Shown here piece after piece: positions 1-64,000 of a DNA stretch of 64,000 nucleotides. The DNA is taken from the IMG/VR virus record IMGVR_UViG_3300018891_000001, positions 1 through 64,000 of that record; one strand, given 5' to 3'. The position numbers and the translations under genes were made by a program. How positions within the stretch are numbered: position 1 is the stretch's first letter; the number at the start of each line of letters is the position of its first letter. The notes beneath the pieces were generated by a model, which saw only the letters and a list, made by a program, of their open reading frames with translations, was not told where the DNA came from and ran no database searches.

Positions 1-167
1 TCTTGTAAATCATAATCATCTAACTTATTATATCTTCTTCGCTGTTCCTTTTCTAAAACCCCCTTCAATTGCGGAATTAAAACATTAAGCACATTAAATA
101 CTGTTTCGTTCGATTCATCATCTGTAAAGTGTTTTCTAATTTCAATCTTGTTTCTCCATATCGCCAT
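1..167 (-). CDS. Hypothetical protein, partial (runs off left edge)
   Basis: ATG at 167 with upstream GAAGGAGA; frame MAIWRNKIEIRKHF... stays open to position 1; not in ORF track. Confidence 0.6.
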   Translation of the reverse strand, partial: MAIWRNKIEIRKHFTDDESNETVFNVLNVLIPQLKGVLEKEQRRRYNKLDDYDLQ

Positions 168-243
168 AAAATACCATCTCCTTCATTGTCATAAAATGGA
201 TATTTCATTCTGTGTCGATTGCGTAATATCGTCGAAATGCGAA

Positions 244-432
244 TTAGTTATTTTTCAAATGCACATACTCAATAGTTGAGTCGGCATCTTTACCTTTTAA
301 TTGCTGTACGTTTCCGTTTGTTTCTTCCAGACGGTCAATCAATGATTTTAAATGGGATTTAATTAAATCTGCCTTTTCATCAAACTCCAGATCCTCATTT
401 TTGATTTTAATTTTTATTGTGATTACGTCCAT
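244..432 (-). CDS. Hypothetical protein, 62 aa
   Basis: ORF track; RBS AAGGAGG upstream of ATG. Confidence 0.75.
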   Translation of the reverse strand: MDVITIKIKIKNEDLEFDEKADLIKSHLKSLIDRLEETNGNVQQLKGKDADSTIEYVHLKNN

Positions 433-492
433 TTTTCACAACCTCCTTATTACGCTTTTTGTGTCTACTACGCATTATCGTCGGAATGTGTA

Positions 493-675
493 TTAACCTT
501 GATGCCAAGTAAGTACAATGCCTTTTTCTCTTTTTTCTTCGCATTCGATAACGTCTTGTTCTTTTACAGAATCGCCATCTACAATCAAATTTATCGCTTC
601 TGCCATTGTGTTAGCCAACACAACCGACTTTGCTAAATCGCCACAATGAAAATATTTTATTTTCCAAACTCTCAT
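493..675 (-). CDS. Hypothetical small phage protein
   Basis: ORF track 493..696; start moved to ATG 675, which has a GAAGGGGG RBS. Confidence 0.7.
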   Translation of the reverse strand: MRVWKIKYFHCGDLAKSVVLANTMAEAINLIVDGDSVKEQDVIECEEKREKGIVLTWHQG

Positions 676-716
676 TTCAAATCCCCCTTCTTTCACATTT
701 TGTGTCTGATGCTCAT

Positions 717-923
717 TTAATCTTCAAGTAGCAATTCCTCAAAAATTTCAAAAGCCATTTGACCTTCATCATTTTCTGTTTCTCCCAACGGTTCACCATC
801 CAATAATGCATAAAAACCTGCTGGAACAAGGGTTAGACAATCTTTGTGATAATATTCGTCATTAACTATTACTACATCATCATTCCAAACAAATTCATCA
901 TTACATGCGTTACATTTAGGCAT
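717..923 (-). CDS. Small Zn-finger-like protein
   Basis: CxxC (CNAC) ... HxxC (HKDC); ATG 923 preceded by GGAGG. Confidence 0.7.
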   Translation of the reverse strand: MPKCNACNDEFVWNDDVVIVNDEYYHKDCLTLVPAGFYALLDGEPLGETENDEGQMAFEIFEELLLED

Positions 924-1284
924 CCTTAATTTCCTCCATTTCCTTTTTTGTCCACAGATAACCTTGTTCAAAGAACAGATATGCCTGTTGTTTAAACGTT
1001 TCTAAATCATGAATCTTGTAACAAGCTTTAAATGCTGAATCTATTTTCCTGCCTGTACAGCGTATGTCAACCAAATAACAATGAGTGCGCTAATCGTATT
1101 GTGGGACTCGTTTCATCAATTCTAATTCTGAATACAACTTTCCTTTCTGAAAATATAAATCTCGGATTTCAATATCTGCTTCATCTTTATTGCGCTGAAG
1201 CAGTTCAATCCGTTGATCAATTTCTTGCAGTTTCTTTTCAAGATATTCAACTTGACTCAGTGCTGCTTTTTTTAATGGTTTCAT
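916..1284 (-). pseudogene. Hypothetical gene apparently split by an in-frame TAG at 1090-1092
   Basis: ATG 1284 with GAGGGAG RBS; the same frame continues 57 more codons after the TAG (RTHCYLVDIRC...EEIKDA*) with no RBS of its own. Confidence 0.45.
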
Positions 1285-1297
1285 AAACTCCCTCTTT

Positions 1298-1606
1298 CTA
1301 CTCCTGAACGTAAATCTTCTCCAATTCCAAATGAATAATAAGTAAATCATCTTCTGGATCCATGCCCTCTCCTTTAACCCATATTTCAAGAGCATAGGAT
1401 TTTAGAGTTAAGTCATTATGCTCATTCTCTATTTCCATTATCGGCTCATCCAAATAAACACAATCCTCTTCTTCCGCTAAATCGTGATCTCTATGATACT
1501 GAAGTCGTTTCTCTAAATGTTGAAACGCTTGTTTTTCATCTAGAAAAAACTTCTCGTAATAAGTGCCTCCTAATGGATAAATTTCTTGAACACGATAAAT
1601 CATCAT
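1298..1606 (-). CDS. Hypothetical acidic protein
   Basis: ORF track; coupled to upstream gene; AAGGAG RBS. Confidence 0.7.
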   Translation of the reverse strand: MMIYRVQEIYPLGGTYYEKFFLDEKQAFQHLEKRLQYHRDHDLAEEEDCVYLDEPIMEIENEHNDLTLKSYALEIWVKGEGMDPEDDLLIIHLELEKIYVQE

Positions 1607-1920
1607 AATACTGATACTCCTTTTTTCTTTTTAGGAAACCATGCTCGAATAAACATCAATAAACTAGTAAACCATCCTGCTATTGTGATATTGTCTAATT
1701 TTTGTTCCAATTTCGTAGCCGGCTCCAGGTTCCATCCAAAATAAGCGGTGTAACTCATATTAAAAATATTGAAAAACCAAAACGTAATAAGAAAATAACG
1801 AAAATGAAACAAATCCAATCGAGATTTATTCCAGTGATAAATCACATAACACCAAAAAGCATGGATCGCAAAAGATTTCACATAGATTAGAATACATTCC
1901 ATGATTGAGCTGCTAATCAT
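1603..1920 (-). CDS. Small membrane protein
   Basis: ATG 1920 after GGGAGGG; three hydrophobic segments and a basic C-terminal tail. Confidence 0.7.
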   Translation of the reverse strand: MISSSIMECILIYVKSFAIHAFWCYVIYHWNKSRLDLFHFRYFLITFWFFNIFNMSYTAYFGWNLEPATKLEQKLDNITIAGWFTSLLMFIRAWFPKKKKGVSVL

Positions 1921-2102
1921 AACTGCCCTCCCATGTCTTCTACATACCAACGCAAAAAGCCTTGGGGGGTTTCTCCGTATTTTGCACCGGTATTCAAATA
2001 TGTCACCATATATGAAGTGATTTCCTCTATTTTTTCCTCTGACCATCCACTTTTCTGTACGGCTTCTTCCATCAATTTCGCAATGATTCCCTCTTTACTC
2101 AT
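1917..2102 (-). CDS. Hypothetical protein, 61 aa
   Basis: ORF track; AAGGAGG RBS. Confidence 0.7.
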   Translation of the reverse strand: MSKEGIIAKLMEEAVQKSGWSEEKIEEITSYMVTYLNTGAKYGETPQGFLRWYVEDMGGQL

Positions 2103-2114
2103 GATGATCCTCCT

Positions 2115-2522
2115 TTAAAATAAGGTATATAGTTTTGCGGAATGATTGGCTCGAATAAAGCAAAATTTCCCCTGAAAGAATACTTCCTCAGCTTCTGTGA
2201 TCACTTGATCACCATGAATAAAATAAGAAGTCACGTAAGGATTGTAATACACAATATCCTGTAAATCCGGTGGCTGTGGTTCATTAAAACCTGCTAATAT
2301 CCCACTCACCCATGCATGAACTCGTCTTCGTTTTTCCTGAATGGTTTTCTCCCGACCAGATTGTGAGACTTTAAATACACCATGTTGCAATCGAACAGTT
2401 TCAAAATGGGCTAACACTCGTTTGGTCTTATTGCAACGAACAGAATAATTGCCTGTATTAAGATTCCGGTACACATCTACAGGAATACCTAATTGTACTT
2501 CTCGCCCCTTATACCCTTTCAT
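2115..2522 (-). CDS. Conserved-type phage hypothetical protein
   Basis: ORF track; GAGG RBS; VYRNLN..YSVR and VHAWVSG motifs recalled from phage proteins. Confidence 0.75.
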   Translation of the reverse strand: MKGYKGREVQLGIPVDVYRNLNTGNYSVRCNKTKRVLAHFETVRLQHGVFKVSQSGREKTIQEKRRRVHAWVSGILAGFNEPQPPDLQDIVYYNPYVTSYFIHGDQVITEAEEVFFQGKFCFIRANHSAKLYTLF

Positions 2523-2531
2523 AAAAGCCTC

Positions 2532-2939
2532 CTATGGATCCATTGATTCATCCACTTGAATATATTCTTCCAACTCACGCAATTTGATTTCCCGACGAAG
2601 AAGCATATACAAACGCAATTCCTCCCAGAGAATCGAATATGTCAACATTCGACCATTCTTCTTTTTCTTCTTCAATAAAGGAGACTTCCCGTATAAAATC
2701 CATTCATCTGCTTGGCAGTCTTTATACATGTTCAAGTATTCAGGATATCTTCGATGAATCATACGAACAGTATAAATCAAATGGCGGTTGGTCATTTCCC
2801 ATGGATACACACATTCCCCCTGTTGAGTAATCCAAAAATCATTTTTGTAACGATTTTCAGGAAATAAGTATTGGGGGAATGGTAACGGATCCCGTTTACC
2901 TATATATCGATGAAACAAGTAATCCGTTACCAATTCCAT
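2532..2939 (-). CDS. Hypothetical protein, 135 aa
   Basis: ORF track; AAAGGTGG RBS. Confidence 0.75.
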   Translation of the reverse strand: MELVTDYLFHRYIGKRDPLPFPQYLFPENRYKNDFWITQQGECVYPWEMTNRHLIYTVRMIHRRYPEYLNMYKDCQADEWILYGKSPLLKKKKKNGRMLTYSILWEELRLYMLLRREIKLRELEEYIQVDESMDP

Positions 2940-2941
2940 AA

Positions 2942-4027
2942 CTACACCACCTTTGTACTAAAAATCATTTCAAGAATCTGTTCCATTTGAGAATCAGAAA
3001 GCTGACTTCCAGCTGTTGCTTTTCGGCCACCGCCACCAAAATACTGAGCAAAACGAGACACATCTATATCATCTCGCTCTGTACGATAACTAATCTTTTG
3101 AGAATTCAAATTGATAACAGCTATTAAATCTAAGTCTGGATGCTTCTTATGAATTTCATGAGCAACCTCATTGATATGTTGTTCCGCAAAAACAACACCT
3201 ACTTTGTAGCGTCCTACTGGTTTAATCTTCAATTTTTTCTCACACGCTCGAACATATCGATCAATTTCTTCTTGTTTTAAATCTAACAACAGACGAGCCG
3301 TGTCATTAAATTGATAATGGTGATATGTTTCCATTTGTTGCAATACATTATCAATAAACCGCTCACGGCCTAAGATCCAAAACAAATCGTTAAGTTCTTT
3401 AGCTTCTCTGTCGTTATAAATATGAGCCCAGTCCCATGTATCATAACGGCGAACTTTTTCGATAAAGCCATTTTTCCATTTAACAAGGTCATCAAAATTC
3501 ATCATCCCTTGCTCTGCTAACCAAATTAACAACATACTAGCTCCTGATGTATTTTCTCCTGTTTCGTGTTGGAAATATACTTGTGCCCAGTCATATTGAT
3601 TAAGCCATTTAGCGGTTTCATGGTGATCTAGTAAACACACTCTCCCTTTTTTTGCATATGGATGTGAATCAATCAGTGTTGCTAGGCCTTCCTGCACAGA
3701 AATATCTGTAATCAACACCTTTTCATACTCGCCTTCTTTTACTCCAGAAAAGAAAGTATGAATCTTCTCATTGACATCATGATAATCACAATATGTAACA
3801 TCAACATTTTCTCTTCCAAAAGCAGCATATGCTAAAATCGCACAAGAAACGCCATCAAGATCTGTATGAGTAAATAGTTTCACTTTCGTGAAATGCGTTT
3901 CTCCAACATTCATTTGTATTGCATTACAACATTCGGCTGACTCTAAATTATCGGATTTATATTCCTTCTTTTCATCATTAATACCGTAAATAAACTTTTC
4001 TTTCATCTTACACTCCTCCGTCAACAA
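2942..4027 (-). CDS. DHH/DHHA1 family phosphoesterase (oligoribonuclease NrnB-like)
   Basis: THTDLDG, LITD and LLDHH motifs; C-terminal FGGGGRKATAG (DHHA1 GGGH motif with H>R); true start may be downstream of 4027. Confidence 0.85.
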   Translation of the reverse strand: MLTEECKMKEKFIYGINDEKKEYKSDNLESAECCNAIQMNVGETHFTKVKLFTHTDLDGVSCAILAYAAFGRENVDVTYCDYHDVNEKIHTFFSGVKEGEYEKVLITDISVQEGLATLIDSHPYAKKGRVCLLDHHETAKWLNQYDWAQVYFQHETGENTSGASMLLIWLAEQGMMNFDDLVKWKNGFIEKVRRYDTWDWAHIYNDREAKELNDLFWILGRERFIDNVLQQMETYHHYQFNDTARLLLDLKQEEIDRYVRACEKKLKIKPVGRYKVGVVFAEQHINEVAHEIHKKHPDLDLIAVINLNSQKISYRTERDDIDVSRFAQYFGGGGRKATAGSQLSDSQMEQILEMIFSTKVV

Positions 4028-4080
4028 TAATAACTATTGAGTATTATATATCATTTTGTAATACATTTCATCAATATTCT

Positions 4081-4251
4081 TTAATATCCTTCATATTCCT
4101 CTAGAATCCTTGATAATTCTTCTACTTCTCCTTTATAGCGGTCCACTTGTTTTTCTAAATCCTCGATTACCTGTAAAGTTTTTTGAGCCATTTCAGATTG
4201 GGGGGATTGCTCCTCTAAAAATGTTTTAACCTGTTGGATAAGATGTTCCAT
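4081..4251 (-). CDS. Small coiled-coil protein, 56 aa
   Basis: AAGGAG RBS, ATG 4251, TAA 4081; below the ORF-track cutoff. Confidence 0.65.
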   Translation of the reverse strand: MEHLIQQVKTFLEEQSPQSEMAQKTLQVIEDLEKQVDRYKGEVEELSRILEEYEGY

Positions 4252-4256
4252 CTTTA

Positions 4257-4502
4257 TCACTCCTTAATCAGAATAGCACCTGTAATATCCATTTCATGCA
4301 AACGACTTTTGTAATGCAATTTTCCTTCTTTTTCAACGATATATGATTCATAAGTTGTCATCACCGCTCCGCTAGGAAGTTGAATGGTAATACGATTTCC
4401 TAAATGTTCTGACTTATCAAAGGATAATTTTGGATAGGTCCATTGATAAGCCACATAACATAATACACACAGAAAAAAGAAAATAGTTCCCTTTTTCTTC
4501 AT
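4257..4502 (-). CDS. Small membrane-anchored protein
   Basis: N-terminal KKK plus hydrophobic helix; AAAGGAG RBS. Confidence 0.75.
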   Translation of the reverse strand: MKKKGTIFFFLCVLCYVAYQWTYPKLSFDKSEHLGNRITIQLPSGAVMTTYESYIVEKEGKLHYKSRLHEMDITGAILIKE

Positions 4503-4517
4503 AGAAGTCTCCTTTCT

Positions 4518-4931
4518 TTACAAAGTCACCAAACACCCCGGAGGGGGGATTAATAACTTAATCCTAATAATTTTTTCATTTGTTGCTGCAATTCTAATTT
4601 CCCTTCTAGATAAGCCCTTTTTTTTCATTTCTTTAATCAAGAGTAATAAATGACGAGGGGGCATATGTTGTATCGCTAAAATATCTATATATTCAATAAT
4701 CGCATGAGCATCCATATTCAAATCAGATAAATATGATTGTAATGTTTGTCCTTCTTCTGAATTCTTCATAATTTTATACGAGTACTTAAAAGTATATGTA
4801 TGCACCCAAAATAACTCATGATTGTGAGAAATATGTTCCTGAATAATCGGTTCCTCCCGAAGATCGTACTTAGTAGCAACAATACAACTTGGTCGCTTTT
4901 CAACATATTATCCAATAATTAAATCTCTCAT
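4518..4931 (-). pseudogene. Hypothetical gene with premature TAA at codon 8 (4908-4910)
   Basis: RBS GAAAGGTGG plus ATG 4931 is in frame with ORF 4518..4805; a single stop interrupts it. Confidence 0.45.
4527..4547 (-). promoter_or_regulatory. Hairpin motif copy 1 (putative phage-RNAP promoter)
   Basis: + strand CACC AAAC ACCCC GGA GGGGG; upstream of ATG 4502. Confidence 0.55.
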
Positions 4932-4992
4932 ATATACATCCACCTTTCAAAAAAATATGTTATACATCTAGATAGAATGAAGCCGCAGGCTA

Positions 4993-6861
4993 TTATCCTG
5001 CGGCAATGGTTTTTTCCTTTTCTGATCTTTTTCGAAGCAATCTTTCAAATGCTAAAGTATTGACATCTTTTCCTCTATAAGAAGACTCAATGCCACCCGT
5101 TAAAATTTCTTTTGCCATTTCTGATTTCTTAAACAGTAACTGAATCATGTGTTCATCATATGATTCACTCATGATATAGTAGTAAACCGTAATATTGGCA
5201 TGTGGGTTTCCTGTTCGGTCAATTCGACCATTTCGCTGTTCAAGCTCAGTAGCGGTATATGGCAAATCAAAGTGGATCATATAATTAGCCACTTGCAGAT
5301 TTAACCCTGTAGAACCTGCTCGAGTAGAAATAAAAATTTTAGTGTACGGATCTTCTCGGAATTTTTGAACAGCATACTCTTTCTCTCGATCTGACATTTG
5401 ACCTGTATAGAGAACAGAATGAGTCAGCCGTTCATAAATCATGCGAGCCATACGTTCATATTCAGTAAAAATAACAATTTTAGAAGATGGCTCATCGTGA
5501 AAAACTTGTTTGACAAACTCCTGCAATTGATCCAACTTAGGCGACTTCCGAATATCTTTTTCGGATAATCCTAACTCTTGAATGATTGACTTAGACATTG
5601 GTGATGCTTCTGGATGCACTAAAAGTTCTGGGGAATCACTGTTTTCAATTAAGAAAGTTTGCAAACCCTGAATAATACCATCGTAATATTCTTTTACTTG
5701 TTCTGGACTCATAAGCTGTCCATTAATCACTTTTGATCCCGTAACATTACGGGTTTCTTCTTTCAATTCTTCCATCTTTCTCAAGATATATTCCTGAATT
5801 TTCTCTTGAGCATCCGTCATCTCTAAGAATACGTGAGAATGCTGTACTTTTGGTAATTGCTGCTGAATTTCCGGCATTTCTTTGGTTCTGCGAATAAAAT
5901 GAGGTGCAATTCGATAATACAATTCCCCTAAATTAAAAGAGCCCGTAATACCATATCTTTTACTGTATTTGCAGTATCGTTCTCTAAAAAATTCCCACGG
6001 CCCCAGTATATGAGGATCTACAAAATGAAATAAGCTCCAAACTTCTTCTGCTTTCGATTGAACGGGTGTTGCTGTAGCAATAAAGCGATACGGAATATGC
6101 ATCAAATTATAGCAAGCTTTGGCATTTTGAGAAGGTTCAATATTTAAATATGAATCTGTTACGCCCGATTTAATCTTTTGGGCTTCATCTAATGCAACAA
6201 TATCAAAAGAAATTTTCTTAATCTCATTCATGTACTGAGAATTTCTTAATGTTTCGTAATTAACAACTAGATAACGAATATCTTGACGAGAAGCAAATCC
6301 TTTAATCAGTTTCTTTCTTTTTGTGGTACTACCATAAACCGCAATAGCGGATTCTCCTGTAAATTTCTCGATTTCTCTTGCCCATTGTCTCTTGAGTGAA
6401 TTTAAAGTAACAATCAATGCACGCTTGGCTTTTCCTCGATTAAAAAGAATTTGACAAGCTCCAATAATCTGAACCGTTTTTCCTAATCCAACACCATCAA
6501 ATACCGCAGCACGACCACGATCCGCTAAAAAATGAGAACCTACTTTTTGGTAAGGATACGGTTTGAGCCTCCAATTCTTAAAATCATCATCATTTTCCCA
6601 TGAAAGGTGTTTCTTTACTAATTCGTCATCAACTGCACAACCCTTTAAAATTTCCTGCAAAGGTTGATTCCAGATAATTTGATTATCAAATAATCGAAGA
6701 AGATCTCCAATGGATTCTTTCCCAAACATCCACTCTCCCGTGAGACGATTAAATGAACGACCAGCAATATTTCTAATTTTCTCTAATGTATATTCAAATG
6801 TCTCATGTGTATCTAAAATCCGAACATATAAATTTCCATACTGCTCTCGAACCTGAATCAA
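4993..6861 (-). CDS. SNF2-family (SF2) helicase/ATPase
   Basis: Walker A DGVGLGKT, Walker B LDEAQ, motif III TATP, and STRAGSTGLNLQ / EQRNGRIDRTG motifs V-VI. Confidence 0.92.
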   Translation of the reverse strand: MIQVREQYGNLYVRILDTHETFEYTLEKIRNIAGRSFNRLTGEWMFGKESIGDLLRLFDNQIIWNQPLQEILKGCAVDDELVKKHLSWENDDDFKNWRLKPYPYQKVGSHFLADRGRAAVFDGVGLGKTVQIIGACQILFNRGKAKRALIVTLNSLKRQWAREIEKFTGESAIAVYGSTTKRKKLIKGFASRQDIRYLVVNYETLRNSQYMNEIKKISFDIVALDEAQKIKSGVTDSYLNIEPSQNAKACYNLMHIPYRFIATATPVQSKAEEVWSLFHFVDPHILGPWEFFRERYCKYSKRYGITGSFNLGELYYRIAPHFIRRTKEMPEIQQQLPKVQHSHVFLEMTDAQEKIQEYILRKMEELKEETRNVTGSKVINGQLMSPEQVKEYYDGIIQGLQTFLIENSDSPELLVHPEASPMSKSIIQELGLSEKDIRKSPKLDQLQEFVKQVFHDEPSSKIVIFTEYERMARMIYERLTHSVLYTGQMSDREKEYAVQKFREDPYTKIFISTRAGSTGLNLQVANYMIHFDLPYTATELEQRNGRIDRTGNPHANITVYYYIMSESYDEHMIQLLFKKSEMAKEILTGGIESSYRGKDVNTLAFERLLRKRSEKEKTIAAG

Positions 6862-6994
6862 TTCATCTCACTCCTTTCTTTTCAAGTATGGAAAAACGAT
6901 AATTTAATTATACTACATTTTTTTGTATTTTCTCAATAAATGCTATGTTTTTCTTCTGTTTTCTTTTAAATTTTAAATATTTTTTAGAAGAAAT

Positions 6995-7172
6995 TTCGTT
7001 GGGGGGGATATAAAAAAATGGATTTTTTTCTTATTTTCTTGGGGGGAGAAATATAAAAAATAGATTTTCTCCTATTTGTCGTGGGGGCATAAAAATAAAA
7101 AATGCATTTTTCTTTATTTAGTATGAAAAACAAAAAATATGAACAATCGTAGGGGGAATTAGTTTAAAAAAA
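6995..7172. repeat. Three full ~41-bp imperfect direct repeats plus one partial copy (TCGTnGGGGG...ATAAAAAAT.GATTTT)
   Basis: Units start near 6995, 7036, 7077 and 7145 in an AT-rich intergenic region. Confidence 0.6.
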
Positions 7173-7174
7173 GA

Positions 7175-7200
7175 AAGACTACTCCCGAAGGAGTAGTCTT
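7175..7200 (-). terminator. Rho-independent terminator
   Basis: 11-bp stem AAGACTACTCC/GGAGTAGTCTT, UUCG loop on the minus strand, followed by a U-run. Confidence 0.85.
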
Positions 7201-7208
7201 GAAATGTA

Positions 7209-8198
7209 TTAACTCATTGGCCATGGAAGTTCATCTGCTGAAATTTCTCCTGTATGAAAAGGAGGTTGTGTAGCTACCGGTGTTTGATCCGGCGTTTGAA
7301 CCGGTGTAGGAGTTGCTGCCGCCGGAACAGGATTTGGAGTTCCCACATTTGGAAGTGTAAATGCAGGAACGAAGTTTCCTGTTTGCACTGGTGATGCTGA
7401 CACCGCAGGTAATCCTTGAGCTAAAGCCATTTCAAATGCTACATTCATTAAAGTCTGTTCATAAATATATGCTAATGCTTTGTATTCACTTGTAATGACT
7501 TGAATATATTCTGGAGCTGCAGCATTCGCATCAATAGCAAATGAACCATCTGGATAGATTTGATATTGATTGTTAACAACTGCAATCTTAGCACGCAACG
7601 TAGCTGGCTGATTTTGTTGTTGATATACACGATAAAAACGTGCTTTACGTGGTGCTAAATTTGCATTAAACTCCTGGAACATATCTGTGTTTCGGTCCCA
7701 ATATTTATCGGTACCCACAACATAATAGGAACCATCTCCTGTATTCGATGCCACAACTGTAAATGGAACACTCATCATGTGGAATGGAGATTGTTCATCT
7801 GTAATAGTGGCTACCACTGAAACAGAATTTTGTTGCGAAGTGACTGTTAAACGAACTTTTCCATTTGGCTCATAAATAGCACGTTTTCTGTTATCAGAAA
7901 GTGTTTCCACACCATGACCTTGCAAGAAATAATAATTTGCTGTCAAAATCAAATTATGCAATTCTGAAAAACGTGCAATATGAAGCTCTGAAAACGATTC
8001 AGCACCATCATAAAGACGAGTACCATTATCTTGAGCAACCGGATTATACTGCACAAACCATCCAGAAGTAAAAGATGAACTCATATCTGTAACGATAACT
8101 GGATATTTTGCTTTTCCGTTGCGAGTAACAGGATTTTTCACCTCTACTTTAATAGAAGATTGAATAACCTCTTTGATTTGATTTAACATACTTAACAT
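7209..8198 (-). CDS. Putative single-stranded DNA-binding protein
   Basis: Beta-rich body, Pro/Thr-rich linker and acidic-aromatic tail EISADELPW resembling SSB DDLPF tails; inference only. Confidence 0.45.
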   Translation of the reverse strand: MLSMLNQIKEVIQSSIKVEVKNPVTRNGKAKYPVIVTDMSSSFTSGWFVQYNPVAQDNGTRLYDGAESFSELHIARFSELHNLILTANYYFLQGHGVETLSDNRKRAIYEPNGKVRLTVTSQQNSVSVVATITDEQSPFHMMSVPFTVVASNTGDGSYYVVGTDKYWDRNTDMFQEFNANLAPRKARFYRVYQQQNQPATLRAKIAVVNNQYQIYPDGSFAIDANAAAPEYIQVITSEYKALAYIYEQTLMNVAFEMALAQGLPAVSASPVQTGNFVPAFTLPNVGTPNPVPAAATPTPVQTPDQTPVATQPPFHTGEISADELPWPMS

Positions 8199-8242
8199 TG
8201 TTCATTTCCCCTTTCTTAAATTTGAATATGAATAAAATGTTC

Positions 8243-8263
8243 CACCAAATTCGCCGGAGGCGA
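8243..8263 (-). promoter_or_regulatory. Hairpin motif copy 2
   Basis: CACC AAAT TCGCC GGA GGCGA; upstream of the SSB-like gene. Confidence 0.65.
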
Positions 8264-8728
8264 TTAGATATATCCTTTTTCTTTAAAAGAAAAGTAACAA
8301 TTATCTCCTATGATTAAATGATCAAGGAGTTCAATTCCCATTATCTGTCCACACTCAGCTAAACGCTTTGTTGCCTCGATATCCGTCTTCGAAGGATTAC
8401 AGTGACCACTAGGATGATTATGAGCACATATAAACGTATAAGCATTGACAAGCAACAAACGCTGAAAAACATCTCGTGGATTTACGATTGACGCATTCAT
8501 AGTACCTGTTGTAACTTCAAACACACCAACACAATCATTTGCTGTATTTAGTGCTACAACAATGAATTTCTCCTGTGGTGAAGATTCCAAATTAGAAAAT
8601 ACAGAACGAATAAAATTGTATGCTACTTCAGGACAAGATAACTTTTTATCCATAATCTCATACTTCTTACTGGACTCTTTCACCAACTGAACTTGATACT
8701 TTGTGACGATTTTCTTCATTCTCATCAC
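8264..8728 (-). CDS. radC: RadC-like JAB domain protein
   Basis: EKFIVVAL, HNHPSG..PS..D and LLDHLIIG motifs. Confidence 0.9.
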   Translation of the reverse strand: MMRMKKIVTKYQVQLVKESSKKYEIMDKKLSCPEVAYNFIRSVFSNLESSPQEKFIVVALNTANDCVGVFEVTTGTMNASIVNPRDVFQRLLLVNAYTFICAHNHPSGHCNPSKTDIEATKRLAECGQIMGIELLDHLIIGDNCYFSFKEKGYI

Positions 8729-8849
8729 CTCATTTAGAAAAATTTATAAAGAAAATCCCGCACTGCTAAAACAATAAACAGTAGCGGGATTAAATATAGC
8801 TGACCAGAAAGAACAAAGATGATAAACAAAAATACACAAATGCTATAAG

Positions 8850-9104
8850 TCATTTAGCAATCACTCTTTGTTTTAAAATCAGTCTTTCAACAATATGTAA
8901 TTCATCCTCTAGCATAACAACCTGCGACATCTTAAAAAGTGCAATATCAATATTTCCTTCTGTAATATCACATTCAATTTCCTTGTTTAATAACTCAATA
9001 GCATTTGTTAACATGATTTGACGAACTTCGATAGAAGAAGAAGATAAGGCCTCACGAAGTTCTTGTCTGGATGTTACGGATTTTATCTTTTGAATTAATG
9101 TCAT
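8850..9104 (-). CDS. Hypothetical protein, 84 aa
   Basis: ORF track; GAGGAGG RBS. Confidence 0.75.
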   Translation of the reverse strand: MTLIQKIKSVTSRQELREALSSSSIEVRQIMLTNAIELLNKEIECDITEGNIDIALFKMSQVVMLEDELHIVERLILKQRVIAK

Positions 9105-9132
9105 GTGCTAAATCCTCCTCTAATCATTATTT

Positions 9133-9153
9133 CACCAAACGCCCCGGAGGGGC
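9133..9153 (-). promoter_or_regulatory. Hairpin motif copy 3
   Basis: CACC AAAC GCCCC GGA GGGGC; upstream of ATG 9104. Confidence 0.65.
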
Positions 9154-9277
9154 TGCATACCAACACCGAAGGCGATGACCATAAAAAATATCTTTTCTAT
9201 TAATAAAAAATATTTTTTATGAAAATAAAAAATAAAAAAGACACCGAAGGTGTCTATATTGCTTCTCATCAAGCAAT

Positions 9278-9499
9278 TTAAAGCCTGCTTAGAGCACTAA
9301 AATTAGAACTCTTTTCATGAGTTGTTCCGGTTAACGATTGTAAACATGATTGAATATAAGTTGTGAGAACCTTTAAGTCTTTTGTTTTTACATTGGATAC
9401 TTCATATGAAATATCTTTTAAAGACACATTGATTTCTGGTGTATACTCATTTGAAGGAATACGTACTTCTACAGATCCTACATGAAATTTCATTTGCAT
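9278..9499 (-). CDS. Hypothetical protein
   Basis: ATG 9499 after AAGGGGG RBS. Confidence 0.7.
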   Translation of the reverse strand: MQMKFHVGSVEVRIPSNEYTPEINVSLKDISYEVSNVKTKDLKVLTTYIQSCLQSLTGTTHEKSSNFSALSRL

Positions 9500-9529
9500 T
9501 TTGATTTCCCCCTTAATGTAATTACTTTT

Positions 9530-9550
9530 CACCAAATCCGCCGGAGGCGG
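9530..9550 (-). promoter_or_regulatory. Hairpin motif copy 4
   Basis: CACC AAAT CCGCC GGA GGCGG; upstream of ATG 9499. Confidence 0.65.
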
Positions 9551-9578
9551 CTCCACTAACCAAAAGTTAGACGATCAT

Positions 9579-9680
9579 TTACATAAAATAAAAAATCAGA
9601 AAGGTTAATATACCGGAAAAACAAATCATTCCTATAATTTCTTCCCCTGAATACAATAAACCAGAATCTATATCTTTCAT
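9579..9680 (-). CDS. 33-aa hydrophobic peptide
   Basis: GAGGTG RBS; MKDIDSGLLYSGEEIIGMICFSGILTFLIFYFM; one predicted TM helix. Confidence 0.45.
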   Translation of the reverse strand: MKDIDSGLLYSGEEIIGMICFSGILTFLIFYFM

Positions 9681-9691
9681 AATCACACCTC

Positions 9692-9770
9692 AAATTATCA
9701 AATTATCCTCTTATCAAATTATCGAGAAAACCCTAATTATCGTTGAAATAACAGGGGTTTTCTCGATAAT
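9692..9770. repeat. Four 8-bp tandem units (AAATTATC) overlapping a perfect 16-bp inverted repeat
   Basis: Units at 9692, 9700, 9708 (CTCTTATC) and 9716; ATTATCGAGAAAACCC 9718-9733 / GGGTTTTCTCGATAAT 9755-9770. Confidence 0.75.
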
Positions 9771-9772
9771 AA

Positions 9773-10081
9773 TTAGACTAATAATAATTCTAACTGTTTA
9801 AGTTCCTCATTAATTAAACGGTGAATAAGTCGTAAAGTTGTTACCCTTTCTTCATCACCATCCAAGTTGTTAATATCTATATCAGAATAATAAAATGAGA
9901 ATTCTTTAATATAACCGATTATGCGCTGAGACTTTTCGGTTTGAGCCCAGTTATTTAATACCGGATAATCAATTTTCTTTAGTAGGTATAAATACTGAAC
10001 AATATGAACAACCTCAAAATGATCGCCAGACTCCAATTCATCTGGCAAATGCCTCATAGCTTCGCAAACCGCTAATTTCAT
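9773..10081 (-). CDS. Hypothetical protein, 102 aa
   Basis: ORF track; GAAGGAGGAG RBS. Confidence 0.75.
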   Translation of the reverse strand: MKLAVCEAMRHLPDELESGDHFEVVHIVQYLYLLKKIDYPVLNNWAQTEKSQRIIGYIKEFSFYYSDIDINNLDGDEERVTTLRLIHRLINEELKQLELLLV

Positions 10082-10095
10082 ATAAACTCCTCCTT

Positions 10096-10317
10096 CTACA
10101 CAGCATGTTGTTGCAGCTTCGCCATAATATCTGCTTCTAATGATTCACGATCATGAATGTAAGTAGTAAAAGCCTGTTGCAAATCTTTAGCAGATGGCTT
10201 CTGATGTAAAACAATCTCTCTCATTGTGCCATTGTTATATTTAACACGAGCGATAATTGCAAAAGTATTATCTGGTTGACGCTGAATATAAAAACGAACT
10301 ACTTTCATAGAAATCAC
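10096..10317 (-). CDS. Hypothetical protein, ~70 aa
   Basis: ORF track; AAAGGAG RBS. Confidence 0.7.
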   Translation of the reverse strand: MISMKVVRFYIQRQPDNTFAIIARVKYNNGTMREIVLHQKPSAKDLQQAFTTYIHDRESLEADIMAKLQQHAV

Positions 10318-10646
10318 TCCTTTGGTTTAGCAATTGGAATTAAGAGAATTTGTCCCTCACGGATTTGAGAAGAATCTTCAATACGATTGACTTTTTTAGT
10401 CAGTGTCACAAAATGACGGGTATCCCATCCCCAAGGGACAAATGTATTCATATCTTGTACAACAGTAAAAAGAGTATCGCCCTTTTGCATGCGATACTCT
10501 ATATACTCAATCTGATAATCATTCATTTGTTCTATATGGAATACCAACATAAATACCATTAAAATCGATAAGAAAAAGAGACTGATGTTTTTCCATTTCA
10601 GTCTCTTACAAAATGATTTTTTTCTACGTATAGTGCTTAGATTCAT
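10314..10646 (-). CDS. Membrane-anchored LysM protein (YneA-like architecture)
   Basis: Basic N-terminus, TM helix, LysM motif YRMQKGDTL...IREGQILLIP. Confidence 0.8.
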   Translation of the reverse strand: MNLSTIRRKKSFCKRLKWKNISLFFLSILMVFMLVFHIEQMNDYQIEYIEYRMQKGDTLFTVVQDMNTFVPWGWDTRHFVTLTKKVNRIEDSSQIREGQILLIPIAKPKE

Positions 10647-10661
10647 GTTATCCTTCCTTTC

Positions 10662-10682
10662 CACGAAATTTGCCGGAGGCTA
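10662..10682 (-). promoter_or_regulatory. Hairpin motif copy 5
   Basis: CACG AAAT TTGCC GGA GGCTA; upstream of the LysM gene. Confidence 0.55.
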
Positions 10683-11195
10683 TTACGTTAATGCAACTTC
10701 ATACAAATCTTTTTTACCTTTCAAGAGATATTCTGCTGAAGAATGAATAGCCACTAAACGATGTGGCTGATCACATGTAGTTTGGTTTTGCAGATGCACT
10801 TTATAAGACAAAACACGTTCACTGTCCGTAAGGACAGCATAAATTTGTTGCCATAAATCTACATGTTGTGGAGGCTCTCCTTTCGTAGTGAGCCATCCTT
10901 GACGAACCCAGTTGTACATATGTTTATTTAGACCGGTACTGACTTGTACAACAGATGTATAAATATGTACAAACACAGGTTTTTCTTTCTTCAATTGCAA
11001 GAGTCCATGTAAAATAGCCTGAAGCGTCATACGAGTTGGTGTCGTTCCTTTCGCATAACCACCAATGGTCTTTGTATAATGCTGACCTTGAATGCAGCAA
11101 TGAAGATGAGAACACCAGCCACCGTTTCCTTCTTGGTCTGTTGTGCCGGCTACCCAAAGATTCACTTTTAATTTATCAAACTGAGCTTTACTCAT
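10683..11195 (-). CDS. RNase HI-fold protein lacking the catalytic carboxylates
   Basis: RNase HI-like segments (GGW, T..RM.L.A, YTS, G...W...GW.T..G.P..H.DLWQ); D10/E48/D70 equivalents appear as A/T/S. Confidence 0.75.
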   Translation of the reverse strand: MSKAQFDKLKVNLWVAGTTDQEGNGGWCSHLHCCIQGQHYTKTIGGYAKGTTPTRMTLQAILHGLLQLKKEKPVFVHIYTSVVQVSTGLNKHMYNWVRQGWLTTKGEPPQHVDLWQQIYAVLTDSERVLSYKVHLQNQTTCDQPHRLVAIHSSAEYLLKGKKDLYEVALT

Positions 11196-11262
11196 AGATT
11201 TCACTCCTTCATTTGAATAACAAAAAAAGCCCACACCAGAAGATGTGGACTTTATTTATGAT

Positions 11263-11538
11263 TCAAATTTTTTCATCAATGAATTTATGAATATTGCGCA
11301 AACCGTTTTGACCATAAAGAATACGAATCTTCTTATAATCTACATGACGTGGAGCGGTTTTCTTGTTATGTATTGGAATCCCACGACGATGACAATTCTT
11401 TTCAATCACATTAAGAAGGATTTTTGTGCGCTCGTATTGACCTTGATTGTAAGTACATTGAGCTTGATGAAGAATATGAAGTAAATCATCTGGCAAGAAA
11501 GATACTCGCAAACGAAATAAACGATCAGATAAATTCAT
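11263..11538 (-). CDS. Hypothetical protein, 91 aa
   Basis: ORF track; AAGGAGGAG RBS. Confidence 0.65.
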   Translation of the reverse strand: MNLSDRLFRLRVSFLPDDLLHILHQAQCTYNQGQYERTKILLNVIEKNCHRRGIPIHNKKTAPRHVDYKKIRILYGQNGLRNIHKFIDEKI

Positions 11539-11602
11539 TTCTTACTCTCCTCCTTAGACAAAATAAAAAAAGCCATCCTAAAAAGGACGGCTTTCTTAAT
11601 GC

Positions 11603-12148
11603 CTATATATAAAACGTATGAATATAACGATTAAAACGTTTGGCGTACTCAATACAGTTGGCAGTTCCGCCAGGTGTTCCATCCCAAAATGCGATCACAC
11701 CTTGAACAGAATCTACCATATATTCATTTCGAATTTGCAGTTTGTAATTGCTATGTACGCCAACAGGTGTATGGATATCTCGCATGTACAATGGTGTCTT
11801 ATCCACATACGTCACCAAGTCTGCTAACTCTAACATACGAGAATACCAATACAAAATTTCTGGATTTCTCCATATTTTTGGTTGCTCTTTATACGGTACA
11901 GCAACAATATTCTTAATATGAGGATAACGTTTCTTGAGTTGCTGTACCGTAAAAAAAGCAATTTGATCAAAGCCAATCGCTCCGCCAGACATAAATTTTG
12001 TTGCTCCCTGTTGAATTTTTTCTTCTAAAATAGGAAGCAACAAATTTCTCACAGTATACACTCCTTCATTCTTCCAGGGATCATTCCAATCAAACCCTGG
12101 AATTTTATTAGGGCGATGACCTGTGAAACACCAAGCATCTACAGACAT
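11603..12148 (-). CDS. YspA/DUF1273-like SLOG family protein
   Basis: CFTGHRP, SGGAIGFD, RNEYMVD and FWDG..GGT..CIEYA motifs. Confidence 0.85.
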   Translation of the reverse strand: MSVDAWCFTGHRPNKIPGFDWNDPWKNEGVYTVRNLLLPILEEKIQQGATKFMSGGAIGFDQIAFFTVQQLKKRYPHIKNIVAVPYKEQPKIWRNPEILYWYSRMLELADLVTYVDKTPLYMRDIHTPVGVHSNYKLQIRNEYMVDSVQGVIAFWDGTPGGTANCIEYAKRFNRYIHTFYI

Positions 12149-12175
12149 GCAAAATCCTCCTTGAGAGAATATTTT

Positions 12176-12196
12176 CACCGAACCCGCCGGAGGCGG
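12176..12196 (-). promoter_or_regulatory. Hairpin motif copy 6
   Basis: CACC GAAC CCGCC GGA GGCGG; upstream of the SLOG gene. Confidence 0.65.
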
Positions 12197-12205
12197 TCCC
12201 ACTGG

Positions 12206-12388
12206 CTAAAAGCTAGTGGGAATTTCAATAAATGATTGAAGATAATTATCACAGCCGGATTCGCAATACTTGCAATTTGGACATTCCACTGTAAAATCAT
12301 CATGTAAATCTACATTTATGTGGAATTCCGTTTCGCATTCAGGACATCTAAGATACAACATATTATTCAAAATCCTCCATATACTCAA
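12206..12388 (-). CDS. Zn-ribbon protein
   Basis: CPEC...CPNC. Confidence 0.7.
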   Translation of the reverse strand: MSIWRILNNMLYLRCPECETEFHINVDLHDDFTVECPNCKYCESGCDNYLQSFIEIPTSF

Positions 12389-12404
12389 GAATATAAACCA
12401 CTCC

Positions 12405-12626
12405 TTATTTCATCCTCAATAAAGCTGTATAAGCATCACTAAAACGCTTATATTTTTCTTTACTATAATCATCTTCATGGATAGCATACCAAGTTTGACT
12501 TTCTTGGTGATAACACAATCTGCCAATATAGTAATACCCACAACGAGAACGAAGAACCAATAACTCACTTATTTGACCATCAAGTAAACGATTCTCCATT
12601 GTTGGAACAGAAGGAATTAAACCCAT
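12405..12626 (-). CDS. Hypothetical protein
   Basis: ORF track; GAAAGGGTGG RBS before ATG 12626. Confidence 0.7.
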   Translation of the reverse strand: MGLIPSVPTMENRLLDGQISELLVLRSRCGYYYIGRLCYHQESQTWYAIHEDDYSKEKYKRFSDAYTALLRMK

Positions 12627-12670
12627 ACTATCCACCCTTTCTAATATAATAAATTACAAAAAAATTTTTT

Positions 12671-12691
12671 CACCAAATTCGCCGGAGGCGA
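12671..12691 (-). promoter_or_regulatory. Hairpin motif copy 7
   Basis: CACC AAAT TCGCC GGA GGCGA; upstream of ATG 12626. Confidence 0.65.
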
Positions 12692-13172
12692 TAGCCTTTT
12701 TTTACTTTCTAAATAAAGAACACCTTGTTCGATAAAAAATAAAAAAATACGAACACTTTGTGACAATTTTGTGAACTTTTTTGAACAAGGTAGAATTTCC
12801 CCAAGTTTTGGCGGTATATAAAGAAAGTGAACACCTTTCTTAGAAAGCAAGGGGTTGCTGTCAAAGTTATCTGACAACTGTCACAATTTTGGAATTCTAT
12901 ACCAGAAATTAAAATAAGGGTATTCCAAAATAGCACACTTTCAGATACATAGTACACATTCTTTTGGTGGCTTTGCGAAGCACACCAACAAGTACACCAA
13001 CCGATTTCTAGAAAGGCATACCCAAAACCAAGCTAATGGGGCTGGAAGACAGCGGGGACGTATGCCCTTTTCGAAAGGACCACCCTAACGGCAAATTTTT
13101 AGGAAACATTGGGGGATTGCTACGCATATCATCATGCATATCATATTCTCCGCCGCCCGCCGATAGGGGTTC

Positions 13173-13193
13173 CAACAAATCTGCCGGAGGCGA
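13173..13193 (-). promoter_or_regulatory. Hairpin motif copy 8
   Basis: CAAC AAAT CTGCC GGA GGCGA; no clear gene immediately downstream. Confidence 0.5.
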
Positions 13194-13578
13194 TTGGTCG
13201 GTGCTATGTAAACCACGATTAGTCGGTGCTACGTAAAAGAACCAAAACTCGCCCTCCATCTCTGTGGCTCGATAGAGCCAAGAGTGATCTTGCCGAAGGC
13301 TAACAATAAAACAAGATAAGATGAAGCGTACAAAGGTGTTATCCATCCTCATTCTCATTCCCTCCAGAAGTCAGTATTGTCAGGGTGTAACCTTATACTT
13401 CAAGCCTATAGATAGGACAAGTCACTATCCACTAGCTCCATCCACATAAGACACCCGACACCAAAGATGGTACGAGGGAAGAGCATTCAGATGGTCATGA
13501 TGAACGCTTCCATAGGGTGATTGTGCTCCACTGACACGCTCACCCCAAAAAGCGCATCAGTTTCATCGCACAAAAACA

Positions 13579-13779
13579 TTAGTCAGTAATAAATGCGACA
13601 GAAACTGCATCAGCATTCTGAATGTCCTCCCAAGATATATTTGGTCGGACTTCAGAACACAACACAATTTCAACTACAAATACTGACATGGCTCCTCGAT
13701 CCGACCAGTCCAAAATCAAATGAACTGGCCAAATCAAAGAAGCAAATGCCAGTTCACAAATTATTTTCATGATGAACAC
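13579..13779 (-). CDS. Possible small protein
   Basis: ORF track; GAGGTG RBS before ATG 13773. Confidence 0.4.
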   Translation of the reverse strand: MFIMKIICELAFASLIWPVHLILDWSDRGAMSVFVVEIVLCSEVRPNISWEDIQNADAVSVAFITD

Positions 13780-14163
13780 CTCAACTGATTAATTTGTGAA
13801 CCGTTATTTAACTAGAGTGGCCGTCCTCTAGTGGAGTGGTTCTTCTCCATTCCTATTCGCCTATCCCCAAATAGGAAATCCCCCTGTTAGGGCAGGTCGC
13901 ATACTATGCACAGCTTGTTTTTCTCGCTATCGTGCATATTTAGCCAGGGATATTTTCAGCCTGTTAAATAGCTACTAGGACACTCTTATGCCATTCCCTA
14001 AGAACCTTGCCTAAGCAATGAATACAGGGAATAGAGAGGAATCCGCTCGCAAAAATAAAACACATCACCTCCTTTCTGATGTGAACCACACCAATCAAAA
14101 CAAGAAACACCTCTTGCACTCATTGCTAGGGTTCAAGCCATTCTTAATAAAAAAAAGAAAAAA

Positions 14164-14184
14164 GAGGAGGGCAAAACGCCCTCC
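14164..14184 (-). terminator. Rho-independent terminator of the RNA polymerase gene
   Basis: AGGAGGGC/GCCCTCCT stem followed by a long U-run on the minus strand, immediately after the stop at 14188. Confidence 0.8.
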
Positions 14185-14187
14185 TAT

Positions 14188-17100
14188 TCATGAATAGCGA
14201 GTAACTGATTCCAAATAGAACGTCAATGACTTCTTATTGACTTGAAAATCCTTTACTTTTGCAACAAATCTAGTTGCACCAGTAAAGAAAGTAACATACT
14301 CTGGATAAATCGAAGCTACACGTTGCTTCTTGACATACACTTCATGACGAAGATTGCCAAGTTCATCAGCTTGAACCATAACTGCAATATGATTAGCCCA
14401 ATTTTGAATCATATTAGCAACCATCTCTGGCGTATAACCCGGAGTAAAGTTACCAATGTTCACTTTCGTAACCTCAAGTTGATCAAAACGAGTTACTTGA
14501 GGTTCTTTTAATTTTAAGTGTTCTGTTCCAGACACCTTACGTAAAGCTGCAACAAATTGATGTTTAGCTACAACCCAAGGGAAACTTAACCCACGAGCAG
14601 GCTCATCCACCGTTGCGCCACGCTTCGAAGCTGAAACAGAATAAGTCATCTGATAAGCAACCAAGCCAATATAAGCTGGATCAAATTGTTCTGAAAGAGC
14701 CATAAACTCTGCTTGACACTTTTCAGTAATAAAGTTGAGCGAATCATCTAGATCACGCTTCAACTGATTAATATATTGTTCTTTGGCATAATCACTTGCA
14801 AAAGAAATAAACTCAAGTTGAGACATTTCGGTATCAAACTTACGATACGCATTCGAAATAGCCGTATTGTACATAGATTTAATCATGCGTACATTACTTA
14901 AAACGGCCATTTGTTCCACATGAGACTGTGGCACTTCAACCACAGTGGAAATCGCACTGAGAAGATTATTCTCTGCATATTCACTTCTCAACTTCTTAAT
15001 ATCAGCAATAAATTCTTGTTCTTCCCATTTCAACATATATTCATGAACACGAGAAAGAACAGAATCATTCTGAATACCATTTGACTTCCCTTTTAAATGA
15101 GCGAACCAAGATGGACTTGCCCAAACATAACGACGTAATTTCTTATTGTACGTTGCAACTTCTGCTGGTGGATTTTCAATGAAAGAAAGTTCTTCTTTCA
15201 ATGCTTCTTCATATGCACCACCATGTTTTGCACGGTCAATTTCCCAAGACTGAACCCATGCAAGTAAATCAATAAGTTCTTGGAGTTCATTCACTCTCTT
15301 AATAATCGCTTTTGCTGCTGACATACTGCCAGCTTCATAATGAGAACGACCCTTATACCACAAAGCACGAACCGCATCAGCAAGTTTCGTAGCATAATCC
15401 GTTAACTCACCAATACGGTTTGGCTTTAACGTTTCTGCTACATACTCTAAAGATATTTCATACATCTTTAACTGTAACTCACGAGTATATTGACTCTTTG
15501 TAAAAGTAAATTTATACTTAGACATATCCACTGTACCCTTAAATGGGCAACCATTGTCGAAGAGAATCTGCCCATTCTCTTCCCAATAGTGGATATCTAA
15601 GAAAGCAGGAGCAGATTTGCATGCTTCTTCAACCGCTGTGACCAATTCTGGTTGAGTCATGCACAGTGATGTATCACCATCACAATCTGCTCCACCTTGA
15701 GAAATAGTATTAAAGTCATGGCACGACATAATAATCATGCCATCAAAAGCATCTTTCTTCATATAGCGTGAATAAGCACGTGCTTCAAGAACACGAGATT
15801 GCCCCATAGTCATCTGCGGATTACGAGCAACAGCTAGTTTGCCAACATACACCACATGACCATCTTTCTCTAACATAAAGCACGTACCAGGTTTAATTCC
15901 TTTATTCGGATTCACAAAAAGTTTTCCATTTTTACGAATCTCTTGATCCGTGCCACGCAACTTATACGCATCTAAAATCGCATACGGATCCATAATGATA
16001 AAACGATAATTCGCTTCAACCGGAATTAAACCCGATTTCCACTCTTTAATCAACTCTTGTAATAAAGAAAGAGCCTTTTCTTTCAAGAAAACATCTTGGT
16101 AAGAGTTCGGCGCATAATGTAAATAAAACGACAACAAAGAAACAAGAGTAGAATCTAACAATTCATCTTGTTCCTCTTCTGAATACTCTTCAAGTTGCAA
16201 CAAACGATCATGCCCTAAATACTCCTTCATCAATTCTACATCATGAAGTAACAATTTTGCACGATCCAAATGAGGTTTTAAAAGTTTAATCATAGTATCG
16301 GCACTCAATTTCATACCATGTATAAATTGATACGGTAAACTCACATATCTCTTTTTAAAGCGCATTGGTGCTCCAAAAAGAGCCACACGGAACTGCAATT
16401 GAATATCTTCAATTACATCTTCCAACGTATCTGTAGAAGCTTTGAATGAAGACATTGGAATCACAATATCTTCTTCAAAATACTTCTCTAAATCTGGAAT
16501 ATACACAGCATTGCCTTTTACAAAACCGTTAAACAAACGAACAACACCATTCTGAAAATGACGGCCAAACTCCGCTTCCGCTAAAGTCTTAATACGATTA
16601 TTGAAATACATTTGACCATCACCGGCTACTTGTTCAATAGGATGATCAGCCGCATCAAACACACGACTTTTCTTTGTATCTTTGCCAAAAGCTTTAAACT
16701 TACCTTGTGATACTTCTGAATAAACATCTTCGACAATACGAAGAGATACATTTCCGCCGAGAATAGAAATATCACCATTCTCGTGACGTACTACTTCTTT
16801 TCCAAAACGAATAAAGTTCGACTTAACACTATTCGAAAGCGTTAAGCCAAAACGTTTCATAGCTTTGACATAATCTAATTCATAAACAATCTCACCATTT
16901 TTATCTTGGCCCTTCACCTTCGCAAAGGCTAAAGGATTCATACCAAGAATATTCAATACATCCACAGGATGAATAATATGCTCTGCCACACCAACTACTT
17001 GGACTTGACGTTCTTGAGAAGGAGAACGCAAAGCATAACGAACCATACGTTCTACACCTTCATAATCAATATAACTCATTCCTAATCGAATAATATTCAT

Positions 17101-17667
17101 CGCCTTTGTAATATCCTCTTCTTTTAACGGTTTTAAATCAATGAAGAAAACGTGAGGCAATACATATGCATACACCTCACGTTCTATAACTTCACCATCA
17201 ACTATCTTTCTAACTGTCACCATACGTGGACCATCAAAAATAAATGGAGACAACATCTCTGCTGCATAAGAACCAGAAATCTCTTTATATCCTGATTTCT
17301 TATCTTCACCAACGAAGAAAGAATCAGAATAATTGCGAGTAGAAATATAACGACCATCAACAAATTCGATCGTATCTAAGTCTGCTTGTGCTACAATAAC
17401 ACGAATATTCTTGATACGACGAAGTTTCTTAGGAATTGGATGAGATTCCAAGAACTTCTTAAATACATGAGCTTGTTGTGGTGCAACACCTGCCAACTCT
17501 ACAGGATTCTCTAATACCTCCACTACATTTGCACCACTCGCAACCGCTTCCACAACTTTAGAAAAGTTTTTCGTACCAATTGCCGTTAAAGGCGAAAAAG
17601 AAGCCAAGCGTTCAACCACTTGGCTCACAGACTGAATAGGATTTAATACATTTTTCACATTGTTCAT
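14188..17667 (-). CDS. Single-chain two-barrel RNA polymerase (SPbeta YonO / RNAi RdRP-like)
   Basis: Catalytic GGADCDGD (DxDGD); ARNPQMT.GQ.RVLEA (RdRP RxP motif); AGDGQ and FVKG motifs; N-terminal HhH-like segment. Confidence 0.85.
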   Translation of the reverse strand: MNNVKNVLNPIQSVSQVVERLASFSPLTAIGTKNFSKVVEAVASGANVVEVLENPVELAGVAPQQAHVFKKFLESHPIPKKLRRIKNIRVIVAQADLDTIEFVDGRYISTRNYSDSFFVGEDKKSGYKEISGSYAAEMLSPFIFDGPRMVTVRKIVDGEVIEREVYAYVLPHVFFIDLKPLKEEDITKAMNIIRLGMSYIDYEGVERMVRYALRSPSQERQVQVVGVAEHIIHPVDVLNILGMNPLAFAKVKGQDKNGEIVYELDYVKAMKRFGLTLSNSVKSNFIRFGKEVVRHENGDISILGGNVSLRIVEDVYSEVSQGKFKAFGKDTKKSRVFDAADHPIEQVAGDGQMYFNNRIKTLAEAEFGRHFQNGVVRLFNGFVKGNAVYIPDLEKYFEEDIVIPMSSFKASTDTLEDVIEDIQLQFRVALFGAPMRFKKRYVSLPYQFIHGMKLSADTMIKLLKPHLDRAKLLLHDVELMKEYLGHDRLLQLEEYSEEEQDELLDSTLVSLLSFYLHYAPNSYQDVFLKEKALSLLQELIKEWKSGLIPVEANYRFIIMDPYAILDAYKLRGTDQEIRKNGKLFVNPNKGIKPGTCFMLEKDGHVVYVGKLAVARNPQMTMGQSRVLEARAYSRYMKKDAFDGMIIMSCHDFNTISQGGADCDGDTSLCMTQPELVTAVEEACKSAPAFLDIHYWEENGQILFDNGCPFKGTVDMSKYKFTFTKSQYTRELQLKMYEISLEYVAETLKPNRIGELTDYATKLADAVRALWYKGRSHYEAGSMSAAKAIIKRVNELQELIDLLAWVQSWEIDRAKHGGAYEEALKEELSFIENPPAEVATYNKKLRRYVWASPSWFAHLKGKSNGIQNDSVLSRVHEYMLKWEEQEFIADIKKLRSEYAENNLLSAISTVVEVPQSHVEQMAVLSNVRMIKSMYNTAISNAYRKFDTEMSQLEFISFASDYAKEQYINQLKRDLDDSLNFITEKCQAEFMALSEQFDPAYIGLVAYQMTYSVSASKRGATVDEPARGLSFPWVVAKHQFVAALRKVSGTEHLKLKEPQVTRFDQLEVTKVNIGNFTPGYTPEMVANMIQNWANHIAVMVQADELGNLRHEVYVKKQRVASIYPEYVTFFTGATRFVAKVKDFQVNKKSLTFYLESVTRYS

Positions 17668-17809
17668 AATGATTTCCTCCTGTTTTTATTTACTTATTAA
17701 AGAATCCTAAACCCACCCAACCACCCGCTTGCTGTCATAAGGCGCAAGTCAACCGGACATAAAAAATAAAAACTAAAAACATAAAAAATAAATAATAAAA
17801 AATAAAAGA

Positions 17810-18313
17810 TTAAAAGATAAAAAACTGTTGAGAGACATAATTCGCTACATTAAACAATTCATAGCGAACAGGATACTTCGTTATGCATCTTCCCTTCTTC
17901 CAAGCTTCTAATTCTAAACGCATTCTCACTTCCTTTGTCATAGATTCGGCCGAAGAATAAGAACGAATCCCCTCTGTTAATGCATGACCAACCTCATGAG
18001 ACATAACAACATCCACAAACTGTAGAACCGTCATGTGATTTAAAGAGGCAGTTAGTTTTGTAGTTTCTAAGTCAGCCAACCAATAAATAATATGGTGGGC
18101 AGGAGCATAAACAGCTACAGCACCACTTGGCACTAAAACAGTACGTGGTGAGCCATATATAAACTTCACATCACTACCACTACGTCTAATTACATCAAAA
18201 CATAAAGATTTAATATCATCCTCTGTTACCTCCTTTACATAATTTAAGCAAGTATGAACACCAATAGATAACATATTCGCCACAAAAACACCCTTAAACA
18301 TTTTTCTGATCAT
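17810..18313 (-). CDS. Zn-metallopeptidase-like protein (HExxH)
   Basis: VMSHEVGHAL plus downstream ELEAW glutamate; ATG 18313 with GAGGAGGGG RBS. Confidence 0.65.
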   Translation of the reverse strand: MIRKMFKGVFVANMLSIGVHTCLNYVKEVTEDDIKSLCFDVIRRSGSDVKFIYGSPRTVLVPSGAVAVYAPAHHIIYWLADLETTKLTASLNHMTVLQFVDVVMSHEVGHALTEGIRSYSSAESMTKEVRMRLELEAWKKGRCITKYPVRYELFNVANYVSQQFFIF

Positions 18314-18593
18314 ATAACCCCTCCTCATACACACTAAAGATAAAACGGTTTAACACATTACCTACAAGAACAAATAGATTCCCTTTTGAAAGTTTGTAAG
18401 TTGATAAATCGTTAGAATAAAAAAGTATTTTATAACCTTTCTTTACTAAAGAAGAAATCAACTCATACTTTATTTCTTCTCCAACTTCATCTAATAAAAC
18501 CTGATCTAAACACAATCCTACAAAAAGCTCCATATCTAGTTCACCCATCGCTGCCTTATCCTTCGCTTCCTGTAATGTTACGGATATACACAT
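18294..18593 (-). CDS. Hypothetical protein, 99 aa
   Basis: ORF track; GGAAAGGGG RBS. Confidence 0.7.
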   Translation of the reverse strand: MCISVTLQEAKDKAAMGELDMELFVGLCLDQVLLDEVGEEIKYELISSLVKKGYKILFYSNDLSTYKLSKGNLFVLVGNVLNRFIFSVYEEGLYDQKNV

Positions 18594-18778
18594 ATTACCT
18601 TTCCCCTTTCCCTATGTTTATAAATATAAGAAAGCAAAGTGAGGGAGTGGGAACGTGCTAACTCCCCCTCTAGGCATCCACATCAGCGCAAAGTAAACTG
18701 AGCAAAATTACCCCAAGTTTACAGAAAAATAAAAAGGCTTCTTTGGCACAAGGTACACCGCCAAAGCATTCCTTTTCT

Positions 18779-18952
18779 TTAGTGAGAAGCTGAGAAAGTA
18801 ATCAATATCATAGTTTGATTATCCTTAACAGCTACAACAGAATAGAGTTTACAACCTTTTTTATCGTGTCCTCTAAATACGCTATAAATATAACCTTTCA
18901 TTTCGCAGAACCCTAAGTATTCTCCTTGTTTTTTAATAGTCTCAAATGTCAT
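18779..18952 (-). CDS. Hypothetical protein, 57 aa
   Basis: AGGAGGT RBS, ATG 18952, TAA 18779; below the ORF-track cutoff. Confidence 0.6.
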   Translation of the reverse strand: MTFETIKKQGEYLGFCEMKGYIYSVFRGHDKKGCKLYSVVAVKDNQTMILITFSASH

Positions 18953-19029
18953 ATCTAAATACCTCCTAAATTATTCGTTTTTTATTCGATAAGTGTTTGA
19001 TTCCCCTCTAGGGGGGAGAAGTATATATT

Positions 19030-19086
19030 CTAAATAAACACGGACGTTTTCATTAAAATAAAAAGGAAATGTTCGTCAATAGACAT
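19030..19086 (-). CDS. 18-aa micropeptide MSIDEHFLFILMKTSVFI
   Basis: Strong SD AAAGGAGGT directly adjacent to ATG 19086 (unusually short spacing). Confidence 0.3.
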   Translation of the reverse strand: MSIDEHFLFILMKTSVFI

Positions 19087-19089
19087 ACC

Positions 19090-19496
19090 TCCTTTGTTTT
19101 TCCTGTGTATATCCCCCACAGGCAGGGTTGGCTTTGATTGAAGCATTCCACCTGCTTCTGCGTGTTGTGCATCACGCCTACCGGTACGTGGGGTGTCCAC
19201 TAACCACATCCATGGCAATACCGGTAATTAAGATGATCTAGGTTTTCCTACGACCTTCGACCTTTATACACTTACCTGTGTATCGGCACTCCTAACGGTG
19301 CCTTTGCCTAACGGTAGGGTGAGCTAGGCTGCAACCCATTTGTGCCACGCCCACAAATGGCCCTGTCGGGTTGGGAAGTTGCCTTATCACCCTCCTGCAC
19401 CTCTTCCTGCGGTGCAGTCGGGCTTGTCACTCCACTTAGAGACCCCTTTGCATACCCCCTAAGCTTCGTGACAAGGGCTATCACAGCCTAGCTCAC
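19090..19496. ncRNA. Candidate structured RNA (multi-stem, GC-rich)
   Basis: 13-bp stem 19319-19331/19484-19496 enclosing 9-, 8- and 7-bp stems; further hairpins at 19266-19302. Confidence 0.45.
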
Positions 19497-20131
19497 TAGG
19501 CCACGATAATGGAATAAGGAAGCACAAATCCAAAAGCTGTAACAAAGATGCCAAGATAAGAAAGACCTAAAAGAACAAACGGAAAGATAGCGACTGTAAC
19601 AAGAGAAGTAGTAGCCGCTACAACAAGCTGCTTCACACTTGGTTTCTTCTTTTTCTTCTTTGCTAATAAGTAAGAAACGGCTAAAGCAGCCAGAGAAATA
19701 CCAGCACCTACTGCTACCGCAGAAACAGTAGAAGCTGTGACTGCACCGGCTACAAGAACAGAACCGGAAGCAAAAGCAATGGTATCACCCTGAGATACAA
19801 AGAAATCCTTCAATTTCTTAGCAGCACGTTTAATTAAAGACCAAAGACTAGTAGATGACTCCTTTACTGCTTGTTTAAAGCCCTTTTCCTTTGCCTTATT
19901 AAGAGCTTCTTTAGCTTTCTCCTTTGCAACCTTTGTTGCCTTACCTGCTTTCTCTTTCACATTTTTCATAACCATTTCCCCTTTCTTGCTAATTGTGTTT
20001 ACAGTAGATTGATGGTTTTGGTGTTTAGAACAATAAAAAGCACCAGGTATCAATACTGGTGTGTCACATAAAGCGCATGTCACCCCCTTATTCTCCTTCT
20101 CATTTCCTACTTGGATGATGTTGTTTTGCAT
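19496..20131 (-). CDS. Membrane protein with N-terminal Cys/His cluster and Lys-rich helix
   Basis: ATG 20131 after AAGGAGG; CALC...CSKH; several C-terminal hydrophobic helices. Confidence 0.75.
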   Translation of the reverse strand: MQNNIIQVGNEKENKGVTCALCDTPVLIPGAFYCSKHQNHQSTVNTISKKGEMVMKNVKEKAGKATKVAKEKAKEALNKAKEKGFKQAVKESSTSLWSLIKRAAKKLKDFFVSQGDTIAFASGSVLVAGAVTASTVSAVAVGAGISLAALAVSYLLAKKKKKKPSVKQLVVAATTSLVTVAIFPFVLLGLSYLGIFVTAFGFVLPYSIIVA

Positions 20132-20162
20132 AATCCATTCCTCCTTTAGATTTTTAAAAATG

Positions 20163-20290
20163 TGTTGGTGGTGATGGTTGCTTGCGCCTCCGCTAATGCG
20201 GCAACCCCACGCCATTCAGCAGCCACGCCCTGCTCGGAGTGGGTGGGGCGACGAACGCCATCAGAGGCGCACAACCAACAACCACGTATC
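20163..20290. other. GC-rich multibranch fold-back at the strand switch
   Basis: TGCGCCTC 20183-20190 / GAGGCGCA 20264-20271; CCCCAC/GTGGGG; AGCAG/CTGCT; GGCG/CGCC stems. Confidence 0.55.
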
Positions 20291-20398
20291 CCTCGCAATT
20301 TTTTTTTAAAATTTTTCCCTATATAGGCGTTTCCCTAAGTTTGTGGGCCTGCCTCAAAATTTTTTTATCCAATTTTCTGCCTATTTAGTGTTTCCCTA

Positions 20399-20407
20399 TG
20401 TTATAAT
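20399..20407 (+). promoter_or_regulatory. Extended -10 promoter TGnTATAAT starting the right arm
   Basis: TG-T-TATAAT at 20399-20407, upstream of ATG 20441. Confidence 0.6.
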
Positions 20408-20414
20408 AGTTTCA

Positions 20415-20428
20415 TGTAATGCATTACA
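20415..20428. promoter_or_regulatory. Palindromic operator-like site TGTAATGCATTACA (perfect)
   Basis: 14-bp perfect palindrome just downstream of TATAAT; recurs elsewhere in the window. Confidence 0.65.
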
Positions 20429-20440
20429 ATAAAGGGAGAG

Positions 20441-20710
20441 ATGATTATGGCGGCAGAAACTATGGTTCAACGAATACTCAGAATGATTAATGAGGAATTG
20501 AAGTTCCTGTATGAAGAGATGAGGGATCTTGATCGTAGGTATATTGAATGTCAGAAGAAAGTACGTGAACTCAAAAAGACAAAGGAATTAATCGAAAAAG
20601 AACTGATGGGACAGACAAACACCCAAGCAATCGACAAGCCAACACCTCCCCCGATCCGCAGTATTACAGAAGAAATCAACTTCACAACAACTTACCCAAG
20701 CAATGAATAG
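20441..20710 (+). CDS. Coiled-coil hypothetical protein
   Basis: ORF track; AAAGGGAG RBS. Confidence 0.75.
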   Translation: MIMAAETMVQRILRMINEELKFLYEEMRDLDRRYIECQKKVRELKKTKELIEKELMGQTNTQAIDKPTPPPIRSITEEINFTTTYPSNE

Positions 20711-20729
20711 AAAAGGAGGATAACCTTTC

Positions 20730-21068
20730 ATGTCTGAAACAAAAAAGCATTTATTGTATGAAAAAGTACTTCCAATTGTAAACGAGTGTGAGTTTTTGCA
20801 ATTAAAGCCAGAAGATGTTGCGGTAGTTGCTGTCATTAGAGAGTTCGTGAAATCATATCAAAGCGAACAATACCTGCAGCGGGAGATTAAAAAGCTAAAT
20901 CAAAGAAAGCAAAAAATGGAGATAGAGGTTCTTGAAGAACTAGAAAACCAACAAGAACTATTAATGGTTTTAGAGAAAATCTCAAATCCTGAGCAACTAA
21001 AACGATTAAGGAAGCAGGCCGAGGAATTTCGGGTTATTAGTGAAAATAAAGAGGAAAAGGAGAAGTAG
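20730..21068 (+). CDS. Coiled-coil hypothetical protein
   Basis: ORF track; AAAGGAGG RBS. Confidence 0.75.
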   Translation: MSETKKHLLYEKVLPIVNECEFLQLKPEDVAVVAVIREFVKSYQSEQYLQREIKKLNQRKQKMEIEVLEELENQQELLMVLEKISNPEQLKRLRKQAEEFRVISENKEEKEK

Positions 21069-21070
21069 GT

Positions 21071-21442
21071 ATGAGTGCAGTATATGCAAATGAACAGATA
21101 GCAACACCACTAGATATGTGGAGTGCTATCTCTCATCGATATTCGGATTTTACAGAGGAAAAGGTAATTGAAGAATGTCGCATATGTTTAGATATTCAAG
21201 AAGGTCAAGAGTCGTTTGTAGAGTTATCTTACTACGAACTAACAAATCCAGAAGTGATTTATGACGAGGAGCCAAAAATCAAACGATTCCGCTTACAACC
21301 TCATGAGGTCCAGGAAATGTTTAGAGAAATAAAAGAAATTATAGAGTTGCCATCTTGTGTATATAAGTTGTATACGGAGTTAAATTCTCATCGAATACCT
21401 GTCTTCCGAATCGAAATGACTCCTATTCTCAAAAGTGTATAG
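21071..21442 (+). CDS. Hypothetical protein, 123 aa
   Basis: ORF track; tightly coupled to the upstream gene. Confidence 0.75.
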   Translation: MSAVYANEQIATPLDMWSAISHRYSDFTEEKVIEECRICLDIQEGQESFVELSYYELTNPEVIYDEEPKIKRFRLQPHEVQEMFREIKEIIELPSCVYKLYTELNSHRIPVFRIEMTPILKSV

Positions 21443-21681
21443 TTCATTGATTTAAACAAACTTGAGGAACAACCTTAGTAAAACATAGGGAAAAACCTTA
21501 CGAAAAAATTTTCGGTCGGGCTTCGCCCAATTATTAGGGTTTGGGCATTAAGGGGGAGAATCAATGACCTATTTTGCAATACACCGCAGAATGCTCATTG
21601 AACGGTTTATTCGAGCGGAATTGTACTCTCGTATCAATCGGGAAATCTTGATGAAATGCCAAAAGAAGGGGAGTAGACAAA

Positions 21682-22344
21682 GTGGAACTCATAGCACAGT
21701 ATATCGAAATTGATGAACCCAGAAGAGTAGATTTGCGGTTTTTAGATGTTCCTCCGATGTGGAGAGCCTTTCATGAAAGTACAGAACATAAAATCAGTAT
21801 ATTTGCAGGAAGGCAAATGGGGAAAACATATAACTTAGCTTTACGGGCTGTTCGCTCTATGTATGATTGTGTCGTGTATGTGCGTGATCATTATATGGTA
21901 AAGAGTATGGCCAACTTGATTGCTGATCTCAGTCCAGAATCTCCTGTCATAAGGATGTGTTCGAATTATGCTAGTGTTATATTGGGTACCGGGAGACACA
22001 TTGACATTTATGCCTTTTCTGCACCTAACATCCGTGGAAAACGATTTATGATGAAAGAAGTTTTGATAGATGAGTTCGATTGCGAAAGGTTTGAAATATT
22101 GTTAGAAAGAGTAAAGTTTGAGCTCGATCGTGCGATACATGTAGTATGTGTAGGAACTCCAAGTATAAGTCCTGACACACCGGGAAAACGATGGTTTAAG
22201 GAATCAGGAACAAAATATTATATTGATATGATTCATGTTCCAGAAGATATGGAGCAATGGGCACATGTATATGAATATCGTCCGAGTGCTCTCCAGAATG
22301 TTATTGATCGTCTTCCACCATTAGAGTATGATTATTCTTTTTAA
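21682..22344 (+). CDS. Stand-alone terminase-like ATPase domain
   Basis: AGRQMGKT (Walker A), VLIDE (Walker B) and VGTP (coupling motif); no nuclease domain. Confidence 0.65.
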   Translation: MELIAQYIEIDEPRRVDLRFLDVPPMWRAFHESTEHKISIFAGRQMGKTYNLALRAVRSMYDCVVYVRDHYMVKSMANLIADLSPESPVIRMCSNYASVILGTGRHIDIYAFSAPNIRGKRFMMKEVLIDEFDCERFEILLERVKFELDRAIHVVCVGTPSISPDTPGKRWFKESGTKYYIDMIHVPEDMEQWAHVYEYRPSALQNVIDRLPPLEYDYSF

Positions 22345-22361
22345 TTTTTTCTATAAAACTA

Positions 22362-22390
22362 TTGAAATGCATTACAAGAAATAGTATATT
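22362..22390 (+). promoter_or_regulatory. SigmaA-type promoter of the ncRNA island, overlapped by an operator variant
   Basis: TTGAAA-17-TATATT; TGAAATGCATTACA at 22363-22376. Confidence 0.6.
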
Positions 22391-22393
22391 ATA

Positions 22394-22488
22394 GATGGGT
22401 GGTTTATTCCGATTACGGCACATGGATATGTGCTTCTCCTCTCCCAATTGTCTGGCGGTTATCGCCGTTTCCGGAGGGCCCACTCATC
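22394..22488 (+). ncRNA. Candidate small structured RNA
   Basis: Begins near the predicted +1; closing stem GATGGGTGG/CCACTCATC; internal hairpins GCACAT/ATGTGC and GGCG/CGCC; C/U-rich linker. Confidence 0.4.
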
Positions 22489-22736
22489 AACCACATCCTC
22501 TTTAATTATATATTTTTGGAGTGGGCCTACTTAAATCTGATACATGGGTAGATCATGAATTGTAGCGGTAAGACACTCCTGCTTAGGAGACACCAGACAG
22601 GTGGCAAACATCATACATGAAAGGCTTTTCTTGTTTGAGCCTTATCAAGCAAGTGGTGAGCCATTTGAAATAACCCTTTCATATTTATAGCCATGAAGGA
22701 ACACACTCCAGTAACCCACGGGTCTGGAGTCCCCAT

Positions 22737-22811
22737 TGCCTAGTAGCTCAGTGGTAGAGCAATCGGCTGTTAACCGATCGGTCGCAGGTTCGAATCCTGC
22801 CTAGGCAGCCA
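22737..22811 (+). tRNA. tRNA-Asn (GTT)
   Basis: Acceptor stem TGCCTAG/CTAGGCA; anticodon stem ATCGG/CCGAT with loop CT-GTT-AA; T arm GCAGG-TTCGAAT-CCTGC; encoded CCA. Confidence 0.97.
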
Positions 22812-22831
22812 ACCTCTATTCTAAAAGATTG

Positions 22832-23333
22832 AAATAAATTATACAGTGGCTGAATAATGGATTGGCAGTCCATAAGGCAGTCATGATGCCTGGGATGAGA
22901 AACAGTTGTCTGAGATGGCAGAGATCATCCTTTGAGACTTGATGAAGTCGAATGGTATGTAGGTGTTCCATTTATATAAGAAGCTTAATGCACTCTAGCT
23001 GGCCGGCGTGATAGGGGAGGATAAAGAGTGGTTAATACGTAATCCCACGCCCCAACGGTAAAGCGTTATCGTGGTTGATGTGTTGAAAGGCACTATAAGG
23101 CACGCTAGAGGTGCTGTCGCATAAAACCACGAACTCGATGGACTAGTATACAGTATGTGACATTTGAATCTAATCCACGCCATGTGACAGTTATGGGTAA
23201 TCAATCCCATCCAAGATAACGAGGTAATGTGGAGTAGGAGTAGCTAACCTACAAGAGCATTATTCTCCTTGGTGGCAGAAAGAAGTGCTTATATAAATGG
23301 TTGGAGGTGGAATCCTCCTTGTATAATTTATTT
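22832..23333 (+). ncRNA. Large ornate ncRNA, ROOL-like
   Basis: 15-bp closing stem 22832-22846/23319-23333; perfect 13-bp long-range stem 22968-22980/23288-23300; 8-bp stem 23069-23076/23125-23132; many hairpins; no credible ORF; next to a tRNA. Confidence 0.7.
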
Positions 23334-23610
23334 GAGTCTTTTAGTAAGAGGCTCAAGTGTTTTGATACTATGGGTTGTAAAGCCCACCACCTTTCTTTTT
23401 TGTATATAAGTCAACAACTCCTTTCGACATGGCAGGATTTTTTCCTCATTATTAAGGTATTATGAGTGAGGTTTTTGCCTGCCACACCATATTAATAGTT
23501 ACACCAATTTAGGTGTTAACTATAGATTCATACCTTGTACGACGCATTAATAATACCTCCGGGGCATATAAGAGGGAGATTTTTACTGTTGGTCTGCACA
23601 GGTTTTTGCT

Positions 23611-23793
23611 CCCCGCCCTAAAGGGCATTCGAGGTTTTTATGACATCTCCTTTTTCCCTTGAGTGCCTTTTAGGGTGTGGGGTATATGCTCAATCCCAAC
23701 TGCCCACCTCTAGGTATTGTTGTGTCTTACGAGTAACTTGTGCCAATTTGAATGGGAAAAAGCACTAGAACGTGTATAGATTCTAGTGCTTTT
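23611..23793 (+). ncRNA. Candidate sRNA ending in an intrinsic terminator
   Basis: 14-bp stem 23621-23634/23657-23670 with three G-U pairs (fixes + strand); terminator 23758-23793 plus U-run. Confidence 0.45.
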
Positions 23794-23883
23794 TCTTTTT
23801 TTATTTTTTAGATTTATTAATTTTATATTTTAATAATTTATTTTTTAAGTTTTTATTTTTTCTTGTAATGCTCGTCTATAGTA

Positions 23884-23912
23884 TTGAAAACCTAGGGAAA
23901 CTGTGGTAATAT
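23884..23912 (+). promoter_or_regulatory. SigmaA promoter of the parM operon
   Basis: TTGAAA-17-TAATAT with TG extension. Confidence 0.7.
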
Positions 23913-23922
23913 TATCATCAGT

Positions 23923-23955
23923 TAGACATATTAGACAAATTAGACAGGATAGACA
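23923..23955 (+). repeat. parC-like iterons: 4 x TAGACA at exact 9-bp period
   Basis: TAGACA at 23923, 23932, 23941 and 23950, between promoter and RBS. Confidence 0.7.
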
Positions 23956-23974
23956 AAAAATGGAGGTATGATAA

Positions 23975-25162
23975 ATGATGCAAACTGAATATCGTGCTAA
24001 GCCAGGAAAAGCTTCCAAGAAGCAAGTAGAATCGATGCCTTTGTTGGTATCTATTGATGTAGGTTTTGGTGAATTGAAACGGTTATCCAATATCTTTCCG
24101 CACCCAGTAGCGATTCCAAGTGCAGTGGTTCCTGGGGCAAAACCAGCATCTAGTCGTTTATTTGAGCTTCAAACGATTGATGATGATAGTTTGATTGTCA
24201 CAACAGAAGATGGAACATTCTTTGTTGGAAAGCAAGCCATGCATGTGCCAACAAGCGGAAGTAAGCGTACACAGGTGCGTGATCGTGCAAATGACATGAT
24301 GAGTCGTGTACTATTCCAAACAGGCATTGCGTTAAGTGTTCCACATGAAGATGGAGAGTACAAGGTATTTGTTGTAACAGGGCTACCAAATGATGATTAC
24401 GATTTATCCGTGAAAAAGAATCTAGAAGAATTCTTGCATCGCTCTTTTGTTGTGCAATTCCATCTTAGTGAAACACGCACGATTACAAAAACCATTCATG
24501 TGGTTGGAGTTGAAATTTTACGTCAGCCGGAAGGTTCGGTGACTTATAATCAGTTTGATTTTGATGTAGAACGCTTCCTAGTTCCAAGTCCAAATGCTCG
24601 TCGCACATTAGGTATTATTGATTTTGGTCATTTTACGACAGATTACGCTTTATTCCGTGATGGTATTTTGATTGAAGATGCAACCATCAATGGGTCTGCT
24701 GTAGGAGTGACGGAGGTTTATAATAAGCTGCGTCGTCGTCTTATTGTAAAATTTGATGAAATGGGATATGAATACCGTCCAACGGATGAAGATTTGGATA
24801 TGGCGGTGCGTACGCATAAGATTCATTATATGAATCAGGAGTTTGATGTATCTAAGGAAGTCCAAGAAAGTGCTAAAGAAGTGGCAGCCATTATTGCAAA
24901 AGAAGTATTGGATGCATGGGGGAACGAGACAAATCGATTGGAATCTATTATCGTTTCCGGTGGCGGCTCTCACGTCTTTTCGAATTACTTGTTAGAGGAG
25001 TTTAAGATTCGTAAAAAACAAGGTTTCCATGTGATTGATGCACCACAATTTAGTAATGTCATTGGATTCTATATGTACGGTTGCATTGCGTTATCTGATG
25101 AATATTCATCTGAAGCACTCTTTAGTGAATATATTAATCCAGTATTTGTGGAGGCTTTATAA
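23975..25162 (+). CDS. parM: ParM/StbA-family actin-like partition ATPase
   Basis: Phosphate-1 IDVGFG, phosphate-2 IIDFGHFTTD, adenosine motif VSGGGS; QPEG motif. Confidence 0.88.
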   Translation: MMQTEYRAKPGKASKKQVESMPLLVSIDVGFGELKRLSNIFPHPVAIPSAVVPGAKPASSRLFELQTIDDDSLIVTTEDGTFFVGKQAMHVPTSGSKRTQVRDRANDMMSRVLFQTGIALSVPHEDGEYKVFVVTGLPNDDYDLSVKKNLEEFLHRSFVVQFHLSETRTITKTIHVVGVEILRQPEGSVTYNQFDFDVERFLVPSPNARRTLGIIDFGHFTTDYALFRDGILIEDATINGSAVGVTEVYNKLRRRLIVKFDEMGYEYRPTDEDLDMAVRTHKIHYMNQEFDVSKEVQESAKEVAAIIAKEVLDAWGNETNRLESIIVSGGGSHVFSNYLLEEFKIRKKQGFHVIDAPQFSNVIGFYMYGCIALSDEYSSEALFSEYINPVFVEAL

Positions 25163-25350
25163 TGGCAAAGGATAGATTATACGCTCGAATTCGGGAAGAC
25201 GACGTAATCATTCGAGAGCATTTTGCCAATATTAAGCCGAGTGACCATCCATATGAAATTAGAAGATTATTAGAAAAAGCGATACTGATTGAAAGAAAAG
25301 AGAAGGAAATACTTGAAAAAGTGGAAATTCGCATAGGGCAGGACTCATAA
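25162..25350 (+). CDS. Putative ParR-like DNA-binding adaptor
   Basis: 62 aa, translationally coupled (TAATG) to parM; beta-strand/helix/helix (RHH-like) pattern. Confidence 0.55.
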   Translation: MAKDRLYARIREDDVIIREHFANIKPSDHPYEIRRLLEKAILIERKEKEILEKVEIRIGQDS

Positions 25351-25368
25351 TCGGGTCCTGCCTTTTTG
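25337..25368 (+). terminator. Terminator of the par operon
   Basis: GGCAGGAC/GTCCTGCC stem followed by TTTTT. Confidence 0.8.
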
Positions 25369-25518
25369 TATGAGCGGACACCCAATTACAGAAAAAATTC
25401 AAGACCTAGTAAAATAATGGTTAAGGAGATACTGCACCACCTCATATAGCACCGATGGGGATTAGGAGGATTGAGATGGGTATCTCCTTTTTGTGTACAC
25501 AAAAGGGAGGAACAAACG

Positions 25519-26268
25519 ATGAGTAAAACAGGACCAAAAACGGAGGCAGGATTGCAAGCTGTTTCAGAACACGCCCGTAATCTGGATCACTCTGCATGGA
25601 CTCAAAATCCAGAAGCCGTTCAAGCTATTGAGATAGCTAAACGATTACGCCAAACCAAACATGGCATGTATGCTGCGGTGCCGATTATTTGTAAAGCGGA
25701 AGCTTGCCCGTATGCAGAAGCATGTGAATTGCAGCAAATGGGGCTTGCTCCATACGGAGAAAAATGTCCAATGGAGATTGCGGCTATTGAGGATTTATTT
25801 CAGCGATATTGTCATGATATGAAAATTGATCCGACAGACCCCGCTCAACAAGTAGACGCTATTATGGTCAAAGAAGTCGTAGACTTAGATATTGCCATGC
25901 TTCGATGTGATAAAAAAATTGCCATTAGTGCAGATTATATTATTGAGAACGTAGTCGGAGTTAACGAGGATGGAGAGGCCATTACTCGTCAAGAATTGCA
26001 TCCGTTAACAGAGTATAAAGAAAAGCTACGAGCCCAAAAGTATAAAACATTGAGTTTATTGAACTCTACACGAAAAGATAAACAAGGTTCTAAAGTGCAT
26101 GTGGTTCTTGACCCATCCGAACGAGCAGCTCAATTGATTAAATTGAAAGAGGACATGAAGCTGATTGAACAACAAGAGGAAGATGCGGAAAAAGCGTATT
26201 ATGAAAAAATGCGTCGTTTACAAAAGACTGTGATTGATGTCGAACCGATTATCGAAGATGCGGAATAA
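25519..26268 (+). CDS. Putative terminase small subunit
   Basis: TGPKTEAG...KHG N-terminal motif, Cys cluster (C..EACP...C...CP), C-terminal coiled coil; first gene of the packaging operon; position-based inference. Confidence 0.45.
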   Translation: MSKTGPKTEAGLQAVSEHARNLDHSAWTQNPEAVQAIEIAKRLRQTKHGMYAAVPIICKAEACPYAEACELQQMGLAPYGEKCPMEIAAIEDLFQRYCHDMKIDPTDPAQQVDAIMVKEVVDLDIAMLRCDKKIAISADYIIENVVGVNEDGEAITRQELHPLTEYKEKLRAQKYKTLSLLNSTRKDKQGSKVHVVLDPSERAAQLIKLKEDMKLIEQQEEDAEKAYYEKMRRLQKTVIDVEPIIEDAE

Positions 26269-26282
26269 AAAGGAGGGATAGT

Positions 26283-26774
26283 ATGAGACAGGCATTTAGA
26301 AACGCCTTTTATCGTTCAGTCTTGAATCGGGCGACTCCCTATCAAAAAACCGACTTAAAAGAAAATGCGAAAGAGCTAAAAACGCACTTCAGAGAAATAG
26401 GAGAAACCGTCCGAAATCATGTCAGAGATAATTATAACCCCAAAGATCCTTTCTTTATGAAAGATCCTCAAGGACGCAACATTAATAACTTATGGACCGG
26501 ATACAAGCTCGGTGGAAAAGGAAATTTACTAGCTGCAGGAAGCATCTTAGGTGGAGGTACAATTATCGCCACCAATCCACGTCATTATCAATCTTTGTAT
26601 AATCAAGCATATTACATTCCAGCCATGAGCGAAGAATTGGATGTAGAATCATTGCCTTCTACACGAGCGGATGGAGTAGGATATCAAGCAGCAATAGGAA
26701 ACAATCCTATGTTAACTACATCAGGTGATTTGGTGTTTGCGATGCACAAAACTCGTCATACCGGTCAATTTTAA
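26283..26774 (+). CDS. Hypothetical protein with Gly-rich hydrophobic segment
   Basis: ORF track; LLAAGSILGGGTII. Confidence 0.75.
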   Translation: MRQAFRNAFYRSVLNRATPYQKTDLKENAKELKTHFREIGETVRNHVRDNYNPKDPFFMKDPQGRNINNLWTGYKLGGKGNLLAAGSILGGGTIIATNPRHYQSLYNQAYYIPAMSEELDVESLPSTRADGVGYQAAIGNNPMLTTSGDLVFAMHKTRHTGQF

Positions 26775-26787
26775 AGGAGGTGTATAA

Positions 26788-27228
26788 ATGGCAGGAGTTC
26801 AGCAATCACCTAACAATGCCGAAGGCCGTATTCATGAATTAAATAAAAAGGGGATTCGATTAGGTGGCGGTCTATTAAACTACGGTTTTATTGGTTTGGA
26901 TACGGCTTTGCGAATGAAGGAAGGAGAATCCGCTCCTGTGGCAGTAGGGAAAGCTCTCTTAACCAATGCAGCTTTATCATTGCTTCCGGGTGGTTTACCG
27001 GCTGCACTAGGAGTTATGGCTGTTGCCTCTGCTCCGGAATTGATGAATCAACTGGACCAAGCTGCCGGAGCTATAAATGCAAAGAAACGTCAATTTGGTG
27101 GGAACTTTCAAGAATCGGAATCTCAATTACGGATGATGCAACAGGGGTTATCTCGCATGCAAAATGCTCGGATGCATGCCGTTCGAAAAATGGCCAATCA
27201 TGCAAGAGGAGCACAAAAGGTGTATTAG
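26788..27228 (+). CDS. Hypothetical Gly/Ala-rich protein
   Basis: ORF track; glycine-zipper-like helices. Confidence 0.75.
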   Translation: MAGVQQSPNNAEGRIHELNKKGIRLGGGLLNYGFIGLDTALRMKEGESAPVAVGKALLTNAALSLLPGGLPAALGVMAVASAPELMNQLDQAAGAINAKKRQFGGNFQESESQLRMMQQGLSRMQNARMHAVRKMANHARGAQKVY

Positions 27229-27246
27229 AAGGAGAGGTGAAAAGAA

Positions 27247-27855
27247 ATGGCAGTTGCAAGCAATGAGCCTTATCAGCGAGTGTCACGAGATAATGGTGTC
27301 TTTGATGGAATGTTTATTGGCATGGCGGTTGCAGCAGGTGGAGCTAGTGCAGGTGTCTTTGGTGCTCGTATGAATTATAACGGCATTGATAAATCTGTGC
27401 AAGCAGCACAAGGCCGAATTAATGCAGGGCTAGAGGCACTTAGTAGTCGGGAGCAAAAGGCATTAGAACGATATGATAATAAGATTGATCGCATCATTAA
27501 CCGAGAGCGCACAGCAGGTGTGACCGGTAATGTAAATTCTCGTTTAGAGAGACGTAATCAAAAGAAATTAATGAACAATCCAAATATAGTAAATTTATAT
27601 AATAAGTATTTTGTAGAGAAGCCTCTTAATCGATTAGAAAGAAATCATCAAAAGACAATGGAACGAATTCGAACGGATTTTAATCGACTGGTTGAACAAA
27701 ATGCTCATTTTGAAGATCCTTCATATATCAATAATCAAAAAGCCAATCATATTTATCGCAAGCATATGGGCGGTTGGAAGAATGCCGCTATTATTGGAGC
27801 GAGTGCTGTGATTGGTGGTGGTATTGGCATGATTACAGACGCATTGATGGAATAA
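27247..27855 (+). CDS. SNxPxQR-family paralogue 1
   Basis: N-terminus MAVASNEPYQRV; two Gly-zipper hydrophobic helices at the ends. Confidence 0.75.
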   Translation: MAVASNEPYQRVSRDNGVFDGMFIGMAVAAGGASAGVFGARMNYNGIDKSVQAAQGRINAGLEALSSREQKALERYDNKIDRIINRERTAGVTGNVNSRLERRNQKKLMNNPNIVNLYNKYFVEKPLNRLERNHQKTMERIRTDFNRLVEQNAHFEDPSYINNQKANHIYRKHMGGWKNAAIIGASAVIGGGIGMITDALME

Positions 27856-27870
27856 TTTAAAGAGGGGTGA

Positions 27871-28278
27871 ATGACAGTGTTAGCAAGTAACCAACCATAT
27901 CAACGAGTAGATGATGGAGTTGGCGCAGGTCTTGTCACAGGAGCCATTCTTGGTAAGATGGCTCACGGAGCTGTAGGAATGGGACTTGGATATAAAGCTA
28001 TTCAAGCATCTGGAGGGATTGATGCGCTTACTGAAAGAACAACAAGGGATATGGAGCGTTTTCAAAGGATGACCAAAACTCCAAAACAACAAATGTTTGC
28101 AGGAATAAGGGTGGCAGATAGAGCAGCAAGAAAAGCTATTGATAGCATGGATGACGGGCTTCTTAAAAATGTTGCAAGAACCGGATATGGAAGTACGAAA
28201 CGTGCCATGATTTCCGGCGGTCTTAGTGTTTTAGCCGGAAGTATACTGGGAGCTAGTATTGATGCGATGAATGATTAA
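27871..28278 (+). CDS. SNxPxQR-family paralogue 2
   Basis: N-terminus MTVLASNQPYQRV. Confidence 0.75.
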   Translation: MTVLASNQPYQRVDDGVGAGLVTGAILGKMAHGAVGMGLGYKAIQASGGIDALTERTTRDMERFQRMTKTPKQQMFAGIRVADRAARKAIDSMDDGLLKNVARTGYGSTKRAMISGGLSVLAGSILGASIDAMND

Positions 28279-28291
28279 GGAGGGATCATAT

Positions 28292-28714
28292 ATGCCATTA
28301 GATAGTAATCGTCCAGTGCAAAGAGTAAATAATGGTGGAGATGGTATTTGGGATGGTGCTGGATGGGGGATAGTTGCTGGCACAGGAGCAACAGCCCTTG
28401 CTTATGGTGCCTCTGTTCACGGAGCTAAGCATCTCCGAGATTTGAATACTACGTTAACAGGCGTGAGACAAGGCAAATTGTATGAGAAGAATGCTCGATG
28501 GGCGGCATTTGGAAAACGCCATTATTCAGAAGCAGCATTACAAACCAAAGCTCTCAAAATGGAGCAACGAGCGGCACGAATGAATTCTATGTTAGGAAAT
28601 GTACAAAAAGCTGGTGATTTTGCATTCGGTTCGTCCAAGCGAGCTATCATTTCAGGGGCTACAGGATTGCTAGGTGGTATGATAGCAGGAACTATTACAG
28701 ACTCCATGAATTAG
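28292..28714 (+). CDS. SNxPxQR-family paralogue 3
   Basis: ATG 28292 after AAGGAGG; MPLDSNRPVQRV. Confidence 0.75.
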   Translation: MPLDSNRPVQRVNNGGDGIWDGAGWGIVAGTGATALAYGASVHGAKHLRDLNTTLTGVRQGKLYEKNARWAAFGKRHYSEAALQTKALKMEQRAARMNSMLGNVQKAGDFAFGSSKRAIISGATGLLGGMIAGTITDSMN

Positions 28715-28726
28715 TGGGTGATTTGG

Positions 28727-29131
28727 ATGTTAGTTTCTAATCAACCAATTCAACGTATTCATGCCCAAGAGGATAGTAATAGTACCTTGTACCGGAATAT
28801 AGGGGTTCATGTAGGATTAGGTGTTGCTATGCAAGCTGGACAAGAAATGACTCTTCAAACCTTATATCGAAGCACCAAAAATCCCAAATTAAAAGAAAGT
28901 CTCCGAACGGCTTTATATGTGGATTCAAACATTCAAGAGTCAGGTATCGTGAATCCCATTACAGGTACGAATTATTACGCCAAAATGAAAGAGGGAAAAT
29001 TGAAAAATCTTATCGGGAAAATTCCTGTGTATGGTCAAAGTACATTCAAAGGCCGTGCATTAGGTTATGGAATGGCAGTTGGAGGAGGAATACTGTCAGG
29101 AATATTACAGACCCAAATTACTAAGCAATAA
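28727..29131 (+). CDS. SNxPxQR-family paralogue 4
   Basis: MLVSNQPIQRI. Confidence 0.7.
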   Translation: MLVSNQPIQRIHAQEDSNSTLYRNIGVHVGLGVAMQAGQEMTLQTLYRSTKNPKLKESLRTALYVDSNIQESGIVNPITGTNYYAKMKEGKLKNLIGKIPVYGQSTFKGRALGYGMAVGGGILSGILQTQITKQ

Positions 29132-29142
29132 CGGGTGACAGT

Positions 29143-32100
29143 ATGAGTGTACAAGCCATTGAACTAACAGAAAGACAAATGGACGAATTAGAATCGGAGA
29201 TTCGAACGGATCCGGTAAAATGGGCATACTGGAAACTCAAAGATCCAAAAGGAAGACCGTGGAAAGCCCGTTGGTACCAAAAGAAAATCATTGACGGTAT
29301 TATGAAAGGTGATCGTCGAATTGCCGCTCGTATGGGACGACGGGTAGGAAAAACAGAAACCATGGTTGTCTTTTGTTTATGGTATGCCTTTCATCATAAA
29401 AATGCTCGCTTGCTAATTGTTGCTCCGTATGAGCATCAAGTCCGATTAATATTCATGCGATTATCAGAATTGGTGCGAGATAGTGATGAACTGCATCATT
29501 CTGTAACCATTACCAAAAATCCGTTTATTGCTTCTTTTGGAAATGGTTCTAAGATTATGGGGTTTACAGCAGGGGCCAACTCTGGTACACAAGCGGGTGC
29601 GAGCTTGCGTGGTCAGCGTGCCGATTGGATTTTTATGGACGAAGTCGATTACATGAGCCGTGAAGCGATTGACGCTACCATTGCAATTTCTTATGAAGAC
29701 CCAAAACGAATTGGAATTTGGGTATCTTCTACACCTACCGGAAAGCGAGATTTCTTCTATGAAGTTTGTACAAATCCTGATACGGGATACAAGGCTTATC
29801 ATTTCCCATCTCATGTAAACCCGGATTTTGATGAACGCATGGAAGGCGAGCTTCGTGCAACGATGACCGTACAAGGTTATATTCACGAAGTTGAAGCGGA
29901 GTTTGGAGAAGAAACCATCGGAGTATTTAGCAAATCAGCGGTAGAGCGAGCAAAATCGCAATATCTTTACAGTTATCGAGAATTAAACGTGTGGGAGAAG
30001 GAACAGTACAAAAAACAGGGCTACAACATAGATGACATTATCTTCTTCCCGGAGTATACTAAAAGAAATCCAGCCCCTCCTGCGATTCGGGTTGTAGGGG
30101 TAGACTGGGATAAAAACGCAGCTTGCTAAGTAAATGGGTGGTATGATGCTCATATGCTAAGATTCCACTCAAAAGAGAATCTCATTAAGCTATATGAGTA
30201 CATGTATGAAAATCAGACAGTATGCTTACCAAGAAAGTTAGAAAAATATCATGAAGCATTAGCAAGATGCAATTATTGTCCCCTTCAGGAGTAATCCTGT
30301 CGATATAAACCGGGTGAATTGCTGGAATCCCCTTAGAGCCAATTTGACCACAACGTAAGGATGAAATAAGCCTAAACGTGACGGTTTGAAAACAAATTGG
30401 ATTGGGTAATCAGCAGCCAAGCTCCGAACAGGAGAAGGTTCAACGACTATCTCGTAAGAGAGTAGGGTTCAAGTGAACTCGAAGTGCCCGGCCCCTTTTA
30501 CAAGAGGGTGATGATATAGTCTGAGCTTACATGAAAGTGTAAGAGGGTTGTCGGAAACGGGCAATCCGTAACACAACTGAAATATGCAGAAGCTACTCAA
30601 ATTATTGTTACAGAATTTGATGAGTTATTAAAGAAATTCCGAGTAGCAAAGAGATATGAGATTCCTCGTGGAGATTTTACGTACGACAATGCCGTACAAA
30701 AATTAATTGAAATCAATGAAATTTGGAATCCAAAATTCTATTACATTGATGCGGGGCATGGTAATGTAGCATAATTTGTTTTCACCCTGTATAATCAAAT
30801 TATTAACAAAAAAGGGTGAGAGATTATGTTTCCTGAATGGTATCAAGAAGCAGAAAGATTATATGTAGATGAAAAGCTTTCTTATACAAAGATTGGACAA
30901 ATACTTGGTGTTGGAAGAAAAACAGTAAGCCACTATTTGCGAAAAGGTGGACATGAATCGAATTTAAAATTTTATCCTAATGTAGACCACAGCAAGTATA
31001 GAAAGTATCAAATTGACGAATCAGTTTTTGAAACCATAGATACAGAAGAAAAAGCATACTGGCTTGGAATGTTATATGCTGATGGCAATGTGTCTGATCG
31101 TTCAAATGATATAGAAGTCACTTTACAAGCAGAAGATTATAATCATCTGTTAAAGTTAAGGGATTTCTTTAAAACTGATAAACCCGTCTACAAAAAGGAT
31201 AAAAAGAAATACGATAAAACCTATGAAGGTTACAGGCTTATTATTTGTAGTAAGAAAATCAAACAAGATTTGATTCGATTAGGTTGTTTACCTAGAAAAT
31301 CACATATACTTCAATTTCCTACAACAGAACAAGTCCCAGAACATTTGATGTCTCACTTTGTGAGAGGATATTTCGATGGCGATGGTTGTATTACATTTGC
31401 TAATAAAGGAGTTACATTAGTCATTGAGTTATTAGGGACAGAAGATTTTCTTACTCAATATTTAATTTGGTCTGAAAGAAATCATCATCGCATTCATGAT
31501 TTTAAACATTCGAAGGAAACCAAAAGAGTCCAACACTTTGGTGAAGAAGCTAGATTTATATTAAATCGCTTATATGTAAATGCCAATGTGTATCTTGAAA
31601 GGAAATATAATCTTTATAAAAATTATGCATTGCCGTCTAATGGGGAAACTCATTAGAGTATCAGAGCGGAATGAAGCGGGAAAGCTGAGATGCTAACCCG
31701 AACCGAAGGCTAGGCAAATCCTAGTCAGGGGCAGAGCATAGGAGCTGACCGGTAACAGGAATAACGCTCCCACGAGGCCGCTCCACCCAAACCGTCAAGG
31801 TCGGTGGGTGAAAAGGTATGCCGAGCTTGCGGGAAATGAACCGTAAGAAGTAGAGGATAAAAAGCCTTTACGATAACAATACTGGAGTATCAAATTGAAA
31901 TGCTTCGAAAATATGGACGAGATAATCCAGAAAGCGGCATGCTTCAAAAGGTGAAACGAATCCATTTCTCTGAGAAAATTGAAATTCGTGATCCTGGTAC
32001 AAGAGAAATTGACAAAAAAGATGTCAAAAACTTTATGGTTAATCAAACTAGTATTCTTCTTGAACGGGATCAATTGGTGTTATCACCGTTTGACGATATG

Positions 32101-32502
32101 GTGTGGAAGCAAATGATGGATTATCAAGTTGTTCGAATTTCTCAAAATGGTAAGCCAATTTATACATCGGAAAATGAGCATGCATTAGATGCGCTCATGT
32201 TAACGATTTTAGGATTTACAATTGAGTTTCCGAACATCACAAAAATTCTTGAAGAAATCAAAGTAGCACGAAAGGTGTTACCATTTCAAAATAAAATTCA
32301 AGAATCTCTTCAGGAAAAAGTGTTTGGCGGAGAACGGGATGTTTATCAACCTATTAAATCAAAACCGGAAAGAGAAGAGAAAGATAATCCTCGTTGGCAC
32401 TGGCAAAAGGTTGCTTTAGGGTATTCAAAAAGAAAAGTTACCGCTAATCCGTGGGGACGGGGGCAAGCAAAAGGAATAGGTTTGTCACGGTCTAAGTTTT
32501 AA
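29143..32502 (+). CDS. terL: Terminase large subunit; spliced exons 29143-30111, 30580-30762 and 31885-32502 (589 aa)
   Basis: Walker A GRRVGKT, Walker B FMDE, SSTP; exons join in frame as GVDWD|KYAEATQ and YIDAGHG|EYQIEM; C-terminal EHALDA nuclease motif. Confidence 0.92.
30112..30579 (+). mobile_element. Group I intron 1 (468 nt)
   Basis: Exon ends in U, intron ends in G; P1 GGGAU pairs with GUCCC 30278-30282; core GGTGAATTGCTGGAA, AATCAGCAGCCAAG, GTTCAACGACTA and GATATAGTCTG. Confidence 0.92.
30130..30294 (+). pseudogene. Remnant C-terminus of a LAGLIDADG homing endonuclease in intron 1
   Basis: 54 codons ...LIKLYEYMYENQTVCLPRKLEKY..., comparable to LNRLYVNANVYLERKYNLY at the end of the intron-2 endonuclease. 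Confidence 0.65.
30763..31884 (+). mobile_element. Group I intron 2 (1122 nt) carrying a homing endonuclease
   Basis: U|...G boundaries; 10-bp P1 AUGGU|AAUGU pairs with GCAUUGCCGU 31627-31636; variant P7 GCAUA/UAUGC. Confidence 0.9.
30826..31656 (+). CDS. Double-motif LAGLIDADG homing endonuclease with N-terminal HTH
   Basis: AYWLGMLYADG and HFVRGYFDGDG; HTH-like LSYTKIGQILGVGRKTVSHYL. Confidence 0.9.
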   Translation: MFPEWYQEAERLYVDEKLSYTKIGQILGVGRKTVSHYLRKGGHESNLKFYPNVDHSKYRKYQIDESVFETIDTEEKAYWLGMLYADGNVSDRSNDIEVTLQAEDYNHLLKLRDFFKTDKPVYKKDKKKYDKTYEGYRLIICSKKIKQDLIRLGCLPRKSHILQFPTTEQVPEHLMSHFVRGYFDGDGCITFANKGVTLVIELLGTEDFLTQYLIWSERNHHRIHDFKHSKETKRVQHFGEEARFILNRLYVNANVYLERKYNLYKNYALPSNGETH

Positions 32503-32740
32503 AAATGGATAAAAATATTTTTTATTTTTTATGAAAATCGGAAAGAAAAAATAATTTCATAAAAACTTTGGGAATGCCGGAAGTAATGCGTTGTCCCTGT
32601 TGCAACCTTTCACGTTGTAAACAGGTGGAAGGCATAAATACCCCCTGTATCCTTTTTTCTTTGGCTTGGCTCATCTTTCATCTCTTTCCCTTGCCCCTGC
32701 GGAAACGCAGGGGTTACATATTGTTTAGGGAGGTATAGTA

Positions 32741-34012
32741 ATGTCAGAATCATTTGATCAGTTATACGGAAAAAAAGGAATTGATACGTCGTATGAGCGT
32801 GAAACATTTACATATCGTCCAACATGGAAATATGAAAAGAAAGATCTAGACCAACTATTAAGAGAAGAAATCAAGCAATCCATTGAACGGGCACGCACGT
32901 TTACCATTGCCCAAAACCTTTTAGAATATGATGAGCTAATTGCTGATATCGGACAAATGTTACGAGATTTAGAATCTCGAAATCCAAAAGAAAAAATAGA
33001 GAAACTTAAAGAACACTTATCTCAAAAAGATTACCGAGCCCTTTTTGCATTTGAACGAGAACATAGTAGCTATCAGGATACGGGTGATTACGAATTATAT
33101 TCACTGCTTTTTCATATGAAAGAATCTCTTCAGGTTCGACGGGATTTTATAGATCGGCATTTTCGTACACAAATTACCCATGAAACTGAAATTAAAAAAA
33201 TTGAAGAAGCAGAAAGAAAATCCATTGAAGAGTGGGAATATCTTGAGGCAAAGGTAATGGAAGGATATGCCCTGTTAGCTCAACAAGATGAAGACGAAAT
33301 TCACCCAGCAGATGATACGTCTTTATTTATCAATACGCATGAGTTGAATTACGAAATATTAGAAGACTGGGAAAAACAAAAACGTAATCGAGAATTGTTG
33401 CACACATCTTTGGCAGATAGTTCCTATGTGCATCGAAATCGTTATTTTATGTTTTTAGAAATTGTAGAAAAAGCCAAAATCCTCGTTTATTACCCAACAC
33501 AGTTAATCGATAAAAATCTCAAAGAATTCATTTTAAGCTTAGGTGATTTGTCAGATTTTTCATCCCCAAAAACTCATTTGATTTTACAGTTTCGAAAAAT
33601 TCGAGAACGTCATGATTCCTTGAAAGGGAAAATGATGACGATTGATGATGAAAAAGAGACATTTGCTTCTGAGAAACATTATCTGTACCAACAAATTGAA
33701 ACAAAAACGATTGAGCCTTTAAAGCAATGGTTACATGAACAGCAAGAGAATATTAGTGGAGCTTTAGATTTATTCTCGCAATATATGGTATCTTCCATGA
33801 AGGAAACTCGCCAGTCTTATGAGCAAATCCTAGCAGATTTATTGAATTTTTATAAATCAGAAGCTCACTATTATGAACAACAAATTTACTTTTTAAGAAA
33901 AAAAGAAGAAATCCGCAAATTTTACAGAATTCTTGAGGATTTAGAAGATGTAGAGAAAATTCATAAGGAATGGGTGGAAGAGTACCTCAAGGTGAACGGA
34001 TATAGCGTGTGA
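32741..34012 (+). CDS. Hypothetical alpha-helical protein, 423 aa
   Basis: ORF track; AGGGAGG RBS. Confidence 0.8.
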   Translation: MSESFDQLYGKKGIDTSYERETFTYRPTWKYEKKDLDQLLREEIKQSIERARTFTIAQNLLEYDELIADIGQMLRDLESRNPKEKIEKLKEHLSQKDYRALFAFEREHSSYQDTGDYELYSLLFHMKESLQVRRDFIDRHFRTQITHETEIKKIEEAERKSIEEWEYLEAKVMEGYALLAQQDEDEIHPADDTSLFINTHELNYEILEDWEKQKRNRELLHTSLADSSYVHRNRYFMFLEIVEKAKILVYYPTQLIDKNLKEFILSLGDLSDFSSPKTHLILQFRKIRERHDSLKGKMMTIDDEKETFASEKHYLYQQIETKTIEPLKQWLHEQQENISGALDLFSQYMVSSMKETRQSYEQILADLLNFYKSEAHYYEQQIYFLRKKEEIRKFYRILEDLEDVEKIHKEWVEEYLKVNGYSV

Positions 34013-34019
34013 GCGGGTG

Positions 34020-34033
34020 TGTAATGCATTACA
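34020..34033. promoter_or_regulatory. Palindromic operator-like site TGTAATGCATTACA (perfect), upstream of portal
   Basis: Occupies the -35 position of TATAAT 34043-34048. Confidence 0.65.
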
Positions 34034-34110
34034 AGAATCATGTATAATAACTGTGAATTACATTATTTGACGAAAAACAGATAAACAAGAAGGAAAAGGG
34101 GGTTTCATTC

Positions 34111-36270
34111 TTGGCGAAACTCTGGAATCGGTTGATTAAGAATTTTACGCTCAAGAATGCTCCCTCTGGCGGTAAGTCTAGTGGTGGGGTAGGAGCAATT
34201 AATCGTGATCCTAAAGCCATGCAGGTAAAGCGAGTGGGTTATCAGTTATCCAATGGAGCTAGTGGTGGTGGTCGAGAGAACTTTGAAGGACCAGAAGCAG
34301 ATTTTAATCTGATCGATACCGCCATTAAAAGAGACTCCTATGTTATGCAAACGATGATGAAATATGGTGAGCTCATTTTTAAAAGTGGTTGGTATTTTAA
34401 AGGGAAGAATGAGCAAGCTTTGCAATATTTAAAGCTTCGTTTAGAAATGATGGCAGTAGCAACAGGAATACCAACGGAATCGTTATTCCAAGGTATTGCT
34501 GATGATATCGTACGTTATGCCAATGCATTTCTTGTGAAAGCTAGAGCTAAAGGAGGAAAAGGATTACCTCCTGGGCTTTCAGCTATACCGATTCCTCCCG
34601 CAAGAGAACCAATCGCCGGCTATTTTCGGCTTCCTCCGCATACGATTACGATTGCGAGAGATCAAAACGGCAATATTCTGAAATATAGACAAGAAGTGCA
34701 AGGTGCGGAAAAGCCGATTGATTTCCGACCGGAGGATATCATTCATATTACTGTTAACCAACCTGTAGGGCGACCATTTGGTGATCCGTGGATCGCTCCT
34801 GTGTTAGAAGATGTAAGGCTGCTGCGTAAAGTAGAAGAAAATGCAGCTCTCCTCTTGTATCGACATATCTTCCCACTTTTGGCTTACACAGTTGGTATTG
34901 ATAAGCCGGGTTATGAAGCAACCGATGACGAACTTGAAGAACTTCGTAGTGTTATTGAGAATATACCGACAGATGGGGCGATTGTTCTTCCTGAGCGTCA
35001 TAAAATCGAAGCAATCAAAATTGATACCATTGACGGAAAGCCATATTTAGAATATTTCGAACAGCGTGTATTTACGGGCTTAGGAATGAGTACGGTTGAC
35101 ATGGGTCGAGGTGATACGGCTAACCGAAATACTGCTGATGCAATGGGTGGTATCAAAGCTGATCGAGTAAAGGGATGGCAAAAGGCTCTCCAAATTCAAA
35201 TTGATAAATACATTGTAGATGAGATTCTGGTGGAAGGCGGATTTGATCCGCTAGTGAATCCTGAATTTGATGTTAATTTTGTGTTTGAGGAAATCGAACA
35301 AGAACGCAAAATCGCCAAAGAAAATCATGCCATATTGAAATGGAACTCTAACCTTGCAACATGGGAAGAAACCCGTGTGGAATTAGGTTATGATCCAGTT
35401 GCTGATGAAAGTCGATTACATTATCAAATGATTGCAATGGCAACAGCAGAACATGCAAATCAATTAGCAATGCAGGCAACAACAGCAAAGGAAGTTGGCA
35501 ATAAAAATGCACCAGAAAATCAAAATGGGAAGCGTTCAGGGCCTAAACGAAGTACAGAAGCTCTTGAAGAATCGGTTTTTAATCATTTGCCCGTTAAACA
35601 ATATCAGAAATTGCAAGAATCACTTGCTATGTTTTACCGGGAATTAGAAGAAGATGCGATTCAAATCGTGCAGGCCTATGTAGAAAAGAAAGTCTTTCCG
35701 ATGAAAGAGCCAAAAGAATGGCTATCTTCCTTTCATTTCAGCAAAGATAAAATGCTTCGAGTTATACAGCAAAGCACTCAATCCGCTTTGTCAGAGGGTG
35801 TTACAAAAGCACGAAGCGATATAGGACGTAACGATTATCCGGGAATAAATTCGAGAAAGGCATTGCAAGTTATTAGGCAATATGCTTCGGAGTCTTTAGA
35901 ACAATTAGAGGCATTTTTAAAACAATCTTTATCAAAAAAACTGGAAAACTCTCAAAATACAGAGGATGCGTTATTAGCGATTAAAGGTATTTTTACTACA
36001 ACTAAACATCGAATGACGTTCTTGAGTAAAACATTATTAGCCAAATCTTACAATTTCGGTTATGCCTTAGCATTGATGAAGTACGGGGAAGAGCAAGTGA
36101 AACCTGTATATGAGGGTACTTGTTTAACCTGTCAAGAAAAAGCGTCGCAACTCATTTCACTTCAACAATTTTCATCACTTGATGAAATTGCTATATTCTA
36201 TCGCATTCCACCATGGCATCCAAACTGTGAATGTCCTTTAGAAGTCGTTAAGGGAGGTGAAACAGAATGA
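34111..36270 (+). CDS. Portal protein with C-terminal MuF-like domain
   Basis: Position after terL; DIIHI...FG.P.I.P..D portal-like segment; C-terminal PPWHPNCECP (MuF/head morphogenesis signature). Confidence 0.8.
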   Translation: MAKLWNRLIKNFTLKNAPSGGKSSGGVGAINRDPKAMQVKRVGYQLSNGASGGGRENFEGPEADFNLIDTAIKRDSYVMQTMMKYGELIFKSGWYFKGKNEQALQYLKLRLEMMAVATGIPTESLFQGIADDIVRYANAFLVKARAKGGKGLPPGLSAIPIPPAREPIAGYFRLPPHTITIARDQNGNILKYRQEVQGAEKPIDFRPEDIIHITVNQPVGRPFGDPWIAPVLEDVRLLRKVEENAALLLYRHIFPLLAYTVGIDKPGYEATDDELEELRSVIENIPTDGAIVLPERHKIEAIKIDTIDGKPYLEYFEQRVFTGLGMSTVDMGRGDTANRNTADAMGGIKADRVKGWQKALQIQIDKYIVDEILVEGGFDPLVNPEFDVNFVFEEIEQERKIAKENHAILKWNSNLATWEETRVELGYDPVADESRLHYQMIAMATAEHANQLAMQATTAKEVGNKNAPENQNGKRSGPKRSTEALEESVFNHLPVKQYQKLQESLAMFYRELEEDAIQIVQAYVEKKVFPMKEPKEWLSSFHFSKDKMLRVIQQSTQSALSEGVTKARSDIGRNDYPGINSRKALQVIRQYASESLEQLEAFLKQSLSKKLENSQNTEDALLAIKGIFTTTKHRMTFLSKTLLAKSYNFGYALALMKYGEEQVKPVYEGTCLTCQEKASQLISLQQFSSLDEIAIFYRIPPWHPNCECPLEVVKGGETE

Positions 36271-37607
36271 GGTATACATTGAAGGAACATCAAGAAAAAA
36301 AGTTGATTTCCGGTCAAGATTTAGTAGAAAGTATAGGGATTTTAGGAAAAATCAAACCGGATACAGTAACAAAGTTGACGGAATCTGCTAAAGGAAAGAA
36401 AAATCGAAAATTAATTGTTCAAATGGAAGCAATTCACGTAGGACGCACAGCTAACTATACGTTCTATACAGAAGAAGGATTGCGAGCGGGACTAGAATCC
36501 TGGACACACCCGTATAATAAGCCAGTTTTAACACATCACAATGCCTATAGTGGTGAGCCAATTGGTCGTATTCTCCGAGCAGAATTTGCGGAGTCTACCT
36601 TATCGGGTCGAAAAGGTTTGATTTTTACATGTGAAATCACAGACCCGGATGCGATTGAGAAAATTCTAGATGGTCGCTATCAAACAGTATCCATTGGTGC
36701 GACGACAGATAAAGTGACATGCAATATCTGTGGAACCGATCGCACAAAGGAATGGTGCGAGCATTGGCGTGGAGAAGAATACGAAGGTCAAACCTGTCAT
36801 TTTATTATTGGTACCACATATGGTCGAGAAGTATCGTATGTCAATGTTCCTGCTGACGAAAATGCAGGAAATATTTCGGTGACGATTGAGGATGAAGATG
36901 ATAATGGTACCAAAGAATCAGCCGTCCTTCAAATCTTCCAAATTGCCGAGGGCTTGATGCAAAACATCAACCTTCCGGATGTGAATTTGTATGAGAGTGC
37001 AAGTGATGATCTTAAAAAGTTAATTGATGGATTGCTAGATTTAGAAGAAGGGAGCGCACCAAAGATGGGTCAAGGAAATCAAACACCAGGTCAAACACCA
37101 ATCAATGAGTCTGAATTACAGACAAAATTAACAGAAGCTAATAATCGTATTTCTGCTTTAGAAACAGAGCTTCAAGAAACAAAAAATGCTTTGGCCAATA
37201 TAACAATTGAAAAGTCCAAAGTCGATACATTACTTACAGAATCTCAAGCAGAAGTAGAACGGTTAACAAACGAAAATGCTGAGCTTGCGGCAAAAGCGCA
37301 TCGAGCTTTGGCTGAAAAGGTAGTAGATATGAAACTATTCCTTCGTAAATCTGATGTCATTGGTATGACACGAGAGCAAGCTATTGAAGACCATATTCAG
37401 CGAACAGAAGAATCATTAAACGACGCTGTAAAAGATCTACAGGCAGAAATGCAAAATACAAATGCGATGCGTGGAGTTGTGGTAAATCCAGGCTACGCAG
37501 GCGATGATAATAATCCAAATCAACCACAAGAACAACAAGAGTCAAAAATGACAGTGGATGAAGCTGTCAACATGTTTAAAGGCATGTTTGGCCGCAAAAG
37601 ACGATAA
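36267..37607 (+). CDS. Prohead protease fused to coiled-coil scaffold
   Basis: PVLTHH, IGRI, TVSIG and EVSYVNVPAD motifs; CxxC..C.H insert; long C-terminal coiled coil. Confidence 0.8.
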   Translation: MRYTLKEHQEKKLISGQDLVESIGILGKIKPDTVTKLTESAKGKKNRKLIVQMEAIHVGRTANYTFYTEEGLRAGLESWTHPYNKPVLTHHNAYSGEPIGRILRAEFAESTLSGRKGLIFTCEITDPDAIEKILDGRYQTVSIGATTDKVTCNICGTDRTKEWCEHWRGEEYEGQTCHFIIGTTYGREVSYVNVPADENAGNISVTIEDEDDNGTKESAVLQIFQIAEGLMQNINLPDVNLYESASDDLKKLIDGLLDLEEGSAPKMGQGNQTPGQTPINESELQTKLTEANNRISALETELQETKNALANITIEKSKVDTLLTESQAEVERLTNENAELAAKAHRALAEKVVDMKLFLRKSDVIGMTREQAIEDHIQRTEESLNDAVKDLQAEMQNTNAMRGVVVNPGYAGDDNNPNQPQEQQESKMTVDEAVNMFKGMFGRKRR

Positions 37608-37624
37608 GAAGGAGTGAAAATGAG

Positions 37625-38848
37625 ATGGCATTATTCAAAGGTATTACTGGCCCTTTAAGAGATACGCCAGACCAAAAATTTAGAACAAACACAAAACTAC
37701 AAGCAGGTACACACGACTCGCCAGGTGAGAAATTTTTAGTGGACCCACGTCTACCACGTTTATTCCGTTATCATTTTGGTGGCGATGGATGGGTAGTTAT
37801 TCCAAAAGGTCGTGTTGTTGCTCCAGCAACTAATGGTGGCAAAAATGACGATGGACGTTTTGAAGACTTTGATTTAGGCGTGCCATACAATGCACTTACT
37901 CTTGCTAACGGTGGCGTTGATGTCACAGAAGTGGGACGTGATGGAAACGAATATGTGCGAACAGCTAACAAACCAATTGGTGTGGCATACGCTAACTTAT
38001 ACGAGCAATTCTTGGATGGTTTTAATGGATTCCAGCCAACAGTTGAAAATGAAATCTATATTGAACTGCCTTACATTCCGAATAAATCAGATGCGTATGA
38101 AATTCACTGGGGTGCTTTCTATGATGTTGATCCAACACGCCCAGTTAAAGCTGGCGATTTTGTAATGCCAGATGAGTACGGATATGTAATTAAAGCAGAC
38201 TTTGAGAAAATCCGTGAGCAAATCGAGAGTGCGACCACATTAGAAGAATTAAAGGCAGCATTAAAAGAAGAATCTCGTATGCGTGAGCAAGTCATTGGAC
38301 AAGTATGGGCTGTTGAGACAAACCTTCCACCGCATGGTTGGTTAAAATGGGTTGGATGGTCGCAAGAAGATATGAAAGAGGATGAATGGAGACTCGCAAC
38401 GGGTGCTCGTACAGAAGATATTGGAGCTCAAGACGGATTCCCTGGATATCCATATGAAAGAACATATCGCAATTGGGATGTACGCTCTAATAAATATTAT
38501 CCACAAGGTATTCCGGGATTAACAAATGGCTCTAATATTGAAGTGCCTTTCACGAATGAAGTAATTGGTCAAATTCAGCCAGGCGCATCTGGTCGTCATG
38601 ACTTCTTCTTGCTGCATACTCCTGCAGTTGAAGGTACGGTAGAAATCTTTGTTGGTGGTCAAAAAATCACTCCAGACTATGTGGATGTCGTATCTGGTCG
38701 TGTGGTATTCAGTTATGACAACACGAACGGTACAACTCCGCTAGATGTTACAGCAACATACAAAGCAACTGGACAAATTCCGGGTGTACCAACTGGTTGG
38801 GACTTCAAAGGTTCTATCGGTGCTGTACGCATCCTGTTACAAAAGTAA
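37625..38848 (+). CDS. Head decoration/minor capsid protein
   Basis: Between protease and MCP; C-terminal beta module (DYVDVVSGRVVF). Confidence 0.55.
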   Translation: MALFKGITGPLRDTPDQKFRTNTKLQAGTHDSPGEKFLVDPRLPRLFRYHFGGDGWVVIPKGRVVAPATNGGKNDDGRFEDFDLGVPYNALTLANGGVDVTEVGRDGNEYVRTANKPIGVAYANLYEQFLDGFNGFQPTVENEIYIELPYIPNKSDAYEIHWGAFYDVDPTRPVKAGDFVMPDEYGYVIKADFEKIREQIESATTLEELKAALKEESRMREQVIGQVWAVETNLPPHGWLKWVGWSQEDMKEDEWRLATGARTEDIGAQDGFPGYPYERTYRNWDVRSNKYYPQGIPGLTNGSNIEVPFTNEVIGQIQPGASGRHDFFLLHTPAVEGTVEIFVGGQKITPDYVDVVSGRVVFSYDNTNGTTPLDVTATYKATGQIPGVPTGWDFKGSIGAVRILLQK

Positions 38849-38866
38849 GAAGGGAGACAAAACAAG

Positions 38867-39952
38867 ATGAGATATATTAATGAACATGAGCTTTCTGAAC
38901 AATCCCTTGACGTTCTAAGACGAATGAAACGTCAATTGGATTTAAGTGAAGACTGGACGCAGATTCCAAAATCTGAATTAGTAACAGTGAAAGAAGCATT
39001 AACTACACAAGATGCATCGATTTTAATTCCTCGTGTAATTACAGGGCTTATGCGTGAAGCAGCAGAGCCTTATTACATCGGTTCTGATTTATTACAAAAA
39101 GTTCGTTTAACAGAAGGTCGCTCTATTGAGTTTCCATCTATCGGTGCAATGCGTGCGCATGACATCGGGGAATCTCAAAGCTACTTAGAAGAAACTGTAG
39201 ACTTCCAACTTCACAGAACACAAGAAGTGAAGGTTGGTAAGTCAGGTATGGTTGTCCGTGTAACAGATGAGATGATCAATGACTCTCAATGGGATGTTAT
39301 TGGTATCTTAGTTCGCAAAGCGGGGGAAGCGATGGCTCGCTTAAAAGAAGAAAAAATCTTCAATAACTTCTCTAAACACGGCCATATTGTCTTTGATAAT
39401 GATATTCGCCAAAAGTATCCAGAAGCAGGCACAACAGGTATGGATATTGAAGGCAACCTTAATAACACAATGTCTACAGAAGACATGATTGACCTGTTTA
39501 TCGCTGTCATGGCAAATGGATACAATCCAACAGATGTGCTCATGCATCCATTAACATGGTCTGTTTTCTTTAAAAATGACATTATGCAATCTTTAACACA
39601 TGCTGCTTTAGGTGGTTCTCAAATCACAAACTTACAAATTACACCGGAGCAAGTGCAAGGACGTATTCCATTCTCTATTAATATTAACTTTACACCATTT
39701 GCGCCGTTTAACTACGAAACAAAGAAATTTGATATGTACGTAGTGGATCGCAATAATATCGGTATCTTACTAGAAAAAGAGCCACTCACAACAGAACAAT
39801 TTGACGATCCAATGCGTGATATCCAAACGATTAAAGTAAAAGAACGTTACGGTATCGGAATCTTAAATGAGGGTAAAGCGGTAGCAACTGCTCGCAACTT
39901 AGCGTTCGAGAAGTCTTACCCGGCTCCGGATCGCATCAAGATTGTATCTTAA
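38867..39952 (+). CDS. Major capsid protein (HK97-like)
   Basis: 361 aa; ASILIPRVI, KERYGIGILNEG; position in head module; followed by a terminator. Confidence 0.85.
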   Translation: MRYINEHELSEQSLDVLRRMKRQLDLSEDWTQIPKSELVTVKEALTTQDASILIPRVITGLMREAAEPYYIGSDLLQKVRLTEGRSIEFPSIGAMRAHDIGESQSYLEETVDFQLHRTQEVKVGKSGMVVRVTDEMINDSQWDVIGILVRKAGEAMARLKEEKIFNNFSKHGHIVFDNDIRQKYPEAGTTGMDIEGNLNNTMSTEDMIDLFIAVMANGYNPTDVLMHPLTWSVFFKNDIMQSLTHAALGGSQITNLQITPEQVQGRIPFSININFTPFAPFNYETKKFDMYVVDRNNIGILLEKEPLTTEQFDDPMRDIQTIKVKERYGIGILNEGKAVATARNLAFEKSYPAPDRIKIVS

Positions 39953-39969
39953 TAGTTTATTAGAAACGC

Positions 39970-40006
39970 TAAAAGCGGGGGAATGAAGTTTCGTTCGCCC
40001 GCTTTT
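39970..40006 (+). terminator. Terminator after the major capsid gene
   Basis: AAAAGCGGG ... CCCGCTTTT inverted repeat. Confidence 0.6.
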
Positions 40007-40032
40007 GTATTAAATCATAAGGAGGAAATAGT

Positions 40033-40578
40033 ATGCCTGAATTAACATTAGGTTTGGCACCAGGAAAGGTAAGTTATTACGATAAGCATACAAATTTGTA
40101 TTTGACGTTAGAAAAGCCAGTACAAAAATTTGTATATCAAGATTATCGTCAATTAGAAGGAATTGCTCATGCATTATTAGCTTCAGTTCCCGCTCTTGTG
40201 CTGTATGAAGGAACATTGCCACAAGAAGCTATTGATACATGGAAGGCTAAATATAATAAAATTTTCTATTCTCCGAAAACACGCAATATTGTTGAAAACG
40301 GTAAAGTGATTGGTACAGTTCCATATGCGGATCCGGTTCGTAATAGTATGGATTACATAGGTCGTCCAATTACATCTAATCGTGCTTTTGACCGTGCTGA
40401 TGAAGCTTCTAATAATGTATCAACAATGGCTGCAGAAGAAGCAGAAGAAGTAAAGGTGCTATCAGACGTTGTTGAGGAAGTGAAGGAAACAGAGCAACTA
40501 GAAAATGAGGAAACAATAGCAGAAGAAAAGAAAACGACTTCACGCAAAAGAGGCGCAAGCAGCAAATCTGAAAAGTAA
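40033..40578 (+). CDS. Virion-associated hypothetical protein
   Basis: ORF track; acidic/basic C-terminal tail. Confidence 0.7.
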   Translation: MPELTLGLAPGKVSYYDKHTNLYLTLEKPVQKFVYQDYRQLEGIAHALLASVPALVLYEGTLPQEAIDTWKAKYNKIFYSPKTRNIVENGKVIGTVPYADPVRNSMDYIGRPITSNRAFDRADEASNNVSTMAAEEAEEVKVLSDVVEEVKETEQLENEETIAEEKKTTSRKRGASSKSEK

Positions 40579-40601
40579 ATTAGGGAAAGGCGGTAGGGGT
40601 C

Positions 40602-42716
40602 ATGCCACTGGAATCGCAGTTTTCTGTGCAAGTCACACAGCCTTACCTAAATAATACATTCCCAATTAGATCTAAAGAGCCACATGATGATCGAATTTTT
40701 AAACACATCACATTTCCCGATAACCATGATTCTCTTACACTTCGTTTACGCACCATTAATCGAAACTATATCACAGAATCTAGTGTGTTACAAAAACAAA
40801 TTCGCACCAATATTTCATCTAGTGATTTAGAGAAGGATATTTTTCGAGTTAAAGCCGTGCTGTCTCAATCAGACCACGGCATCCTTGAATCACATTGGGT
40901 GACACAAAAAGAGATAAACGCCCTTTCCGTGTCTACACATAATCAATATCGAATTCGAGGAATTTCCCGTGAAAATTGGAAAAGTGATTGGGTTTATTCA
41001 GAATTAAGAGATGCTGAGAACGATTTAATTATTTATAACATGCTCTATGATATTCTCGATCTCCTGATGAGTGTTCATGATGATCAAATCGATTATGTAA
41101 TGGATTATATTGTTCGTGACACATTCTTGCAGATCATCAAAGAGAATATCCCTCAATTTTCCACTAGTCTAGAGCAGGAGGAATTATTAGAGGCAAATAT
41201 AGAGGAAATCGTTTCTTTCTTGGCTTCACATTTGCAAAATCATCCTAAAGAACAGATGGTTACTGAACTAGGAGAAGCATTTCTTATTTTATCACGAGAG
41301 TTAAAAAAAGAGTTCCAAGAAAGTGTAATGGCATCACCCCTAGAGTTTTCTGATCTATATCGCTCATACCGATTACTCGAGCAATATCAGCACAAGAAGA
41401 ATGATGCCCTGTACCTTCTTGTAGACATCTTTCTTGAAGACCGGTTAGAAAAAATTCTTCAAAATGCCGATATTGAAGTATTATTGCAAAACCAAGAAGA
41501 AATGGGCATTTATTTGAATGGCAAGTATGATTTTAATATTAAAAACGAGTTAATCACATCTATGTACCATGCATCGCCTAACGAGAACTTTGTAACAAGT
41601 CTGAATGATGCAGTACAATTGTTATCAGAACCTATCGTGTACGAACATCTAGTGTATCAAAAGGATGAGTCAGTAGAGAAATTCATGCGTTTAGCACTTC
41701 GAGAGCTTTATGCACCTTTTGCCGCTATCGATATTCGATTGGCTGAACTTGAGCACGCTTTGGAAGACGCATATGGCTTGGATATAATTGGCAATGTCAT
41801 TGAATATGCAACTAAGATAGATGACTATGAGCTTCGAAATTTGCTCTTAAACGATATAATCAGTTCTGTTATCCAAGGAGACTTGGATATGAAGAAAGAT
41901 TATGAAATATGGATTTTGGACCATATGTTGAATTTATTCAAAGATTCAAGAAAAGCTTTATTAATAGAATATCGTTTTCCAGAATTTTTTGAAGTCATCA
42001 TGGATATTGGTGAATCATTTCGGCATACTTATCGAACCACACTAGAACAAACGCATGAATCCATGACAAACGAGATAACGGAATCATCTCGAATACATGC
42101 GACTGCTTGGGGTTCTTTATTAAAGGAATCTTATACAATAGCCTTGCAATCTACACATCAACTTGCAAAAGTAAAAGACATCAAAGATTATCATGAAAAT
42201 ACTCATATAGGACTTCTTGACTATGCTGAAATGTATTGCAAGTGGTTAAAAAAGCAGATAGACGAAAGCTTTATAGCCATGATACGAAATCATGTCAAAC
42301 ATCATCTTACGGATATTGAACAAGATATTCAGGAAGATCTGTTGTCGAATCCGTTGGATATAGCATGGTTGCACGTTATTCAAACGCATTTTTCTATCCA
42401 CGATGAGTCTTTAATATCGCTGAGGGGTTCTGTTGATCAAGAAGTAATCATCTCCAATTGGGAGCAAGATGAGTATAAGTCCATTCTTCCGAAAGAAGTG
42501 TATCACAACTTGTTTAAACACCATCTTCGAGATCCAAATAAATACCGAATCTTAGAGAAAAAACAAACAGAATTATCTCATGAATTGCGTGATGTGTTTA
42601 AAATGGATGGAACAGATATTGTGCAATATGCATTAGGAGATATAACAAAAGATTGGCCTTTAGGAGTCTTTAGACTGGGTACGAATACATTAAAAGGTGA
42701 GGTGTCAAATTTATGA
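40602..42716 (+). CDS. Hypothetical structural protein, 704 aa
   Basis: ORF track. Confidence 0.75.
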   Translation: MPLESQFSVQVTQPYLNNTFPIRSKEPHDDRIFKHITFPDNHDSLTLRLRTINRNYITESSVLQKQIRTNISSSDLEKDIFRVKAVLSQSDHGILESHWVTQKEINALSVSTHNQYRIRGISRENWKSDWVYSELRDAENDLIIYNMLYDILDLLMSVHDDQIDYVMDYIVRDTFLQIIKENIPQFSTSLEQEELLEANIEEIVSFLASHLQNHPKEQMVTELGEAFLILSRELKKEFQESVMASPLEFSDLYRSYRLLEQYQHKKNDALYLLVDIFLEDRLEKILQNADIEVLLQNQEEMGIYLNGKYDFNIKNELITSMYHASPNENFVTSLNDAVQLLSEPIVYEHLVYQKDESVEKFMRLALRELYAPFAAIDIRLAELEHALEDAYGLDIIGNVIEYATKIDDYELRNLLLNDIISSVIQGDLDMKKDYEIWILDHMLNLFKDSRKALLIEYRFPEFFEVIMDIGESFRHTYRTTLEQTHESMTNEITESSRIHATAWGSLLKESYTIALQSTHQLAKVKDIKDYHENTHIGLLDYAEMYCKWLKKQIDESFIAMIRNHVKHHLTDIEQDIQEDLLSNPLDIAWLHVIQTHFSIHDESLISLRGSVDQEVIISNWEQDEYKSILPKEVYHNLFKHHLRDPNKYRILEKKQTELSHELRDVFKMDGTDIVQYALGDITKDWPLGVFRLGTNTLKGEVSNL

Positions 42717-44854
42717 ATTTAAATGTTATTAATAAGCTTTTATCTGTTTTCCCAGAAGGAGAAAAGAAAGAATCCCTACGTCAAAAACTTCATGCGTTGA
42801 CCATGAAATCTAAGAAGCGAGGTGGAGATGGATTGCAAGATACATTTGAACTTCAACCAAAAGGTCACATTAAAATCGAAGCGATTGATGAACACGGAAA
42901 TGTTGTTGGCGTTTTAGCTGATCAATCCAATCTAGTTGTTCATGGAGCAGAAGAAATTCTCTTACGTGCATTCTCAGGTGATCCTAGCCGTATTCTTTAC
43001 AAAAATCGTGTGGTGAAAGCTGCAAATGGTATAACACCAAAAATCTATATTTCCGAAAGCAAATTGAGTGGATCTCCAATTGTAAGTAATGGAAAAGTGA
43101 TTCATTCGCCAAACGTTCTATGGGAAGTAGTTGATGATAGTTTATTTGATGTGTCTTACGGATATATTCCGAATACCGTTTATATTAAAGAAGAAGCATC
43201 TACAGAACCTGGAAAACGAGCATTTACGATTTCAAATGCACCTGATGTTAATCGTGTTCCTATGAGTGCAGAAATTTATTCAACTTATACAAATTTATTC
43301 ATTGGAATCGGAGAAGGAAAGAATTATTCTGTTCCATTAACGGATTCACGCTTACAGTTTTCGGAAGAATTCACTGTAACAGAGAATCGAGCAGAAGCTA
43401 CTCAAGAAGGAGCAAGTTTAGAAGTAACGGCAAAAATAAGTAATTTTAAAGTGGAGTTAGAAAAATCTAATACAGGTGCACAAGTCGATGTCTACGTGAA
43501 TGGACTTCTCCGTGAAACGATTGAAACATTTGATAGTGAATTATCTGAGCCAGATGTATTCGTGTATGAATTAGAAGGACTCGACCATGAAACGGAGACA
43601 ACCATCCGTTTGGTTCATTCGGGTTCTGATTCTGCTGTTACAACTCCGGTCATGGCAATTACGGGATTTTACTTTGATGCATTGGATAAAAAGATGAATG
43701 GCCTTATTAAAGAGTTTAAAAACTTTGAAACAGAATTTCATACACCAACATCTTTTAATACAACCCCAATGGCTCCGTATACCATCCAACTGCCATATTT
43801 CCCATTAAAACAAGGGACTATTCAAGTGCAGTATGAGGGGACACAATTTACAGAGGTATCCGATGCGACTCAATTAACTGATACATCATTTGCTGTAGAT
43901 TATTTACATGGAACATTAATATTTAATCGTGCGTTAACAGGGGTTATGGTCACATATGCCATTACCGGTGAAATTTATGACGCTGAATTAGTTTCTACGA
44001 TGACTGCAGGGACAGTGGCAGTGCCGACTCAGCAGGAAAAAACAGTAACGGGTGGAGCTGTAAATGGAGTTAAGGATGGGAGTAACCGAGTATTTACACT
44101 AGGACGCACCAATATCAAATCGAATACGGTTGTTGTATATAAGAATAACAATCCTTTACAAGTAGGACCAACAGGAGATATCGAATCTATTGATTATCAA
44201 ACAGGAACCATTGTATTCCATAATGGTAAACAACCTATTTCAAGTGACGCACTAAAAGCAGACTACGTGTACTTTGAAACTGTCACCGTCAATGTGGCTG
44301 TTAATAAGTATCAAACCGCTCATGTAATTAAAGAAGGCACTGTTCGCATCCTTGATCAAAACGGCAATGAGTTACAAAGTGTGAATAATGCTGCTGACTT
44401 TGGAAATGGAAAGTTTATGGTAGATGCCACTAATAAAAAATTGATTCATATTGCCGCAAAAAACGCCCAAGGAGAAAACATTACGAAAGTAGAAGTCATC
44501 TATAAGTCAGATGAAAAACCAGGTGTTCCAACCCATTATACTCGTGCAGTTATTGAAAAACCAAAAACAGCTAACGAATACCCATGGTTTGAGTTAGATA
44601 AGGGTGCTGTTAAATTTGTAGCAGAATTTCCAGAATTAAAGCCGGTTCATAATATTACAATCCGAGAAATGGGATTATTTGATGGACCACGTGTAGAAGA
44701 CAATATTGAAGGGTTCCGCAATTATCCTGTTAAAGCCTTTTCACTTGTTCGAGTGGGTGAAGCTCGTAAAGAATCCAGTACGGGAATTCGTGTAACGTGG
44801 ACTATTACACTCTTAAACTCAGATGGTCAACCATTCCAAGGCGGTAGAAACTAA
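42713..44854 (+). CDS. Fibre/collar-like structural protein
   Basis: N-terminal KGHIKIE...NLVV and C-terminal IREMGLF...IRVTWT halves flanking beta-rich modules. Confidence 0.6.
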   Translation: MNLNVINKLLSVFPEGEKKESLRQKLHALTMKSKKRGGDGLQDTFELQPKGHIKIEAIDEHGNVVGVLADQSNLVVHGAEEILLRAFSGDPSRILYKNRVVKAANGITPKIYISESKLSGSPIVSNGKVIHSPNVLWEVVDDSLFDVSYGYIPNTVYIKEEASTEPGKRAFTISNAPDVNRVPMSAEIYSTYTNLFIGIGEGKNYSVPLTDSRLQFSEEFTVTENRAEATQEGASLEVTAKISNFKVELEKSNTGAQVDVYVNGLLRETIETFDSELSEPDVFVYELEGLDHETETTIRLVHSGSDSAVTTPVMAITGFYFDALDKKMNGLIKEFKNFETEFHTPTSFNTTPMAPYTIQLPYFPLKQGTIQVQYEGTQFTEVSDATQLTDTSFAVDYLHGTLIFNRALTGVMVTYAITGEIYDAELVSTMTAGTVAVPTQQEKTVTGGAVNGVKDGSNRVFTLGRTNIKSNTVVVYKNNNPLQVGPTGDIESIDYQTGTIVFHNGKQPISSDALKADYVYFETVTVNVAVNKYQTAHVIKEGTVRILDQNGNELQSVNNAADFGNGKFMVDATNKKLIHIAAKNAQGENITKVEVIYKSDEKPGVPTHYTRAVIEKPKTANEYPWFELDKGAVKFVAEFPELKPVHNITIREMGLFDGPRVEDNIEGFRNYPVKAFSLVRVGEARKESSTGIRVTWTITLLNSDGQPFQGGRN

Positions 44855-44874
44855 TTTAAAGAGGTGAAAGAGGT

Positions 44875-46671
44875 ATGTTGAAAGATGTTTCATCAATGAA
44901 TCCGAAAGGTCATGTGAAATTAGAATTATACAATGATGAAGGCGTGTTTTATACAAAAGAAAAGAAAAACTTAGTTGTTCAATCTGCTAATGAGATTGTA
45001 GCTCATATGATGGCTGATCCAGCGAAAGTACTTCGGATTAATCAAGTGGATAAGGGCGATTCTGCCCTTACCGCTAATTCCAATTCCCTTTATCCGTTTT
45101 CTTTAACGGTGCAACACGAGGTAAAAGGGCGATTAGAGAACAACTGGGGAACAACCAATACCAAAACAGAATTTCAGTTAGAAGAATTGAAAGGTATTAC
45201 AAGCTTAGATGCTGTCACAGTAGGAGACACTCAACTGGTGATTAATGAAGATGTTTTTGTAGTAGATGCAGAGGCTGGAAAAATTCAATTTGCACAAGCA
45301 CCGACGGATAATGTGGTGATTCGATTTCACAAAGTTAAAAATCCGTATATGAAAATGATTGTGGGAACAGAAACGGTTACAGTAAATGGTGTTCCTTGGA
45401 AGCGTGCAACTGTTGCTAATAATGCCCAGAAAAAATACCAAGTGGACTATCGAACAGGAGAAATTTTATTCCAATCTCCGGTAAGTAATGTAGAAGTAAA
45501 ATATGATTACCATATGAATTATTGCTTAGGATTTATGGCTTTAGGTGGAAAGCCAAATAGTTCCCACCCAAATTATCAGCCGGTAGAGTTTGGTCATTCC
45601 AACCGTTTGGATACATTTATGAAAAACGAACTGCCAGGTTCTCGTATGCCGATTATGTATCCAGCTTCTGTGTCTAATGGAGCAACCGAATTAGAACCGG
45701 CAATTCCGACTCAGCCAATTGCGTCTGTACAGAAAACAGCAACCGTTACTATTATAGACACTGGTGACGGTACAACGAAGCAATTGGTTTATGATCTGCC
45801 AAATATACATGATAGTGGTTCGGGTGCAGCTGGACGTACGCTTCTAGAATTAGTGACAGTGAAAAACGTGACATTAAATAATGCAGATATTTTAGCTGGA
45901 ACTAAAATCAAAACCAATACCTTCTCTTCCGTTAAAATTGAGTTTGCTTCCTCTGATGTCAATATCGGTGATAGTGTACAAGTAATTTATCGACTCAAAC
46001 TAGATAATCGTCATTTGACATATCAATTAGGTCAATCACCAGTAGTAAAGCTTATTAGTGTACGCCATATTGATGCCGTTGATAATACAAAGATTCGGGA
46101 ATATAACATCGTTGATAGTGGATTACGTCCAAATCAAGGGGATGTATGGATTTCTAATCCGAATACAGGGCATATCACGTTCAGTGAAAATCCAACGGGT
46201 GGACCACAAGTGCACACACCAGGTCAATTGCAAGTGGAATATATGGTGAATTCGGGTACGGTAGTGAAATTTGTAGCAGACTTCCCTAAAGGAGTACCTG
46301 CACCGGTGCTTGAAGATACGACGAAAGTTGTCAATGTTGTATCTGGACAAACAACGATTACATTGGATTATCCGATTGCTAAGAATGAACAAGGTGTATT
46401 TATCGAACCAGAAGTGATTATTAATGGAACTAAGCTATCGTCTAGTGATTACACAATTTCAGTGGATGGAAAGTCTATTACTCCAAATAGCTTGAGCGCA
46501 GGGCAAACTGTAACCGTGAAACACAAATATGAGAAAACAACTCATGACATTTATCAGGTTGCCATGTTTGATGATAAAGTGGGCGGAAAAATGTTCAATA
46601 TTTCCGGCATTGGGCCTGTAACCAAAGATAAGAATACAGGAATGCGTGTAACATGGTCCGTCACGTTCTAA
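44875..46671 (+). CDS. Fibre/collar-like structural protein, paralogue of the previous gene
   Basis: KGHVKLE...NLVV and QVAMF...MRVTWSVTF; VDY.TG.I.F modules. Confidence 0.6.
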   Translation: MLKDVSSMNPKGHVKLELYNDEGVFYTKEKKNLVVQSANEIVAHMMADPAKVLRINQVDKGDSALTANSNSLYPFSLTVQHEVKGRLENNWGTTNTKTEFQLEELKGITSLDAVTVGDTQLVINEDVFVVDAEAGKIQFAQAPTDNVVIRFHKVKNPYMKMIVGTETVTVNGVPWKRATVANNAQKKYQVDYRTGEILFQSPVSNVEVKYDYHMNYCLGFMALGGKPNSSHPNYQPVEFGHSNRLDTFMKNELPGSRMPIMYPASVSNGATELEPAIPTQPIASVQKTATVTIIDTGDGTTKQLVYDLPNIHDSGSGAAGRTLLELVTVKNVTLNNADILAGTKIKTNTFSSVKIEFASSDVNIGDSVQVIYRLKLDNRHLTYQLGQSPVVKLISVRHIDAVDNTKIREYNIVDSGLRPNQGDVWISNPNTGHITFSENPTGGPQVHTPGQLQVEYMVNSGTVVKFVADFPKGVPAPVLEDTTKVVNVVSGQTTITLDYPIAKNEQGVFIEPEVIINGTKLSSSDYTISVDGKSITPNSLSAGQTVTVKHKYEKTTHDIYQVAMFDDKVGGKMFNISGIGPVTKDKNTGMRVTWSVTF

Positions 46672-46681
46672 TAAGGAGGTC

Positions 46682-47212
46682 ATGTTTATGACAACTCCCC
46701 TTTATTCTGCAGACTATATGAAACGAATTGCCTTTTTAGATGGACAAATTCTTCATGATTTCCATTTAAATATTATGCAAAAAAACATCGCCGAGGCGAT
46801 TAAAGCAAAAACGACACGAGAAAAATATGATTTTTATCTTCTCGTGTCCCCTTACAATATGTACTTTCATGAACCGTTTATCAATACAAGTGAACGTGAT
46901 CCGGCTAGTACTGCACAGTTAAATTCATTAAGTTTTTCTATTAATTCCGGATCATGGGAAACAACACTACTAGAGCTTCCTAAGGCAACAAATGAAATTT
47001 ACTTAATTTCTAACTTTGAAGATTATCCATCAAAAGGGGCAACAGTGCATTTTTACTACAGAACTGCTATCGGGAATCAATGGATTCCCATCCAGCCAGA
47101 TCGCCCAATTTATTTATCGGTTCCTAGCCGATATTTTCAAATCAAAGTAGAGTGTTTATATACAGGTACTATTCGTCCGGTCGTTTATGATTTTGCTTTT
47201 ATGTGGAAATAG
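46682..47212 (+). CDS. Hypothetical structural protein
   Basis: ORF track; AAGGAGG RBS. Confidence 0.75.
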   Translation: MFMTTPLYSADYMKRIAFLDGQILHDFHLNIMQKNIAEAIKAKTTREKYDFYLLVSPYNMYFHEPFINTSERDPASTAQLNSLSFSINSGSWETTLLELPKATNEIYLISNFEDYPSKGATVHFYYRTAIGNQWIPIQPDRPIYLSVPSRYFQIKVECLYTGTIRPVVYDFAFMWK

Positions 47213-47224
47213 GAGGGATAATCA

Positions 47225-47551
47225 ATGGCATATGTGCGCCAACATCCTGATTATCCAAGATTCCGGATGAAAGTCGGGTCGATGCCTGACTTCTCCGGTT
47301 CTAGATATGCAGATCAGGAGATTCCAATGGGTACAATGAATGGGGTGAATCGGGTTTTTAGGCTTGCTCACCTGCCTATTCGATTGAGTGAACGCATTTA
47401 TAAAGATGGAATGATGATGGCCCGTGCTTCGAATCAAGCCATCACAGATGGAGATTATTATATAGACTATGAAACTGGTGAGATTATCTTTTCCGTAAAT
47501 CAAACACCTCAGCCTAAATCAGTGATTCGAGTAAGTTACAAATATATGTGA
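47225..47551 (+). CDS. Small beta-module structural protein
   Basis: GTMNGVNRVFRL...DYYIDYETGEIIF. Confidence 0.75.
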   Translation: MAYVRQHPDYPRFRMKVGSMPDFSGSRYADQEIPMGTMNGVNRVFRLAHLPIRLSERIYKDGMMMARASNQAITDGDYYIDYETGEIIFSVNQTPQPKSVIRVSYKYM

Positions 47552-47558
47552 AAGTGAT

Positions 47559-48530
47559 GTGGAGTCGATGAATGTAATTTATAAAACTATTCCACGACAC
47601 ACAGAGGAAAATATACCTCTTGATCAGATTATTGAAATTTATTTCATGATTGATATTCATAAACATTCTTTGCGACAAGAGAATATTATTTTGTTTAATA
47701 TCACAGAGCAAATTGTAGAGCCCATTTCATTTGAATATCAAAGACGAATTTTAAAGATTCGGCCTACACAAAAATTAAAACCGAACAATCACTATCAGCT
47801 TCAGATTGTAGGAGGAGAATCAGGGATTAAAGATATTACAGGGCGTATAATGGCTCAAACCTATGAAGTTGAGTTTTATACCAAGGATATAGAGAATATT
47901 AAGCCGCCAATACTCTTTTCTCCTACCGATGTCTCAGTGATTCGTGAGCCAGCAACCTTCCGATTTCAACCTATTGAAAAAGCGCATTATTACGAATTAC
48001 AAATCTCTAAGAGTAATACATTTCATAATTTAGTGTGGCCAACGAACGGGGAAAAAATCTATCAGGCTTCTGAATTGTCTGTAACGCCTAATATGTCTTA
48101 CGAGACGGGAACCTACTATGCTCGAATCCGGTCTGTTGATGAAAATGGAATAGCTAGTTCATGGTCTTCGGTTATTCAATTTTATTATGATGGTGCTCCG
48201 ATTATTCAAGAGCCAGAAGATATTGTTATAGCATCTAAAGAGGAAGATATTCCTTCCAAAGATACTGGCGTTTCCCAGCGTCAAGTTATTTTAAAACCTA
48301 TGACTCAATTACAATCCAAGCCAAGTCAATTATCTGCACTGCAAAAGGTGTTTTCAGCTGAAATGACAAACACATTTGCAAATCTCTATGTAAAATCTGT
48401 AACCCCAAAAGATAAATCCGTAAATAATGCTTTAGCAAATGCTAAACAAATTGTCATTGAGTTTACAGAGAATATCGATCCACAAACGATAAATCATACT
48501 ACATGTTACGTTTTAGCAGAACGCAATTAA
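47559..48530 (+). CDS. Ig-like domain protein
   Basis: Ig-like (SbsA/Big_5-type) segment followed by an FN3-like segment. Confidence 0.65.
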   Translation: MESMNVIYKTIPRHTEENIPLDQIIEIYFMIDIHKHSLRQENIILFNITEQIVEPISFEYQRRILKIRPTQKLKPNNHYQLQIVGGESGIKDITGRIMAQTYEVEFYTKDIENIKPPILFSPTDVSVIREPATFRFQPIEKAHYYELQISKSNTFHNLVWPTNGEKIYQASELSVTPNMSYETGTYYARIRSVDENGIASSWSSVIQFYYDGAPIIQEPEDIVIASKEEDIPSKDTGVSQRQVILKPMTQLQSKPSQLSALQKVFSAEMTNTFANLYVKSVTPKDKSVNNALANAKQIVIEFTENIDPQTINHTTCYVLAERN

Positions 48531-48543
48531 CTGGGAAAGGGTA

Positions 48544-48858
48544 GTGAGAAGGATGGCTGAGATCATTAAACCAAAGACAACAGGGGAAGAAGTATTGGTC
48601 AAAATTGTAAACCAAATGGTCTTTGTTCGTAATGAGACACCTATCCTCGACCCAAATGGTGATGGTAGAACGTTTACGACCAATTACGAATATGTTCCCC
48701 ATACGCTATGTGTAACTCTCAATGGATTAAGACAGCGAGAAGGTATTGATTATGATTATGAAGAATTGGGCGGAAACCGGTTTCGATTCACTCATAGCAT
48801 CGAGGAAGAGGATAGTGTGATCGTTGATTATATCCGAGTCATGAGTATTCTAGGGTAA
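48544..48858 (+). CDS. Small beta-module structural protein
   Basis: VTLNGLRQREGIDYDY. Confidence 0.7.
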   Translation: MRRMAEIIKPKTTGEEVLVKIVNQMVFVRNETPILDPNGDGRTFTTNYEYVPHTLCVTLNGLRQREGIDYDYEELGGNRFRFTHSIEEEDSVIVDYIRVMSILG

Positions 48859-48902
48859 CTCCCTATAATGCTCACCACACTATTCGAAACATCATAAGGA
48901 GA

Positions 48903-50681
48903 GTGACTTCATTTATGGCAATTTCACGTATTAGAGGAGAACAAATACGTCCGGGTGTGTTAGTGAATCAACACATCGCAGACAATGCAGGTATTCATGA
49001 GAGCAAGTTGGATATCAATTGGTTATCTCACTATGCTCAAGCCCTTGAAACAAAGAAAGTAATTGACTTTGTTCAAGTAGGCAATAAAGTGGTAGGCGGT
49101 TTATCGTCTTATAACCTTTCTACGCAAGGGATTCTTGCTGGAAATGCACCAAAGGCAACATCTGTCAGTACAGATGAAGGGGTTATTATTGATGCTCCTT
49201 ATAACAAAGTCATTATTCGTGACTCTGTAACGGGAGATTCGATTCTTGATGTATCAGGTAATGAAGTATATGGTCGCATGGTGCATGATGGTGTAGATTT
49301 TATTGTCATGTTCTATACGAGCAATGATGAAACTGAAACACCTTTCACAATGCCAGAAAACCAAGAAATCGATTTCCAATACATGGAGCGTTTTAATCTA
49401 CGCACAGTATCGGAATTGTTTGCTGCTAATGAAAAATTTGTAGCAGGGGCTGCAGATATTACAGCATTCCAAAACATCCATCAATTAGCAAAAGATATTT
49501 ATGGTGCTGGCTACACATTAGATCGTGATGGTCAGGGCAATTTATCAGTGTCTCTTGTAGATCAAATCGCTAATGAAGTGCAAGAGCGTCAACAAGCAAT
49601 TCAAGATTTCCGCAATGATTTGCTTGCACAAGCAACAGCCGGAAAGGGAGCCAACCTCATTGGTATTGAAGATGCAGGAAATCGCTTCCTTGGAGGGACA
49701 GTGGAAGCTGTTTTAGCAGAAATTAAAGATGCATTAGATGAATTAAAAAATGACCTTGCTTCTACAGCATTAGGAAAAGGCGCAAGCATGATTGGTCTTC
49801 ATGATGCAGCTGGCAAGTTTAACGCTTCCGATGTAGAAGGGGCATTAGCAGAATTAGCGGATCGTGCTTCTAGCTTAGAGCAGGGTTCTAACTTAGAAGT
49901 AGATAATGCGAAATCTCGTGATGCGGCATCTGCCAATGGCTATTTTGCTCAAAAAACATTTGCTAGTTTAGAAAATCGCCTAGTAGAAATCGAAACCGTA
50001 GTCGATAGCGAAGTGAAAGGTCATGGAGACCGTTTAGACGCAATTGAGGCAGAAATTCAAGCAGCTCGTAATGGGCAAGTATCTTTAGATGCTCGTTTGG
50101 ATGCTATGCAAGCAGAAATTGATGCAGAAGAAGATGCACGAGCACAAGGCGACCAAGAGATTCGAGATGACTTTGCATCTACAGACGCTGGAAAAGGTGC
50201 AAGCCTTATTGGGGTGCATGATGCTAACGGCAAGCTCACAGCCATAAATGTAGAAGGTGCATTAATTGAACTTGCAGACCGTTCGACTGCTGTTGAAGGT
50301 CGTGCGACAAATCTTGAAAATGAAGTGCAAGCAGCTCGTGGTTCAGCATCTTCTTTAGATGTTCGTTTAGATCGTGCATTAAATGAAGATGGTACGTTAA
50401 AAGCAGGTCGTGATATTCATAAGCATTACCGTGCCCGTTATCAAGCAACAGGCGGCGAATCCCAAGTTACATTGGATCAATTTAATAAAACTGACTTGCC
50501 AAATTTCCAAGTGGGCGATGATAGCTTAGAAGTTTACATTAATGGTCAATTGCAAGAAGTAGGTTTGAACTATCTTGAAGGAGCTGACGGACGTACAATC
50601 ATTTTTGATATCGGTGATGGCACAGTCTTGCAATCAACAGATATTGTTCAAATCAAATACTATGTCAATAACCCTGAGTAA
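48903..50681 (+). CDS. Fibre/whisker-like protein with three internal repeats and coiled coils
   Basis: GKGA.LIG..DA.G.F....VEG.L.E repeated three times. Confidence 0.7.
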   Translation: MTSFMAISRIRGEQIRPGVLVNQHIADNAGIHESKLDINWLSHYAQALETKKVIDFVQVGNKVVGGLSSYNLSTQGILAGNAPKATSVSTDEGVIIDAPYNKVIIRDSVTGDSILDVSGNEVYGRMVHDGVDFIVMFYTSNDETETPFTMPENQEIDFQYMERFNLRTVSELFAANEKFVAGAADITAFQNIHQLAKDIYGAGYTLDRDGQGNLSVSLVDQIANEVQERQQAIQDFRNDLLAQATAGKGANLIGIEDAGNRFLGGTVEAVLAEIKDALDELKNDLASTALGKGASMIGLHDAAGKFNASDVEGALAELADRASSLEQGSNLEVDNAKSRDAASANGYFAQKTFASLENRLVEIETVVDSEVKGHGDRLDAIEAEIQAARNGQVSLDARLDAMQAEIDAEEDARAQGDQEIRDDFASTDAGKGASLIGVHDANGKLTAINVEGALIELADRSTAVEGRATNLENEVQAARGSASSLDVRLDRALNEDGTLKAGRDIHKHYRARYQATGGESQVTLDQFNKTDLPNFQVGDDSLEVYINGQLQEVGLNYLEGADGRTIIFDIGDGTVLQSTDIVQIKYYVNNPE

Positions 50682-50689
50682 TCAATTCA

Positions 50690-50726
50690 ATATCCTCCTT
50701 CCATTACCGGAGGAGGATATGTTTTT
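50690..50726 (+). terminator. Rho-independent terminator
   Basis: ATATCCTCCT/AGGAGGATAT stem plus T-run. Confidence 0.75.
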
Positions 50727-50743
50727 TGAAAGAGGGTGTCACG

Positions 50744-51898
50744 ATGAATTATATTGGAGAATTTCAAAAAGATTCAACGATTTTACTAGAATTATTAACT
50801 AAAGATGAAAAAAATCAACCAATTGTTACGGATTTTCCACCTACAGCATTGATTGAGCATTATGACCGAAATGGATTACAGGAGGTAGATAATGTTACAC
50901 TGGAAACAATGGGAGATGGTTCTAGGCATATCAAGCTATATCACATCCCTATCGACTGGAAATATGGTGATTATTTAATCACGTATAAAGCTCAAATTGA
51001 GGGAGTTGAATATACTACTCAAGAACGTTTTTATATTTCTAAAACAGAGAAGTTAGTAGAAGAAAATAACCAAATCGGTTATGAAATTATGAATCTTATG
51101 ACCTCTCATAGTTTTCCGGTCGATACAAAACCCGAAGAAGAGCCTGTTACAAGTGCGGATGGTTATATTATGCCACCGGATTTTCAAATCCCAAGCAATA
51201 TTCAAGTGGTAGATAATCGAATTATTATCACGATTAATGAAAATATTAAGTTTAACCACACATATCGGGTGGTTTTAGATAAAGAGATTCGTTCTACAAG
51301 TGGGGCTCGATTAGGGGAAACCAAAACGATTACATTTACCTCAGCATATAAGCCTTTGTTGGCAACACCATTAGAAGTGCAATCCGTATTAAGAAGTCTT
51401 TACAAATATTTTACTCCGCATGATATTTACTCAGCCATTCGTGATGCAGGACAAAAAGCCATGCAATTATTAGGCCAAATTCCTGATCCTAATAATAGCC
51501 GTTATCGAGATATGCGAGAACGTGATGAAGCCTATTTTGCTACTACCAAGTATGTGCTGCATGAAGCGGCTCGAATCCTTATGACAGGCCTTATGGTTCG
51601 CATTTTAAATGGAACGGCGAGTGATGAAGAAGGATTAGGATTAATGACAGAAACAGGCGGTTCCATTACATTAGGGGATTTCTCTATTTCTAATAAATCA
51701 TCCTCTTCCAGTGGTATGGGAAATGGAGAAAATGAAGAAACTCCTTTGCAAAAATTGCAGGCTATGATAGTTGAAAACGATAGGGATTTGAAATTCTGGC
51801 AAGATGCTATGATGGGTCGTAATCGAAGAGGATATGCTAGACCATTGTCAGGATCCTATAGAAGCGGAGCGGGATCGCCGGAAGGACGTGACTTCTAA
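50744..51898 (+). CDS. Putative head-tail adaptor with Ig-like N-terminal domains
   Basis: Position-based; ATG 50744 after GAGGG; helical C-terminal domain. Confidence 0.5.
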   Translation: MNYIGEFQKDSTILLELLTKDEKNQPIVTDFPPTALIEHYDRNGLQEVDNVTLETMGDGSRHIKLYHIPIDWKYGDYLITYKAQIEGVEYTTQERFYISKTEKLVEENNQIGYEIMNLMTSHSFPVDTKPEEEPVTSADGYIMPPDFQIPSNIQVVDNRIIITINENIKFNHTYRVVLDKEIRSTSGARLGETKTITFTSAYKPLLATPLEVQSVLRSLYKYFTPHDIYSAIRDAGQKAMQLLGQIPDPNNSRYRDMRERDEAYFATTKYVLHEAARILMTGLMVRILNGTASDEEGLGLMTETGGSITLGDFSISNKSSSSSGMGNGENEETPLQKLQAMIVENDRDLKFWQDAMMGRNRRGYARPLSGSYRSGAGSPEGRDF

Positions 51899-52383
51899 TG
51901 ATTGATATTCGCAAAGAAATCGCCAAACTGTTTGACCAATATGCTCACAATATTGTTTATATCCGTCGAGATGAGCGATTTCGATGTGAGTGCTATGTGG
52001 AGCGAAGTGGCGAGCCACTCCCTCATTGTTTTAAATGCTTTGGAACGGGGCATATTGTTCAAATTGAGCGAGTGCGAGCCCGAAGAAAAATTGCCACAGT
52101 TCCTGAAACTTTGATTGGTGTTAATCAAATGCATCCAGCAGGAACCTTAGCTCCCAAATCCTATATATATTACTTTGAACACAATATTCACCCCAAAGTC
52201 AATGACTTGATCCTTGAGGTAATATGGGATGTTAAAGGTATACCACGATATATTAAAGAAAAGCACTTAATTAGCACCATTGAACCTAAACTTGGATATA
52301 AAGGTCGAGTGGAGTTTTATCAAGTATACTGTCGCTACGACCAGAAGGGAGTTAATGATGACAAAGCCCTCACCAAGTATTGA
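51898..52383 (+). CDS. Putative head-closure/neck protein
   Basis: Coupled start; CxC...C..C.G.G motif; position-based. Confidence 0.5.
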   Translation: MIDIRKEIAKLFDQYAHNIVYIRRDERFRCECYVERSGEPLPHCFKCFGTGHIVQIERVRARRKIATVPETLIGVNQMHPAGTLAPKSYIYYFEHNIHPKVNDLILEVIWDVKGIPRYIKEKHLISTIEPKLGYKGRVEFYQVYCRYDQKGVNDDKALTKY

Positions 52384-53407
52384 ATATTTACAACATCCCC
52401 ATATGTATTTAGAGCGTGAAGTAGCAATTGGAAAACGGTTGTTGATTCTCGCTGAGTCAGAAAATGGAGATTACTATAACCCTACATTGGTTTATAGCAA
52501 GGAAATGGCCATCGACTTTTTTGGAGGCGGTGCATTAGTACAAGCCTACGAGGATGCAAGTACTTATCAAAAAGGATTACACGCTTATTTAATGCGTATT
52601 GAACCATATGGATATGAAACGGCGTTTGCTGTTTTAGAATCATTTGATTTTGACCTTTTATTCTTAAAAGATGTGCATTTCAACAAAAACAATGAAGTTA
52701 TTCATCAATTTCTGGAGTTTGCTAGAGTAAAAGAAGAAAAAGGGAATTTAGTTCATGGAATTACCACATTATCTTCTGGTTTGCGCTATCAGGATCTTAC
52801 TTCCTTGTTTCCGCTGATTCAATCTTTAACAGAGGAAAGAGGAGATGAAACAATTGAAAGAGGAAAGTATCTTTCTTTAGTTGTTCATCAGATGGAATTT
52901 CAAGATGCCGGGGCAGTCTACGCTGGACTATTGACCTCTATTGAACCAGAAGTAAGTCCTATTAATAAAACCATTCCTAATGTATCGCTTTCTTTTGAAT
53001 TTAGCAAGCCAGAAATCCATCAACTTCGTTCTGTAGGAATTGTATGTTTTCATCAAACATTCAAGAAAGGTATTACATGTACATCTTCGAGTTGTGCTGT
53101 AAGTACAGAAGGAAGTGTACATAAGCATATATCAAATTTTCGTATTGCTCAGCATTTGATTAATCAAGTATCTAATGAGCTTCATCCTTTAATCGGAATG
53201 CCAAATGTGCTCCATCAATCTCACAATGTTGAAGGTATTGTAGAGTCAATCTGCATGGAACACATTGAGTTAAAGCGAATTAGAGACTTCGGTTATTCCG
53301 TAGGAGTGGATGAGTTATATGGCTTGATTGATGTACAAATTGAATTGGTGCCGATTTTCTCGGTGCACAGTATGACTACACATAGTCGTGTGAGAATCTT
53401 TAAATAG
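52364..53407 (+). CDS. Short tail-sheath paralogue
   Basis: N- and C-terminal segments resemble the sheath at 54181 (G....P..V....A...FGG; S..RI); start refined from 52280. Confidence 0.6.
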   Translation, partial: KPSPSIEYLQHPHMYLEREVAIGKRLLILAESENGDYYNPTLVYSKEMAIDFFGGGALVQAYEDASTYQKGLHAYLMRIEPYGYETAFAVLESFDFDLLFLKDVHFNKNNEVIHQFLEFARVKEEKGNLVHGITTLSSGLRYQDLTSLFPLIQSLTEERGDETIERGKYLSLVVHQMEFQDAGAVYAGLLTSIEPEVSPINKTIPNVSLSFEFSKPEIHQLRSVGIVCFHQTFKKGITCTSSSCAVSTEGSVHKHISNFRIAQHLINQVSNELHPLIGMPNVLHQSHNVEGIVESICMEHIELKRIRDFGYSVGVDELYGLIDVQIELVPIFSVHSMTTHSRVRIFK

Positions 53408-53427
53408 CAAAGGGAGAAGTAAGCGTA

Positions 53428-54162
53428 ATGAGTCGAGTCCATAGAGGTTTTAATCACACCATGAATCCAAATCCTTATTTTTATATTAAACACTCACAAG
53501 AAATGCCTTCTGAATTGAAGCAAGAGTTAGAGGGAACTGTACATCCAAGTTTAGATGCTCGACCTATCAGAGATAATCGAGCTCCTTTGTTGGATGCCTA
53601 TATCGACAATCGCTTACGTTCTGATAAACCCATCACCTTTTTAGATTTCATCGATGATTTGCGACGCTTGTGGGAAGCGGCCGGAAAAGCAGGAAAGTTT
53701 GTTCGTCAATCACCTCTTAAAGAAGATGCAGAATTTCCGACTATTACGTATCGCATTTTGCGAAGAGAAATCAATAAAGAGTTTAAAGATATTAAACCTC
53801 GTTATCGTACGACCATTCGTCATCCTTATTTAGAAGAGGAATACATCGAATTGTATGGTCAAATTTTTGACGTATGGGTGGAATTCTGTATTTATACCCT
53901 TAGTGCAGAAGAAGCTGACGAGCTAGTGATGGAATTAGAAGAATTTTTGCAAACTTATGCAGGATTTTTCAAGCAAAAGGGTGTGCAAGAGATTCTTTTC
54001 CACGCACAAGGAGAAGATGAGGTACTTGAGGAGCAAAGAATCCATATATCCAAACGCAAGCTTCTTTACACAATGCGATTCGAAAAAATCATCGTCAGAT
54101 TTCTTAATGAAATTGAACAAATTGCTGTTCAAGCCAACCTTCGACATGAAGGAGAAATTTAA
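53428..54162 (+). CDS. Putative tail terminator/completion protein
   Basis: Position before sheath; FPTITYRILRR. Confidence 0.5.
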   Translation: MSRVHRGFNHTMNPNPYFYIKHSQEMPSELKQELEGTVHPSLDARPIRDNRAPLLDAYIDNRLRSDKPITFLDFIDDLRRLWEAAGKAGKFVRQSPLKEDAEFPTITYRILRREINKEFKDIKPRYRTTIRHPYLEEEYIELYGQIFDVWVEFCIYTLSAEEADELVMELEEFLQTYAGFFKQKGVQEILFHAQGEDEVLEEQRIHISKRKLLYTMRFEKIIVRFLNEIEQIAVQANLRHEGEI

Positions 54163-54180
54163 CAAGAGGAGGATTCCTAG

Positions 54181-57105
54181 ATGGTACAGTTTGAACAATA
54201 TGAAAACCTGCCAGGTGTTAAAGTTTCTTATGAAGATGGCAACCTCCACACAGGAAATCAAGTAGAACAAGCATCTACTCAATCGATTCTGATTATTGGA
54301 ACTGCTATCGATGGTCCTGTTGGAGAACCGGTGTCTGTAAACGCTATTGGTGGTCCAAAAGTCGCTGAGCAAATGTTTGGCGGTTTATTGGAACGCAGAA
54401 AAGTTGTAGAGAATGGAGAAGAAAAAACAATTAAAGTGCCACATCAGGGAACATTAATCCGTGCAATGTGGGAGGCCATTCGTGCTGGAAATGAAGATGT
54501 ACGTTTATTGCGTGTATCTGGTCGAGCAGCCAAAACAGAATTACCTGCAAAAGATCCAAATAGTGAAGTTGTACAACCATTAGCAGATGCAATGGGCAAT
54601 AACTTAATTCCGGGAAATATCCCATTTCAAAAAGCATTGGGATTAACTTCGACTTTGCGCTTAGTAAAGATCGAAAAAATTGAAGAATTTGCAGGCACAG
54701 ATACAACTGTTGCACCACTTCGCACATTCCCGGATTCAACAGGTTATGAGTCTGTGGATCCAACACCGGGTTCTGAAACTGTTTATTTCCGTAAGGATAC
54801 ATTCCGCCCGAAAAACACCATTAAAATTACGTATAAAGCAAAACAGCGTAATTACACAGAAGTGACCCGAAATGAAGATGGAGTAAATAATTCATCTACT
54901 AAAGGGGTATTAACACAAGATCCAACGATGACAAACTATTTCGCTGCAGAAGTTGGAAACTGGTCAGATGATCCAATGCACCAAGTAAACGTGTATGTAG
55001 TGGATTCTCAAGGAAACGTTCATACAATTCCAATGGTTAATTCATCTGGCGAACGCTTGTGGCGTATCGGTAAGGGAGATCCGACAGTAACCGATGAATT
55101 ACGTGATGTCATTACAGCTGAAGAATTCAAGCAAGGTGGCATTCGTTTTACATCAGCTTATCAGGCAGAAGTAGCTAATGGCTTATATCCTGCATTAAAT
55201 TCTGGTATTCGGGTTCTTGCAGATTACTTCTATTACAACGATGTAGAAGTGGTTGGTTCCGTGACACAACTTGTGCCAGGCGCAGAGAAAGTGACTTTCT
55301 TGAAATTTATGCCTGATTCTGGAACCCTTGAAGTGTATTACGAGAGAAATGGATTTAAGAGTGTACTTGTAGAAGGGACAGACTATACACTCGTATTTCC
55401 AAATGATTCACAAGGAAAAGTAGAAGTTCGCATTCAGGCAGGTGCAGGCCCTGTTGGTGCCAAACTATTCGCTCACTATAAAACAGGTGAAAATAACACA
55501 CAAGGAGCTAAATTGATTGTTAATGCTCTATATGCGGGTAAATTGTACGGTGGTATTGAAGATGTAAAAGATCCGTCTACTCTATACGGGGTTAAAGTGG
55601 TCGTTGAGTATGAGGTAAATGAAAACGGCACATTAGATATGGAGAACCGTGTAATCCGCTTTATTAAGCCAGTCGATAAAAAGACAACATCTAATGATAA
55701 TGAATTACGGTTCCGTACAAAAGAATTGAAAGGCATTCGAACACTTCGTGAGTTTGCTAACTATGTAAACGGTCTTCCTCAAAATAATATTGTTCACTTA
55801 GAAGTTCCATTAAATGCAGGGGATGTTCCGCTTACAGGATTGCTTGTTACGGATTATACAGTAAGCCCAATTGATGGTAGATATGATTATCGACCAATTA
55901 ATCTTGGTGAAAAGTATGATGAGGAAACTATGTCATTCCGCTTGTTTGTAGATGACAGTAAACAAGACAATGACCCAGATCGCTTTCCGTGGTTAGGTAC
56001 AGATGGTTTCTTTGATCCTAGCAACTTGTTAGATATGAAGAAGCTGTATGAAGCTCTCGGCGGTAAATATCAATTAGTAGAAGGAACGCTAGATGAATAT
56101 GAGTTAGTTGAGCAAGGTATTTACTCTAAACTTGAAAACTATGCCGTTGACATCATTGTTCTTGAAGGCGTATATGCCAATACTGCGATTGGAGATATTG
56201 CCGAAGATGGGTCAATCGTAGTTTCTCAAAATAAAAACTTTGCTACACAGCTTGCTCAGCACTGTGCCATGGTCACAGCAAAAACATGGGAAACTATCGG
56301 TGTCATTGGAACTGCTCCAGCTCCATTTACGGGACTTCGTGAAGTTCAAGAATACATTGATTTACTGACAAAAGGTGTAGGATTGAACGAAGAAGCTGAA
56401 CAATTCTACCTCAGTCGTGGAATCAATCCTAAGTATCAGAACTTCCATTACATGTACAACCTTGCAACACATGAGCAAATTTTCAATGATGAAGGCGATC
56501 CTATTGATATTGGCCGTTACATTAACGTTGTATATGGTCCGGAGGCTGGATTAGCTCATGAGAAGCTTGGAACTTATGTCGTAACTGGTTCTATGATTTA
56601 TGCAACTCTTATCTCCCAATTAAATGCTGAAGTTTCAACAACGAATAAACCAGTGCCAGTACTTGGTTTGCGTTATCACTTGTCTGAGGCACAGCACAAT
56701 CAATTAGCAGGTGGACGGTATGTAACTTTTGAGGGCAAATTAAATCTCAATGGTACTCGAACAGTAGTTGTGAAAGACGGTGTAACAGCTGCTGCTCCAA
56801 ATAGTGATTATCAGCGTCTATCTACGGTTCGTATTGTTCATGCAACTGTTCAATTAATCCGTAAGAAAGCCGACCGTTTCATTGGTCTACCAAACGGTAT
56901 TGCTCAACGAAATGCATTAGCTACTGAGATTCAAGCAGGACTCGATCGATTAAAAGAATTGGGTGTTCTCCAAAACTTTAAATTCTCTATTTTCTCTTCT
57001 TCACGTGACCGTGTACTTGGTAACGCCTTTATTACATTAGAGCTAGTACCTGCCTTTGAAACTCGCAAAATTTACACAAGCGTTGCACTGAGAGCAAGTT
57101 TATAA
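54181..57105 (+). CDS. Contractile tail sheath protein, 974 aa
   Basis: N-terminal LPGVKV...IIGTA.DGP; C-terminal RLSTVRIV...FIG.PN...R...I...L; large central insertion. Confidence 0.88.
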   Translation: MVQFEQYENLPGVKVSYEDGNLHTGNQVEQASTQSILIIGTAIDGPVGEPVSVNAIGGPKVAEQMFGGLLERRKVVENGEEKTIKVPHQGTLIRAMWEAIRAGNEDVRLLRVSGRAAKTELPAKDPNSEVVQPLADAMGNNLIPGNIPFQKALGLTSTLRLVKIEKIEEFAGTDTTVAPLRTFPDSTGYESVDPTPGSETVYFRKDTFRPKNTIKITYKAKQRNYTEVTRNEDGVNNSSTKGVLTQDPTMTNYFAAEVGNWSDDPMHQVNVYVVDSQGNVHTIPMVNSSGERLWRIGKGDPTVTDELRDVITAEEFKQGGIRFTSAYQAEVANGLYPALNSGIRVLADYFYYNDVEVVGSVTQLVPGAEKVTFLKFMPDSGTLEVYYERNGFKSVLVEGTDYTLVFPNDSQGKVEVRIQAGAGPVGAKLFAHYKTGENNTQGAKLIVNALYAGKLYGGIEDVKDPSTLYGVKVVVEYEVNENGTLDMENRVIRFIKPVDKKTTSNDNELRFRTKELKGIRTLREFANYVNGLPQNNIVHLEVPLNAGDVPLTGLLVTDYTVSPIDGRYDYRPINLGEKYDEETMSFRLFVDDSKQDNDPDRFPWLGTDGFFDPSNLLDMKKLYEALGGKYQLVEGTLDEYELVEQGIYSKLENYAVDIIVLEGVYANTAIGDIAEDGSIVVSQNKNFATQLAQHCAMVTAKTWETIGVIGTAPAPFTGLREVQEYIDLLTKGVGLNEEAEQFYLSRGINPKYQNFHYMYNLATHEQIFNDEGDPIDIGRYINVVYGPEAGLAHEKLGTYVVTGSMIYATLISQLNAEVSTTNKPVPVLGLRYHLSEAQHNQLAGGRYVTFEGKLNLNGTRTVVVKDGVTAAAPNSDYQRLSTVRIVHATVQLIRKKADRFIGLPNGIAQRNALATEIQAGLDRLKELGVLQNFKFSIFSSSRDRVLGNAFITLELVPAFETRKIYTSVALRASL

Positions 57106-57178
57106 GAATTGATTCGTGGGGAAGGCCTTCCTTCCTCACTTAATTAGAAATAATTTTATAAAGAGGTGAACAAGCACT

Positions 57179-57949
57179 ATGTTCAACGTTGAAGAATATA
57201 CTCGCACATTTACGAGCTTCTCTGGTGCTGATATTGTAGCAACATTCAATGGTCGTGTGATTGGTGAACTCCAAGCAATTTCCTATTCTGTTGCTCGTGA
57301 AGTTGCTCCAGTATACACAATGGGTAGCCCAGATCCACGTTCATTCTCTCGAGGTAAGCGTGGTATTTCCGGTTCTCTTGTTTTTGTTCAATTTGACCGT
57401 GATGCCTTGCTGGAAGAAATGAAAAAACAATATGAAGGAGCTCCAGGGGCATTGCGTTTCCAACAATATATTACCAATGTTAGTGGTACTAATATTGGCA
57501 GCCGAACAGGAAGAGCAGGATTAGAGGATCAAATCCTAAGTGGATTAAAAGCTGTTTCAGCTACAGGCGGAAATTCCTACGGAATTAGTACATGGGACGA
57601 GCAAATGACACGTTTAGGATATGCTCGTACAGCAGGAAACGCACAACAAGGATTTAATGAGGACAATCTAGTGGATTTCTTCGTTCCAGAATATGCTGAT
57701 CAGTTAATGCCTTTCAATATTTCTATCAGTATGGCCAATGAATATGGTCAGCGAGCAGGTATGGAAATTTACGGGGTTCAATTGCTAAATGAAGCATCCG
57801 GATTTTCTGTTGACGATGTGGTAACAGCTAAAGCTTATACATTTGTGGCTCGTAAAATTAAAGGAATCCAGCCAAAAGCAAACCTTCGTCAAGAAGGTGG
57901 CGCATCAGCCAATACCGCTATTGGCGATACATGGAATCCAGTCTTATAA
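57179..57949 (+). CDS. Tail tube protein
   Basis: Directly after sheath; SFSGADIVATF..GELQAISYSV.RE..PVY motif. Confidence 0.8.
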   Translation: MFNVEEYTRTFTSFSGADIVATFNGRVIGELQAISYSVAREVAPVYTMGSPDPRSFSRGKRGISGSLVFVQFDRDALLEEMKKQYEGAPGALRFQQYITNVSGTNIGSRTGRAGLEDQILSGLKAVSATGGNSYGISTWDEQMTRLGYARTAGNAQQGFNEDNLVDFFVPEYADQLMPFNISISMANEYGQRAGMEIYGVQLLNEASGFSVDDVVTAKAYTFVARKIKGIQPKANLRQEGGASANTAIGDTWNPVL

Positions 57950-57968
57950 GGATATTAATATATTCCAT

Positions 57969-57999
57969 AATAGGACAGCACTTGTGGCTGTCCTATTTT
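57969..57999 (+). terminator. Terminator after tube gene
   Basis: AATAGGACAGC/GCTGTCCTATT stem plus T-run. Confidence 0.8.
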
Positions 58000-58018
58000 T
58001 CAATAAGGAGGAAAAGAG

Positions 58019-58537
58019 ATGTTCGAGCGTTATCAAAAAACGATTACTTCTTATTCCGGTACAGATATGGTCTGCAGCATTAATGTTCCTGGTAAGGGTC
58101 CTATTATCTTTGGAGAGTTATCTCAAATTTCATATTCCGTGTATCGAGAAAAAGTACCGGTGCGAGCATTAGGAAGGGTATCAATGAAAGGATACACAAG
58201 GGGGATGCGCACTATTACAGGGATTTTATCTTTTACAGTATTTGATGAATCCATTGTTTATCGCTGTATGGAAGAAATTCGTCAAGCAGGATATCGCATG
58301 TTAATGGATGAAATGCCTTTGTTTGATGTCACGATTTCCATGGCCAATGAATTTGGTGCTCGTTCCAAAATGAGTATTTACGGTATTTCTACCTATACCG
58401 AGGGAATGGTTATGAGTGTCGATGACATTGTTACGCATAATGCGTATGAATTTTATGCTTTAGATATTGACCCTATTCAACGAACCAATGAAGAAAAACC
58501 ACCACATTATCCAAGAGGGGGAGGAATCGTTATATGA
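58019..58537 (+). CDS. Tube-like paralogue 2
   Basis: SYSGTD...GELSQISYSV.RE..PV...G.....RG.R. Confidence 0.7.
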   Translation: MFERYQKTITSYSGTDMVCSINVPGKGPIIFGELSQISYSVYREKVPVRALGRVSMKGYTRGMRTITGILSFTVFDESIVYRCMEEIRQAGYRMLMDEMPLFDVTISMANEFGARSKMSIYGISTYTEGMVMSVDDIVTHNAYEFYALDIDPIQRTNEEKPPHYPRGGGIVI

Positions 58538-59406
58538 CAACAAATCGAGTAATTTTAACCAAGAAAAACTTCTTTCAAGGAAATAAAATTCCGTCTATGC
58601 GAGATGCTTATCCAAGGAAAGATAATCGAGTGGAATACCAAATTTATCACTCGGATTATTTCTCAAGTGCCGATGTGAAATTGTATTTTGGAGATATCTG
58701 GGTAGATGATGCAGTAAGTATTAGTTTTCAAGTATCTGAAGAAGTCATGCCGATTTATGGTTATCATTCTTATACGTATGATGCGATTGCCCGAGGACGA
58801 AGACTGGTGCAAGGTCAATTTGCTATTAACTTTACTTCTGCGGGTTATCTTCATCAAGTTATTGAAAATGCTCATGCGATTTTCTATGCTTTGGAAGAAG
58901 GAAAGAAAAAAGGCTTGATTCAACCCCAGTATTATCAAAATATGAAGCTAAATGAAATTCTGATGAAGTTAGGGAAAGAGTCATTTGATCAAATTGCAGA
59001 TGAATATGAAAAAGCCATTTGGGGTGTTCAGGAAGATAATGACCAATATTTAAGTTATGCAGACCGTCCTTTCTTCCGTCAAAATCAACTTGGTTTTGAT
59101 ATTCGTATCCAATACGGGGCTATAGCGGAATCCACTGGTTATGTGAATGGTCGATTCTATCAATCAACCAAAGCGGAAAAGCCTAATTCTACAGTTGATG
59201 TCATTAATGGAGTGCAGCTGAATGGCATGAGTAAACAAATTGCTACATCTGATCAAGGAGCTCCGATTTTGGAGTATTATTCGTTTATTGCTCGTGATAT
59301 TAATGGGGTTTCCTTTGCCCATCTAAATCGAAAGCGAAGTCAAATTCAGCAAGTGAATGACATTCCTACCGTATATCGTAAGATGCAATATGGACCGATC
59401 GTATAA
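58534..59406 (+). CDS. Tube-like paralogue 3 (possible tube initiator)
   Basis: YFSSADV...ISFQV.EEVMPIYG.....ARGRRLVQG. Confidence 0.65.
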   Translation: MTTNRVILTKKNFFQGNKIPSMRDAYPRKDNRVEYQIYHSDYFSSADVKLYFGDIWVDDAVSISFQVSEEVMPIYGYHSYTYDAIARGRRLVQGQFAINFTSAGYLHQVIENAHAIFYALEEGKKKGLIQPQYYQNMKLNEILMKLGKESFDQIADEYEKAIWGVQEDNDQYLSYADRPFFRQNQLGFDIRIQYGAIAESTGYVNGRFYQSTKAEKPNSTVDVINGVQLNGMSKQIATSDQGAPILEYYSFIARDINGVSFAHLNRKRSQIQQVNDIPTVYRKMQYGPIV

Positions 59407-59447
59407 AAATGGCTTTCTCTTATTTGAAAAAGAGATTATAATATTAT

Positions 59448-59461
59448 TGTAAAGCATTACA
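59448..59461. promoter_or_regulatory. Operator variant TGTAAAGCATTACA upstream of chaperone genes
   Basis: One mismatch to the palindrome; just downstream of TATAAT 59437-59442. Confidence 0.55.
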
Positions 59462-59477
59462 AGAAAGGGGAAAGAAA

Positions 59478-60026
59478 ATGAGCAAAAGGTCAAAGCAAAA
59501 GCCACAAAATCAGGATGAAATCCTTCAGGCATTTGAAAATGCCAAAGAAGAACAATTAGATTTGCTTGAAGGTTTTTATAATCATGAAGATACTGAGATA
59601 CAGGGCCATCATGAGGAAGTCATAGAAGAAACACAAGAAGAACAAGAGGAAACTTATTATATTGGAGCCGATGGAACTCGTTATACAGAAGAAGAATGGA
59701 ATGCTCCGGTTGTTCGAAATGGTCCTACCCGACGAGAAGTAGAGGGTTGGAAAGAACGTTACGGACACGTATATTTCACTCCATTTGAAGGGGAAGTGTT
59801 TGTATGGCGTACACTTCAACGACCAGAATATCGTGAAATTATCCGTGATACTACACTAACAGCCCTCGATCGAGAAGAATTGTTTACAGAAAAATGCGTT
59901 CTTTATCCGTATGATTTTTCACTAGAAAAAATCAAAAAATCTAGAGCTGGAATTGCTAGCTTATTATCAGAAATGATTATGGATAAATCGGGATTCGTAG
60001 CACAAAGTGCTCCGATCAAACTCTAG
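59478..60026 (+). CDS. Tail assembly chaperone
   Basis: Position; FVWRTLQRPEY...CVLYP. Confidence 0.65.
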   Translation: MSKRSKQKPQNQDEILQAFENAKEEQLDLLEGFYNHEDTEIQGHHEEVIEETQEEQEETYYIGADGTRYTEEEWNAPVVRNGPTRREVEGWKERYGHVYFTPFEGEVFVWRTLQRPEYREIIRDTTLTALDREELFTEKCVLYPYDFSLEKIKKSRAGIASLLSEMIMDKSGFVAQSAPIKL

Positions 60027-60069
60027 CAGGACACTTCGTTCTGCTTCATTTTTTATAGGGGCGATTATC

Positions 60070-60798
60070 ATGATAGGAATTGATGATATTCTGAAGTGGA
60101 AGCATATGTATGGTGAAATTTATCAAATGCAAATTCTAGATCAGCATTTCATTTTTCGTCCAGTCGGCCGAGAAGAATATAAACAGATTATTTTATATGA
60201 TCTCGAGTTAGGAGAATTTCAAGAGGCGATTTGCCAGAAAGCAACCATTTATCCAGAAGACTATGACTACAGTAAAGGAATTGCTGGGATTGCCGAAGTT
60301 CTTTGTGACGCAATTTTAGATGCATCAGGTCTACACATAGGACAAGCCAAAGAACTTCTCGAACAATTTCGATTAGAAATGATGAATTATGATTATCAGG
60401 TTGATTGCCTAATCCATGAAGCGTTTCCGGAATACACTTTAGAAGAAATCTCAACATGGCCTGTGCGGAAAACCATGTATTATTTATCACGAGCAGAATG
60501 GATATTAACTCATCTAAAAGGAGTCCGACTTCAAACCATTGATGAAACAATGCTACAAGAACAACAAATTCATCCGTCACCAGATTCGCCACCTGTCCAA
60601 CCGCCAATATCGAAAACTGTACCGTCTGCCTCACCACAAGAAGCTTCTTCTCATCAGATCCAAAGTGAAGAAGAAGTTTTGGCTATGTTAGCCCAAACAG
60701 GTGCGAAAATCGCCCGTCCTTCCACAAATATGGATGATGTAAAGCCGGAACTTACTTGGTTTAGTTATATTGATGAGCTTAAAGGGGAATTTGATTAA
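60070..60798 (+). CDS. Second tail assembly chaperone-like protein
   Basis: ATG 60070 after GGGGG RBS; FIFRPVGREEY...ATIYP resembles the previous gene. Confidence 0.6.
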   Translation: MIGIDDILKWKHMYGEIYQMQILDQHFIFRPVGREEYKQIILYDLELGEFQEAICQKATIYPEDYDYSKGIAGIAEVLCDAILDASGLHIGQAKELLEQFRLEMMNYDYQVDCLIHEAFPEYTLEEISTWPVRKTMYYLSRAEWILTHLKGVRLQTIDETMLQEQQIHPSPDSPPVQPPISKTVPSASPQEASSHQIQSEEEVLAMLAQTGAKIARPSTNMDDVKPELTWFSYIDELKGEFD

Positions 60799-60971
60799 TG
60801 TTTCCATTTTGGCAATGTATTCAGACCATTCGATTCGACCCACGAGTGAATCGGTCTTACGGAGATGGACAATGGTGCATTCAAGAATGTTGGGCTATTT
60901 ATTTTCGTAGACGTATCGAATTGTTAGAGTTAGACAAGGAGGAGTTCTCTCATGGAAGAAGTACGATTTGA
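60798..60971 (+). CDS. Possible 57-aa protein
   Basis: TAATG overlap with the upstream stop. Confidence 0.35.
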   Translation: MFPFWQCIQTIRFDPRVNRSYGDGQWCIQECWAIYFRRRIELLELDKEEFSHGRSTI

Positions 60972-63900
60972 AGAATATATGGGACGAGAAAGGCAAACCA
61001 CTCGCTTTTTCCATGATGAGAAGGAGCGGGAACAATTGCCTTTAATTGCAGAAGTGGGAATAGGTCTTGCAGCAGTTGCCGGACTCCTTGCAGCTGGGCA
61101 TCGAACTGGTGTCATTCGTCGTATTGCTCAGTTTCTCGATATAGAAGCCAAAGCTACCGTTCGAGCGGTTCGGGAAACAATGGATCAGCAGGGAAGTTGG
61201 TTTCGGGGAACTGATAAACTAACCGCTAGACGGATGAAAATATTAAAAGAAAGTTTTATCAATCGGAGAAAAGAAATCCTTCAGGATCTTAAAAAAGGCT
61301 CCAAAGATATCCTCTTAAAAAGAGAAATGGATATGGAGCGGTATTTGAATCAACGCAGACAACTCATTGGAAAAATTCGAAATATGGGACAATACGAAGG
61401 GGAAGTACCTTATCATATTCAAGAAGGATTTCGTTTCGCAGCAGTAATGGATGATATTCGTCAGAACTCTCAATTGCCTACCGAGGCGATTCAAGAATTA
61501 GAAAAAGCATTAGCAAAAGGGCGTAATGGAATCCTTGATTATGGGTCAGATGATCAATTGCGTTTACTGTTGCAAAAACATGGAAAAGGCCTCAATACAG
61601 ATGAGGTTTGGAAAGCATTAAAGACAGCTAGAGAGAAATACCGGGGCAAAGATTTTATTGCTGAAAATCCAGATGCTCGCCGACTCGTAGAAGGAATGCA
61701 AGAAAAATTAAGAGAGTTTACAGCCCTTCAAATGCAAAATATTACGAAAAAAGATCATCTACTTAAACAAATGCGAATTGGACATAAGCAAGCTACTGTC
61801 GGCGATATTTTGCGTTTAGAAGAAGCTGGTAAAATTCGAATGAATGCCGATTTAAAAGCACAAATTCAAGAAGTCTTGCGTTATAACAAGGATTTCAAAA
61901 AAGCAATTTTTGATGAGAATCTCTATATTTCTACTAAAAATGATGAACTAATAGATTATAAGGTATTTAGTGATATCCGAAGGAGAACAGCAGAATGGTG
62001 GGCTAATACAATCCCTGGTGGTCTGTTGCACTTGCGGGATATCTTAAATGTAAAAACCGCCCGAGAACAAGCAAGTTTTCGTATTTTTGAAAGAGGAACC
62101 ATTCAAGCTTCTTTGAATGCCCATCGAGGATTTGAAATTACTGAACCTCTAAATGAAGAAGTTATCTTTGTGAATGGTAAATTTGTAAAGCTCTTTGACT
62201 ATGATGCAATTAATAATAATGCTCCCTTAGAAATCTTGAATCCAAAGCGAGACATGTTCCTAACATCTTCTCAGTTTGGTTCAATGGGAAAAATGCATCG
62301 TCATATGTCAGGACTTATGACAGATAACGAATCTCCTCGGAATATTATATCTTCTTTCTTTGATATCGGACGACAAGATAAAGATAGTGTCTTTATCCAA
62401 GGTGTGAGTGTCTTTACGAAGTTTTTTAAAGACGATTGGGAACGAAATAAAATGAAATCATTCATTAAATACGGGATTAATACCCCAGAGGATTTTTTTG
62501 AATTGAACACATATTTCCGATTGAATACAAAAGGGTTTAGTGCACGGTTATTAAATAATTTAAGAGGACACTTGCCTCGATCTATAGAGGAATTTATTGA
62601 AAGGGAAAACGTTAATTTTTCAAGACAGGAAGATATCTTAAAACTATTTAGTCATATCGGTGAGAAGGAAATCAAGCGAAAGGGTAGCCCTTATACGGAG
62701 CTTGTCACATTGTATCGACAATATCGTCGCAATCCAGATGCCGTATTAAATCGAAAAACGCCTGTTGGAGAAAGTAATCCGATTTTAGGGCACCATACTC
62801 ATATTCAGACTGGATATGATGTGATTCATCAGCAAACCAGCTTATATCTCTTGCAAGAAATGTTGATGGCTCGGCCGGGAAAAGGGATTTATATAGACCT
62901 TGCCAATCAGTTTCGAAGAGAACTGCAAGGATTGTATTACGACGGTAAAATTTTTAAAGATGAGTTACAAAAAGCAGAAGAACTATTAAATTACAGTATG
63001 TTTCGTTCTCAAGGGTTTGATTTTTTCGAGAATCGAAATGCAGCTTTAAATCGTGTTAGTTACTTATTCCAACATAATGAAGAATTCCAGGATGCAATGA
63101 GAAAAATGGTTCGGCGCACTAACCCAATGTGGGAACGCTTCTCGGAAATTCGTCCAATTAACCAAGTGGAAGATGAATATGTAGCTATTAGTAAATCAAA
63201 TATAGGAGGCATTTTTAATCGTATTATCGGATTAAATTCAAGTCTTAAAGAGCGAGCACAAGCAGCAGGAGAATTGTTCCGTCAATGGAGTCCATTTACA
63301 GGACGACGCAATATGGAAGATGTCACTCCATTTACCCTGTTTGGTGTGTATTATCCAGTATATCGCTTACAAGATGCACTCGGTAATGCAGGATTAGGAT
63401 TTTCCGATCAATCAATGGGAAATACCTTCCAAATGTTTTCTGCTCTTATGTGGAAGCGAATTTTCCCGGTGTATGGTACCGTAGAAGGCATAAAGTATAT
63501 GGATTGGAAAATGGATCAATGGACAGGAGAAGGTCTTGATGAGCGATGGGAAAACTATAAAGCACAATATCGTTTAGAGAAAGCATTGGAGCGAACACCG
63601 GAAGAAATCTATCAACTTAAACGGGAGCGAATGCTTCGACCAGGTATTGAACATTGGGAAGCTATGCCGGATGTTCACATTCCGGGAATCGGCCCTGTTG
63701 GAGCAGGAGATTTCTTAAATTTATTGTTTGCTCCGTTGATGGGTTATGCTCCTCTTCGAGAAGAAGATATGATGACTTACGATGAAACTCTCCATGATTT
63801 GTATTACGGAACGGAAGAAATCCGAAAATCCCGTTGGTGGCTCTTTGGTTCCAAGTCAGCATATCGTGGAGATCGGATTATTGAATTTGCTCCAAATTCG

Positions 63901-64000
63901 TTCCGTTTAGCACATAGCGATTATGAATGGACAAATACAAATGCAACCGGAGAAGAATACTGGAGTCATCATTTATTACCGACACTCGAAAATCCATTAG
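60952..64000 (+). CDS. Very large virion protein (tape-measure position), partial, >1016 aa
   Basis: AAGGAGGAG RBS plus ATG 60952; frame open at every line spot-checked through to the window end; absent from the ORF track because no stop lies in the window. Confidence 0.75.
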   Translation, partial: MEEVRFEEYMGRERQTTRFFHDEKEREQLPLIAEVGIGLAAVAGLLAAGHRTGVIRRIAQFLDIEAKATVRAVRETMDQQGSWFRGTDKLTARRMKILKESFINRRKEILQDLKKGSKDILLKREMDMERYLNQRRQLIGKIRNMGQYEGEVPYHIQEGFRFAAVMDDIRQNSQLPTEAIQELEKALAKGRNGILDYGSDDQLRLLLQKHGKGLNTDEVWKALKTAREKYRGKDFIAENPDARRLVEGMQEKLREFTALQMQNITKKDHLLKQMRIGHKQATVGDILRLEEAGKIRMNADLKAQIQEVLRYNKDFKKAIFDENLYISTKNDELIDYKVFSDIRRRTAEWWANTIPGGLLHLRDILNVKTAREQASFRIFERGTIQASLNAHRGFEITEPLNEEVIFVNGKFVKLFDYDAINNNAPLEILNPKRDMFLTSSQFGSMGKMHRHMSGLMTDNESPRNIISSFFDIGRQDKDSVFIQGVSVFTKFFKDDWERNKMKSFIKYGINTPEDFFELNTYFRLNTKGFSARLLNNLRGHLPRSIEEFIERENVNFSRQEDILKLFSHIGEKEIKRKGSPYTELVTLYRQYRRNPDAVLNRKTPVGESNPILGHHTHIQTGYDVIHQQTSLYLLQEMLMARPGKGIYIDLANQFRRELQGLYYDGKIFKDELQKAEELLNYSMFRSQGFDFFENRNAALNRVSYLFQHNEEFQDAMRKMVRRTNPMWERFSEIRPINQVEDEYVAISKSNIGGIFNRIIGLNSSLKERAQAAGELFRQWSPFTGRRNMEDVTPFTLFGVYYPVYRLQDALGNAGLGFSDQSMGNTFQMFSALMWKRIFPVYGTVEGIKYMDWKMDQWTGEGLDERWENYKAQYRLEKALERTPEEIYQLKRERMLRPGIEHWEAMPDVHIPGIGPVGAGDFLNLLFAPLMGYAPLREEDMMTYDETLHDLYYGTEEIRKSRWWLFGSKSAYRGDRIIEFAPNSFRLAHSDYEWTNTNATGEEYWSHHLLPTLENPL

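Follow-up and report, generated by a model that had tools for sequence, protein, structure and literature searches.

A circular 215.8-kb phage genome, from a phage of a spore-forming Firmicute whose host is not known, carries at least 15 copies of a 24-base element. The element consists of a short G+C hairpin with a fixed GGA loop on the template strand, followed by a fixed start region, and the copies lie just before the replication genes. We consider these elements most likely to be promoters for the phage's own single-chain "two-barrel" RNA polymerase, a promoter design so far known only for the unrelated polymerase of coliphage N4. This reading is inferred from sequence, without RNA ends or biochemistry, and we give it a probability of about 0.6.

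The window analysed here was a 64,000-nt stretch (positions 1 to 64,000 of IMG/VR record IMGVR_UViG_3300018891_000001). A sequence-only reading had described eight N4-type hairpin motifs in this window and had suggested that a YonO-type polymerase reads them. The motif pattern gave exactly 8 matches, all on the + strand (Table 1), whereas shuffled sequences gave a mean of 0.55 and a maximum of 4, and 0 of 100 shuffles reached 8. A weight-matrix scan found no other copy on either strand of the window. Because the last 61 nt of the contig equal window positions 1-61, the contig is circular, and seven more copies were found beyond the left end of the window in the same leftward gene block (in stretches labelled here L052, at 3299, 7731 and 8199; L126, at 20330; L127, at 13904; L128, at 16106; and L134, at 18319). 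All copies are co-oriented with this one block, which starts just after the polymerase gene, and, as the sequence-only reading stated, none lies upstream of the polymerase gene. Searches tuned to the strict consensus found none in the structural arm, and listing every CCTCCGG core there found none with the conserved tail. In a search of Rfam 15 at gathering score, only a group I intron and a tRNA were found in the window and L052.

Table 1. Coordinates of the hairpin elements and neighbouring features in the window. Elements are written on the template strand (+) and serve - strand genes.
Feature	Position (strand)	Pattern match	Stem	Context
Element copy 1	13170..13193 (+)	13173	CTGCC/GGCGA, one T-G pair	First copy downstream of the polymerase gene; precedes a 43-aa ORF
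Element copy 2	12668..12691 (+)	12671	TCGCC/GGCGA	48 nt before the ATG of a 73-aa gene
Element copy 3	12173..12196 (+)	12176	CCGCC/GGCGG	31 nt before the ATG of a 181-aa gene (phrog_289, GTP-binding domain)
Element copy 4	10659..10682 (+)	10662	Weak, one T-T mismatch	Abuts the stop codon of the RNase H-like gene; 19 nt before the ATG of a 110-aa gene whose L118 orthologue also carries the element
Element copy 5	9527..9550 (+)	9530	CCGCC/GGCGG	34 nt before the ATG of a 73-aa gene
Element copy 6	9130..9153 (+)	9133	GCCCC/GGGGC	About 90 nt downstream of a canonical terminator; 32 nt before the ATG of an 84-aa gene
Element copy 7	8240..8263 (+)	8243	TCGCC/GGCGA	Abuts the stop codon of the upstream gene; 48 nt before the ATG of a 329-aa gene whose L118 orthologue (65% identical) also carries the element
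Element copy 8	4524..4547 (+)	4527	CCCC/GGGG (4 bp)	28 nt before the ATG of an 81-aa gene that heads the run containing the DHH phosphoesterase gene
Single-chain two-barrel RNA polymerase gene	14188..17667 (-)			1159 aa; proposed reader of the elements
Canonical intrinsic terminator	14165..14185 (-)		9 bp, T run	Directly after the polymerase stop codon
Low-coding spacer	13359..14164 (-)			About 0.8 kb between the polymerase terminator and the first element; a 114-aa ORF (13352-13008) runs across that element; same gap in L118 and L119; in SPbeta a comparable gap lies further downstream, between yonN and yonK, not directly after yonO
Canonical terminator	9239..9255 (-)		7 bp, T run	Just upstream of copy 6, giving the order terminator, element, gene
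Sigma-70-type match	6907..6936 (-)			TTGAGA-18-TATAAT (11 of 12), the best in the block; before the SNF2 helicase gene, which has no hairpin element; an equivalent site precedes the L118 helicase gene

The placement of the elements was closely tied to gene starts. Each of the 11 copies measured lies 19-48 nt before an SD plus ATG, and the other four copies likewise lie just upstream of an SD and start codon, which leaves no room for a sigma-70 promoter. All eight copies in the window showed this spacing, and not seven as in the sequence-only reading. The genes served include those for PIF1 helicase, SSB, DnaG primase, the pol III beta clamp and an AAA ATPase. Ordinary long-stem, T-run terminators occurred separately in the same block.

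Both the structure and the sequence of the elements are constrained. Over all 15 copies, 93.3% of the cells in the 5-bp stem paired on the template strand, 15 cells carried compensatory changes on both sides, and the covariation score was 0.497 compared with 0.161 +/- 0.047 in shuffles, with 0 of 500 shuffles reaching it. In contrast, the GGA loop and the two C-G pairs next to it (CC-GGA-GG) were invariant, and a block of about 11 nt beyond the stem hardly varied. The conserved part is longer than the sequence-only reading described: it reads TT(T/C)CAC-C-AAAT on the template strand and ATTT-G-GTG(A/G)AA after the stem in gene sense. The template base after the AAA(T/C) spacer was C in 11 of 15 copies (G in 3 and T in 1), and the next three positions (GTG in gene sense) were better conserved. 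The choice of strand was only weakly supported, with three T-G pairs on the template strand against one G-U on the sense strand and pairing of 93.3% against 90.7%. Nearest-neighbour folding did not separate the DNA and RNA readings, and the z-scores were modest.

Two relatives, L118 and L119, whose polymerases are 62-63% identical, carry eight copies each of a concerted variant before orthologous genes. In this variant, a 5-bp co-varying stem (GCCCT, GCCAC and GCACT; 100% paired) encloses a GGTA or GGCA template loop closed by T-A instead of C-G, and the spacer is one base longer. This is the pattern expected when promoters co-evolve with their polymerase. In L118, one element followed by about 150 nt and a canonical terminator forms a neat small transcription unit, although the T-rich tails make four of the eight L118 copies pass a lenient terminator pattern. 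The two most distant relatives with the polymerase (L120 and L003, 31-34% identity) showed no such element within 10 kb.

The 1159-aa protein is a two-barrel enzyme (Pfam RdRP PF05183, E 1e-8, above its cut-off; phrog_8308), and all close homologues carry the same family. Its catalytic DxDGD site is intact, with the motif GGADCDGDT at residue 661, and D661, D663, G664 and D665 were invariant in 9 homologues. The protein gave a weak profile match to SPbeta YonO (hhalign probability 45.8%, E 2e-4, over 398 columns with the catalytic motifs aligned), whereas tblastn against all GenBank phages found nothing, even at E of 1 or less. It was the only polymerase candidate, with no T7-like and no second two-barrel polymerase, in the 94% of the genome that was read (202 of 215.8 kb). 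Two-barrel enzymes of this Pfam family (crAss phi14:2 gp66 and QDE-1) prefer single-stranded DNA templates, transcribing single-stranded but not duplex DNA, which makes this reader plausible.

The geometry of the elements matches the published description of the N4 early promoters P1-P3, which have a template-strand hairpin with a 5-bp stem, conserved loop and stem-top bases with a freely co-varying lower stem, a 5'-GGA-3' loop (-10G, -11G, -12A) closed by C-G, and a 4-nt A-rich spacer before a start opposite C, a start with which the sequence here is compatible (PMC4496689; PMC13037366). The template loops GGA and GNNA are the classes of stable DNA mini-hairpins. N4 polymerase binds GCGGAGC, and the RNA versions of such hairpins are far less stable (PMC13037366). 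However, the contacted -8 G of N4 is a C in all 15 copies, and a longer conserved start region is present here. Moreover, the N4 enzyme is T7-like, giant and virion-packaged and serves three early promoters, whereas here the only polymerase found is encoded among non-structural genes and the elements serve replication genes.

In SPbeta, the gene order is likewise polymerase, terminator and then a promoter further downstream, with a long non-coding stretch on the way. Interestingly, the only hairpin in 50 kb with a stem of at least 5 bp and a sense loop T(N)CC is TGGAGA-TTCC-TCTCCA, which has a GGAA template loop and is followed by GTGTGAA. This hairpin is covered by the forward primer of the published P_YonO primer-extension amplicon, which was used to map the only known YonO start site, although the exact start could not be placed within the 243-nt amplicon. 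At the same place Goe14 has a different G+C hairpin. YonO has 839 aa and drives one late operon rather than many middle genes. Among other phage polymerases, the single-chain two-barrel enzymes of Thermus phage P23-45 (gp96 and gp64) use linear AT-rich or GC-rich motifs and the early starts of crAss-like phi14:2 (gp66) have no common motif, and no hairpin is described for either. The non-virion polymerase of Bacillus jumbo phage AR9 recognizes its promoter on the template strand, but it is a multisubunit enzyme with a linear uracil-containing motif and no hairpin.

On the basis of these findings, we propose a mechanism modelled on N4 for the replication and recombination ('middle') genes. In negatively supercoiled or transiently single-stranded DNA, the 13-nt inverted repeat would extrude, and the template-strand arm would form a compact mini-hairpin with two invariant C-G pairs, a sheared G-A pair and a stacked central G in the GGA loop. 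The polymerase would recognize this loop and stem top, use the 4-5 nt A/T spacer as a ruler and start at a G of ATTT-G-GTG(A/G)AA, 5-6 nt past the stem, giving leaders of 19-48 nt that carry the SD. The polymerase gene itself has no such element and ends in an ordinary terminator, so it is presumably made first by host polymerase; the host-then-phage polymerase cascade put forward in the sequence-only reading is plausible.

Other explanations appear unlikely but differ in their support. The element could act in RNA, with the hairpin plus AUUUGGUGAAA on the mRNA serving as a processing or stabilizer site, or as a sequence-specific pause or termination signal for the phage polymerase, between cistrons of long transcripts. 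The hairpin forms equally well in RNA (-7 to -13 kcal/mol) and often abuts the upstream stop codon, and pairing on the sense strand and the terminator-like copies in relatives, both noted above, are also compatible with this view. However, the RNA loops UCC, UACC and UGCC belong to no stable RNA loop class, and at three sites the sense strand has C-A mismatches where the template has T-G. Furthermore, the first copy follows a strong terminator and about 1 kb of non-coding DNA, where an inter-cistronic site has no purpose, the small L118 unit makes sense only if the element is a start, and no other promoter fits in the short distance before each gene. About as doubtful is that the elements are promoters or operators read as duplex DNA by the phage polymerase, or by host polymerase with a phage factor, the inverted repeat reflecting a dimeric protein. 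The placement is promoter-like, the P23-45 promoters are linear, the block encodes several HTH and MerR-type proteins, and short hairpins extrude poorly in general (PMC4496689). Nevertheless, the outer three stem pairs change by compensatory substitution (GC/CG, UA/CG/GC/AU), preserving pairing and not base identity, which is the opposite of what a sequence-reading dimer would select. In addition, the repeat has an odd, asymmetric 3-nt centre and a long one-sided conserved flank, and the relatives change the loop length from 3 to 4 nt while keeping the G...A ends.

It is improbable that the elements are hairpin promoters read by another enzyme, such as an N4- or T7-type polymerase or a polymerase domain hidden in a virion protein. 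The likeness to N4 promoters is very close, P23-45 hides a polymerase in its tape-measure protein, and five giant virion proteins (1400, 2301, 2145, 1654 and 1669 aa) have little or no annotation and no RNA polymerase family assignment. However, outside an unread 13.5 kb (home coordinates 115,274-128,794), no Pfam or PHROG polymerase hit appeared in any listed gene and no second [AGS]DxDxD motif occurred in any ORF of at least 250 aa. The two giant ORFs tested (2301 and 1400 aa) gave no PDB sequence match, and the elements begin right after the two-barrel polymerase gene and change together with it in the relatives. Least likely, the elements are ordinary intrinsic terminators for host polymerase. 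They are G+C hairpins followed by some T residues in intergenic DNA, but the home copies have only three T residues after a 4-5 bp stem, and the loop is invariant and the sequence beyond the T residues is conserved, whereas a terminator needs structure only. Only one home copy was picked up by the terminator scan, on the wrong strand, and true terminators occur elsewhere in the block.

More tentatively, template-strand DNA mini-hairpins with G...A loops (GGA, GGYA, GGAA) followed by a GTG-type start may be the general promoter form of YonO-type single-chain two-barrel polymerases, including P_YonO of SPbeta, which its authors left undefined. If so, two unrelated polymerase folds, T7-like in N4 and two-barrel here, converged on the same extruded-hairpin solution to starting transcription without a sigma factor or a DNA-melting subunit.

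The minimal two-barrel polymerases are thought to resemble the ancestor of all cellular RNA polymerases, and how they find their start sites and open DNA is unknown. A set of at least 15 natural promoters, together with a concerted variant set in a relative whose enzyme is 63% identical, gives ready-made material for specificity-swap experiments, and the system would also offer a compact orthogonal transcription system for Gram-positive hosts. The elements suggest a melting-free mechanism, entry through an extruded hairpin, that fits the preference of these enzymes for single-stranded templates, and this would be a second, independent origin of N4-style hairpin promoters.

To verify the eight N4-type hairpin motifs that the sequence-only reading had claimed beside a two-barrel RNA polymerase, we searched the window with the proposed pattern. 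The pattern matched exactly eight times, with all matches on the + strand, and each of the eight claimed copies was recovered, whereas shuffled sequences gave 0.55 matches on average. A weight matrix built from the eight copies found nothing else on either strand of the window. Because the genes between 1 and about 20,130 run on the - strand, the + strand is their template. On the template strand each copy reads TT(T/C)CAC-C-AAA(T/C), a 5-nt arm, GGA, and then the complementary arm; in gene sense it reads arm-TCC-arm-(A/G)TTT-G-GTG(A/G)AA.

The IMG/VR contig 3300018891_000001 is 215,870 bp long, and its last 61 nt repeat the first 61 nt of the window, indicating that the genome is closed and complete, either circular or circularly permuted. 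At least ten other public contigs hold identical proteins, and three of them are about 215.9 kb long. The leftward gene block continues across the junction, where it holds three more canonical copies and four copies with slightly diverged start regions. This brings the total to at least 15 copies, all co-oriented with the genes and spread from about 169 kb through the junction to 13.2 kb, the stretch that begins just downstream of the polymerase gene. The genes directly behind a copy include those for PIF1 helicase, SSB, DnaG primase, the pol III beta clamp, an AAA ATPase and several small proteins. No copy was found in the structural arm, and none lies upstream of the polymerase gene. Exact and degenerate scans of IMG/VR found only chance single hits outside the home phage, although the degenerate scan missed the four diverged home copies. 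The coordinates of these and other features are listed in the table.

Coordinates of hairpin elements and other features noted in the home phage and its relatives (L052, L121, L126, L127, L128, L134, L135 and L137 are stretches of the home phage genome; L118 and L119, syntenic relatives; L120 and L003, distant relatives)
Location	Strand	Feature
Window 1-61 and L052:11062-11122		61-nt terminal overlap
L052:3299, 7731 and 8199		Canonical copies of the hairpin element
L126:20330; L127:13904; L128:16106; L134:18319		Copies with slightly diverged start regions
Window 13195-13240	- (sense)	Two direct copies of TAGCACCGAC(T/C)AATCG immediately upstream of the first hairpin element, inside an otherwise low-coding stretch of about 1 kb after the polymerase gene
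Window 14185-14165		Ordinary terminator right after the polymerase stop
Window 22737-22811	+	tRNA-Asn (GTT) gene in the region between the two arms
Window 23975-25162; also L118, L119, L120	+	Alp7A/ParM-like actin (partition-type) gene, conserved next to the polymerase region in all relatives
Window 29143-30129		ORF upstream of the intron, hits terminase large subunit
Window 30259-30543	+	Group I intron (Rfam RF00028, 86.9 bits) between two ORFs
Window 30826-31656		ORF downstream of the intron
L126:16319-18678		ThiF (E1-like) and Prok-E2_D genes close together in the leftward block, with two small genes between them
L137:3623-9874; L128:12521-14983; L121:15931-16812		Split DNA pol III alpha and split UvrD helicase; LAGLIDADG and HNH endonuclease genes interrupting the pol III alpha pieces; another LAGLIDADG gene in the tail module
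L135:12619-12804		Small acid-soluble spore protein (SASP) gene
L118:20021-20191		Hairpin element, about 150 nt with no called gene, then a canonical terminator
L003:13343-13486		Four to five tandem 35-nt repeats containing GGTCTTTTnGGTGTTTCAAG, directly after the polymerase gene
L120:17650-17680, 20070-20100, 21790-21810		GCTAACGC (GCGTTAGC on the template strand), recurring three times after terminators

The SASP gene points to a spore-forming Firmicute host. The genome is rich in mobile endonucleases, and the terminase gene may be split around the group I intron. The conserved actin gene suggests plasmid-like segregation or a phage cytoskeleton, and the ThiF and Prok-E2_D genes may form a ubiquitin-like conjugation module.

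We next examined the constraint on the element. Over the 15 copies, the GGA loop and the two adjacent C-G pairs never change, whereas the three outer pairs change by compensation (GC and CG at the third pair, and GC, UA, CG and AU at the fifth). On the template strand, 93.3% of cells pair and 15 cells carry double changes. The covariation score was 0.497, against 0.161 ± 0.047 in shuffles, and 0 of 500 shuffles reached it; slid registers dropped to 43–69% paired. Beyond the stem, a block of about 11 nt is also conserved. Both structure and sequence are therefore under selection, which points to recognition by a protein and not to a purely thermodynamic signal.

The placement of the elements is promoter-like. 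Each of the 11 copies measured lies 19–48 nt before an ATG with a good SD, and the four later copies likewise lie just upstream of an SD and start codon, a distance too short for a sigma-70 promoter. Ordinary terminators with stems of 7–14 bp and T runs are also present in the block, one of them about 90 nt upstream of the copy at 9133, giving the order terminator, element, gene. The SNF2 helicase gene, which has no element, has instead the best sigma-70-type match of the block, and an equivalent site precedes the helicase gene of L118, indicating that two signal classes coexist. The unit in L118 in which an element is followed by a canonical terminator looks like a small transcription unit and may be a small RNA gene driven by the phage polymerase. 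Rfam has nothing at these sites.

With respect to the strand that forms the hairpin, the template loops are GGA in the home phage and GGTA or GGCA in L118 and L119. Of the 64 possible triloops, only GNA forms the very stable DNA mini-hairpin, and GNNA tetraloops form it too, both with a sheared G-A pair. N4 polymerase binds the mini-hairpin GCGGAGC, and the RNA versions of such hairpins are far less stable (PMC13037366); the RNA-sense loops UCC, UACC and UGCC are not special. Pairing leaned the same way only slightly (93.3% on the template against 90.7% on the sense strand), and the wobble asymmetry, three T-G pairs on the template against one G-U on the sense strand, is too small to carry weight. 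Neither nearest-neighbor folding energies nor z-scores discriminated between the strands.

The polymerase has only nine homologues among 5.8 billion proteins. Among 185,579 species genomes, only Alicyclobacillus shizuokensis has a match, and no matches were found in PDB sequences or GenBank phages. In L118 and L119 the polymerases are 62–63% identical to that of the home phage. The home weight matrix found nothing in either genome, but when all short hairpins were listed, eight copies each of a variant were found downstream of the polymerase gene. The variant has a 5-bp stem (GCCCT, GCCAC or GCACT with their complements), a sense loop T(A/G)CC and then (A/G)TTTnnGTGAAA, with 100% pairing and five compensatory cells. 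Orthologous genes carry the element in both genomes: the 329-aa and 348-aa proteins are 65% identical, and the 110-aa and 114-aa proteins are 40% identical. Position is kept, while loop length and spacer change together across a whole genome, as would be expected of promoters that co-evolve with their polymerase. In contrast, the relatives at 31–34% identity, L120 and L003 (A. shizuokensis), showed no such element and no recurring hairpin within 10 kb. The word that recurs in L120 is a GNNA mini-hairpin on the template strand, but its spacing to downstream features is not consistent. The tandem repeats of L003 share a TTTTGGTG-like word but are not this element; they could be a different promoter array or iterons.

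The N4 review (PMC4496689) describes a template hairpin centered at -11, a loop of -10G, -11G and -12A, -9C and -8G, four A residues acting as a ruler, a start eight nt beyond -8, and extrusion by supercoiling that is stabilized by SSB. In sequence, the elements here are compatible with this geometry except that -8 is C, and they add a conserved start block.

As for the enzyme, the 1159-aa protein passes Pfam RdRP and carries GGADCDGDT with invariant aspartates. It aligns weakly to YonO with the catalytic motifs in register, and its model is of moderate confidence. To test for another polymerase, we walked the genome and read 1-115,273 and 128,795-215,870, which is 93.7% of it; a metagenome scan meant to close the remaining 115,274-128,794 found nothing, leaving that stretch unread. 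The right arm holds terminase, portal, capsid, sheath, a tape-measure-like protein, giant tail proteins and fibers, and the remainder holds nucleotide and replication genes. Within the part read, no gene hit a polymerase family and no other long ORF has the catalytic signature, although five giant virion proteins and 13.5 kb remain open. Enzymes of this family (crAss phi14:2 gp66, QDE-1) transcribe single-stranded DNA but not duplex DNA, and a pre-opened hairpin entry site is therefore mechanistically attractive.

Literature searches found no paper describing hairpin promoters for YonO-type enzymes, and the promoter of YonO itself was left undefined, with its start site mapped upstream of yonK. 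Interestingly, in the SPbeta record the gap between yonN and yonK contains TGGAGA-TTCC-TCTCCA followed by GTGTGAA, a 6-bp stem with a GGAA template loop. The published forward primer for the P_YonO sequencing fragment covers exactly this hairpin, and the reverse primer lies 243 nt downstream. It is the only hairpin in 50 kb, on either strand, with a stem of at least 5 bp and a T(N)CC sense loop. Because the start coordinate (2225998) could not be mapped to the phage record or placed within the amplicon, this remains a lead. Phage phi3T keeps the hairpin. Goe14 has a different G+C hairpin at the same place, followed by GTGGATGAA, with a 'skipping-rope' ncRNA annotated just upstream, and SPbetaL4 has a deletion of about 200 nt there.

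As described above, the observation of the sequence-only reading was confirmed and enlarged. Everything beyond the sequence anatomy is inference, and we place the probability of the main reading at about 0.6. In this most likely reading, the elements are a family of template-strand hairpin promoters for a YonO-type polymerase, which works like the N4 early promoters but is not a member of that system.

What the first reader, a model, noticed from the sequence alone, without database searches (positions are those of the whole stretch)
14188..17667. Single-chain two-barrel RNA polymerase with an apparent N-terminal HhH DNA-binding domain
Seen: GGADCDGD, ARNP, AGDGQ and VKG motifs in one 1159-aa chain. 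The first ~55 aa (LASFSPLTAIGTK..KVVE...EVLENPVELAGV) resemble the HhH region at the N-terminus of RecD2 helicases. Knowledge: SPbeta YonO is a DNA-dependent single-peptide RNAP related to eukaryotic RNAi RdRPs and is, as I recall, shorter than this protein. Inference: the extra HhH module could be the promoter (hairpin) recognition element, removing the need for a sigma factor.
Basis: partly seen in the sequence, partly recalled or inferred. Interest (0 to 1): 0.75.

Follow-up and report, generated by a model that had tools for sequence, protein, structure and literature searches.

The report
Jumbo-phage single-chain RNA polymerase, extra domain
This gene of an uncultured 216-kb phage encodes a single-chain RNA polymerase of the known YonO/QDE-1 kind. 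It carries an extra small N-terminal helical domain that may grip DNA, but nothing yet shows that this domain reads the phage's hairpin promoter-like sites.

Summary
The ORF (14188-17667, minus strand, 1159 aa) and all four catalytic motifs are real. It is a single-chain two-barrel RNA polymerase:
- Pfam RdRP lies above its cut-off.
- The YonO profile PHROG 8308 scores E 3e-12.
- A confident AlphaFold model (pLDDT 90.6) matches QDE-1 and RDR2 over residues 86-1055 (Z 24-26).

The closest published counterpart is gp99 of Bacillus jumbo phage 0305phi8-36, proposed as a phage RNA polymerase in 2007. The kind is therefore known.

Two modules are new relative to QDE-1. One is an N-terminal five-helix domain (residues ~9-76), which gp99 and YonO also lack. 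The other is a C-terminal beta domain (~1066-1159).

The helix-hairpin-helix (HhH) reading of the N-terminal domain is only weakly supported:
- No Pfam, PDB-sequence or Foldseek match is significant.
- The weak shape matches are dominated by SAM and (HhH)2 domains and by the duplex-binding 2B subdomain of UvrD-type helicases (TM 0.62).
- Two relatives carry a literal PGIG; the window's copy is degenerate.
- The domain is not basic.

Eight covarying hairpin+GGTGAAA sites lie downstream of the gene, each just before a start codon. They are plausible promoters for this enzyme. That the N-terminal domain reads them is untested and unlikely.

Verdict: new variant of a known kind, moderate interest.

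The parts
14188..17667 (-). Whole gene: 1159-aa single-chain two-barrel RNA polymerase (stop codon included)
   Evidence: ORF list. Pfam RdRP above cut-off. PHROG 8308, the YonO family, E 3.4e-12. AF2 model pLDDT 90.6, pTM 0.83.
17440..17643 (-).
   Evidence: Translation. Conserved in about 35 of 53 family members. Separate model pLDDT 85.5 with five helices. Outside the QDE-1-aligned range. Weak shape matches to SAM/(HhH)2 and UvrD 2B.
17404..17439 (-). Basic linker, residues 77-88 (PIPKKLRRIKN), joining the module to the core
   Evidence: Net charge +4 here and +2 to +5 in most relatives, while the module itself is about 0.
14503..17412 (-). QDE-1/RDR2-like core, residues 86-1055: slab, two double-psi beta-barrels, long-helix neck and head
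   Evidence: VIA-align: maize RDR2 Z 26.4, QDE-1 Z 24-25 with 675-696 residues aligned over model 86..1055; P74 gp62 Z 15.7; phi14:2 gp66 Z 8.4. Foldseek E 1e-16.
16612..16626 (-). AGDGQ, residues 348-352: acidic residue D350 of the first barrel
   Evidence: G349, D350 and G351 invariant. Aligns with YonO TDGCG. Matches the invariant Asp of two-barrel polymerases (PMC2919709).
16513..16521 (-). VKG, residues 383-385: catalytic-site lysine K384, with R377 seven residues upstream
   Evidence: K384 at 90% or more in 53 sequences. R377 invariant in close relatives. Aligns with YonO VKG.
15817..15828 (-). ARNP, residues 614-617: the R-x-P element before the metal-binding loop
   Evidence: R615, N616 and P617 invariant. 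P617 at 90% or more. Aligns with YonO LRSP.
15673..15696 (-). GGADCDGD, residues 658-665: Mg-binding aspartate triad D661/D663/D665
   Evidence: Translation. At 90% or more conserved. Aligns with YonO DNDGD. The same triad is essential in YonO (PMC5467207).
14191..14472 (-). C-terminal beta-rich domain, residues 1066-1159, also outside the QDE-1-like core
   Evidence: Strands and two helices at pLDDT about 75-92. Not covered by any polymerase match. Kept in relatives down to about 30% identity. No family or Atlas lead.
14165..14185 (-). Intrinsic terminator-like hairpin plus T-run just after the stop codon
   Evidence: 9-pair stem with 6 GC pairs, then CTTTTTTCTT.
4527..13191 (-). Span holding eight hairpin+GGTGAAA sites. 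Plus-strand match coordinates: 4527-4545, 8243-8261, 9133-9151, 9530-9548, 10662-10680, 12176-12194, 12671-12689, 13173-13191. Candidate promoters of this polymerase.
   Evidence: 8 matches against 0.04 expected, all in one orientation. Each is 15-45 nt before a ribosome-binding site and start codon. 102 of 105 stem cells paired with compensatory changes. Same architecture with another stem in two related phages.

Best explanation
The gene encodes a single-chain, two-barrel, DNA-dependent RNA polymerase of the RdRP/QDE-1/YonO superfamily. It is the counterpart of gp99 of Bacillus jumbo phage 0305phi8-36, in an uncultured 216-kb myovirus-like phage of a probable Bacillota host.

Shown: the fold, the full set of catalytic residues (D350, R377, K384, R615, P617, D661, D663, D665), and two domains added to the QDE-1-like core.

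Inferred:
- The enzyme is not a virion protein. It is made early, probably by the host polymerase reading leftward from the divergent region near 20.2-20.8 kb, and its gene ends at its own terminator.
- It then transcribes the leftward block of DNA-metabolism genes (about 13.2 to 4.5 kb) from eight sites. Each site has a 4-5 bp G+C-rich hairpin with a 3-nt loop, followed by ATTTGGTGAAAA, with initiation probably in the GGTG.
- The N-terminal five-helix module is a clade-specific addition with a SAM-like/HhH-like shape, closest to the duplex-binding 2B subdomain of UvrD-type helicases. Most likely it acts, together with its basic linker, as a non-sequence-specific grip on duplex DNA that steadies the initiation or elongation complex.
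- Which part reads the promoter is unknown. The C-terminal beta domain and the core are equally open candidates.
For: Identity:
- Pfam RdRP 34.8 bits against a cut-off of 23.8.
- PHROG 8308 E 3.4e-12. This is the YonO family: YonO itself scores 1220 bits and gp99 scores 5e-29.
- Model pLDDT 90.6. QDE-1 and RDR2 match at Foldseek E 1e-16 to 1e-14 and Z 19-26 over model 86-1055. P74 gp62, P23-45 gp96, phi14:2 gp66 and Pol II Rpb1 follow.
- The motifs align collinearly with YonO.

gp99 link:
- hhalign probability 98.4%, E 6e-15.
- A DUF1273/YpsA-like gene lies downstream of the polymerase gene in both phages.
- The tail sheath is 33% identical to 0305phi8-36.
- gp99 carries no virion-protein note, although other virion proteins in that record do.
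- Hardies et al. proposed that gp99 drives a phage-specific middle-promoter class (PMC2147016).

DNA template: YonO, gp66 and the P23-45 enzymes are DNA-dependent (PMC5467207, PMC10770324).

Cascade:
- All 8 hairpin sites lie downstream of the polymerase gene and its terminator, and none lies upstream.
- Sigma-70-like sites are fewer than in shuffles, 48 against 65.8.
- No sigma-like protein was found among neighbours.

Hairpin sites: covariation; the same layout in two phages whose polymerases are 62-63% identical.

N-terminal module:
- Conserved five-helix domain.
- Atlas TM 0.62-0.63 at 2.6-3.0 A over 69-71 of 79 residues to UvrD-like 2B, and TM 0.41/0.50 to an HHH_6/HHH_3 cluster.
- VIA rows are dominated by SAM, Af1502, AdnB, AddA, PcrA, Rep, FANCM/FAAP24, RuvA, ERCC1, DisA and TEFM-N.
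- P0001 and P0002 carry PGIG.
- The GIG motif of the UvrD 2B subdomain binds duplex DNA (PMC3797037).
Against: - No activity, template or transcription start data exist for this enzyme or any close relative. The host is unknown.
- The shape matches of the N-terminal module are weak: Z 5.2 or less, where the tool warns that Z under 8 may be only a common arrangement. Foldseek finds nothing in the PDB or Swiss-Prot.
- There is no sequence similarity to E. coli UvrD.
- The window's own first hairpin reads SPLTAIG, not GIG.
- The module has net charge about 0, which is unusual for a DNA-binding domain.
- The hairpin sites could act in RNA rather than in DNA.
- Only 64 kb of the 216-kb genome was visible, so a second polymerase or a sigma factor elsewhere cannot be excluded.
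- No convincing sigma-A promoter lies directly before the gene.
Confidence: 0.6

Rival explanations
1. One reading: the N-terminal module is an HhH domain that recognises the DNA hairpin of the promoter, so the single chain needs no sigma factor.
For: The module is extra relative to YonO, gp99 and QDE-1. Hairpin sites exist and covary. The window and P0003 share the SPLTAIG form, whereas P0001 and P0002 share PGIG and their phages use a different stem and loop. That is one coincident change. No sigma-like gene was seen nearby.
Against: HhH and GIG motifs contact the backbone of duplex DNA without reading sequence (PMC3797037; general knowledge of the HhH family). HhH status is itself unproven. 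Net charge is about 0. The module is kept in relatives about 30% identical whose loci show no such hairpin motif. The single coincident change is confounded by overall divergence: the module is 64-66% identical to P0001 and P0002, the same as the whole protein. P0003's contig is too short to show its promoters.
Confidence: 0.15
2. The N-terminal module is a SAM-like protein-protein interaction domain rather than a DNA binder. It could serve self-association (QDE-1 works as a dimer) or docking to a host or phage partner that supplies specificity.
For: The largest single group of VIA matches is SAM domains (3tad, 3bs7, 4pzn, 6o0s, 1z1v and others, Z 3.5-5.2). Foldseek's weak list holds harmonin-homology and p63/p73 SAM domains. 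The surface is neutral to slightly acidic. High pLDDT (89-96) in the full-length model hints that it packs against something.
Against: All matches are weak. The best-fitting shapes by TM are UvrD-type 2B subdomains, not SAM. PGIG/PGLG in 8 of 22 members and the G-V-A...Q-A second turn look like HhH hairpins. The adjacent linker is strongly basic.
Confidence: 0.2
3. The hairpin+GGTGAAA elements work in RNA, as 5' stabilisers, processing sites or a binding site for a translational regulator. The polymerase would then use other, unrecognised promoters.
For: Covariation supports pairing but cannot tell DNA from RNA. The elements sit 8-30 nt before ribosome-binding sites inside a co-oriented gene block that could be polycistronic. 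Terminator-like hairpins are enriched on the same strand.
Against: The unpaired ATTTGGTGAAA tail is as conserved as the stem, and is kept between phages whose stems differ. That fits an initiation region. All copies lie after the polymerase gene's terminator. A 4-5 bp stem is a weak RNA stabiliser. By my recollection of the N4 system (not checked here), N4 virion polymerase promoters have the same layout: a short stem, a 3-nt loop, and a start about 11 nt from the loop centre, which here falls on the first G of GGTG.
Confidence: 0.25
4. The enzyme is an RNA-dependent RNA polymerase like its eukaryotic structural relatives, acting on phage or host transcripts.
For: The best structural matches are RNA-dependent enzymes (QDE-1, RDR2), and the Pfam family is named RdRP.
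Against: Every phage member tested so far is DNA-dependent (YonO, PMC5467207; P23-45 enzymes and phi14:2 gp66, PMC10770324). QDE-1 itself also uses DNA templates (PDB titles). The gene sits in a dsDNA phage beside candidate promoters. Hardies et al. reached the same view for gp99 (PMC2147016).
Confidence: 0.05

Closest known systems
gp99 (orf99) of Bacillus thuringiensis jumbo phage 0305phi8-36, 1218 aa, annotated 'hypothetical DNA-directed RNA polymerase' (PMC2147016)
   Same: Same superfamily and size class. hhalign probability 98.4%, E 6e-15 over about 750 columns. Both hit the YonO profile PHROG 8308. Same genome setting: a jumbo myovirus, the gene near one genome end with its own transcription unit, a DUF1273/YpsA-like gene downstream, and a related tail sheath. 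A phage-specific promoter class and lack of sigma factors were already proposed for it.
   Different: Only about 23% identity, with no BLAST-level match. gp99 residue 36 aligns with window residue about 126, so gp99 has no room for the N-terminal module, and a profile of the module finds nothing in it. gp99 continues for about 350 residues past the aligned part, and that tail is unrelated to the window's C-terminal domain. Its 21-bp promoter motif was not described as a hairpin, and my hairpin+GTGAAA scan found none at its right end.
YonO of Bacillus subtilis prophage SPbeta, 839 aa (PMC5467207)
   Same: Single-chain two-barrel polymerase with the same ordered motifs: SxSQxR, GDG, VKG, RxP, DxDGD. 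Profile-level kinship through PHROG 8308. In both phages the polymerase gene is followed by a terminator and a long ORF-poor stretch before the genes it would transcribe.
   Different: Pairwise similarity is not significant (BLASTP E 0.2, hhalign probability 5%). YonO is 320 residues shorter and lacks the N-terminal module and most of the C-terminal third. YonO serves late genes of a temperate siphovirus. Here the candidate targets are DNA-metabolism genes of a jumbo myovirus-like phage.
QDE-1 (Neurospora) and plant RDR2, eukaryotic RNAi RNA polymerases (PDB 2j7n, 7y7r, 7w82, 7rqs)
   Same: Best structural matches: 640-700 residues superposed, Z 19-26, covering slab, both barrels, neck and head. 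Pfam family PF05183.
   Different: 12-15% identity. The eukaryotic enzymes act in RNA silencing and have their own N-terminal regions (for example the PH-like and RRM parts of RDR2). Neither the five-helix module nor the C-terminal beta domain of the phage protein is matched.
2B subdomain of UvrD/PcrA/Rep/AddA/AdnB helicases with its GIG helix-loop-helix; (HhH)2 and SAM-like five-helix domains
   Same: Five short helices of similar size. Atlas TM 0.62-0.63 and rmsd 2.6-3.0 A over about 70 residues. VIA Z 3.6-5.0 to the AdnB, AddA, PcrA and Rep 2B regions, and Z 3.4-5.2 to SAM, RuvA, ERCC1 and FAAP24. PGIG/PGLG in several orthologues. The UvrD GIG motif binds duplex DNA (PMC3797037).
   Different: No detectable sequence relation. 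All scores lie in the range the tools call uncertain. The window's own first turn is SPLTAIG. The tools gave no residue-level alignment, so I could not check that the family's PGIG superposes on the helicase GIG.
Phage N4 virion RNA polymerase and its DNA-hairpin promoters (from my own knowledge, not checked here)
   Same: Candidate promoters built on a short G+C-rich stem with a 3-nt loop (GGA on the template strand here), followed by a conserved tail at about the distance where N4 initiates.
   Different: N4's enzyme is a T7-like right-hand polymerase, an unrelated fold. It is virion-packaged and needs single-stranded or supercoiled templates. None of this has been tested for the present enzyme.

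Membership tests
Two-barrel RNA polymerases, RdRP/QDE-1/YonO branch (Pfam PF05183) | Family profile match above the curated threshold | tested here: met
   PF05183 E 1e-8, 34.8 bits against 23.8. All six close homologues carry PF05183. PHROG 8308 E 3.4e-12.
Two-barrel RNA polymerases, RdRP/QDE-1/YonO branch (Pfam PF05183) | The eight invariant active-site residues (Asp of the first barrel, Arg and Lys, R-x-P, D-x-D-x-D; PMC2919709) | tested here: met
   D350, R377, K384, R615, P617, D661, D663 and D665 are all present and invariant in A1. They align with the YonO equivalents. The R-to-K spacing is 7 instead of 5.
Two-barrel RNA polymerases, RdRP/QDE-1/YonO branch (Pfam PF05183) | Fold: two double-psi beta-barrels in one chain with QDE-1-like slab, neck and head | tested here: met
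   On a predicted model only (pLDDT 90.6): QDE-1 and RDR2 at Z 19-26 and Foldseek E 1e-16; Rpb1 active-site region Z about 7.
Two-barrel RNA polymerases, RdRP/QDE-1/YonO branch (Pfam PF05183) | Template-dependent RNA synthesis abolished by mutating the Asp triad | not testable with these tools
   Shown for YonO (PMC5467207), not for this protein.
YonO family in the narrow sense (PHROG 8308) | Full-length similarity to YonO | tested here: not met
   Only residues 411-684 match the profile. BLASTP E 0.2 and hhalign probability 5%. No tblastn hit to any of 50,697 phage records. It is a relative at superfamily level, not a YonO orthologue.
0305phi8-36 gp99-like jumbo-phage polymerases | Significant profile similarity plus shared genome setting | tested here: met
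   hhalign 98.4%, E 6e-15. DUF1273/YpsA-like gene downstream in both. Related sheath. Domain make-up differs at both ends.
Helix-hairpin-helix / (HhH)2 domains | Profile match to an HhH family above threshold | tested here: not met
   Window N-terminus: no Pfam match at E up to 10. 2 of 22 members at E 0.03-0.1, about 14 bits against 27. No HhH chain found with the domain profile in PDB sequences.
Helix-hairpin-helix / (HhH)2 domains | Two helix-G-h-G-helix hairpins joined by a connector helix | tested here: inconclusive
   Five helices in the right order. First turn: PGIG/PGLG-type in 8 of 22 members but SPLTAIG in the window. Second turn: A-G-V-A...Q-A, with the second Gly replaced.
Helix-hairpin-helix / (HhH)2 domains | Fold match to solved (HhH)2 or SAM-like domains | tested here: inconclusive
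   Foldseek PDB best E 1.3, Swiss-Prot best E 1.7. VIA Z 3.4-5.2 to SAM, Af1502, RuvA, ERCC1, FAAP24 and helicase 2B. Atlas TM 0.62 to UvrD 2B and 0.41/0.50 to an HHH_6 cluster.
Helix-hairpin-helix / (HhH)2 domains | Binds DNA | not testable with these tools
   Net charge about 0 for the module and +4 for the linker. No DNA co-folding tool was available.
Hairpin-type phage promoters (N4-like) | Short conserved stem-loop at a fixed distance before the start site, kept by compensatory changes | tested here: inconclusive
   Stem-loop and covariation are met. The start site is unknown. The cognate polymerase is of an unrelated fold, so this is at most an analogy.

The most novel reading that the evidence does not exclude
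A two-barrel single-chain RNA polymerase that starts transcription at DNA-hairpin promoters, a strategy known only from the unrelated T7-like polymerase of phage N4. An appended HhH/2B-like module (or the C-terminal beta domain) would serve as the built-in specificity element, so one polypeptide would do the work of core plus sigma.
Probability: 0.12. Interest if true: 0.8.

Novelty: new variant of a known kind. Interest (0 to 1): 0.5.

Why it matters
Single-chain two-barrel polymerases are the simplest relatives of the cellular transcription enzyme. How any of them finds a promoter is still unknown; the YonO paper leaves this question open (PMC5467207).

This family offers a tractable case:
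- About 40 clusters at 50% identity, all from uncultured jumbo phages.
- A confidently modelled 1159-aa enzyme with two add-on domains.
- In three genomes, a clear covarying candidate promoter, with a stem that differs between phages and a tail that does not.

That allows direct swap and deletion experiments on promoter recognition. It could also yield a compact, orthogonal transcription system. If the enzyme is ordinary in this respect, the value is limited to better annotation of 0305phi8-36-like phages.

Tried and rejected
Searches that led nowhere:
- Megablast and tblastn of the gene, and of its catalytic third, against 50,697 GenBank phage records found no relative. The same held for two distant family members.
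- PDB sequence search with the protein and with the N-terminal profile found nothing useful.
- Foldseek of the N-terminal model against the PDB and Swiss-Prot found nothing below E 1.
- A search for free-standing small homologues of the module found none. P0093 and P0040 are probably contig-end fragments, not separate proteins.
- hhalign of the module against YonO, gp99 and E. coli UvrD gave probability below 0.5%.
- Atlas feature searches of the N- and C-terminal parts were uninformative.
- The hairpin+GTGAAA scan in 14 loci with polymerases about 30% identical, and in SPbeta and 0305phi8-36, found no such motif. A crude 9-mer count found no obvious alternative.

Ideas considered and rejected:
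- GTGAAA as a sigma-type -35 box. In five copies the start codon is only 16-29 nt downstream, so a -10 box and a start site would not fit.
- The hairpins as terminators. No T-run follows, the stems are short, and true terminator-like sites are separate.
- A virion polymerase fused to a structural protein, as in phi14:2 or P23-45. The gene stands alone among early and DNA-metabolism genes.

Other:
- Rfam found nothing in the ORF-poor kilobase after the gene.

Full report
**Observation**

The window holds one long ORF at 14188..17667 on the minus strand, 1159 aa, starting at ATG behind a good ribosome-binding site.
- They are invariant among the six closest homologues.
- K384, P617 and D661/D663/G664/D665 stay at 90% or more in a 53-sequence family alignment.

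**What the protein is**

- Pfam RdRP (PF05183) matches above its curated cut-off: E 1e-8, 34.8 against 23.8 bits.
- PHROG 8308 matches at E 3.4e-12. I checked that this profile is the YonO family: YonO itself scores 1220 bits over its full length, and 0305phi8-36 gp99 scores 5e-29.
- An AlphaFold2 model built on 53 family sequences is confident (mean pLDDT 90.6, pTM 0.83).
- Foldseek places the model with QDE-1 (E 1e-16), plant RDR2 (1e-14), P74 gp62 (1.6e-4) and crAss-like phi14:2 gp66 (1.3e-3).
- VIA-align superposes 640-700 residues of QDE-1 or RDR2 on model residues 86-1055 at Z 19-26. Rpb1-type subunits of the cellular and ASFV polymerases follow at Z about 7 on the active-site region.
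- The eight residues invariant in all two-barrel polymerases (PMC2919709) all have counterparts: D350, R377, K384, R615, P617, D661, D663, D665.
The polymerase assignment is as firm as sequence and a predicted fold can make it.

**Where it comes from, and the closest known relative**

- The window is the first 64 kb of IMG/VR contig UViG_3300018891_000001, 215,870 bp.
- The window also carries a portal, major head protein, tail sheath, terminase, helicase, RNase H and DHH phosphoesterase.
- The sheath is about 33% identical to those of Bacillus jumbo phage 0305phi8-36 and Moorella phage MTATph1.
- No GenBank phage has a BLAST-level relative of the polymerase.
- Public metagenomes hold six close homologues at 31-63% identity. 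They also hold 41 cluster representatives with E below 1e-30, most of them 1050-1460 aa apart from fragments, on contigs of up to 229 kb.
- 0305phi8-36 orf99 was proposed in 2007 to be an RdRP-family, DNA-directed polymerase serving a phage-specific promoter class in a genome without sigma factors (PMC2147016).
- A profile of the window's clade matches gp99 at probability 98.4%, E 6e-15. In both phages a DUF1273/YpsA-like gene follows the polymerase gene.
- YonO is a more distant relative. The pairwise comparison is not significant, but the motifs align in order.

**What is extra**

The structural matches stop at residues 86 and about 1055. Outside them lie two modules.
- An N-terminal helical module, residues about 9-76, is joined by a basic linker (PIPKKLRRIKN).
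- A C-terminal beta-rich domain spans about 1066-1159.
- gp99 residue 36 aligns with window residue about 126, and YonO residue 126 with window residue 189. Neither has room for the N-terminal module, and a profile of the module finds nothing in either.
- The module is not peculiar to this protein. About 35 of 53 family members have it, some behind further N-terminal extensions of up to 338 residues.
- Of the 320 residues by which this protein exceeds YonO, about 200 lie after the DxDGD motif.

**Is the N-terminal module HhH?**

Sequence evidence is poor.
- The window's copy has no Pfam match at E 10.
- Only P0001 and P0002 touch HHH_5 or RecR_HhH, at E 0.03-0.1.
- The domain profile finds no HhH chain in PDB sequences and no small free-standing homologue.

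The pattern is suggestive.
- It reads helix, P-G-(I/L/F)-(G/H/K), helix, connector, then N-P-x-x-L-A-G-(V/I)-(A/P)-x-x-Q, helix.
- Eight of 22 members have a G-h-G first turn (PGIG, PGLG, PGFG, EGLG or AGLG). The window has SPLTAIG.

A separate model of residues 6-84 is good (pLDDT 85.5) and has five helices.
- Foldseek finds nothing significant in the PDB or Swiss-Prot.
- A Foldseek-independent scan of 48,161 chains gives only Z 5.2 or less. Its top rows are mostly SAM domains, Af1502, the 2B regions of AdnB, AddA, PcrA and Rep, FANCM/FAAP24, RuvA, ERCC1, DisA and the TEFM N-domain.
- A shape search of the ESM Atlas puts UvrD-like 2B subdomains first (TM 0.62-0.63, 2.6-3.0 A over 69-71 residues), with an HHH_6/HHH_3 cluster lower down.
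- In UvrD the 2B subdomain binds duplex DNA through a GIG helix-loop-helix (PMC3797037).
- Against a DNA-binding role, the module's net charge averages about 0, whereas the linker is +2 to +5 in most members.

My reading is a SAM-like/HhH-like five-helix module, possibly a non-specific duplex grip. HhH membership is unproven.

**The hairpin sites**

- The minus strand carries eight copies of (C/G)CCTCCGG(G/C), about three variable bases, then TTTGGTGAAA, between 13191 and 4527. All are in gene orientation, against 0.04 expected.
- Each lies 15-45 nt before a ribosome-binding site and start codon.
- The two phages whose polymerases are 62-63% identical have 8 and 7 copies of the same layout with a different stem and a 4-nt loop, GCCCT-T(A/G)CC-AGGGC. 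The same ATTTnGGTGAAA tail follows.
- Over 21 distinct copies, 102 of 105 stem positions pair, against 24-54 when the partner is slid. Compensatory changes occur at several positions within each genome.
- All copies lie downstream of the polymerase gene and its terminator at 14185-14165. Sigma-70-like sites are fewer than in shuffles.

This fits a cascade: early expression of the polymerase, then its use on a middle-gene block, as Hardies et al. suggested for gp99.
- A -35 role for GTGAAA is excluded by the short distance to the start codons.
- By my recollection of the N4 system (not checked here), initiation about 11 nt from the loop centre would fall on the first G of GGTG.
- An RNA-level role cannot be excluded.
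- Loci with polymerases only about 30% identical, as well as SPbeta and 0305phi8-36, lack this motif.

**Does the module read the hairpin?**

Nothing found supports it beyond co-occurrence.
- One coincident change exists: SPLTAIG with the CGCC-TCC-GGCG stem-loop, against PGIG with GCCCT-TACC-AGGGC. It is confounded by general divergence, and the one informative third genome (P0003) is on a contig too short to show promoters.
- The module's presence in relatives without the motif, its neutral charge, and the backbone-binding habit of HhH and GIG motifs all argue for a general rather than a specific role.
- The C-terminal domain is an equally open candidate, and I could not characterise it.

**Verdict**

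The kind has been known since 2003-2017, and its jumbo-phage representative since 2007.

Three things are new:
- a distinct, metagenome-only clade;
- two appended domains;
- a clean, covarying candidate promoter in three of the genomes examined.

Together these make promoter recognition by a single-chain two-barrel polymerase experimentally approachable. The specific claim that an HhH domain replaces sigma by reading the hairpin is possible but unlikely (about 0.15).

Noticed in passing
window 4527-13191, minus strand (eight sites); L001 14218-20821 and L002 14220-19962, plus strand: Hairpin (4-5 bp G+C-rich stem, 3- or 4-nt loop) followed by ATTTGGTGAAA, just upstream of start codons. The stem differs between phages and covaries within them, while the tail is shared. 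Candidate promoters or RNA elements.
   Followed up: partly
window 13195-14165, minus strand; L001 13484-14215, L002 13487-14217, L003 5872-6668, L005 3878-4313: About 1 kb with no convincing ORF lies directly after the polymerase terminator in all five related phages. Short conserved patches are present (for example CCCCTAAT and GCAGACTTCCCC..GG), and there is no Rfam match. SPbeta has a comparable yonN-yonK gap that holds an unannotated non-coding RNA and the YonO start site (PMC5467207). Possibly a non-coding RNA.
   Followed up: partly
window 29143-32502, plus strand: A group I intron (30259-30543, Rfam 86.9 bits) follows an ORF matching the terminase large subunit (29143-30129). A LAGLIDADG-type ORF lies at 30826-31656, and 31900-32502 may be the downstream exon.
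   Followed up: partly
window 17759-17824 (also 9181-9239 and 32515-32551): Runs of ATAAAAAATAAAA-type A/T-rich repeats lie immediately upstream of the polymerase gene and at two other intergenic places. No good sigma-A promoter is seen between them and the gene. They could be a second promoter class or an UP-like element.
   Followed up: no
window about 20200-20730: GC skew changes sign at about 20 kb, where leftward and rightward gene blocks diverge. The best sigma-70-like site reading leftward is at 20782-20753 (TTTACA, 18 nt, TACAAT). It may be the early promoter that reaches the polymerase gene.
   Followed up: no
window 23975-25162, plus strand; also L001, L002, L004: An Alp7A/ParM-like actin (PHROG partition protein, E 5e-49) is kept a few kb from the polymerase gene in all related phages examined.
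   Followed up: no
window 22737-22811, plus strand: tRNA-Asn (GTT). Related loci L001, L004, L009 and L017 show repeated GGATTCGAACC-type strings that suggest tRNA clusters.
   Followed up: no
window 52280-53407 and 54181-57105; 38867-39952 and 57179-57949: Two ORFs match tail sheath profiles and two match major head protein profiles. These are possible paralogous structural genes.
   Followed up: no
P0036, P0038, P0039, P0042, P0043, P0045 (family members of 1389-1464 aa): These relatives carry 100-340 further residues in front of the five-helix module, so the N-terminus of this polymerase family has been extended more than once.
   Followed up: no
L004 14336-18030 and L003 5935-7138, plus strand: The more distant relatives show a different repeated intergenic element after their polymerase genes: a T/C-rich run ending in CC(C)CTTCGG(G). 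It may be their equivalent of the hairpin sites.
   Followed up: no

What the first reader, a model, noticed from the sequence alone, without database searches (positions are those of the whole stretch)
22832..23333. ~500-nt ornate non-coding RNA, probably ROOL-class, next to tRNA-Asn
Seen: the ends pair (AAATAAATTATACAG/TTGTATAATTTATTT, 15 bp); a perfect 13-bp long-range helix (22968-22980/23288-23300); an 8-bp helix enclosing a GAAA-tetraloop hairpin; at least six more hairpins; no credible ORF. Knowledge: ROOL and GOLLD RNAs are large RNAs of unknown function found in Firmicutes and their phages, often near tRNAs. Inference: segments ATCCTTTGA, AATGGTAT..GTTCC and TAGCTGG..ATAGGG..GTGGTTAAT resemble my recollection of ROOL, but this is memory and not an alignment.
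Basis: partly seen in the sequence, partly recalled or inferred. Interest (0 to 1): 0.8.

Follow-up and report, generated by a model that had tools for sequence, protein, structure and literature searches.

The report
Compact divergent ROOL RNA beside tRNA-Asn
This 502-nt stretch of a jumbo Bacillaceae phage encodes a real, evolutionarily maintained, highly folded non-coding RNA that is a compact, divergent relative of the cage-forming ROOL RNAs, sitting where sister phages carry tRNA arrays and missed by standard Rfam annotation.

Summary
The default Rfam scan (gathering cut-offs) finds nothing here. A permissive scan gives a full-length ROOL match (model 1-574, 86.5 bits, E=1.5e-17), below Rfam's 99.1-bit cut-off and far below 15 canonical ROOLs (275-367 bits).

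Two homologues exist. One is in a related phage contig (87% identical, 63.9 bits). The other is an unannotated gap of a Virgibacillus halodenitrificans megaplasmid (76%, 82.3 bits).

Across the three, 145 consensus pairs include 32 with compensatory double changes. Between window and closest relative, all 40 substitutions at paired sites keep pairing. The internal linker is hypervariable, as in ROOL.

A small covariance model built from this clade finds canonical ROOLs at the homologous position.

Compared with the Rfam consensus, the clade is shorter (about 500-525 nt). It lacks two or three peripheral hairpins and has an altered GGAUAC-type loop.

The RNA lies 20 nt downstream of tRNA-Asn, behind a promoter block conserved in sister phages. 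Those phages carry 2-11 tRNAs at this site.

Most likely it is a self-assembling ROOL-type RNA co-transcribed with the tRNA. Its biological role, as for all ROOLs, is unknown.

The parts
22362..22390 (+). Sigma-70-type promoter-like block (TTGAAA, 17 nt, TATATT) heading the tRNA/ROOL locus
   Evidence: Consensus scan, 10 of 12 matches. The block and the following AGTGGGTGGTTTATT are nearly invariant in three sister phages (L153, L144, L146) that are otherwise divergent here. Function is inferred and no transcript data were available.
22737..22811 (+). tRNA-Asn (anticodon GTT) with encoded CCA, 20 nt upstream of the RNA
   Evidence: Rfam tRNA 75.5 bits and ARAGORN. tRNA-Asn is the constant anchor of this locus in the relatives L141, L144, L146-148, L150 and L153.
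22832..23333 (+). ROOL-like RNA gene (502 nt from the first to the last P1 pair; the Rfam alignment spans 22826-23336)
   Evidence: ROOL RF03087 86.5 bits, E=1.5e-17, model 1-574. 145 consensus pairs, with 16 (two sequences) and 32 (three sequences) compensatory double changes.
22832..22846 (+). P1 5' strand; pairs with 23319-23333 (15 bp) and closes the whole RNA
   Evidence: Script check. Two double changes against L143 and further ones against L154.
22847..22883 (+). First hairpin (6 + 7 bp) with the UGAAUAA internal loop, equivalent to the ROOL hairpin with GUGAAGA
   Evidence: One or two compensatory changes.
22886..22958 (+). 5' three-way domain. It holds a hairpin with a UGAGAU loop (ROOL has GGAUAC) and a 5-bp hairpin 22936-22949. 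The GUGA-loop hairpin of ROOL (model positions 111-136) is absent.
   Evidence: The Rfam alignment shows the deletion in all three clade members. Helices. The register of the closing helix is ambiguous.
22968..22991 (+). 5' strand of the long-range helix stack (13 + 4 + 3 bp); pairs with 23275-23300
   Evidence: Perfect 13 bp. Three double changes against L143 and more against L154.
22993..23110 (+). Middle domain: 7 + 3 bp closing helix, AUAG junction, GUGGUUAA loop, GAAA-tetraloop hairpin 23080-23093 and UAUAA junction. The interior is about half the canonical length.
   Evidence: The inner (E) helix has two competing pairings. The Virgibacillus copy supports the canonical ROOL pairing by a C-G to A-U change and breaks the alternative.
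23113..23191 (+). Continuous 10-bp helix (23113-23122/23182-23191) closing the hypervariable linker 23123-23181
   Evidence: The linker is 37% divergent plus indels, against about 13% elsewhere. Two double changes in the helix. Canonical ROOL has an internal loop (AGUA/GAAA) here.
23193..23210 (+). Hairpin AUGGG/CCCAU carrying the ROOL signature loop UAAUCAAU
   Evidence: The 24-nt degenerate core GTGANAGTTNNNGGTAATCAATCC occurs in only 18 IMG/VR stretches. Three are this phage; 13 of the other 15 were tested and all 13 are canonical ROOLs. The loop is UAAACAUC in L143 and UAACCAGU in L154.
23211..23272 (+). Long 3' hairpin (5 + 10 + 5 bp) whose loop AGUAGCUAA (23239-23247) contains the palindrome UAGCUA
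   Evidence: The loop matches the ROOL consensus GU(A/C)GCU. In solved ROOL cages this loop is reported to form a self-complementary kissing contact between half-shells (PMC12286853, PMC12990946). The mapping of the loop name is my inference.
23303..23318 (+). Last hairpin GGAGG/CCUCC, just before the P1 3' strand
   Evidence: One compensatory change in L154.
23329..23369 (+). Terminator-like hairpin followed by a short T run, directly after P1
   Evidence: Consensus scan and fold. L143 has a different hairpin at the same place and L154 has GAGT followed by six T. Weak evidence; the 3' end is not mapped.

Best explanation
The region encodes a functional, highly structured non-coding RNA of about 502 nt. 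It is a compact, divergent homologue of ROOL RNA.

Shown: it aligns end to end with the ROOL covariance model, keeps the ROOL order of helices and junctions, and has been kept folded by selection in three lineages.

Inferred:
- It is transcribed from the conserved promoter at about 22362-22390 together with tRNA-Asn.
- Its 5' end is released when the tRNA 3' trailer is processed, only 20 nt upstream of P1.
- It ends near the hairpin at 23329-23359.

Inferred by homology: like solved ROOLs, the flat monomer self-assembles without protein into a dihedral homo-oligomeric cage through loop-loop and minor-groove contacts. These include the palindromic UAGCUA loop, and the hypervariable linker faces the interior. 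Because peripheral hairpins are missing, including apparently the apical variable one, the number of subunits may differ from the octamer.

The biological role is unknown for the whole family. The locus comparison shows only that this RNA occupies the cargo slot that holds tRNA arrays in sister phages. That ties it to the phage tRNA and translation programme.
For: Identity:
- ROOL RF03087 matches 22826-23336 on the + strand at 86.5 bits, E=1.5e-17, model 1-574.
- The homologues also match full length: L143 at 63.9 bits, E=3.3e-12, and L154 at 82.3 bits, E=5.5e-17.
- The 24-nt ROOL core motif is shared with canonical ROOLs.
- Reciprocally, an 84-position model built from the three clade members hits the homologous site of 18 canonical ROOL loci (E from 1.8e-5 to 0.85 in 344 kb). 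It had one off-target hit and none in the ROOL-less sister phages.

Selection for structure:
- Window against L143: 145 pairs, 16 double compensatory, 8 one-sided, 0 broken.
- Slid-partner controls give 0-2 double changes and 36-48% pairing, and 0 of 500 shuffles reach the observed values.
- All 40 substitutions at paired sites keep pairing.
- With the Virgibacillus copy, 32 pairs show double changes.
- The linker is hypervariable, as reported for ROOL (PMC12286853).

Non-coding.

Context:
- A same-strand tRNA-Asn lies 20 nt upstream.
- The promoter block is conserved.
- Sister phages have tRNA arrays in place of the RNA.
- The Virgibacillus copy is preceded by a decayed tRNA that aligns with tRNA-Asn and the spacer.
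- All 15 canonical ROOLs examined lie among same-strand tRNAs.

Cage formation by ROOLs, and stoichiometry that changes with small structural differences: PMC12286853 and PMC12990946.
Against: - The score is below Rfam's gathering cut-off (99.1) and three to four times lower than canonical ROOLs.
- Hairpins present in the consensus are absent.
- The GGAUAC-type loop, among the best conserved ROOL features, reads UGAGAU, UGAAAU or UGAAAG. It is probably the loop reported to make a tertiary contact, but I could not confirm that mapping.
- The signature loop UAAUCAAU varies within the clade.
- Pseudoknots could not be tested because the candidates are invariant.
- The interior of the middle domain is ambiguous.
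- Only three sequences support the covariation, and the tested structure was predicted from those same sequences.
Confidence: 0.85

Rival explanations
1. It is a decaying relic of a once canonical ROOL gene, no longer functional, which explains the low score and the missing hairpins.
For: The score is only 86.5 bits against 275-367 for canonical ROOLs. Hairpins are deleted. Neighbouring tRNA genes in this locus have visibly decayed.
Against: Three copies at 76-87% identity keep every helix. There are 32 pairs with compensatory double changes, no broken pair between window and L143, and all 40 paired-site substitutions are compatible. In Virgibacillus the adjacent tRNA has decayed beyond detection while the RNA kept its fold. 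The same hairpins are missing in all three copies, so the compact form is ancestral to the clade.
Confidence: 0.04
2. It is a new RNA class unrelated to ROOL that merely shares composition and a few motifs, so the sub-threshold Rfam match is spurious.
For: The match is below the gathering score. blastn and nhmmer find no similarity to canonical ROOLs. The interior of the middle domain could be aligned only with local ends.
Against: E-values of 1e-12 to 1e-17 for three sequences, each over the full model with the same order of helices. An exact 24-nt signature is shared with canonical ROOLs. The reciprocal clade model lands on the homologous site of canonical ROOLs. The genomic habit is the same.
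Confidence: 0.04
3. It is a cis-acting leader or regulatory element for the downstream actin-like partition gene (23975-25162), or part of its centromere region, and not an independent RNA gene.
For: It lies in the 1.6-kb gene-free stretch upstream of the ALP/ParM-like gene on the same strand.
Against: Relatives with the same ALP gene lack the RNA and carry tRNAs instead. About 640 nt separate it from the gene, including terminator-like hairpins and a block conserved in all relatives. The Virgibacillus copy sits in an unrelated Tad/type IV pilus-like operon.
Confidence: 0.03
4. It is a ROOL homologue, but it acts as a monomer or with a protein partner and not as an RNA-only cage, because contacts made by the missing or altered elements are lost.
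For: Peripheral hairpins are missing, the GGAUAC-type loop is altered and the signature loop is variable. Reported cage contacts are only 2-4 bp each (PMC12990946), so small changes could abolish them.
Against: The palindromic or consensus GU(A/C)GCU loop, the GNRA hairpin and the UAUAA junction are retained. Known ROOLs tolerate loss of the apical stem and still assemble; the L. salivarius ROOL forms a hexamer. The linker behaves as in cage-forming ROOLs.
Confidence: 0.25

Closest known systems
ROOL RNA (Rfam RF03087; Weinberg et al. 2017, PMC5737381; cryo-EM in Kretsch et al. 2025, PMC12286853)
   Same: Full-length covariance-model alignment and a closing P1. The order is the same: first hairpin, 5' multi-hairpin domain, long-range helix, middle domain with AUAG junction, GNRA hairpin and UAUAA, linker-closing helix with a hypervariable linker, signature hairpin GGUAAUCAAUCC, long 3' hairpin with GU(A/C)GCU loop, and last hairpin. 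It is encoded in a phage on the same strand as a tRNA.
   Different: 64-86 bits against 275-367 bits. About 500-525 nt against 575-648 nt for the canonical examples tested here. It lacks the GUGA-loop hairpin (model positions 111-136), the small hairpin before the long 3' hairpin and, apparently, the variable apical hairpin. The internal loop of the linker-closing helix is replaced by a continuous 10-bp helix. The GGAUAC loop is replaced by UGARAK. Only one tRNA is adjacent, not an island.
Lactobacillus salivarius megaplasmid ROOL (550 nt, hexameric cage; described in PMC12990946)
   Same: A shorter ROOL with a reduced apical stem. It is carried on a megaplasmid, like the Virgibacillus copy, and shows that trimmed ROOLs still assemble, with a different number of subunits.
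   Different: That RNA is a canonical Rfam member. No direct sequence comparison was made here because its sequence was not among the fetched loci. The present clade is shorter still.
GOLLD RNA
   Same: A large ornate phage or prophage RNA found in tRNA arrays, which forms RNA-only cages with an internal variable linker.
   Different: No match to the GOLLD model even at E<=10. The literature describes its sequence and secondary structure as unrelated.
OLE RNA
   Same: A large ornate non-coding RNA of Bacillota that oligomerises (as a dimer).
   Different: No Rfam match. OLE is chromosomal, works with Oap proteins and is not associated with tRNAs.

Membership tests
ROOL RNA (RF03087) | Covariance-model score at or above Rfam's curated gathering score (99.1 bits) | tested here: not met
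   Window 86.5 bits, L154 82.3, L143 63.9. There was no hit in the gathering-threshold scan. Canonical ROOLs score 275-367.
ROOL RNA (RF03087) | Statistically significant full-length match to the ROOL model (E<=1e-5, the criterion used to collect 1,596 ROOLs in PMC12286853) | tested here: met
   E=1.5e-17, 5.5e-17 and 3.3e-12, each spanning model 1-574. The criterion is quoted.
ROOL RNA (RF03087) | Reciprocal recognition: a model of the candidate clade finds accepted ROOLs at the homologous position | tested here: met
   Model R1 (84 positions, 3 sequences) hits 18 canonical ROOL loci at the signature-hairpin and 3'-hairpin site, with E from 1.8e-5 to 0.85. It gives no hit in ROOL-less sister phages.
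ROOL RNA (RF03087) | P1 joining the 5' and 3' ends, and a nested architecture with several multistem junctions (six in Weinberg 2017; five in the P1-P16 scheme) | tested here: met
   The order of helices is the same in the Rfam alignment and in the independent consensus fold. One junction is lost because a small hairpin is absent.
ROOL RNA (RF03087) | Structure supported by covariation | tested here: met
   16 and 32 pairs with double changes. Slid controls give 0-2, and 0 of 500 shuffles are as high. Only three sequences were available.
ROOL RNA (RF03087) | Highly conserved 3'-half nucleotides: GUGA-AGUU, GGUAAUCAAUCC loop, UAUAA junction, GNRA hairpin, GU(A/C)GCU loop | tested here: met
   All are present in the window. 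Within the clade, the GGUAAUCAAUCC loop and GUGA-AGUU vary in L143 and L154.
ROOL RNA (RF03087) | 5'-domain features of the consensus: GGAUAC loop and the hairpin with the GUGA loop | tested here: not met
   The loop reads UGAGAU, UGAAAU or UGAAAG. Model positions 111-136 are deleted in all three copies.
ROOL RNA (RF03087) | Three pseudoknots or long-range loop contacts | tested here: inconclusive
   Only invariant candidates were found (GUUAA 23031-35 with UUGAU 23075-79; GUGG 23028-31 with CCAC 23127-30), so covariation cannot judge them. The reported contact between the internal loop of the long 3' hairpin and the linker flank has no obvious counterpart here.
ROOL RNA (RF03087) | Internal linker without conserved sequence or structure | tested here: met
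   23123-23181 is 37% divergent with indels, against about 13% elsewhere. It differs again in L154.
ROOL RNA (RF03087) | Size (average 581 nt) | tested here: not met
   502-511 nt in the window, about 525 nt in L154. The 15 canonical examples are 575-648 nt.
ROOL RNA (RF03087) | Phage, prophage or megaplasmid location next to same-strand tRNA genes | tested here: met
   Jumbo phage genes. tRNA-Asn lies 20 nt upstream. A decayed tRNA lies upstream of the megaplasmid copy.
ROOL RNA (RF03087) | RNA-only homo-oligomeric cage | not testable with these tools
   This needs in vitro transcription with mass photometry or cryo-EM. Here only the retention of the self-complementary loop could be noted.
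GOLLD RNA | Match to the Rfam GOLLD covariance model | tested here: not met
   No GOLLD hit at E<=10 in 22300-23900, nor at gathering score in the whole window.
OLE RNA | Match to the Rfam OLE covariance model | tested here: not met
   No OLE hit.

The most novel reading that the evidence does not exclude
This is the founding example of a minimal ROOL subclass of Bacillaceae phages and megaplasmids.

- It travels as a tRNA-plus-ROOL unit, and its 5' end is made by tRNA processing.
- It assembles into a cage with a subunit number different from the known hexamer and octamer, because the apical and other peripheral hairpins are gone.
- It can take the place of a tRNA array in the phage genome, which would mean that ROOL function is tied directly to the phage tRNA supply, or to its protection during infection.
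Probability: 0.2. Interest if true: 0.7.

Novelty: new variant of a known kind. Interest (0 to 1): 0.5.

Why it matters
ROOL and GOLLD are the only natural RNAs known to build closed cages without protein, and nobody knows what the cages are for.

- **Annotation gap.** Rfam gathering cut-offs miss a whole branch of the family. HMM filters can even hide it in a permissive scan.
- **A minimal scaffold.** A naturally trimmed ROOL of about 500 nt shows which hairpins are dispensable. It would also be a smaller scaffold for structural work.
- **A locus-level clue.** In sister jumbo phages the same slot, behind the same promoter and the same tRNA-Asn, holds 2-11 tRNAs. In a megaplasmid the RNA has outlived its companion tRNA.
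- **A testable host.** One member sits in a cultured strain, Virgibacillus halodenitrificans Bac324, where expression, processing and deletion phenotypes could be tested directly.

Tried and rejected
- **Default Rfam scan of the window.** Only the tRNA and a group I intron were found. ROOL appears only in E-value mode.
- **Similarity searches with the RNA.** blastn against 50,697 GenBank phages found nothing. nhmmer against 117 fetched loci found only copies of itself.
- **14-mer GGGTAATCAATCCC scan of IMG/VR.** It gave mostly chance hits and was replaced by a 24-nt degenerate core.
- **MAFFT alignment with canonical ROOLs.** It misaligned the 5' half and was not used for pair counts.
- **More clade members.**
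  - ALP-gene neighbours in IMG/VR, JGI metagenomes and Logan/ENA gave one RNA homologue (L143) and many tRNA arrays.
  - Two clade-invariant blocks scanned in IMG/VR returned only the source phage.
  - The Virgibacillus copy searched against plasmids and phages returned only itself.
- **First scan of the Virgibacillus region (1.3 kb, E<=0.01).** It showed no ROOL. That was a filter artefact, corrected; I had briefly taken it as true divergence.
- **Coding reading.** Rejected.
- **Pseudoknot search.** It gave only invariant candidates.
- **RNAalifold pairing GGCGU/ACGCC for the inner helix of the middle domain.** It is contradicted by the Virgibacillus copy, which supports the Rfam pairing instead. 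I left it as ambiguous.
- **Hand-parsing the Rfam structure line to single-pair resolution.** It proved unreliable, because non-canonical but positive-scoring pairs are not flagged. I relied on tool-made alignments instead.

Full report
**1. What is in the sequence**

The stretch 22832-23333 lies in a 1.6-kb gene-free interval, between a 220-aa ORF ending at 22344 and an actin-like (ALP/ParM-type) gene starting at 23975.

- tRNA-Asn(GTT) occupies 22737-22811 on the + strand.
22832-22846 pairs with 23319-23333 over 15 bp, and 22968-22980 pairs with 23288-23300 over 13 perfect bp.
- The helix around the GAAA-hairpin domain is 7 bp plus 3, not 8.
- The + strand folds at -157.8 kcal/mol, z=-3.99. 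The minus strand is also unusually stable (z=-3.67), so energy does not pick the strand.
- The strand follows from 17 G-U pairs, the Rfam match and the tRNA.
- The only sizeable ORF, 71 aa antisense, is interrupted in both homologues and shows no codon-position bias.

**2. Which family**

With Rfam's gathering thresholds the 64-kb window yields only the tRNA and a group I intron. In E-value mode, ROOL (RF03087) aligns from model position 1 to 574 with 22826-23336, at 86.5 bits and E=1.5e-17, against a gathering score of 99.1. No GOLLD or OLE match appears even at E<=10.

To calibrate the score, I collected loci sharing a 24-nt degenerate ROOL core that the window also matches. The 15 canonical ROOLs among them score 275-367 bits and measure 575-648 nt. 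The window RNA is therefore a far outlier. It would still pass the E<=1e-5 criterion by which Kretsch et al. assembled their ROOL set.

**3. Host element**

The window is part of a 215.9-kb IMG/VR contig.

- It encodes a large terminase interrupted by a group I intron with a LAGLIDADG ORF, a portal protein, and a protein with an RdRP-type fold.
- The portal is 33-41% identical to those of the Bacillus jumbo phages 0305phi8-36, vB_BceM_WH1, Edson and KLEB27-3, and to Moorella phage MTATph1.
- The ALP gene is 67% identical to ParM/StbA genes on 200-212-kb plasmids of Bacillus licheniformis, B. paralicheniformis and B. halotolerans.

The likely host is a member of the Bacillaceae, and the element may live as a phage-plasmid. 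Both points are inference.

**4. Homologues and covariation**

Walking through ALP relatives gave one contig, L143 (ENA metagenome; ALP 80% identical). It carries the RNA at 87% identity with a full-length ROOL match of 63.9 bits. Its 5' end is cut by the contig end.

blastn against plasmids found a third copy, 76% identical over the whole length. It lies in an unannotated 1-kb gap of a 313-kb plasmid of Virgibacillus halodenitrificans Bac324, inside a Tad/type IV pilus-like operon. Scanned in a 1.3-kb frame it gave no Rfam hit. In a 556-nt frame it gave ROOL at 82.3 bits, E=5.5e-17, full length. The first result was a filter artefact.

Window against L143 (consensus fold):
- 145 pairs, of which 16 changed on both sides and stayed paired, 8 changed on one side compatibly, and none is broken.
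- With partners slid by 1-3 columns, only 0-2 double changes and 36-48% pairing remain. None of 500 shuffles reaches the observed values.
- All 40 substitutions at paired positions are compatible with pairing.
- Divergence is 13.8% at paired positions, 12.7% at unpaired positions outside the linker, and 37% plus indels in the linker 23123-23181.

With three sequences, 32 of 145 pairs show double changes.

Caveats: there are only three sequences, and the structure was predicted on the same sequences. The slid control addresses relatedness but not that circularity.

**5. Reciprocal test**

I built an 84-position covariance model from the clade's 3' subdomain: the signature hairpin plus the long hairpin. 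In 344 kb it retrieved the three clade members at 95-107 bits. It then retrieved the homologous site in 18 canonical ROOL loci, with E from 1.8e-5 to 0.85. There was one off-target hit and none in the ROOL-less sister phages.

**6. Same and different**

The order of elements is that of ROOL:
- P1, then the first hairpin.
- A 5' domain closed by a short helix.
- A long-range helix stack.
- A middle domain with an AUAG junction, a GUGGUUAA loop (ROOL has GGUGGUAAC), a GNRA hairpin and a UAUAA junction.
- A helix closing a variable linker.
- The signature hairpin with the UAAUCAAU loop.
- A long 3' hairpin with a GU(A/C)GCU loop, then a last hairpin.

Differences shared by all three copies:
- The GUGA-loop hairpin (model positions 111-136) is absent.
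- The small hairpin before the long 3' hairpin is absent.
- The interior of the middle domain is about half as long and appears to lack the variable apical hairpin.
- The AGUA/GAAA internal loop of the linker-closing helix is replaced by a continuous 10-bp helix.
- The GGAUAC loop reads UGARAK.

Within the clade even the signature loop varies: UAAUCAAU, UAAACAUC, UAACCAGU.

The inner helix of the middle domain is ambiguous. RNAalifold prefers GGCGU/ACGCC, but the Virgibacillus copy breaks that pairing. It supports the canonical ROOL pairing through a C-G to A-U change.

**7. Locus comparison**

A promoter-like block (TTGAAA, 17 nt, TATATT, at 22362-22390) and the following AGTGGGTGGTTTATT are almost invariant in three sister phages. 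Downstream, tRNA-Asn is the constant element. After it the sister phages carry tRNA arrays:

| Locus | tRNAs in the locus |
|---|---|
| L003 | 2 tRNA genes (types not determined), no ROOL |
| L141 | 9 |
| L144 | 11 |
| L146-148 | Asn, Ser, Ser, Tyr, plus a tRNA-like gene |
| L150, L153 | 3 each |

The window phage, and L143 as far as its contig reaches, have the ROOL-like RNA there instead.

In Virgibacillus, the flank just upstream of the RNA aligns with the D-loop, T-arm, acceptor 3' strand and spacer of the window's tRNA-Asn. It is no longer recognised as a tRNA. A tRNA-plus-RNA unit thus seems ancestral, and the RNA has been maintained after its tRNA decayed.

All 15 canonical ROOLs examined also lie among same-strand tRNAs.

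**8. Mechanism**

*Shown:* a conserved, folded, non-coding ROOL homologue on the tRNA strand.

*Inferred from context:* co-transcription with tRNA-Asn from the conserved promoter; a 5' end generated by tRNA 3' processing 20 nt upstream of P1; a 3' end near the hairpin at 23329-23359.

*Inferred by homology:* canonical ROOLs form RNA-only dihedral cages. Two are octamers and the shorter L. salivarius RNA is a hexamer. They are held by 2-4-bp loop contacts and minor-groove contacts, including a self-complementary kissing loop between half-shells, and the variable linker sits inside the cage.

The window keeps a perfect palindrome (UAGCUA) in the corresponding loop. It also keeps the GNRA hairpin and a hypervariable linker. 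I therefore consider self-assembly likely (about 0.55), possibly with a different subunit number.

The biological role is unknown for the whole family. The swap with tRNA arrays argues only for a link to the phage tRNA and translation programme.

**9. Verdict**

It is best filed as a new, compact, divergent variant of ROOL that standard annotation misses.

It is not categorically new, and its interest is moderate. It extends a much-studied but functionally unexplained family, offers a natural minimal version and a cultured host, and adds a locus-level clue.

Noticed in passing
window 30259-30543 and 30826-31656: A group I intron (Rfam 86.9 bits) interrupts the large terminase gene (N-terminal part 29143-30129). 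It is followed by an ORF with a LAGLIDADG domain, presumably the intron's homing endonuclease. The relative L003 has an uninterrupted 595-aa terminase.
   Followed up: partly
window 14188-17667 (minus strand): A 1159-aa protein matches Pfam RdRP (PF05183, E=1e-8), the fold of cellular RNA-dependent RNA polymerases. It may be a YonO-like single-subunit RNA polymerase of the phage; that comparison comes from my own knowledge and was not tested.
   Followed up: no
window 23975-25350: An actin-like ALP/ParM partition gene is followed by a 62-aa ORF. This pair is conserved in all relatives and is 67% identical to genes on 200-212-kb Bacillus plasmids. That suggests this jumbo phage family persists as plasmid prophages.
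   Followed up: partly
window 23430-23490; L143:566-621: A nested hairpin has a 7-bp outer stem, U-rich internal loops on both sides and an inner hairpin (z=-5.0 against shuffles). It is followed by CACCA in the window. The architecture is kept in L143, L150 and L144 while the inner hairpin sequence is completely different. Its function is unknown.
   Followed up: partly
L146:3534-3605, L147:3533-3604, L148:3532-3603, L149:62-133: Sister phages carry a tRNA-like gene with a normal T-arm but an enlarged anticodon loop. ARAGORN reads it as a four-base anticodon (gtaa, acaa, acag). It could be a frameshift-suppressor-type tRNA.
   Followed up: no
window about 22520-22620: The leader between the conserved promoter and tRNA-Asn aligns with tRNA-Trp of the sister phages L153 and L144, but neither ARAGORN nor Rfam recognises it. 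It looks like a decayed tRNA ending in ACACCA.
   Followed up: partly
L154:4925-4992 (Virgibacillus halodenitrificans plasmid NZ_CP033050.1): A decayed tRNA that aligns with the window's tRNA-Asn lies just upstream of the ROOL-like RNA. Both sit in an unannotated gap within a Tad/type IV pilus-like operon (RcpC/CpaB, secretion ATPase, T2SS F-type protein, DUF4320, class F sortase).
   Followed up: partly
window 23599-23692; L143:735-824: A long hairpin upstream of the ALP gene gives the same weak match to a plant microRNA precursor model (MIR1446, 28 bits, E about 0.001) in both phages. The family name is surely meaningless, but the conserved hairpin may belong to the partition locus (centromere or operator).
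   Followed up: no
L154:4600-5900 against L154:4985-5540: The same ROOL-like RNA was invisible to the Rfam scan in a 1.3-kb frame. It scored 82.3 bits (E=5.5e-17) in a 556-nt frame. Speed filters can hide members of this clade, so negative scans of long sequences should not be trusted for it.
   Followed up: yes
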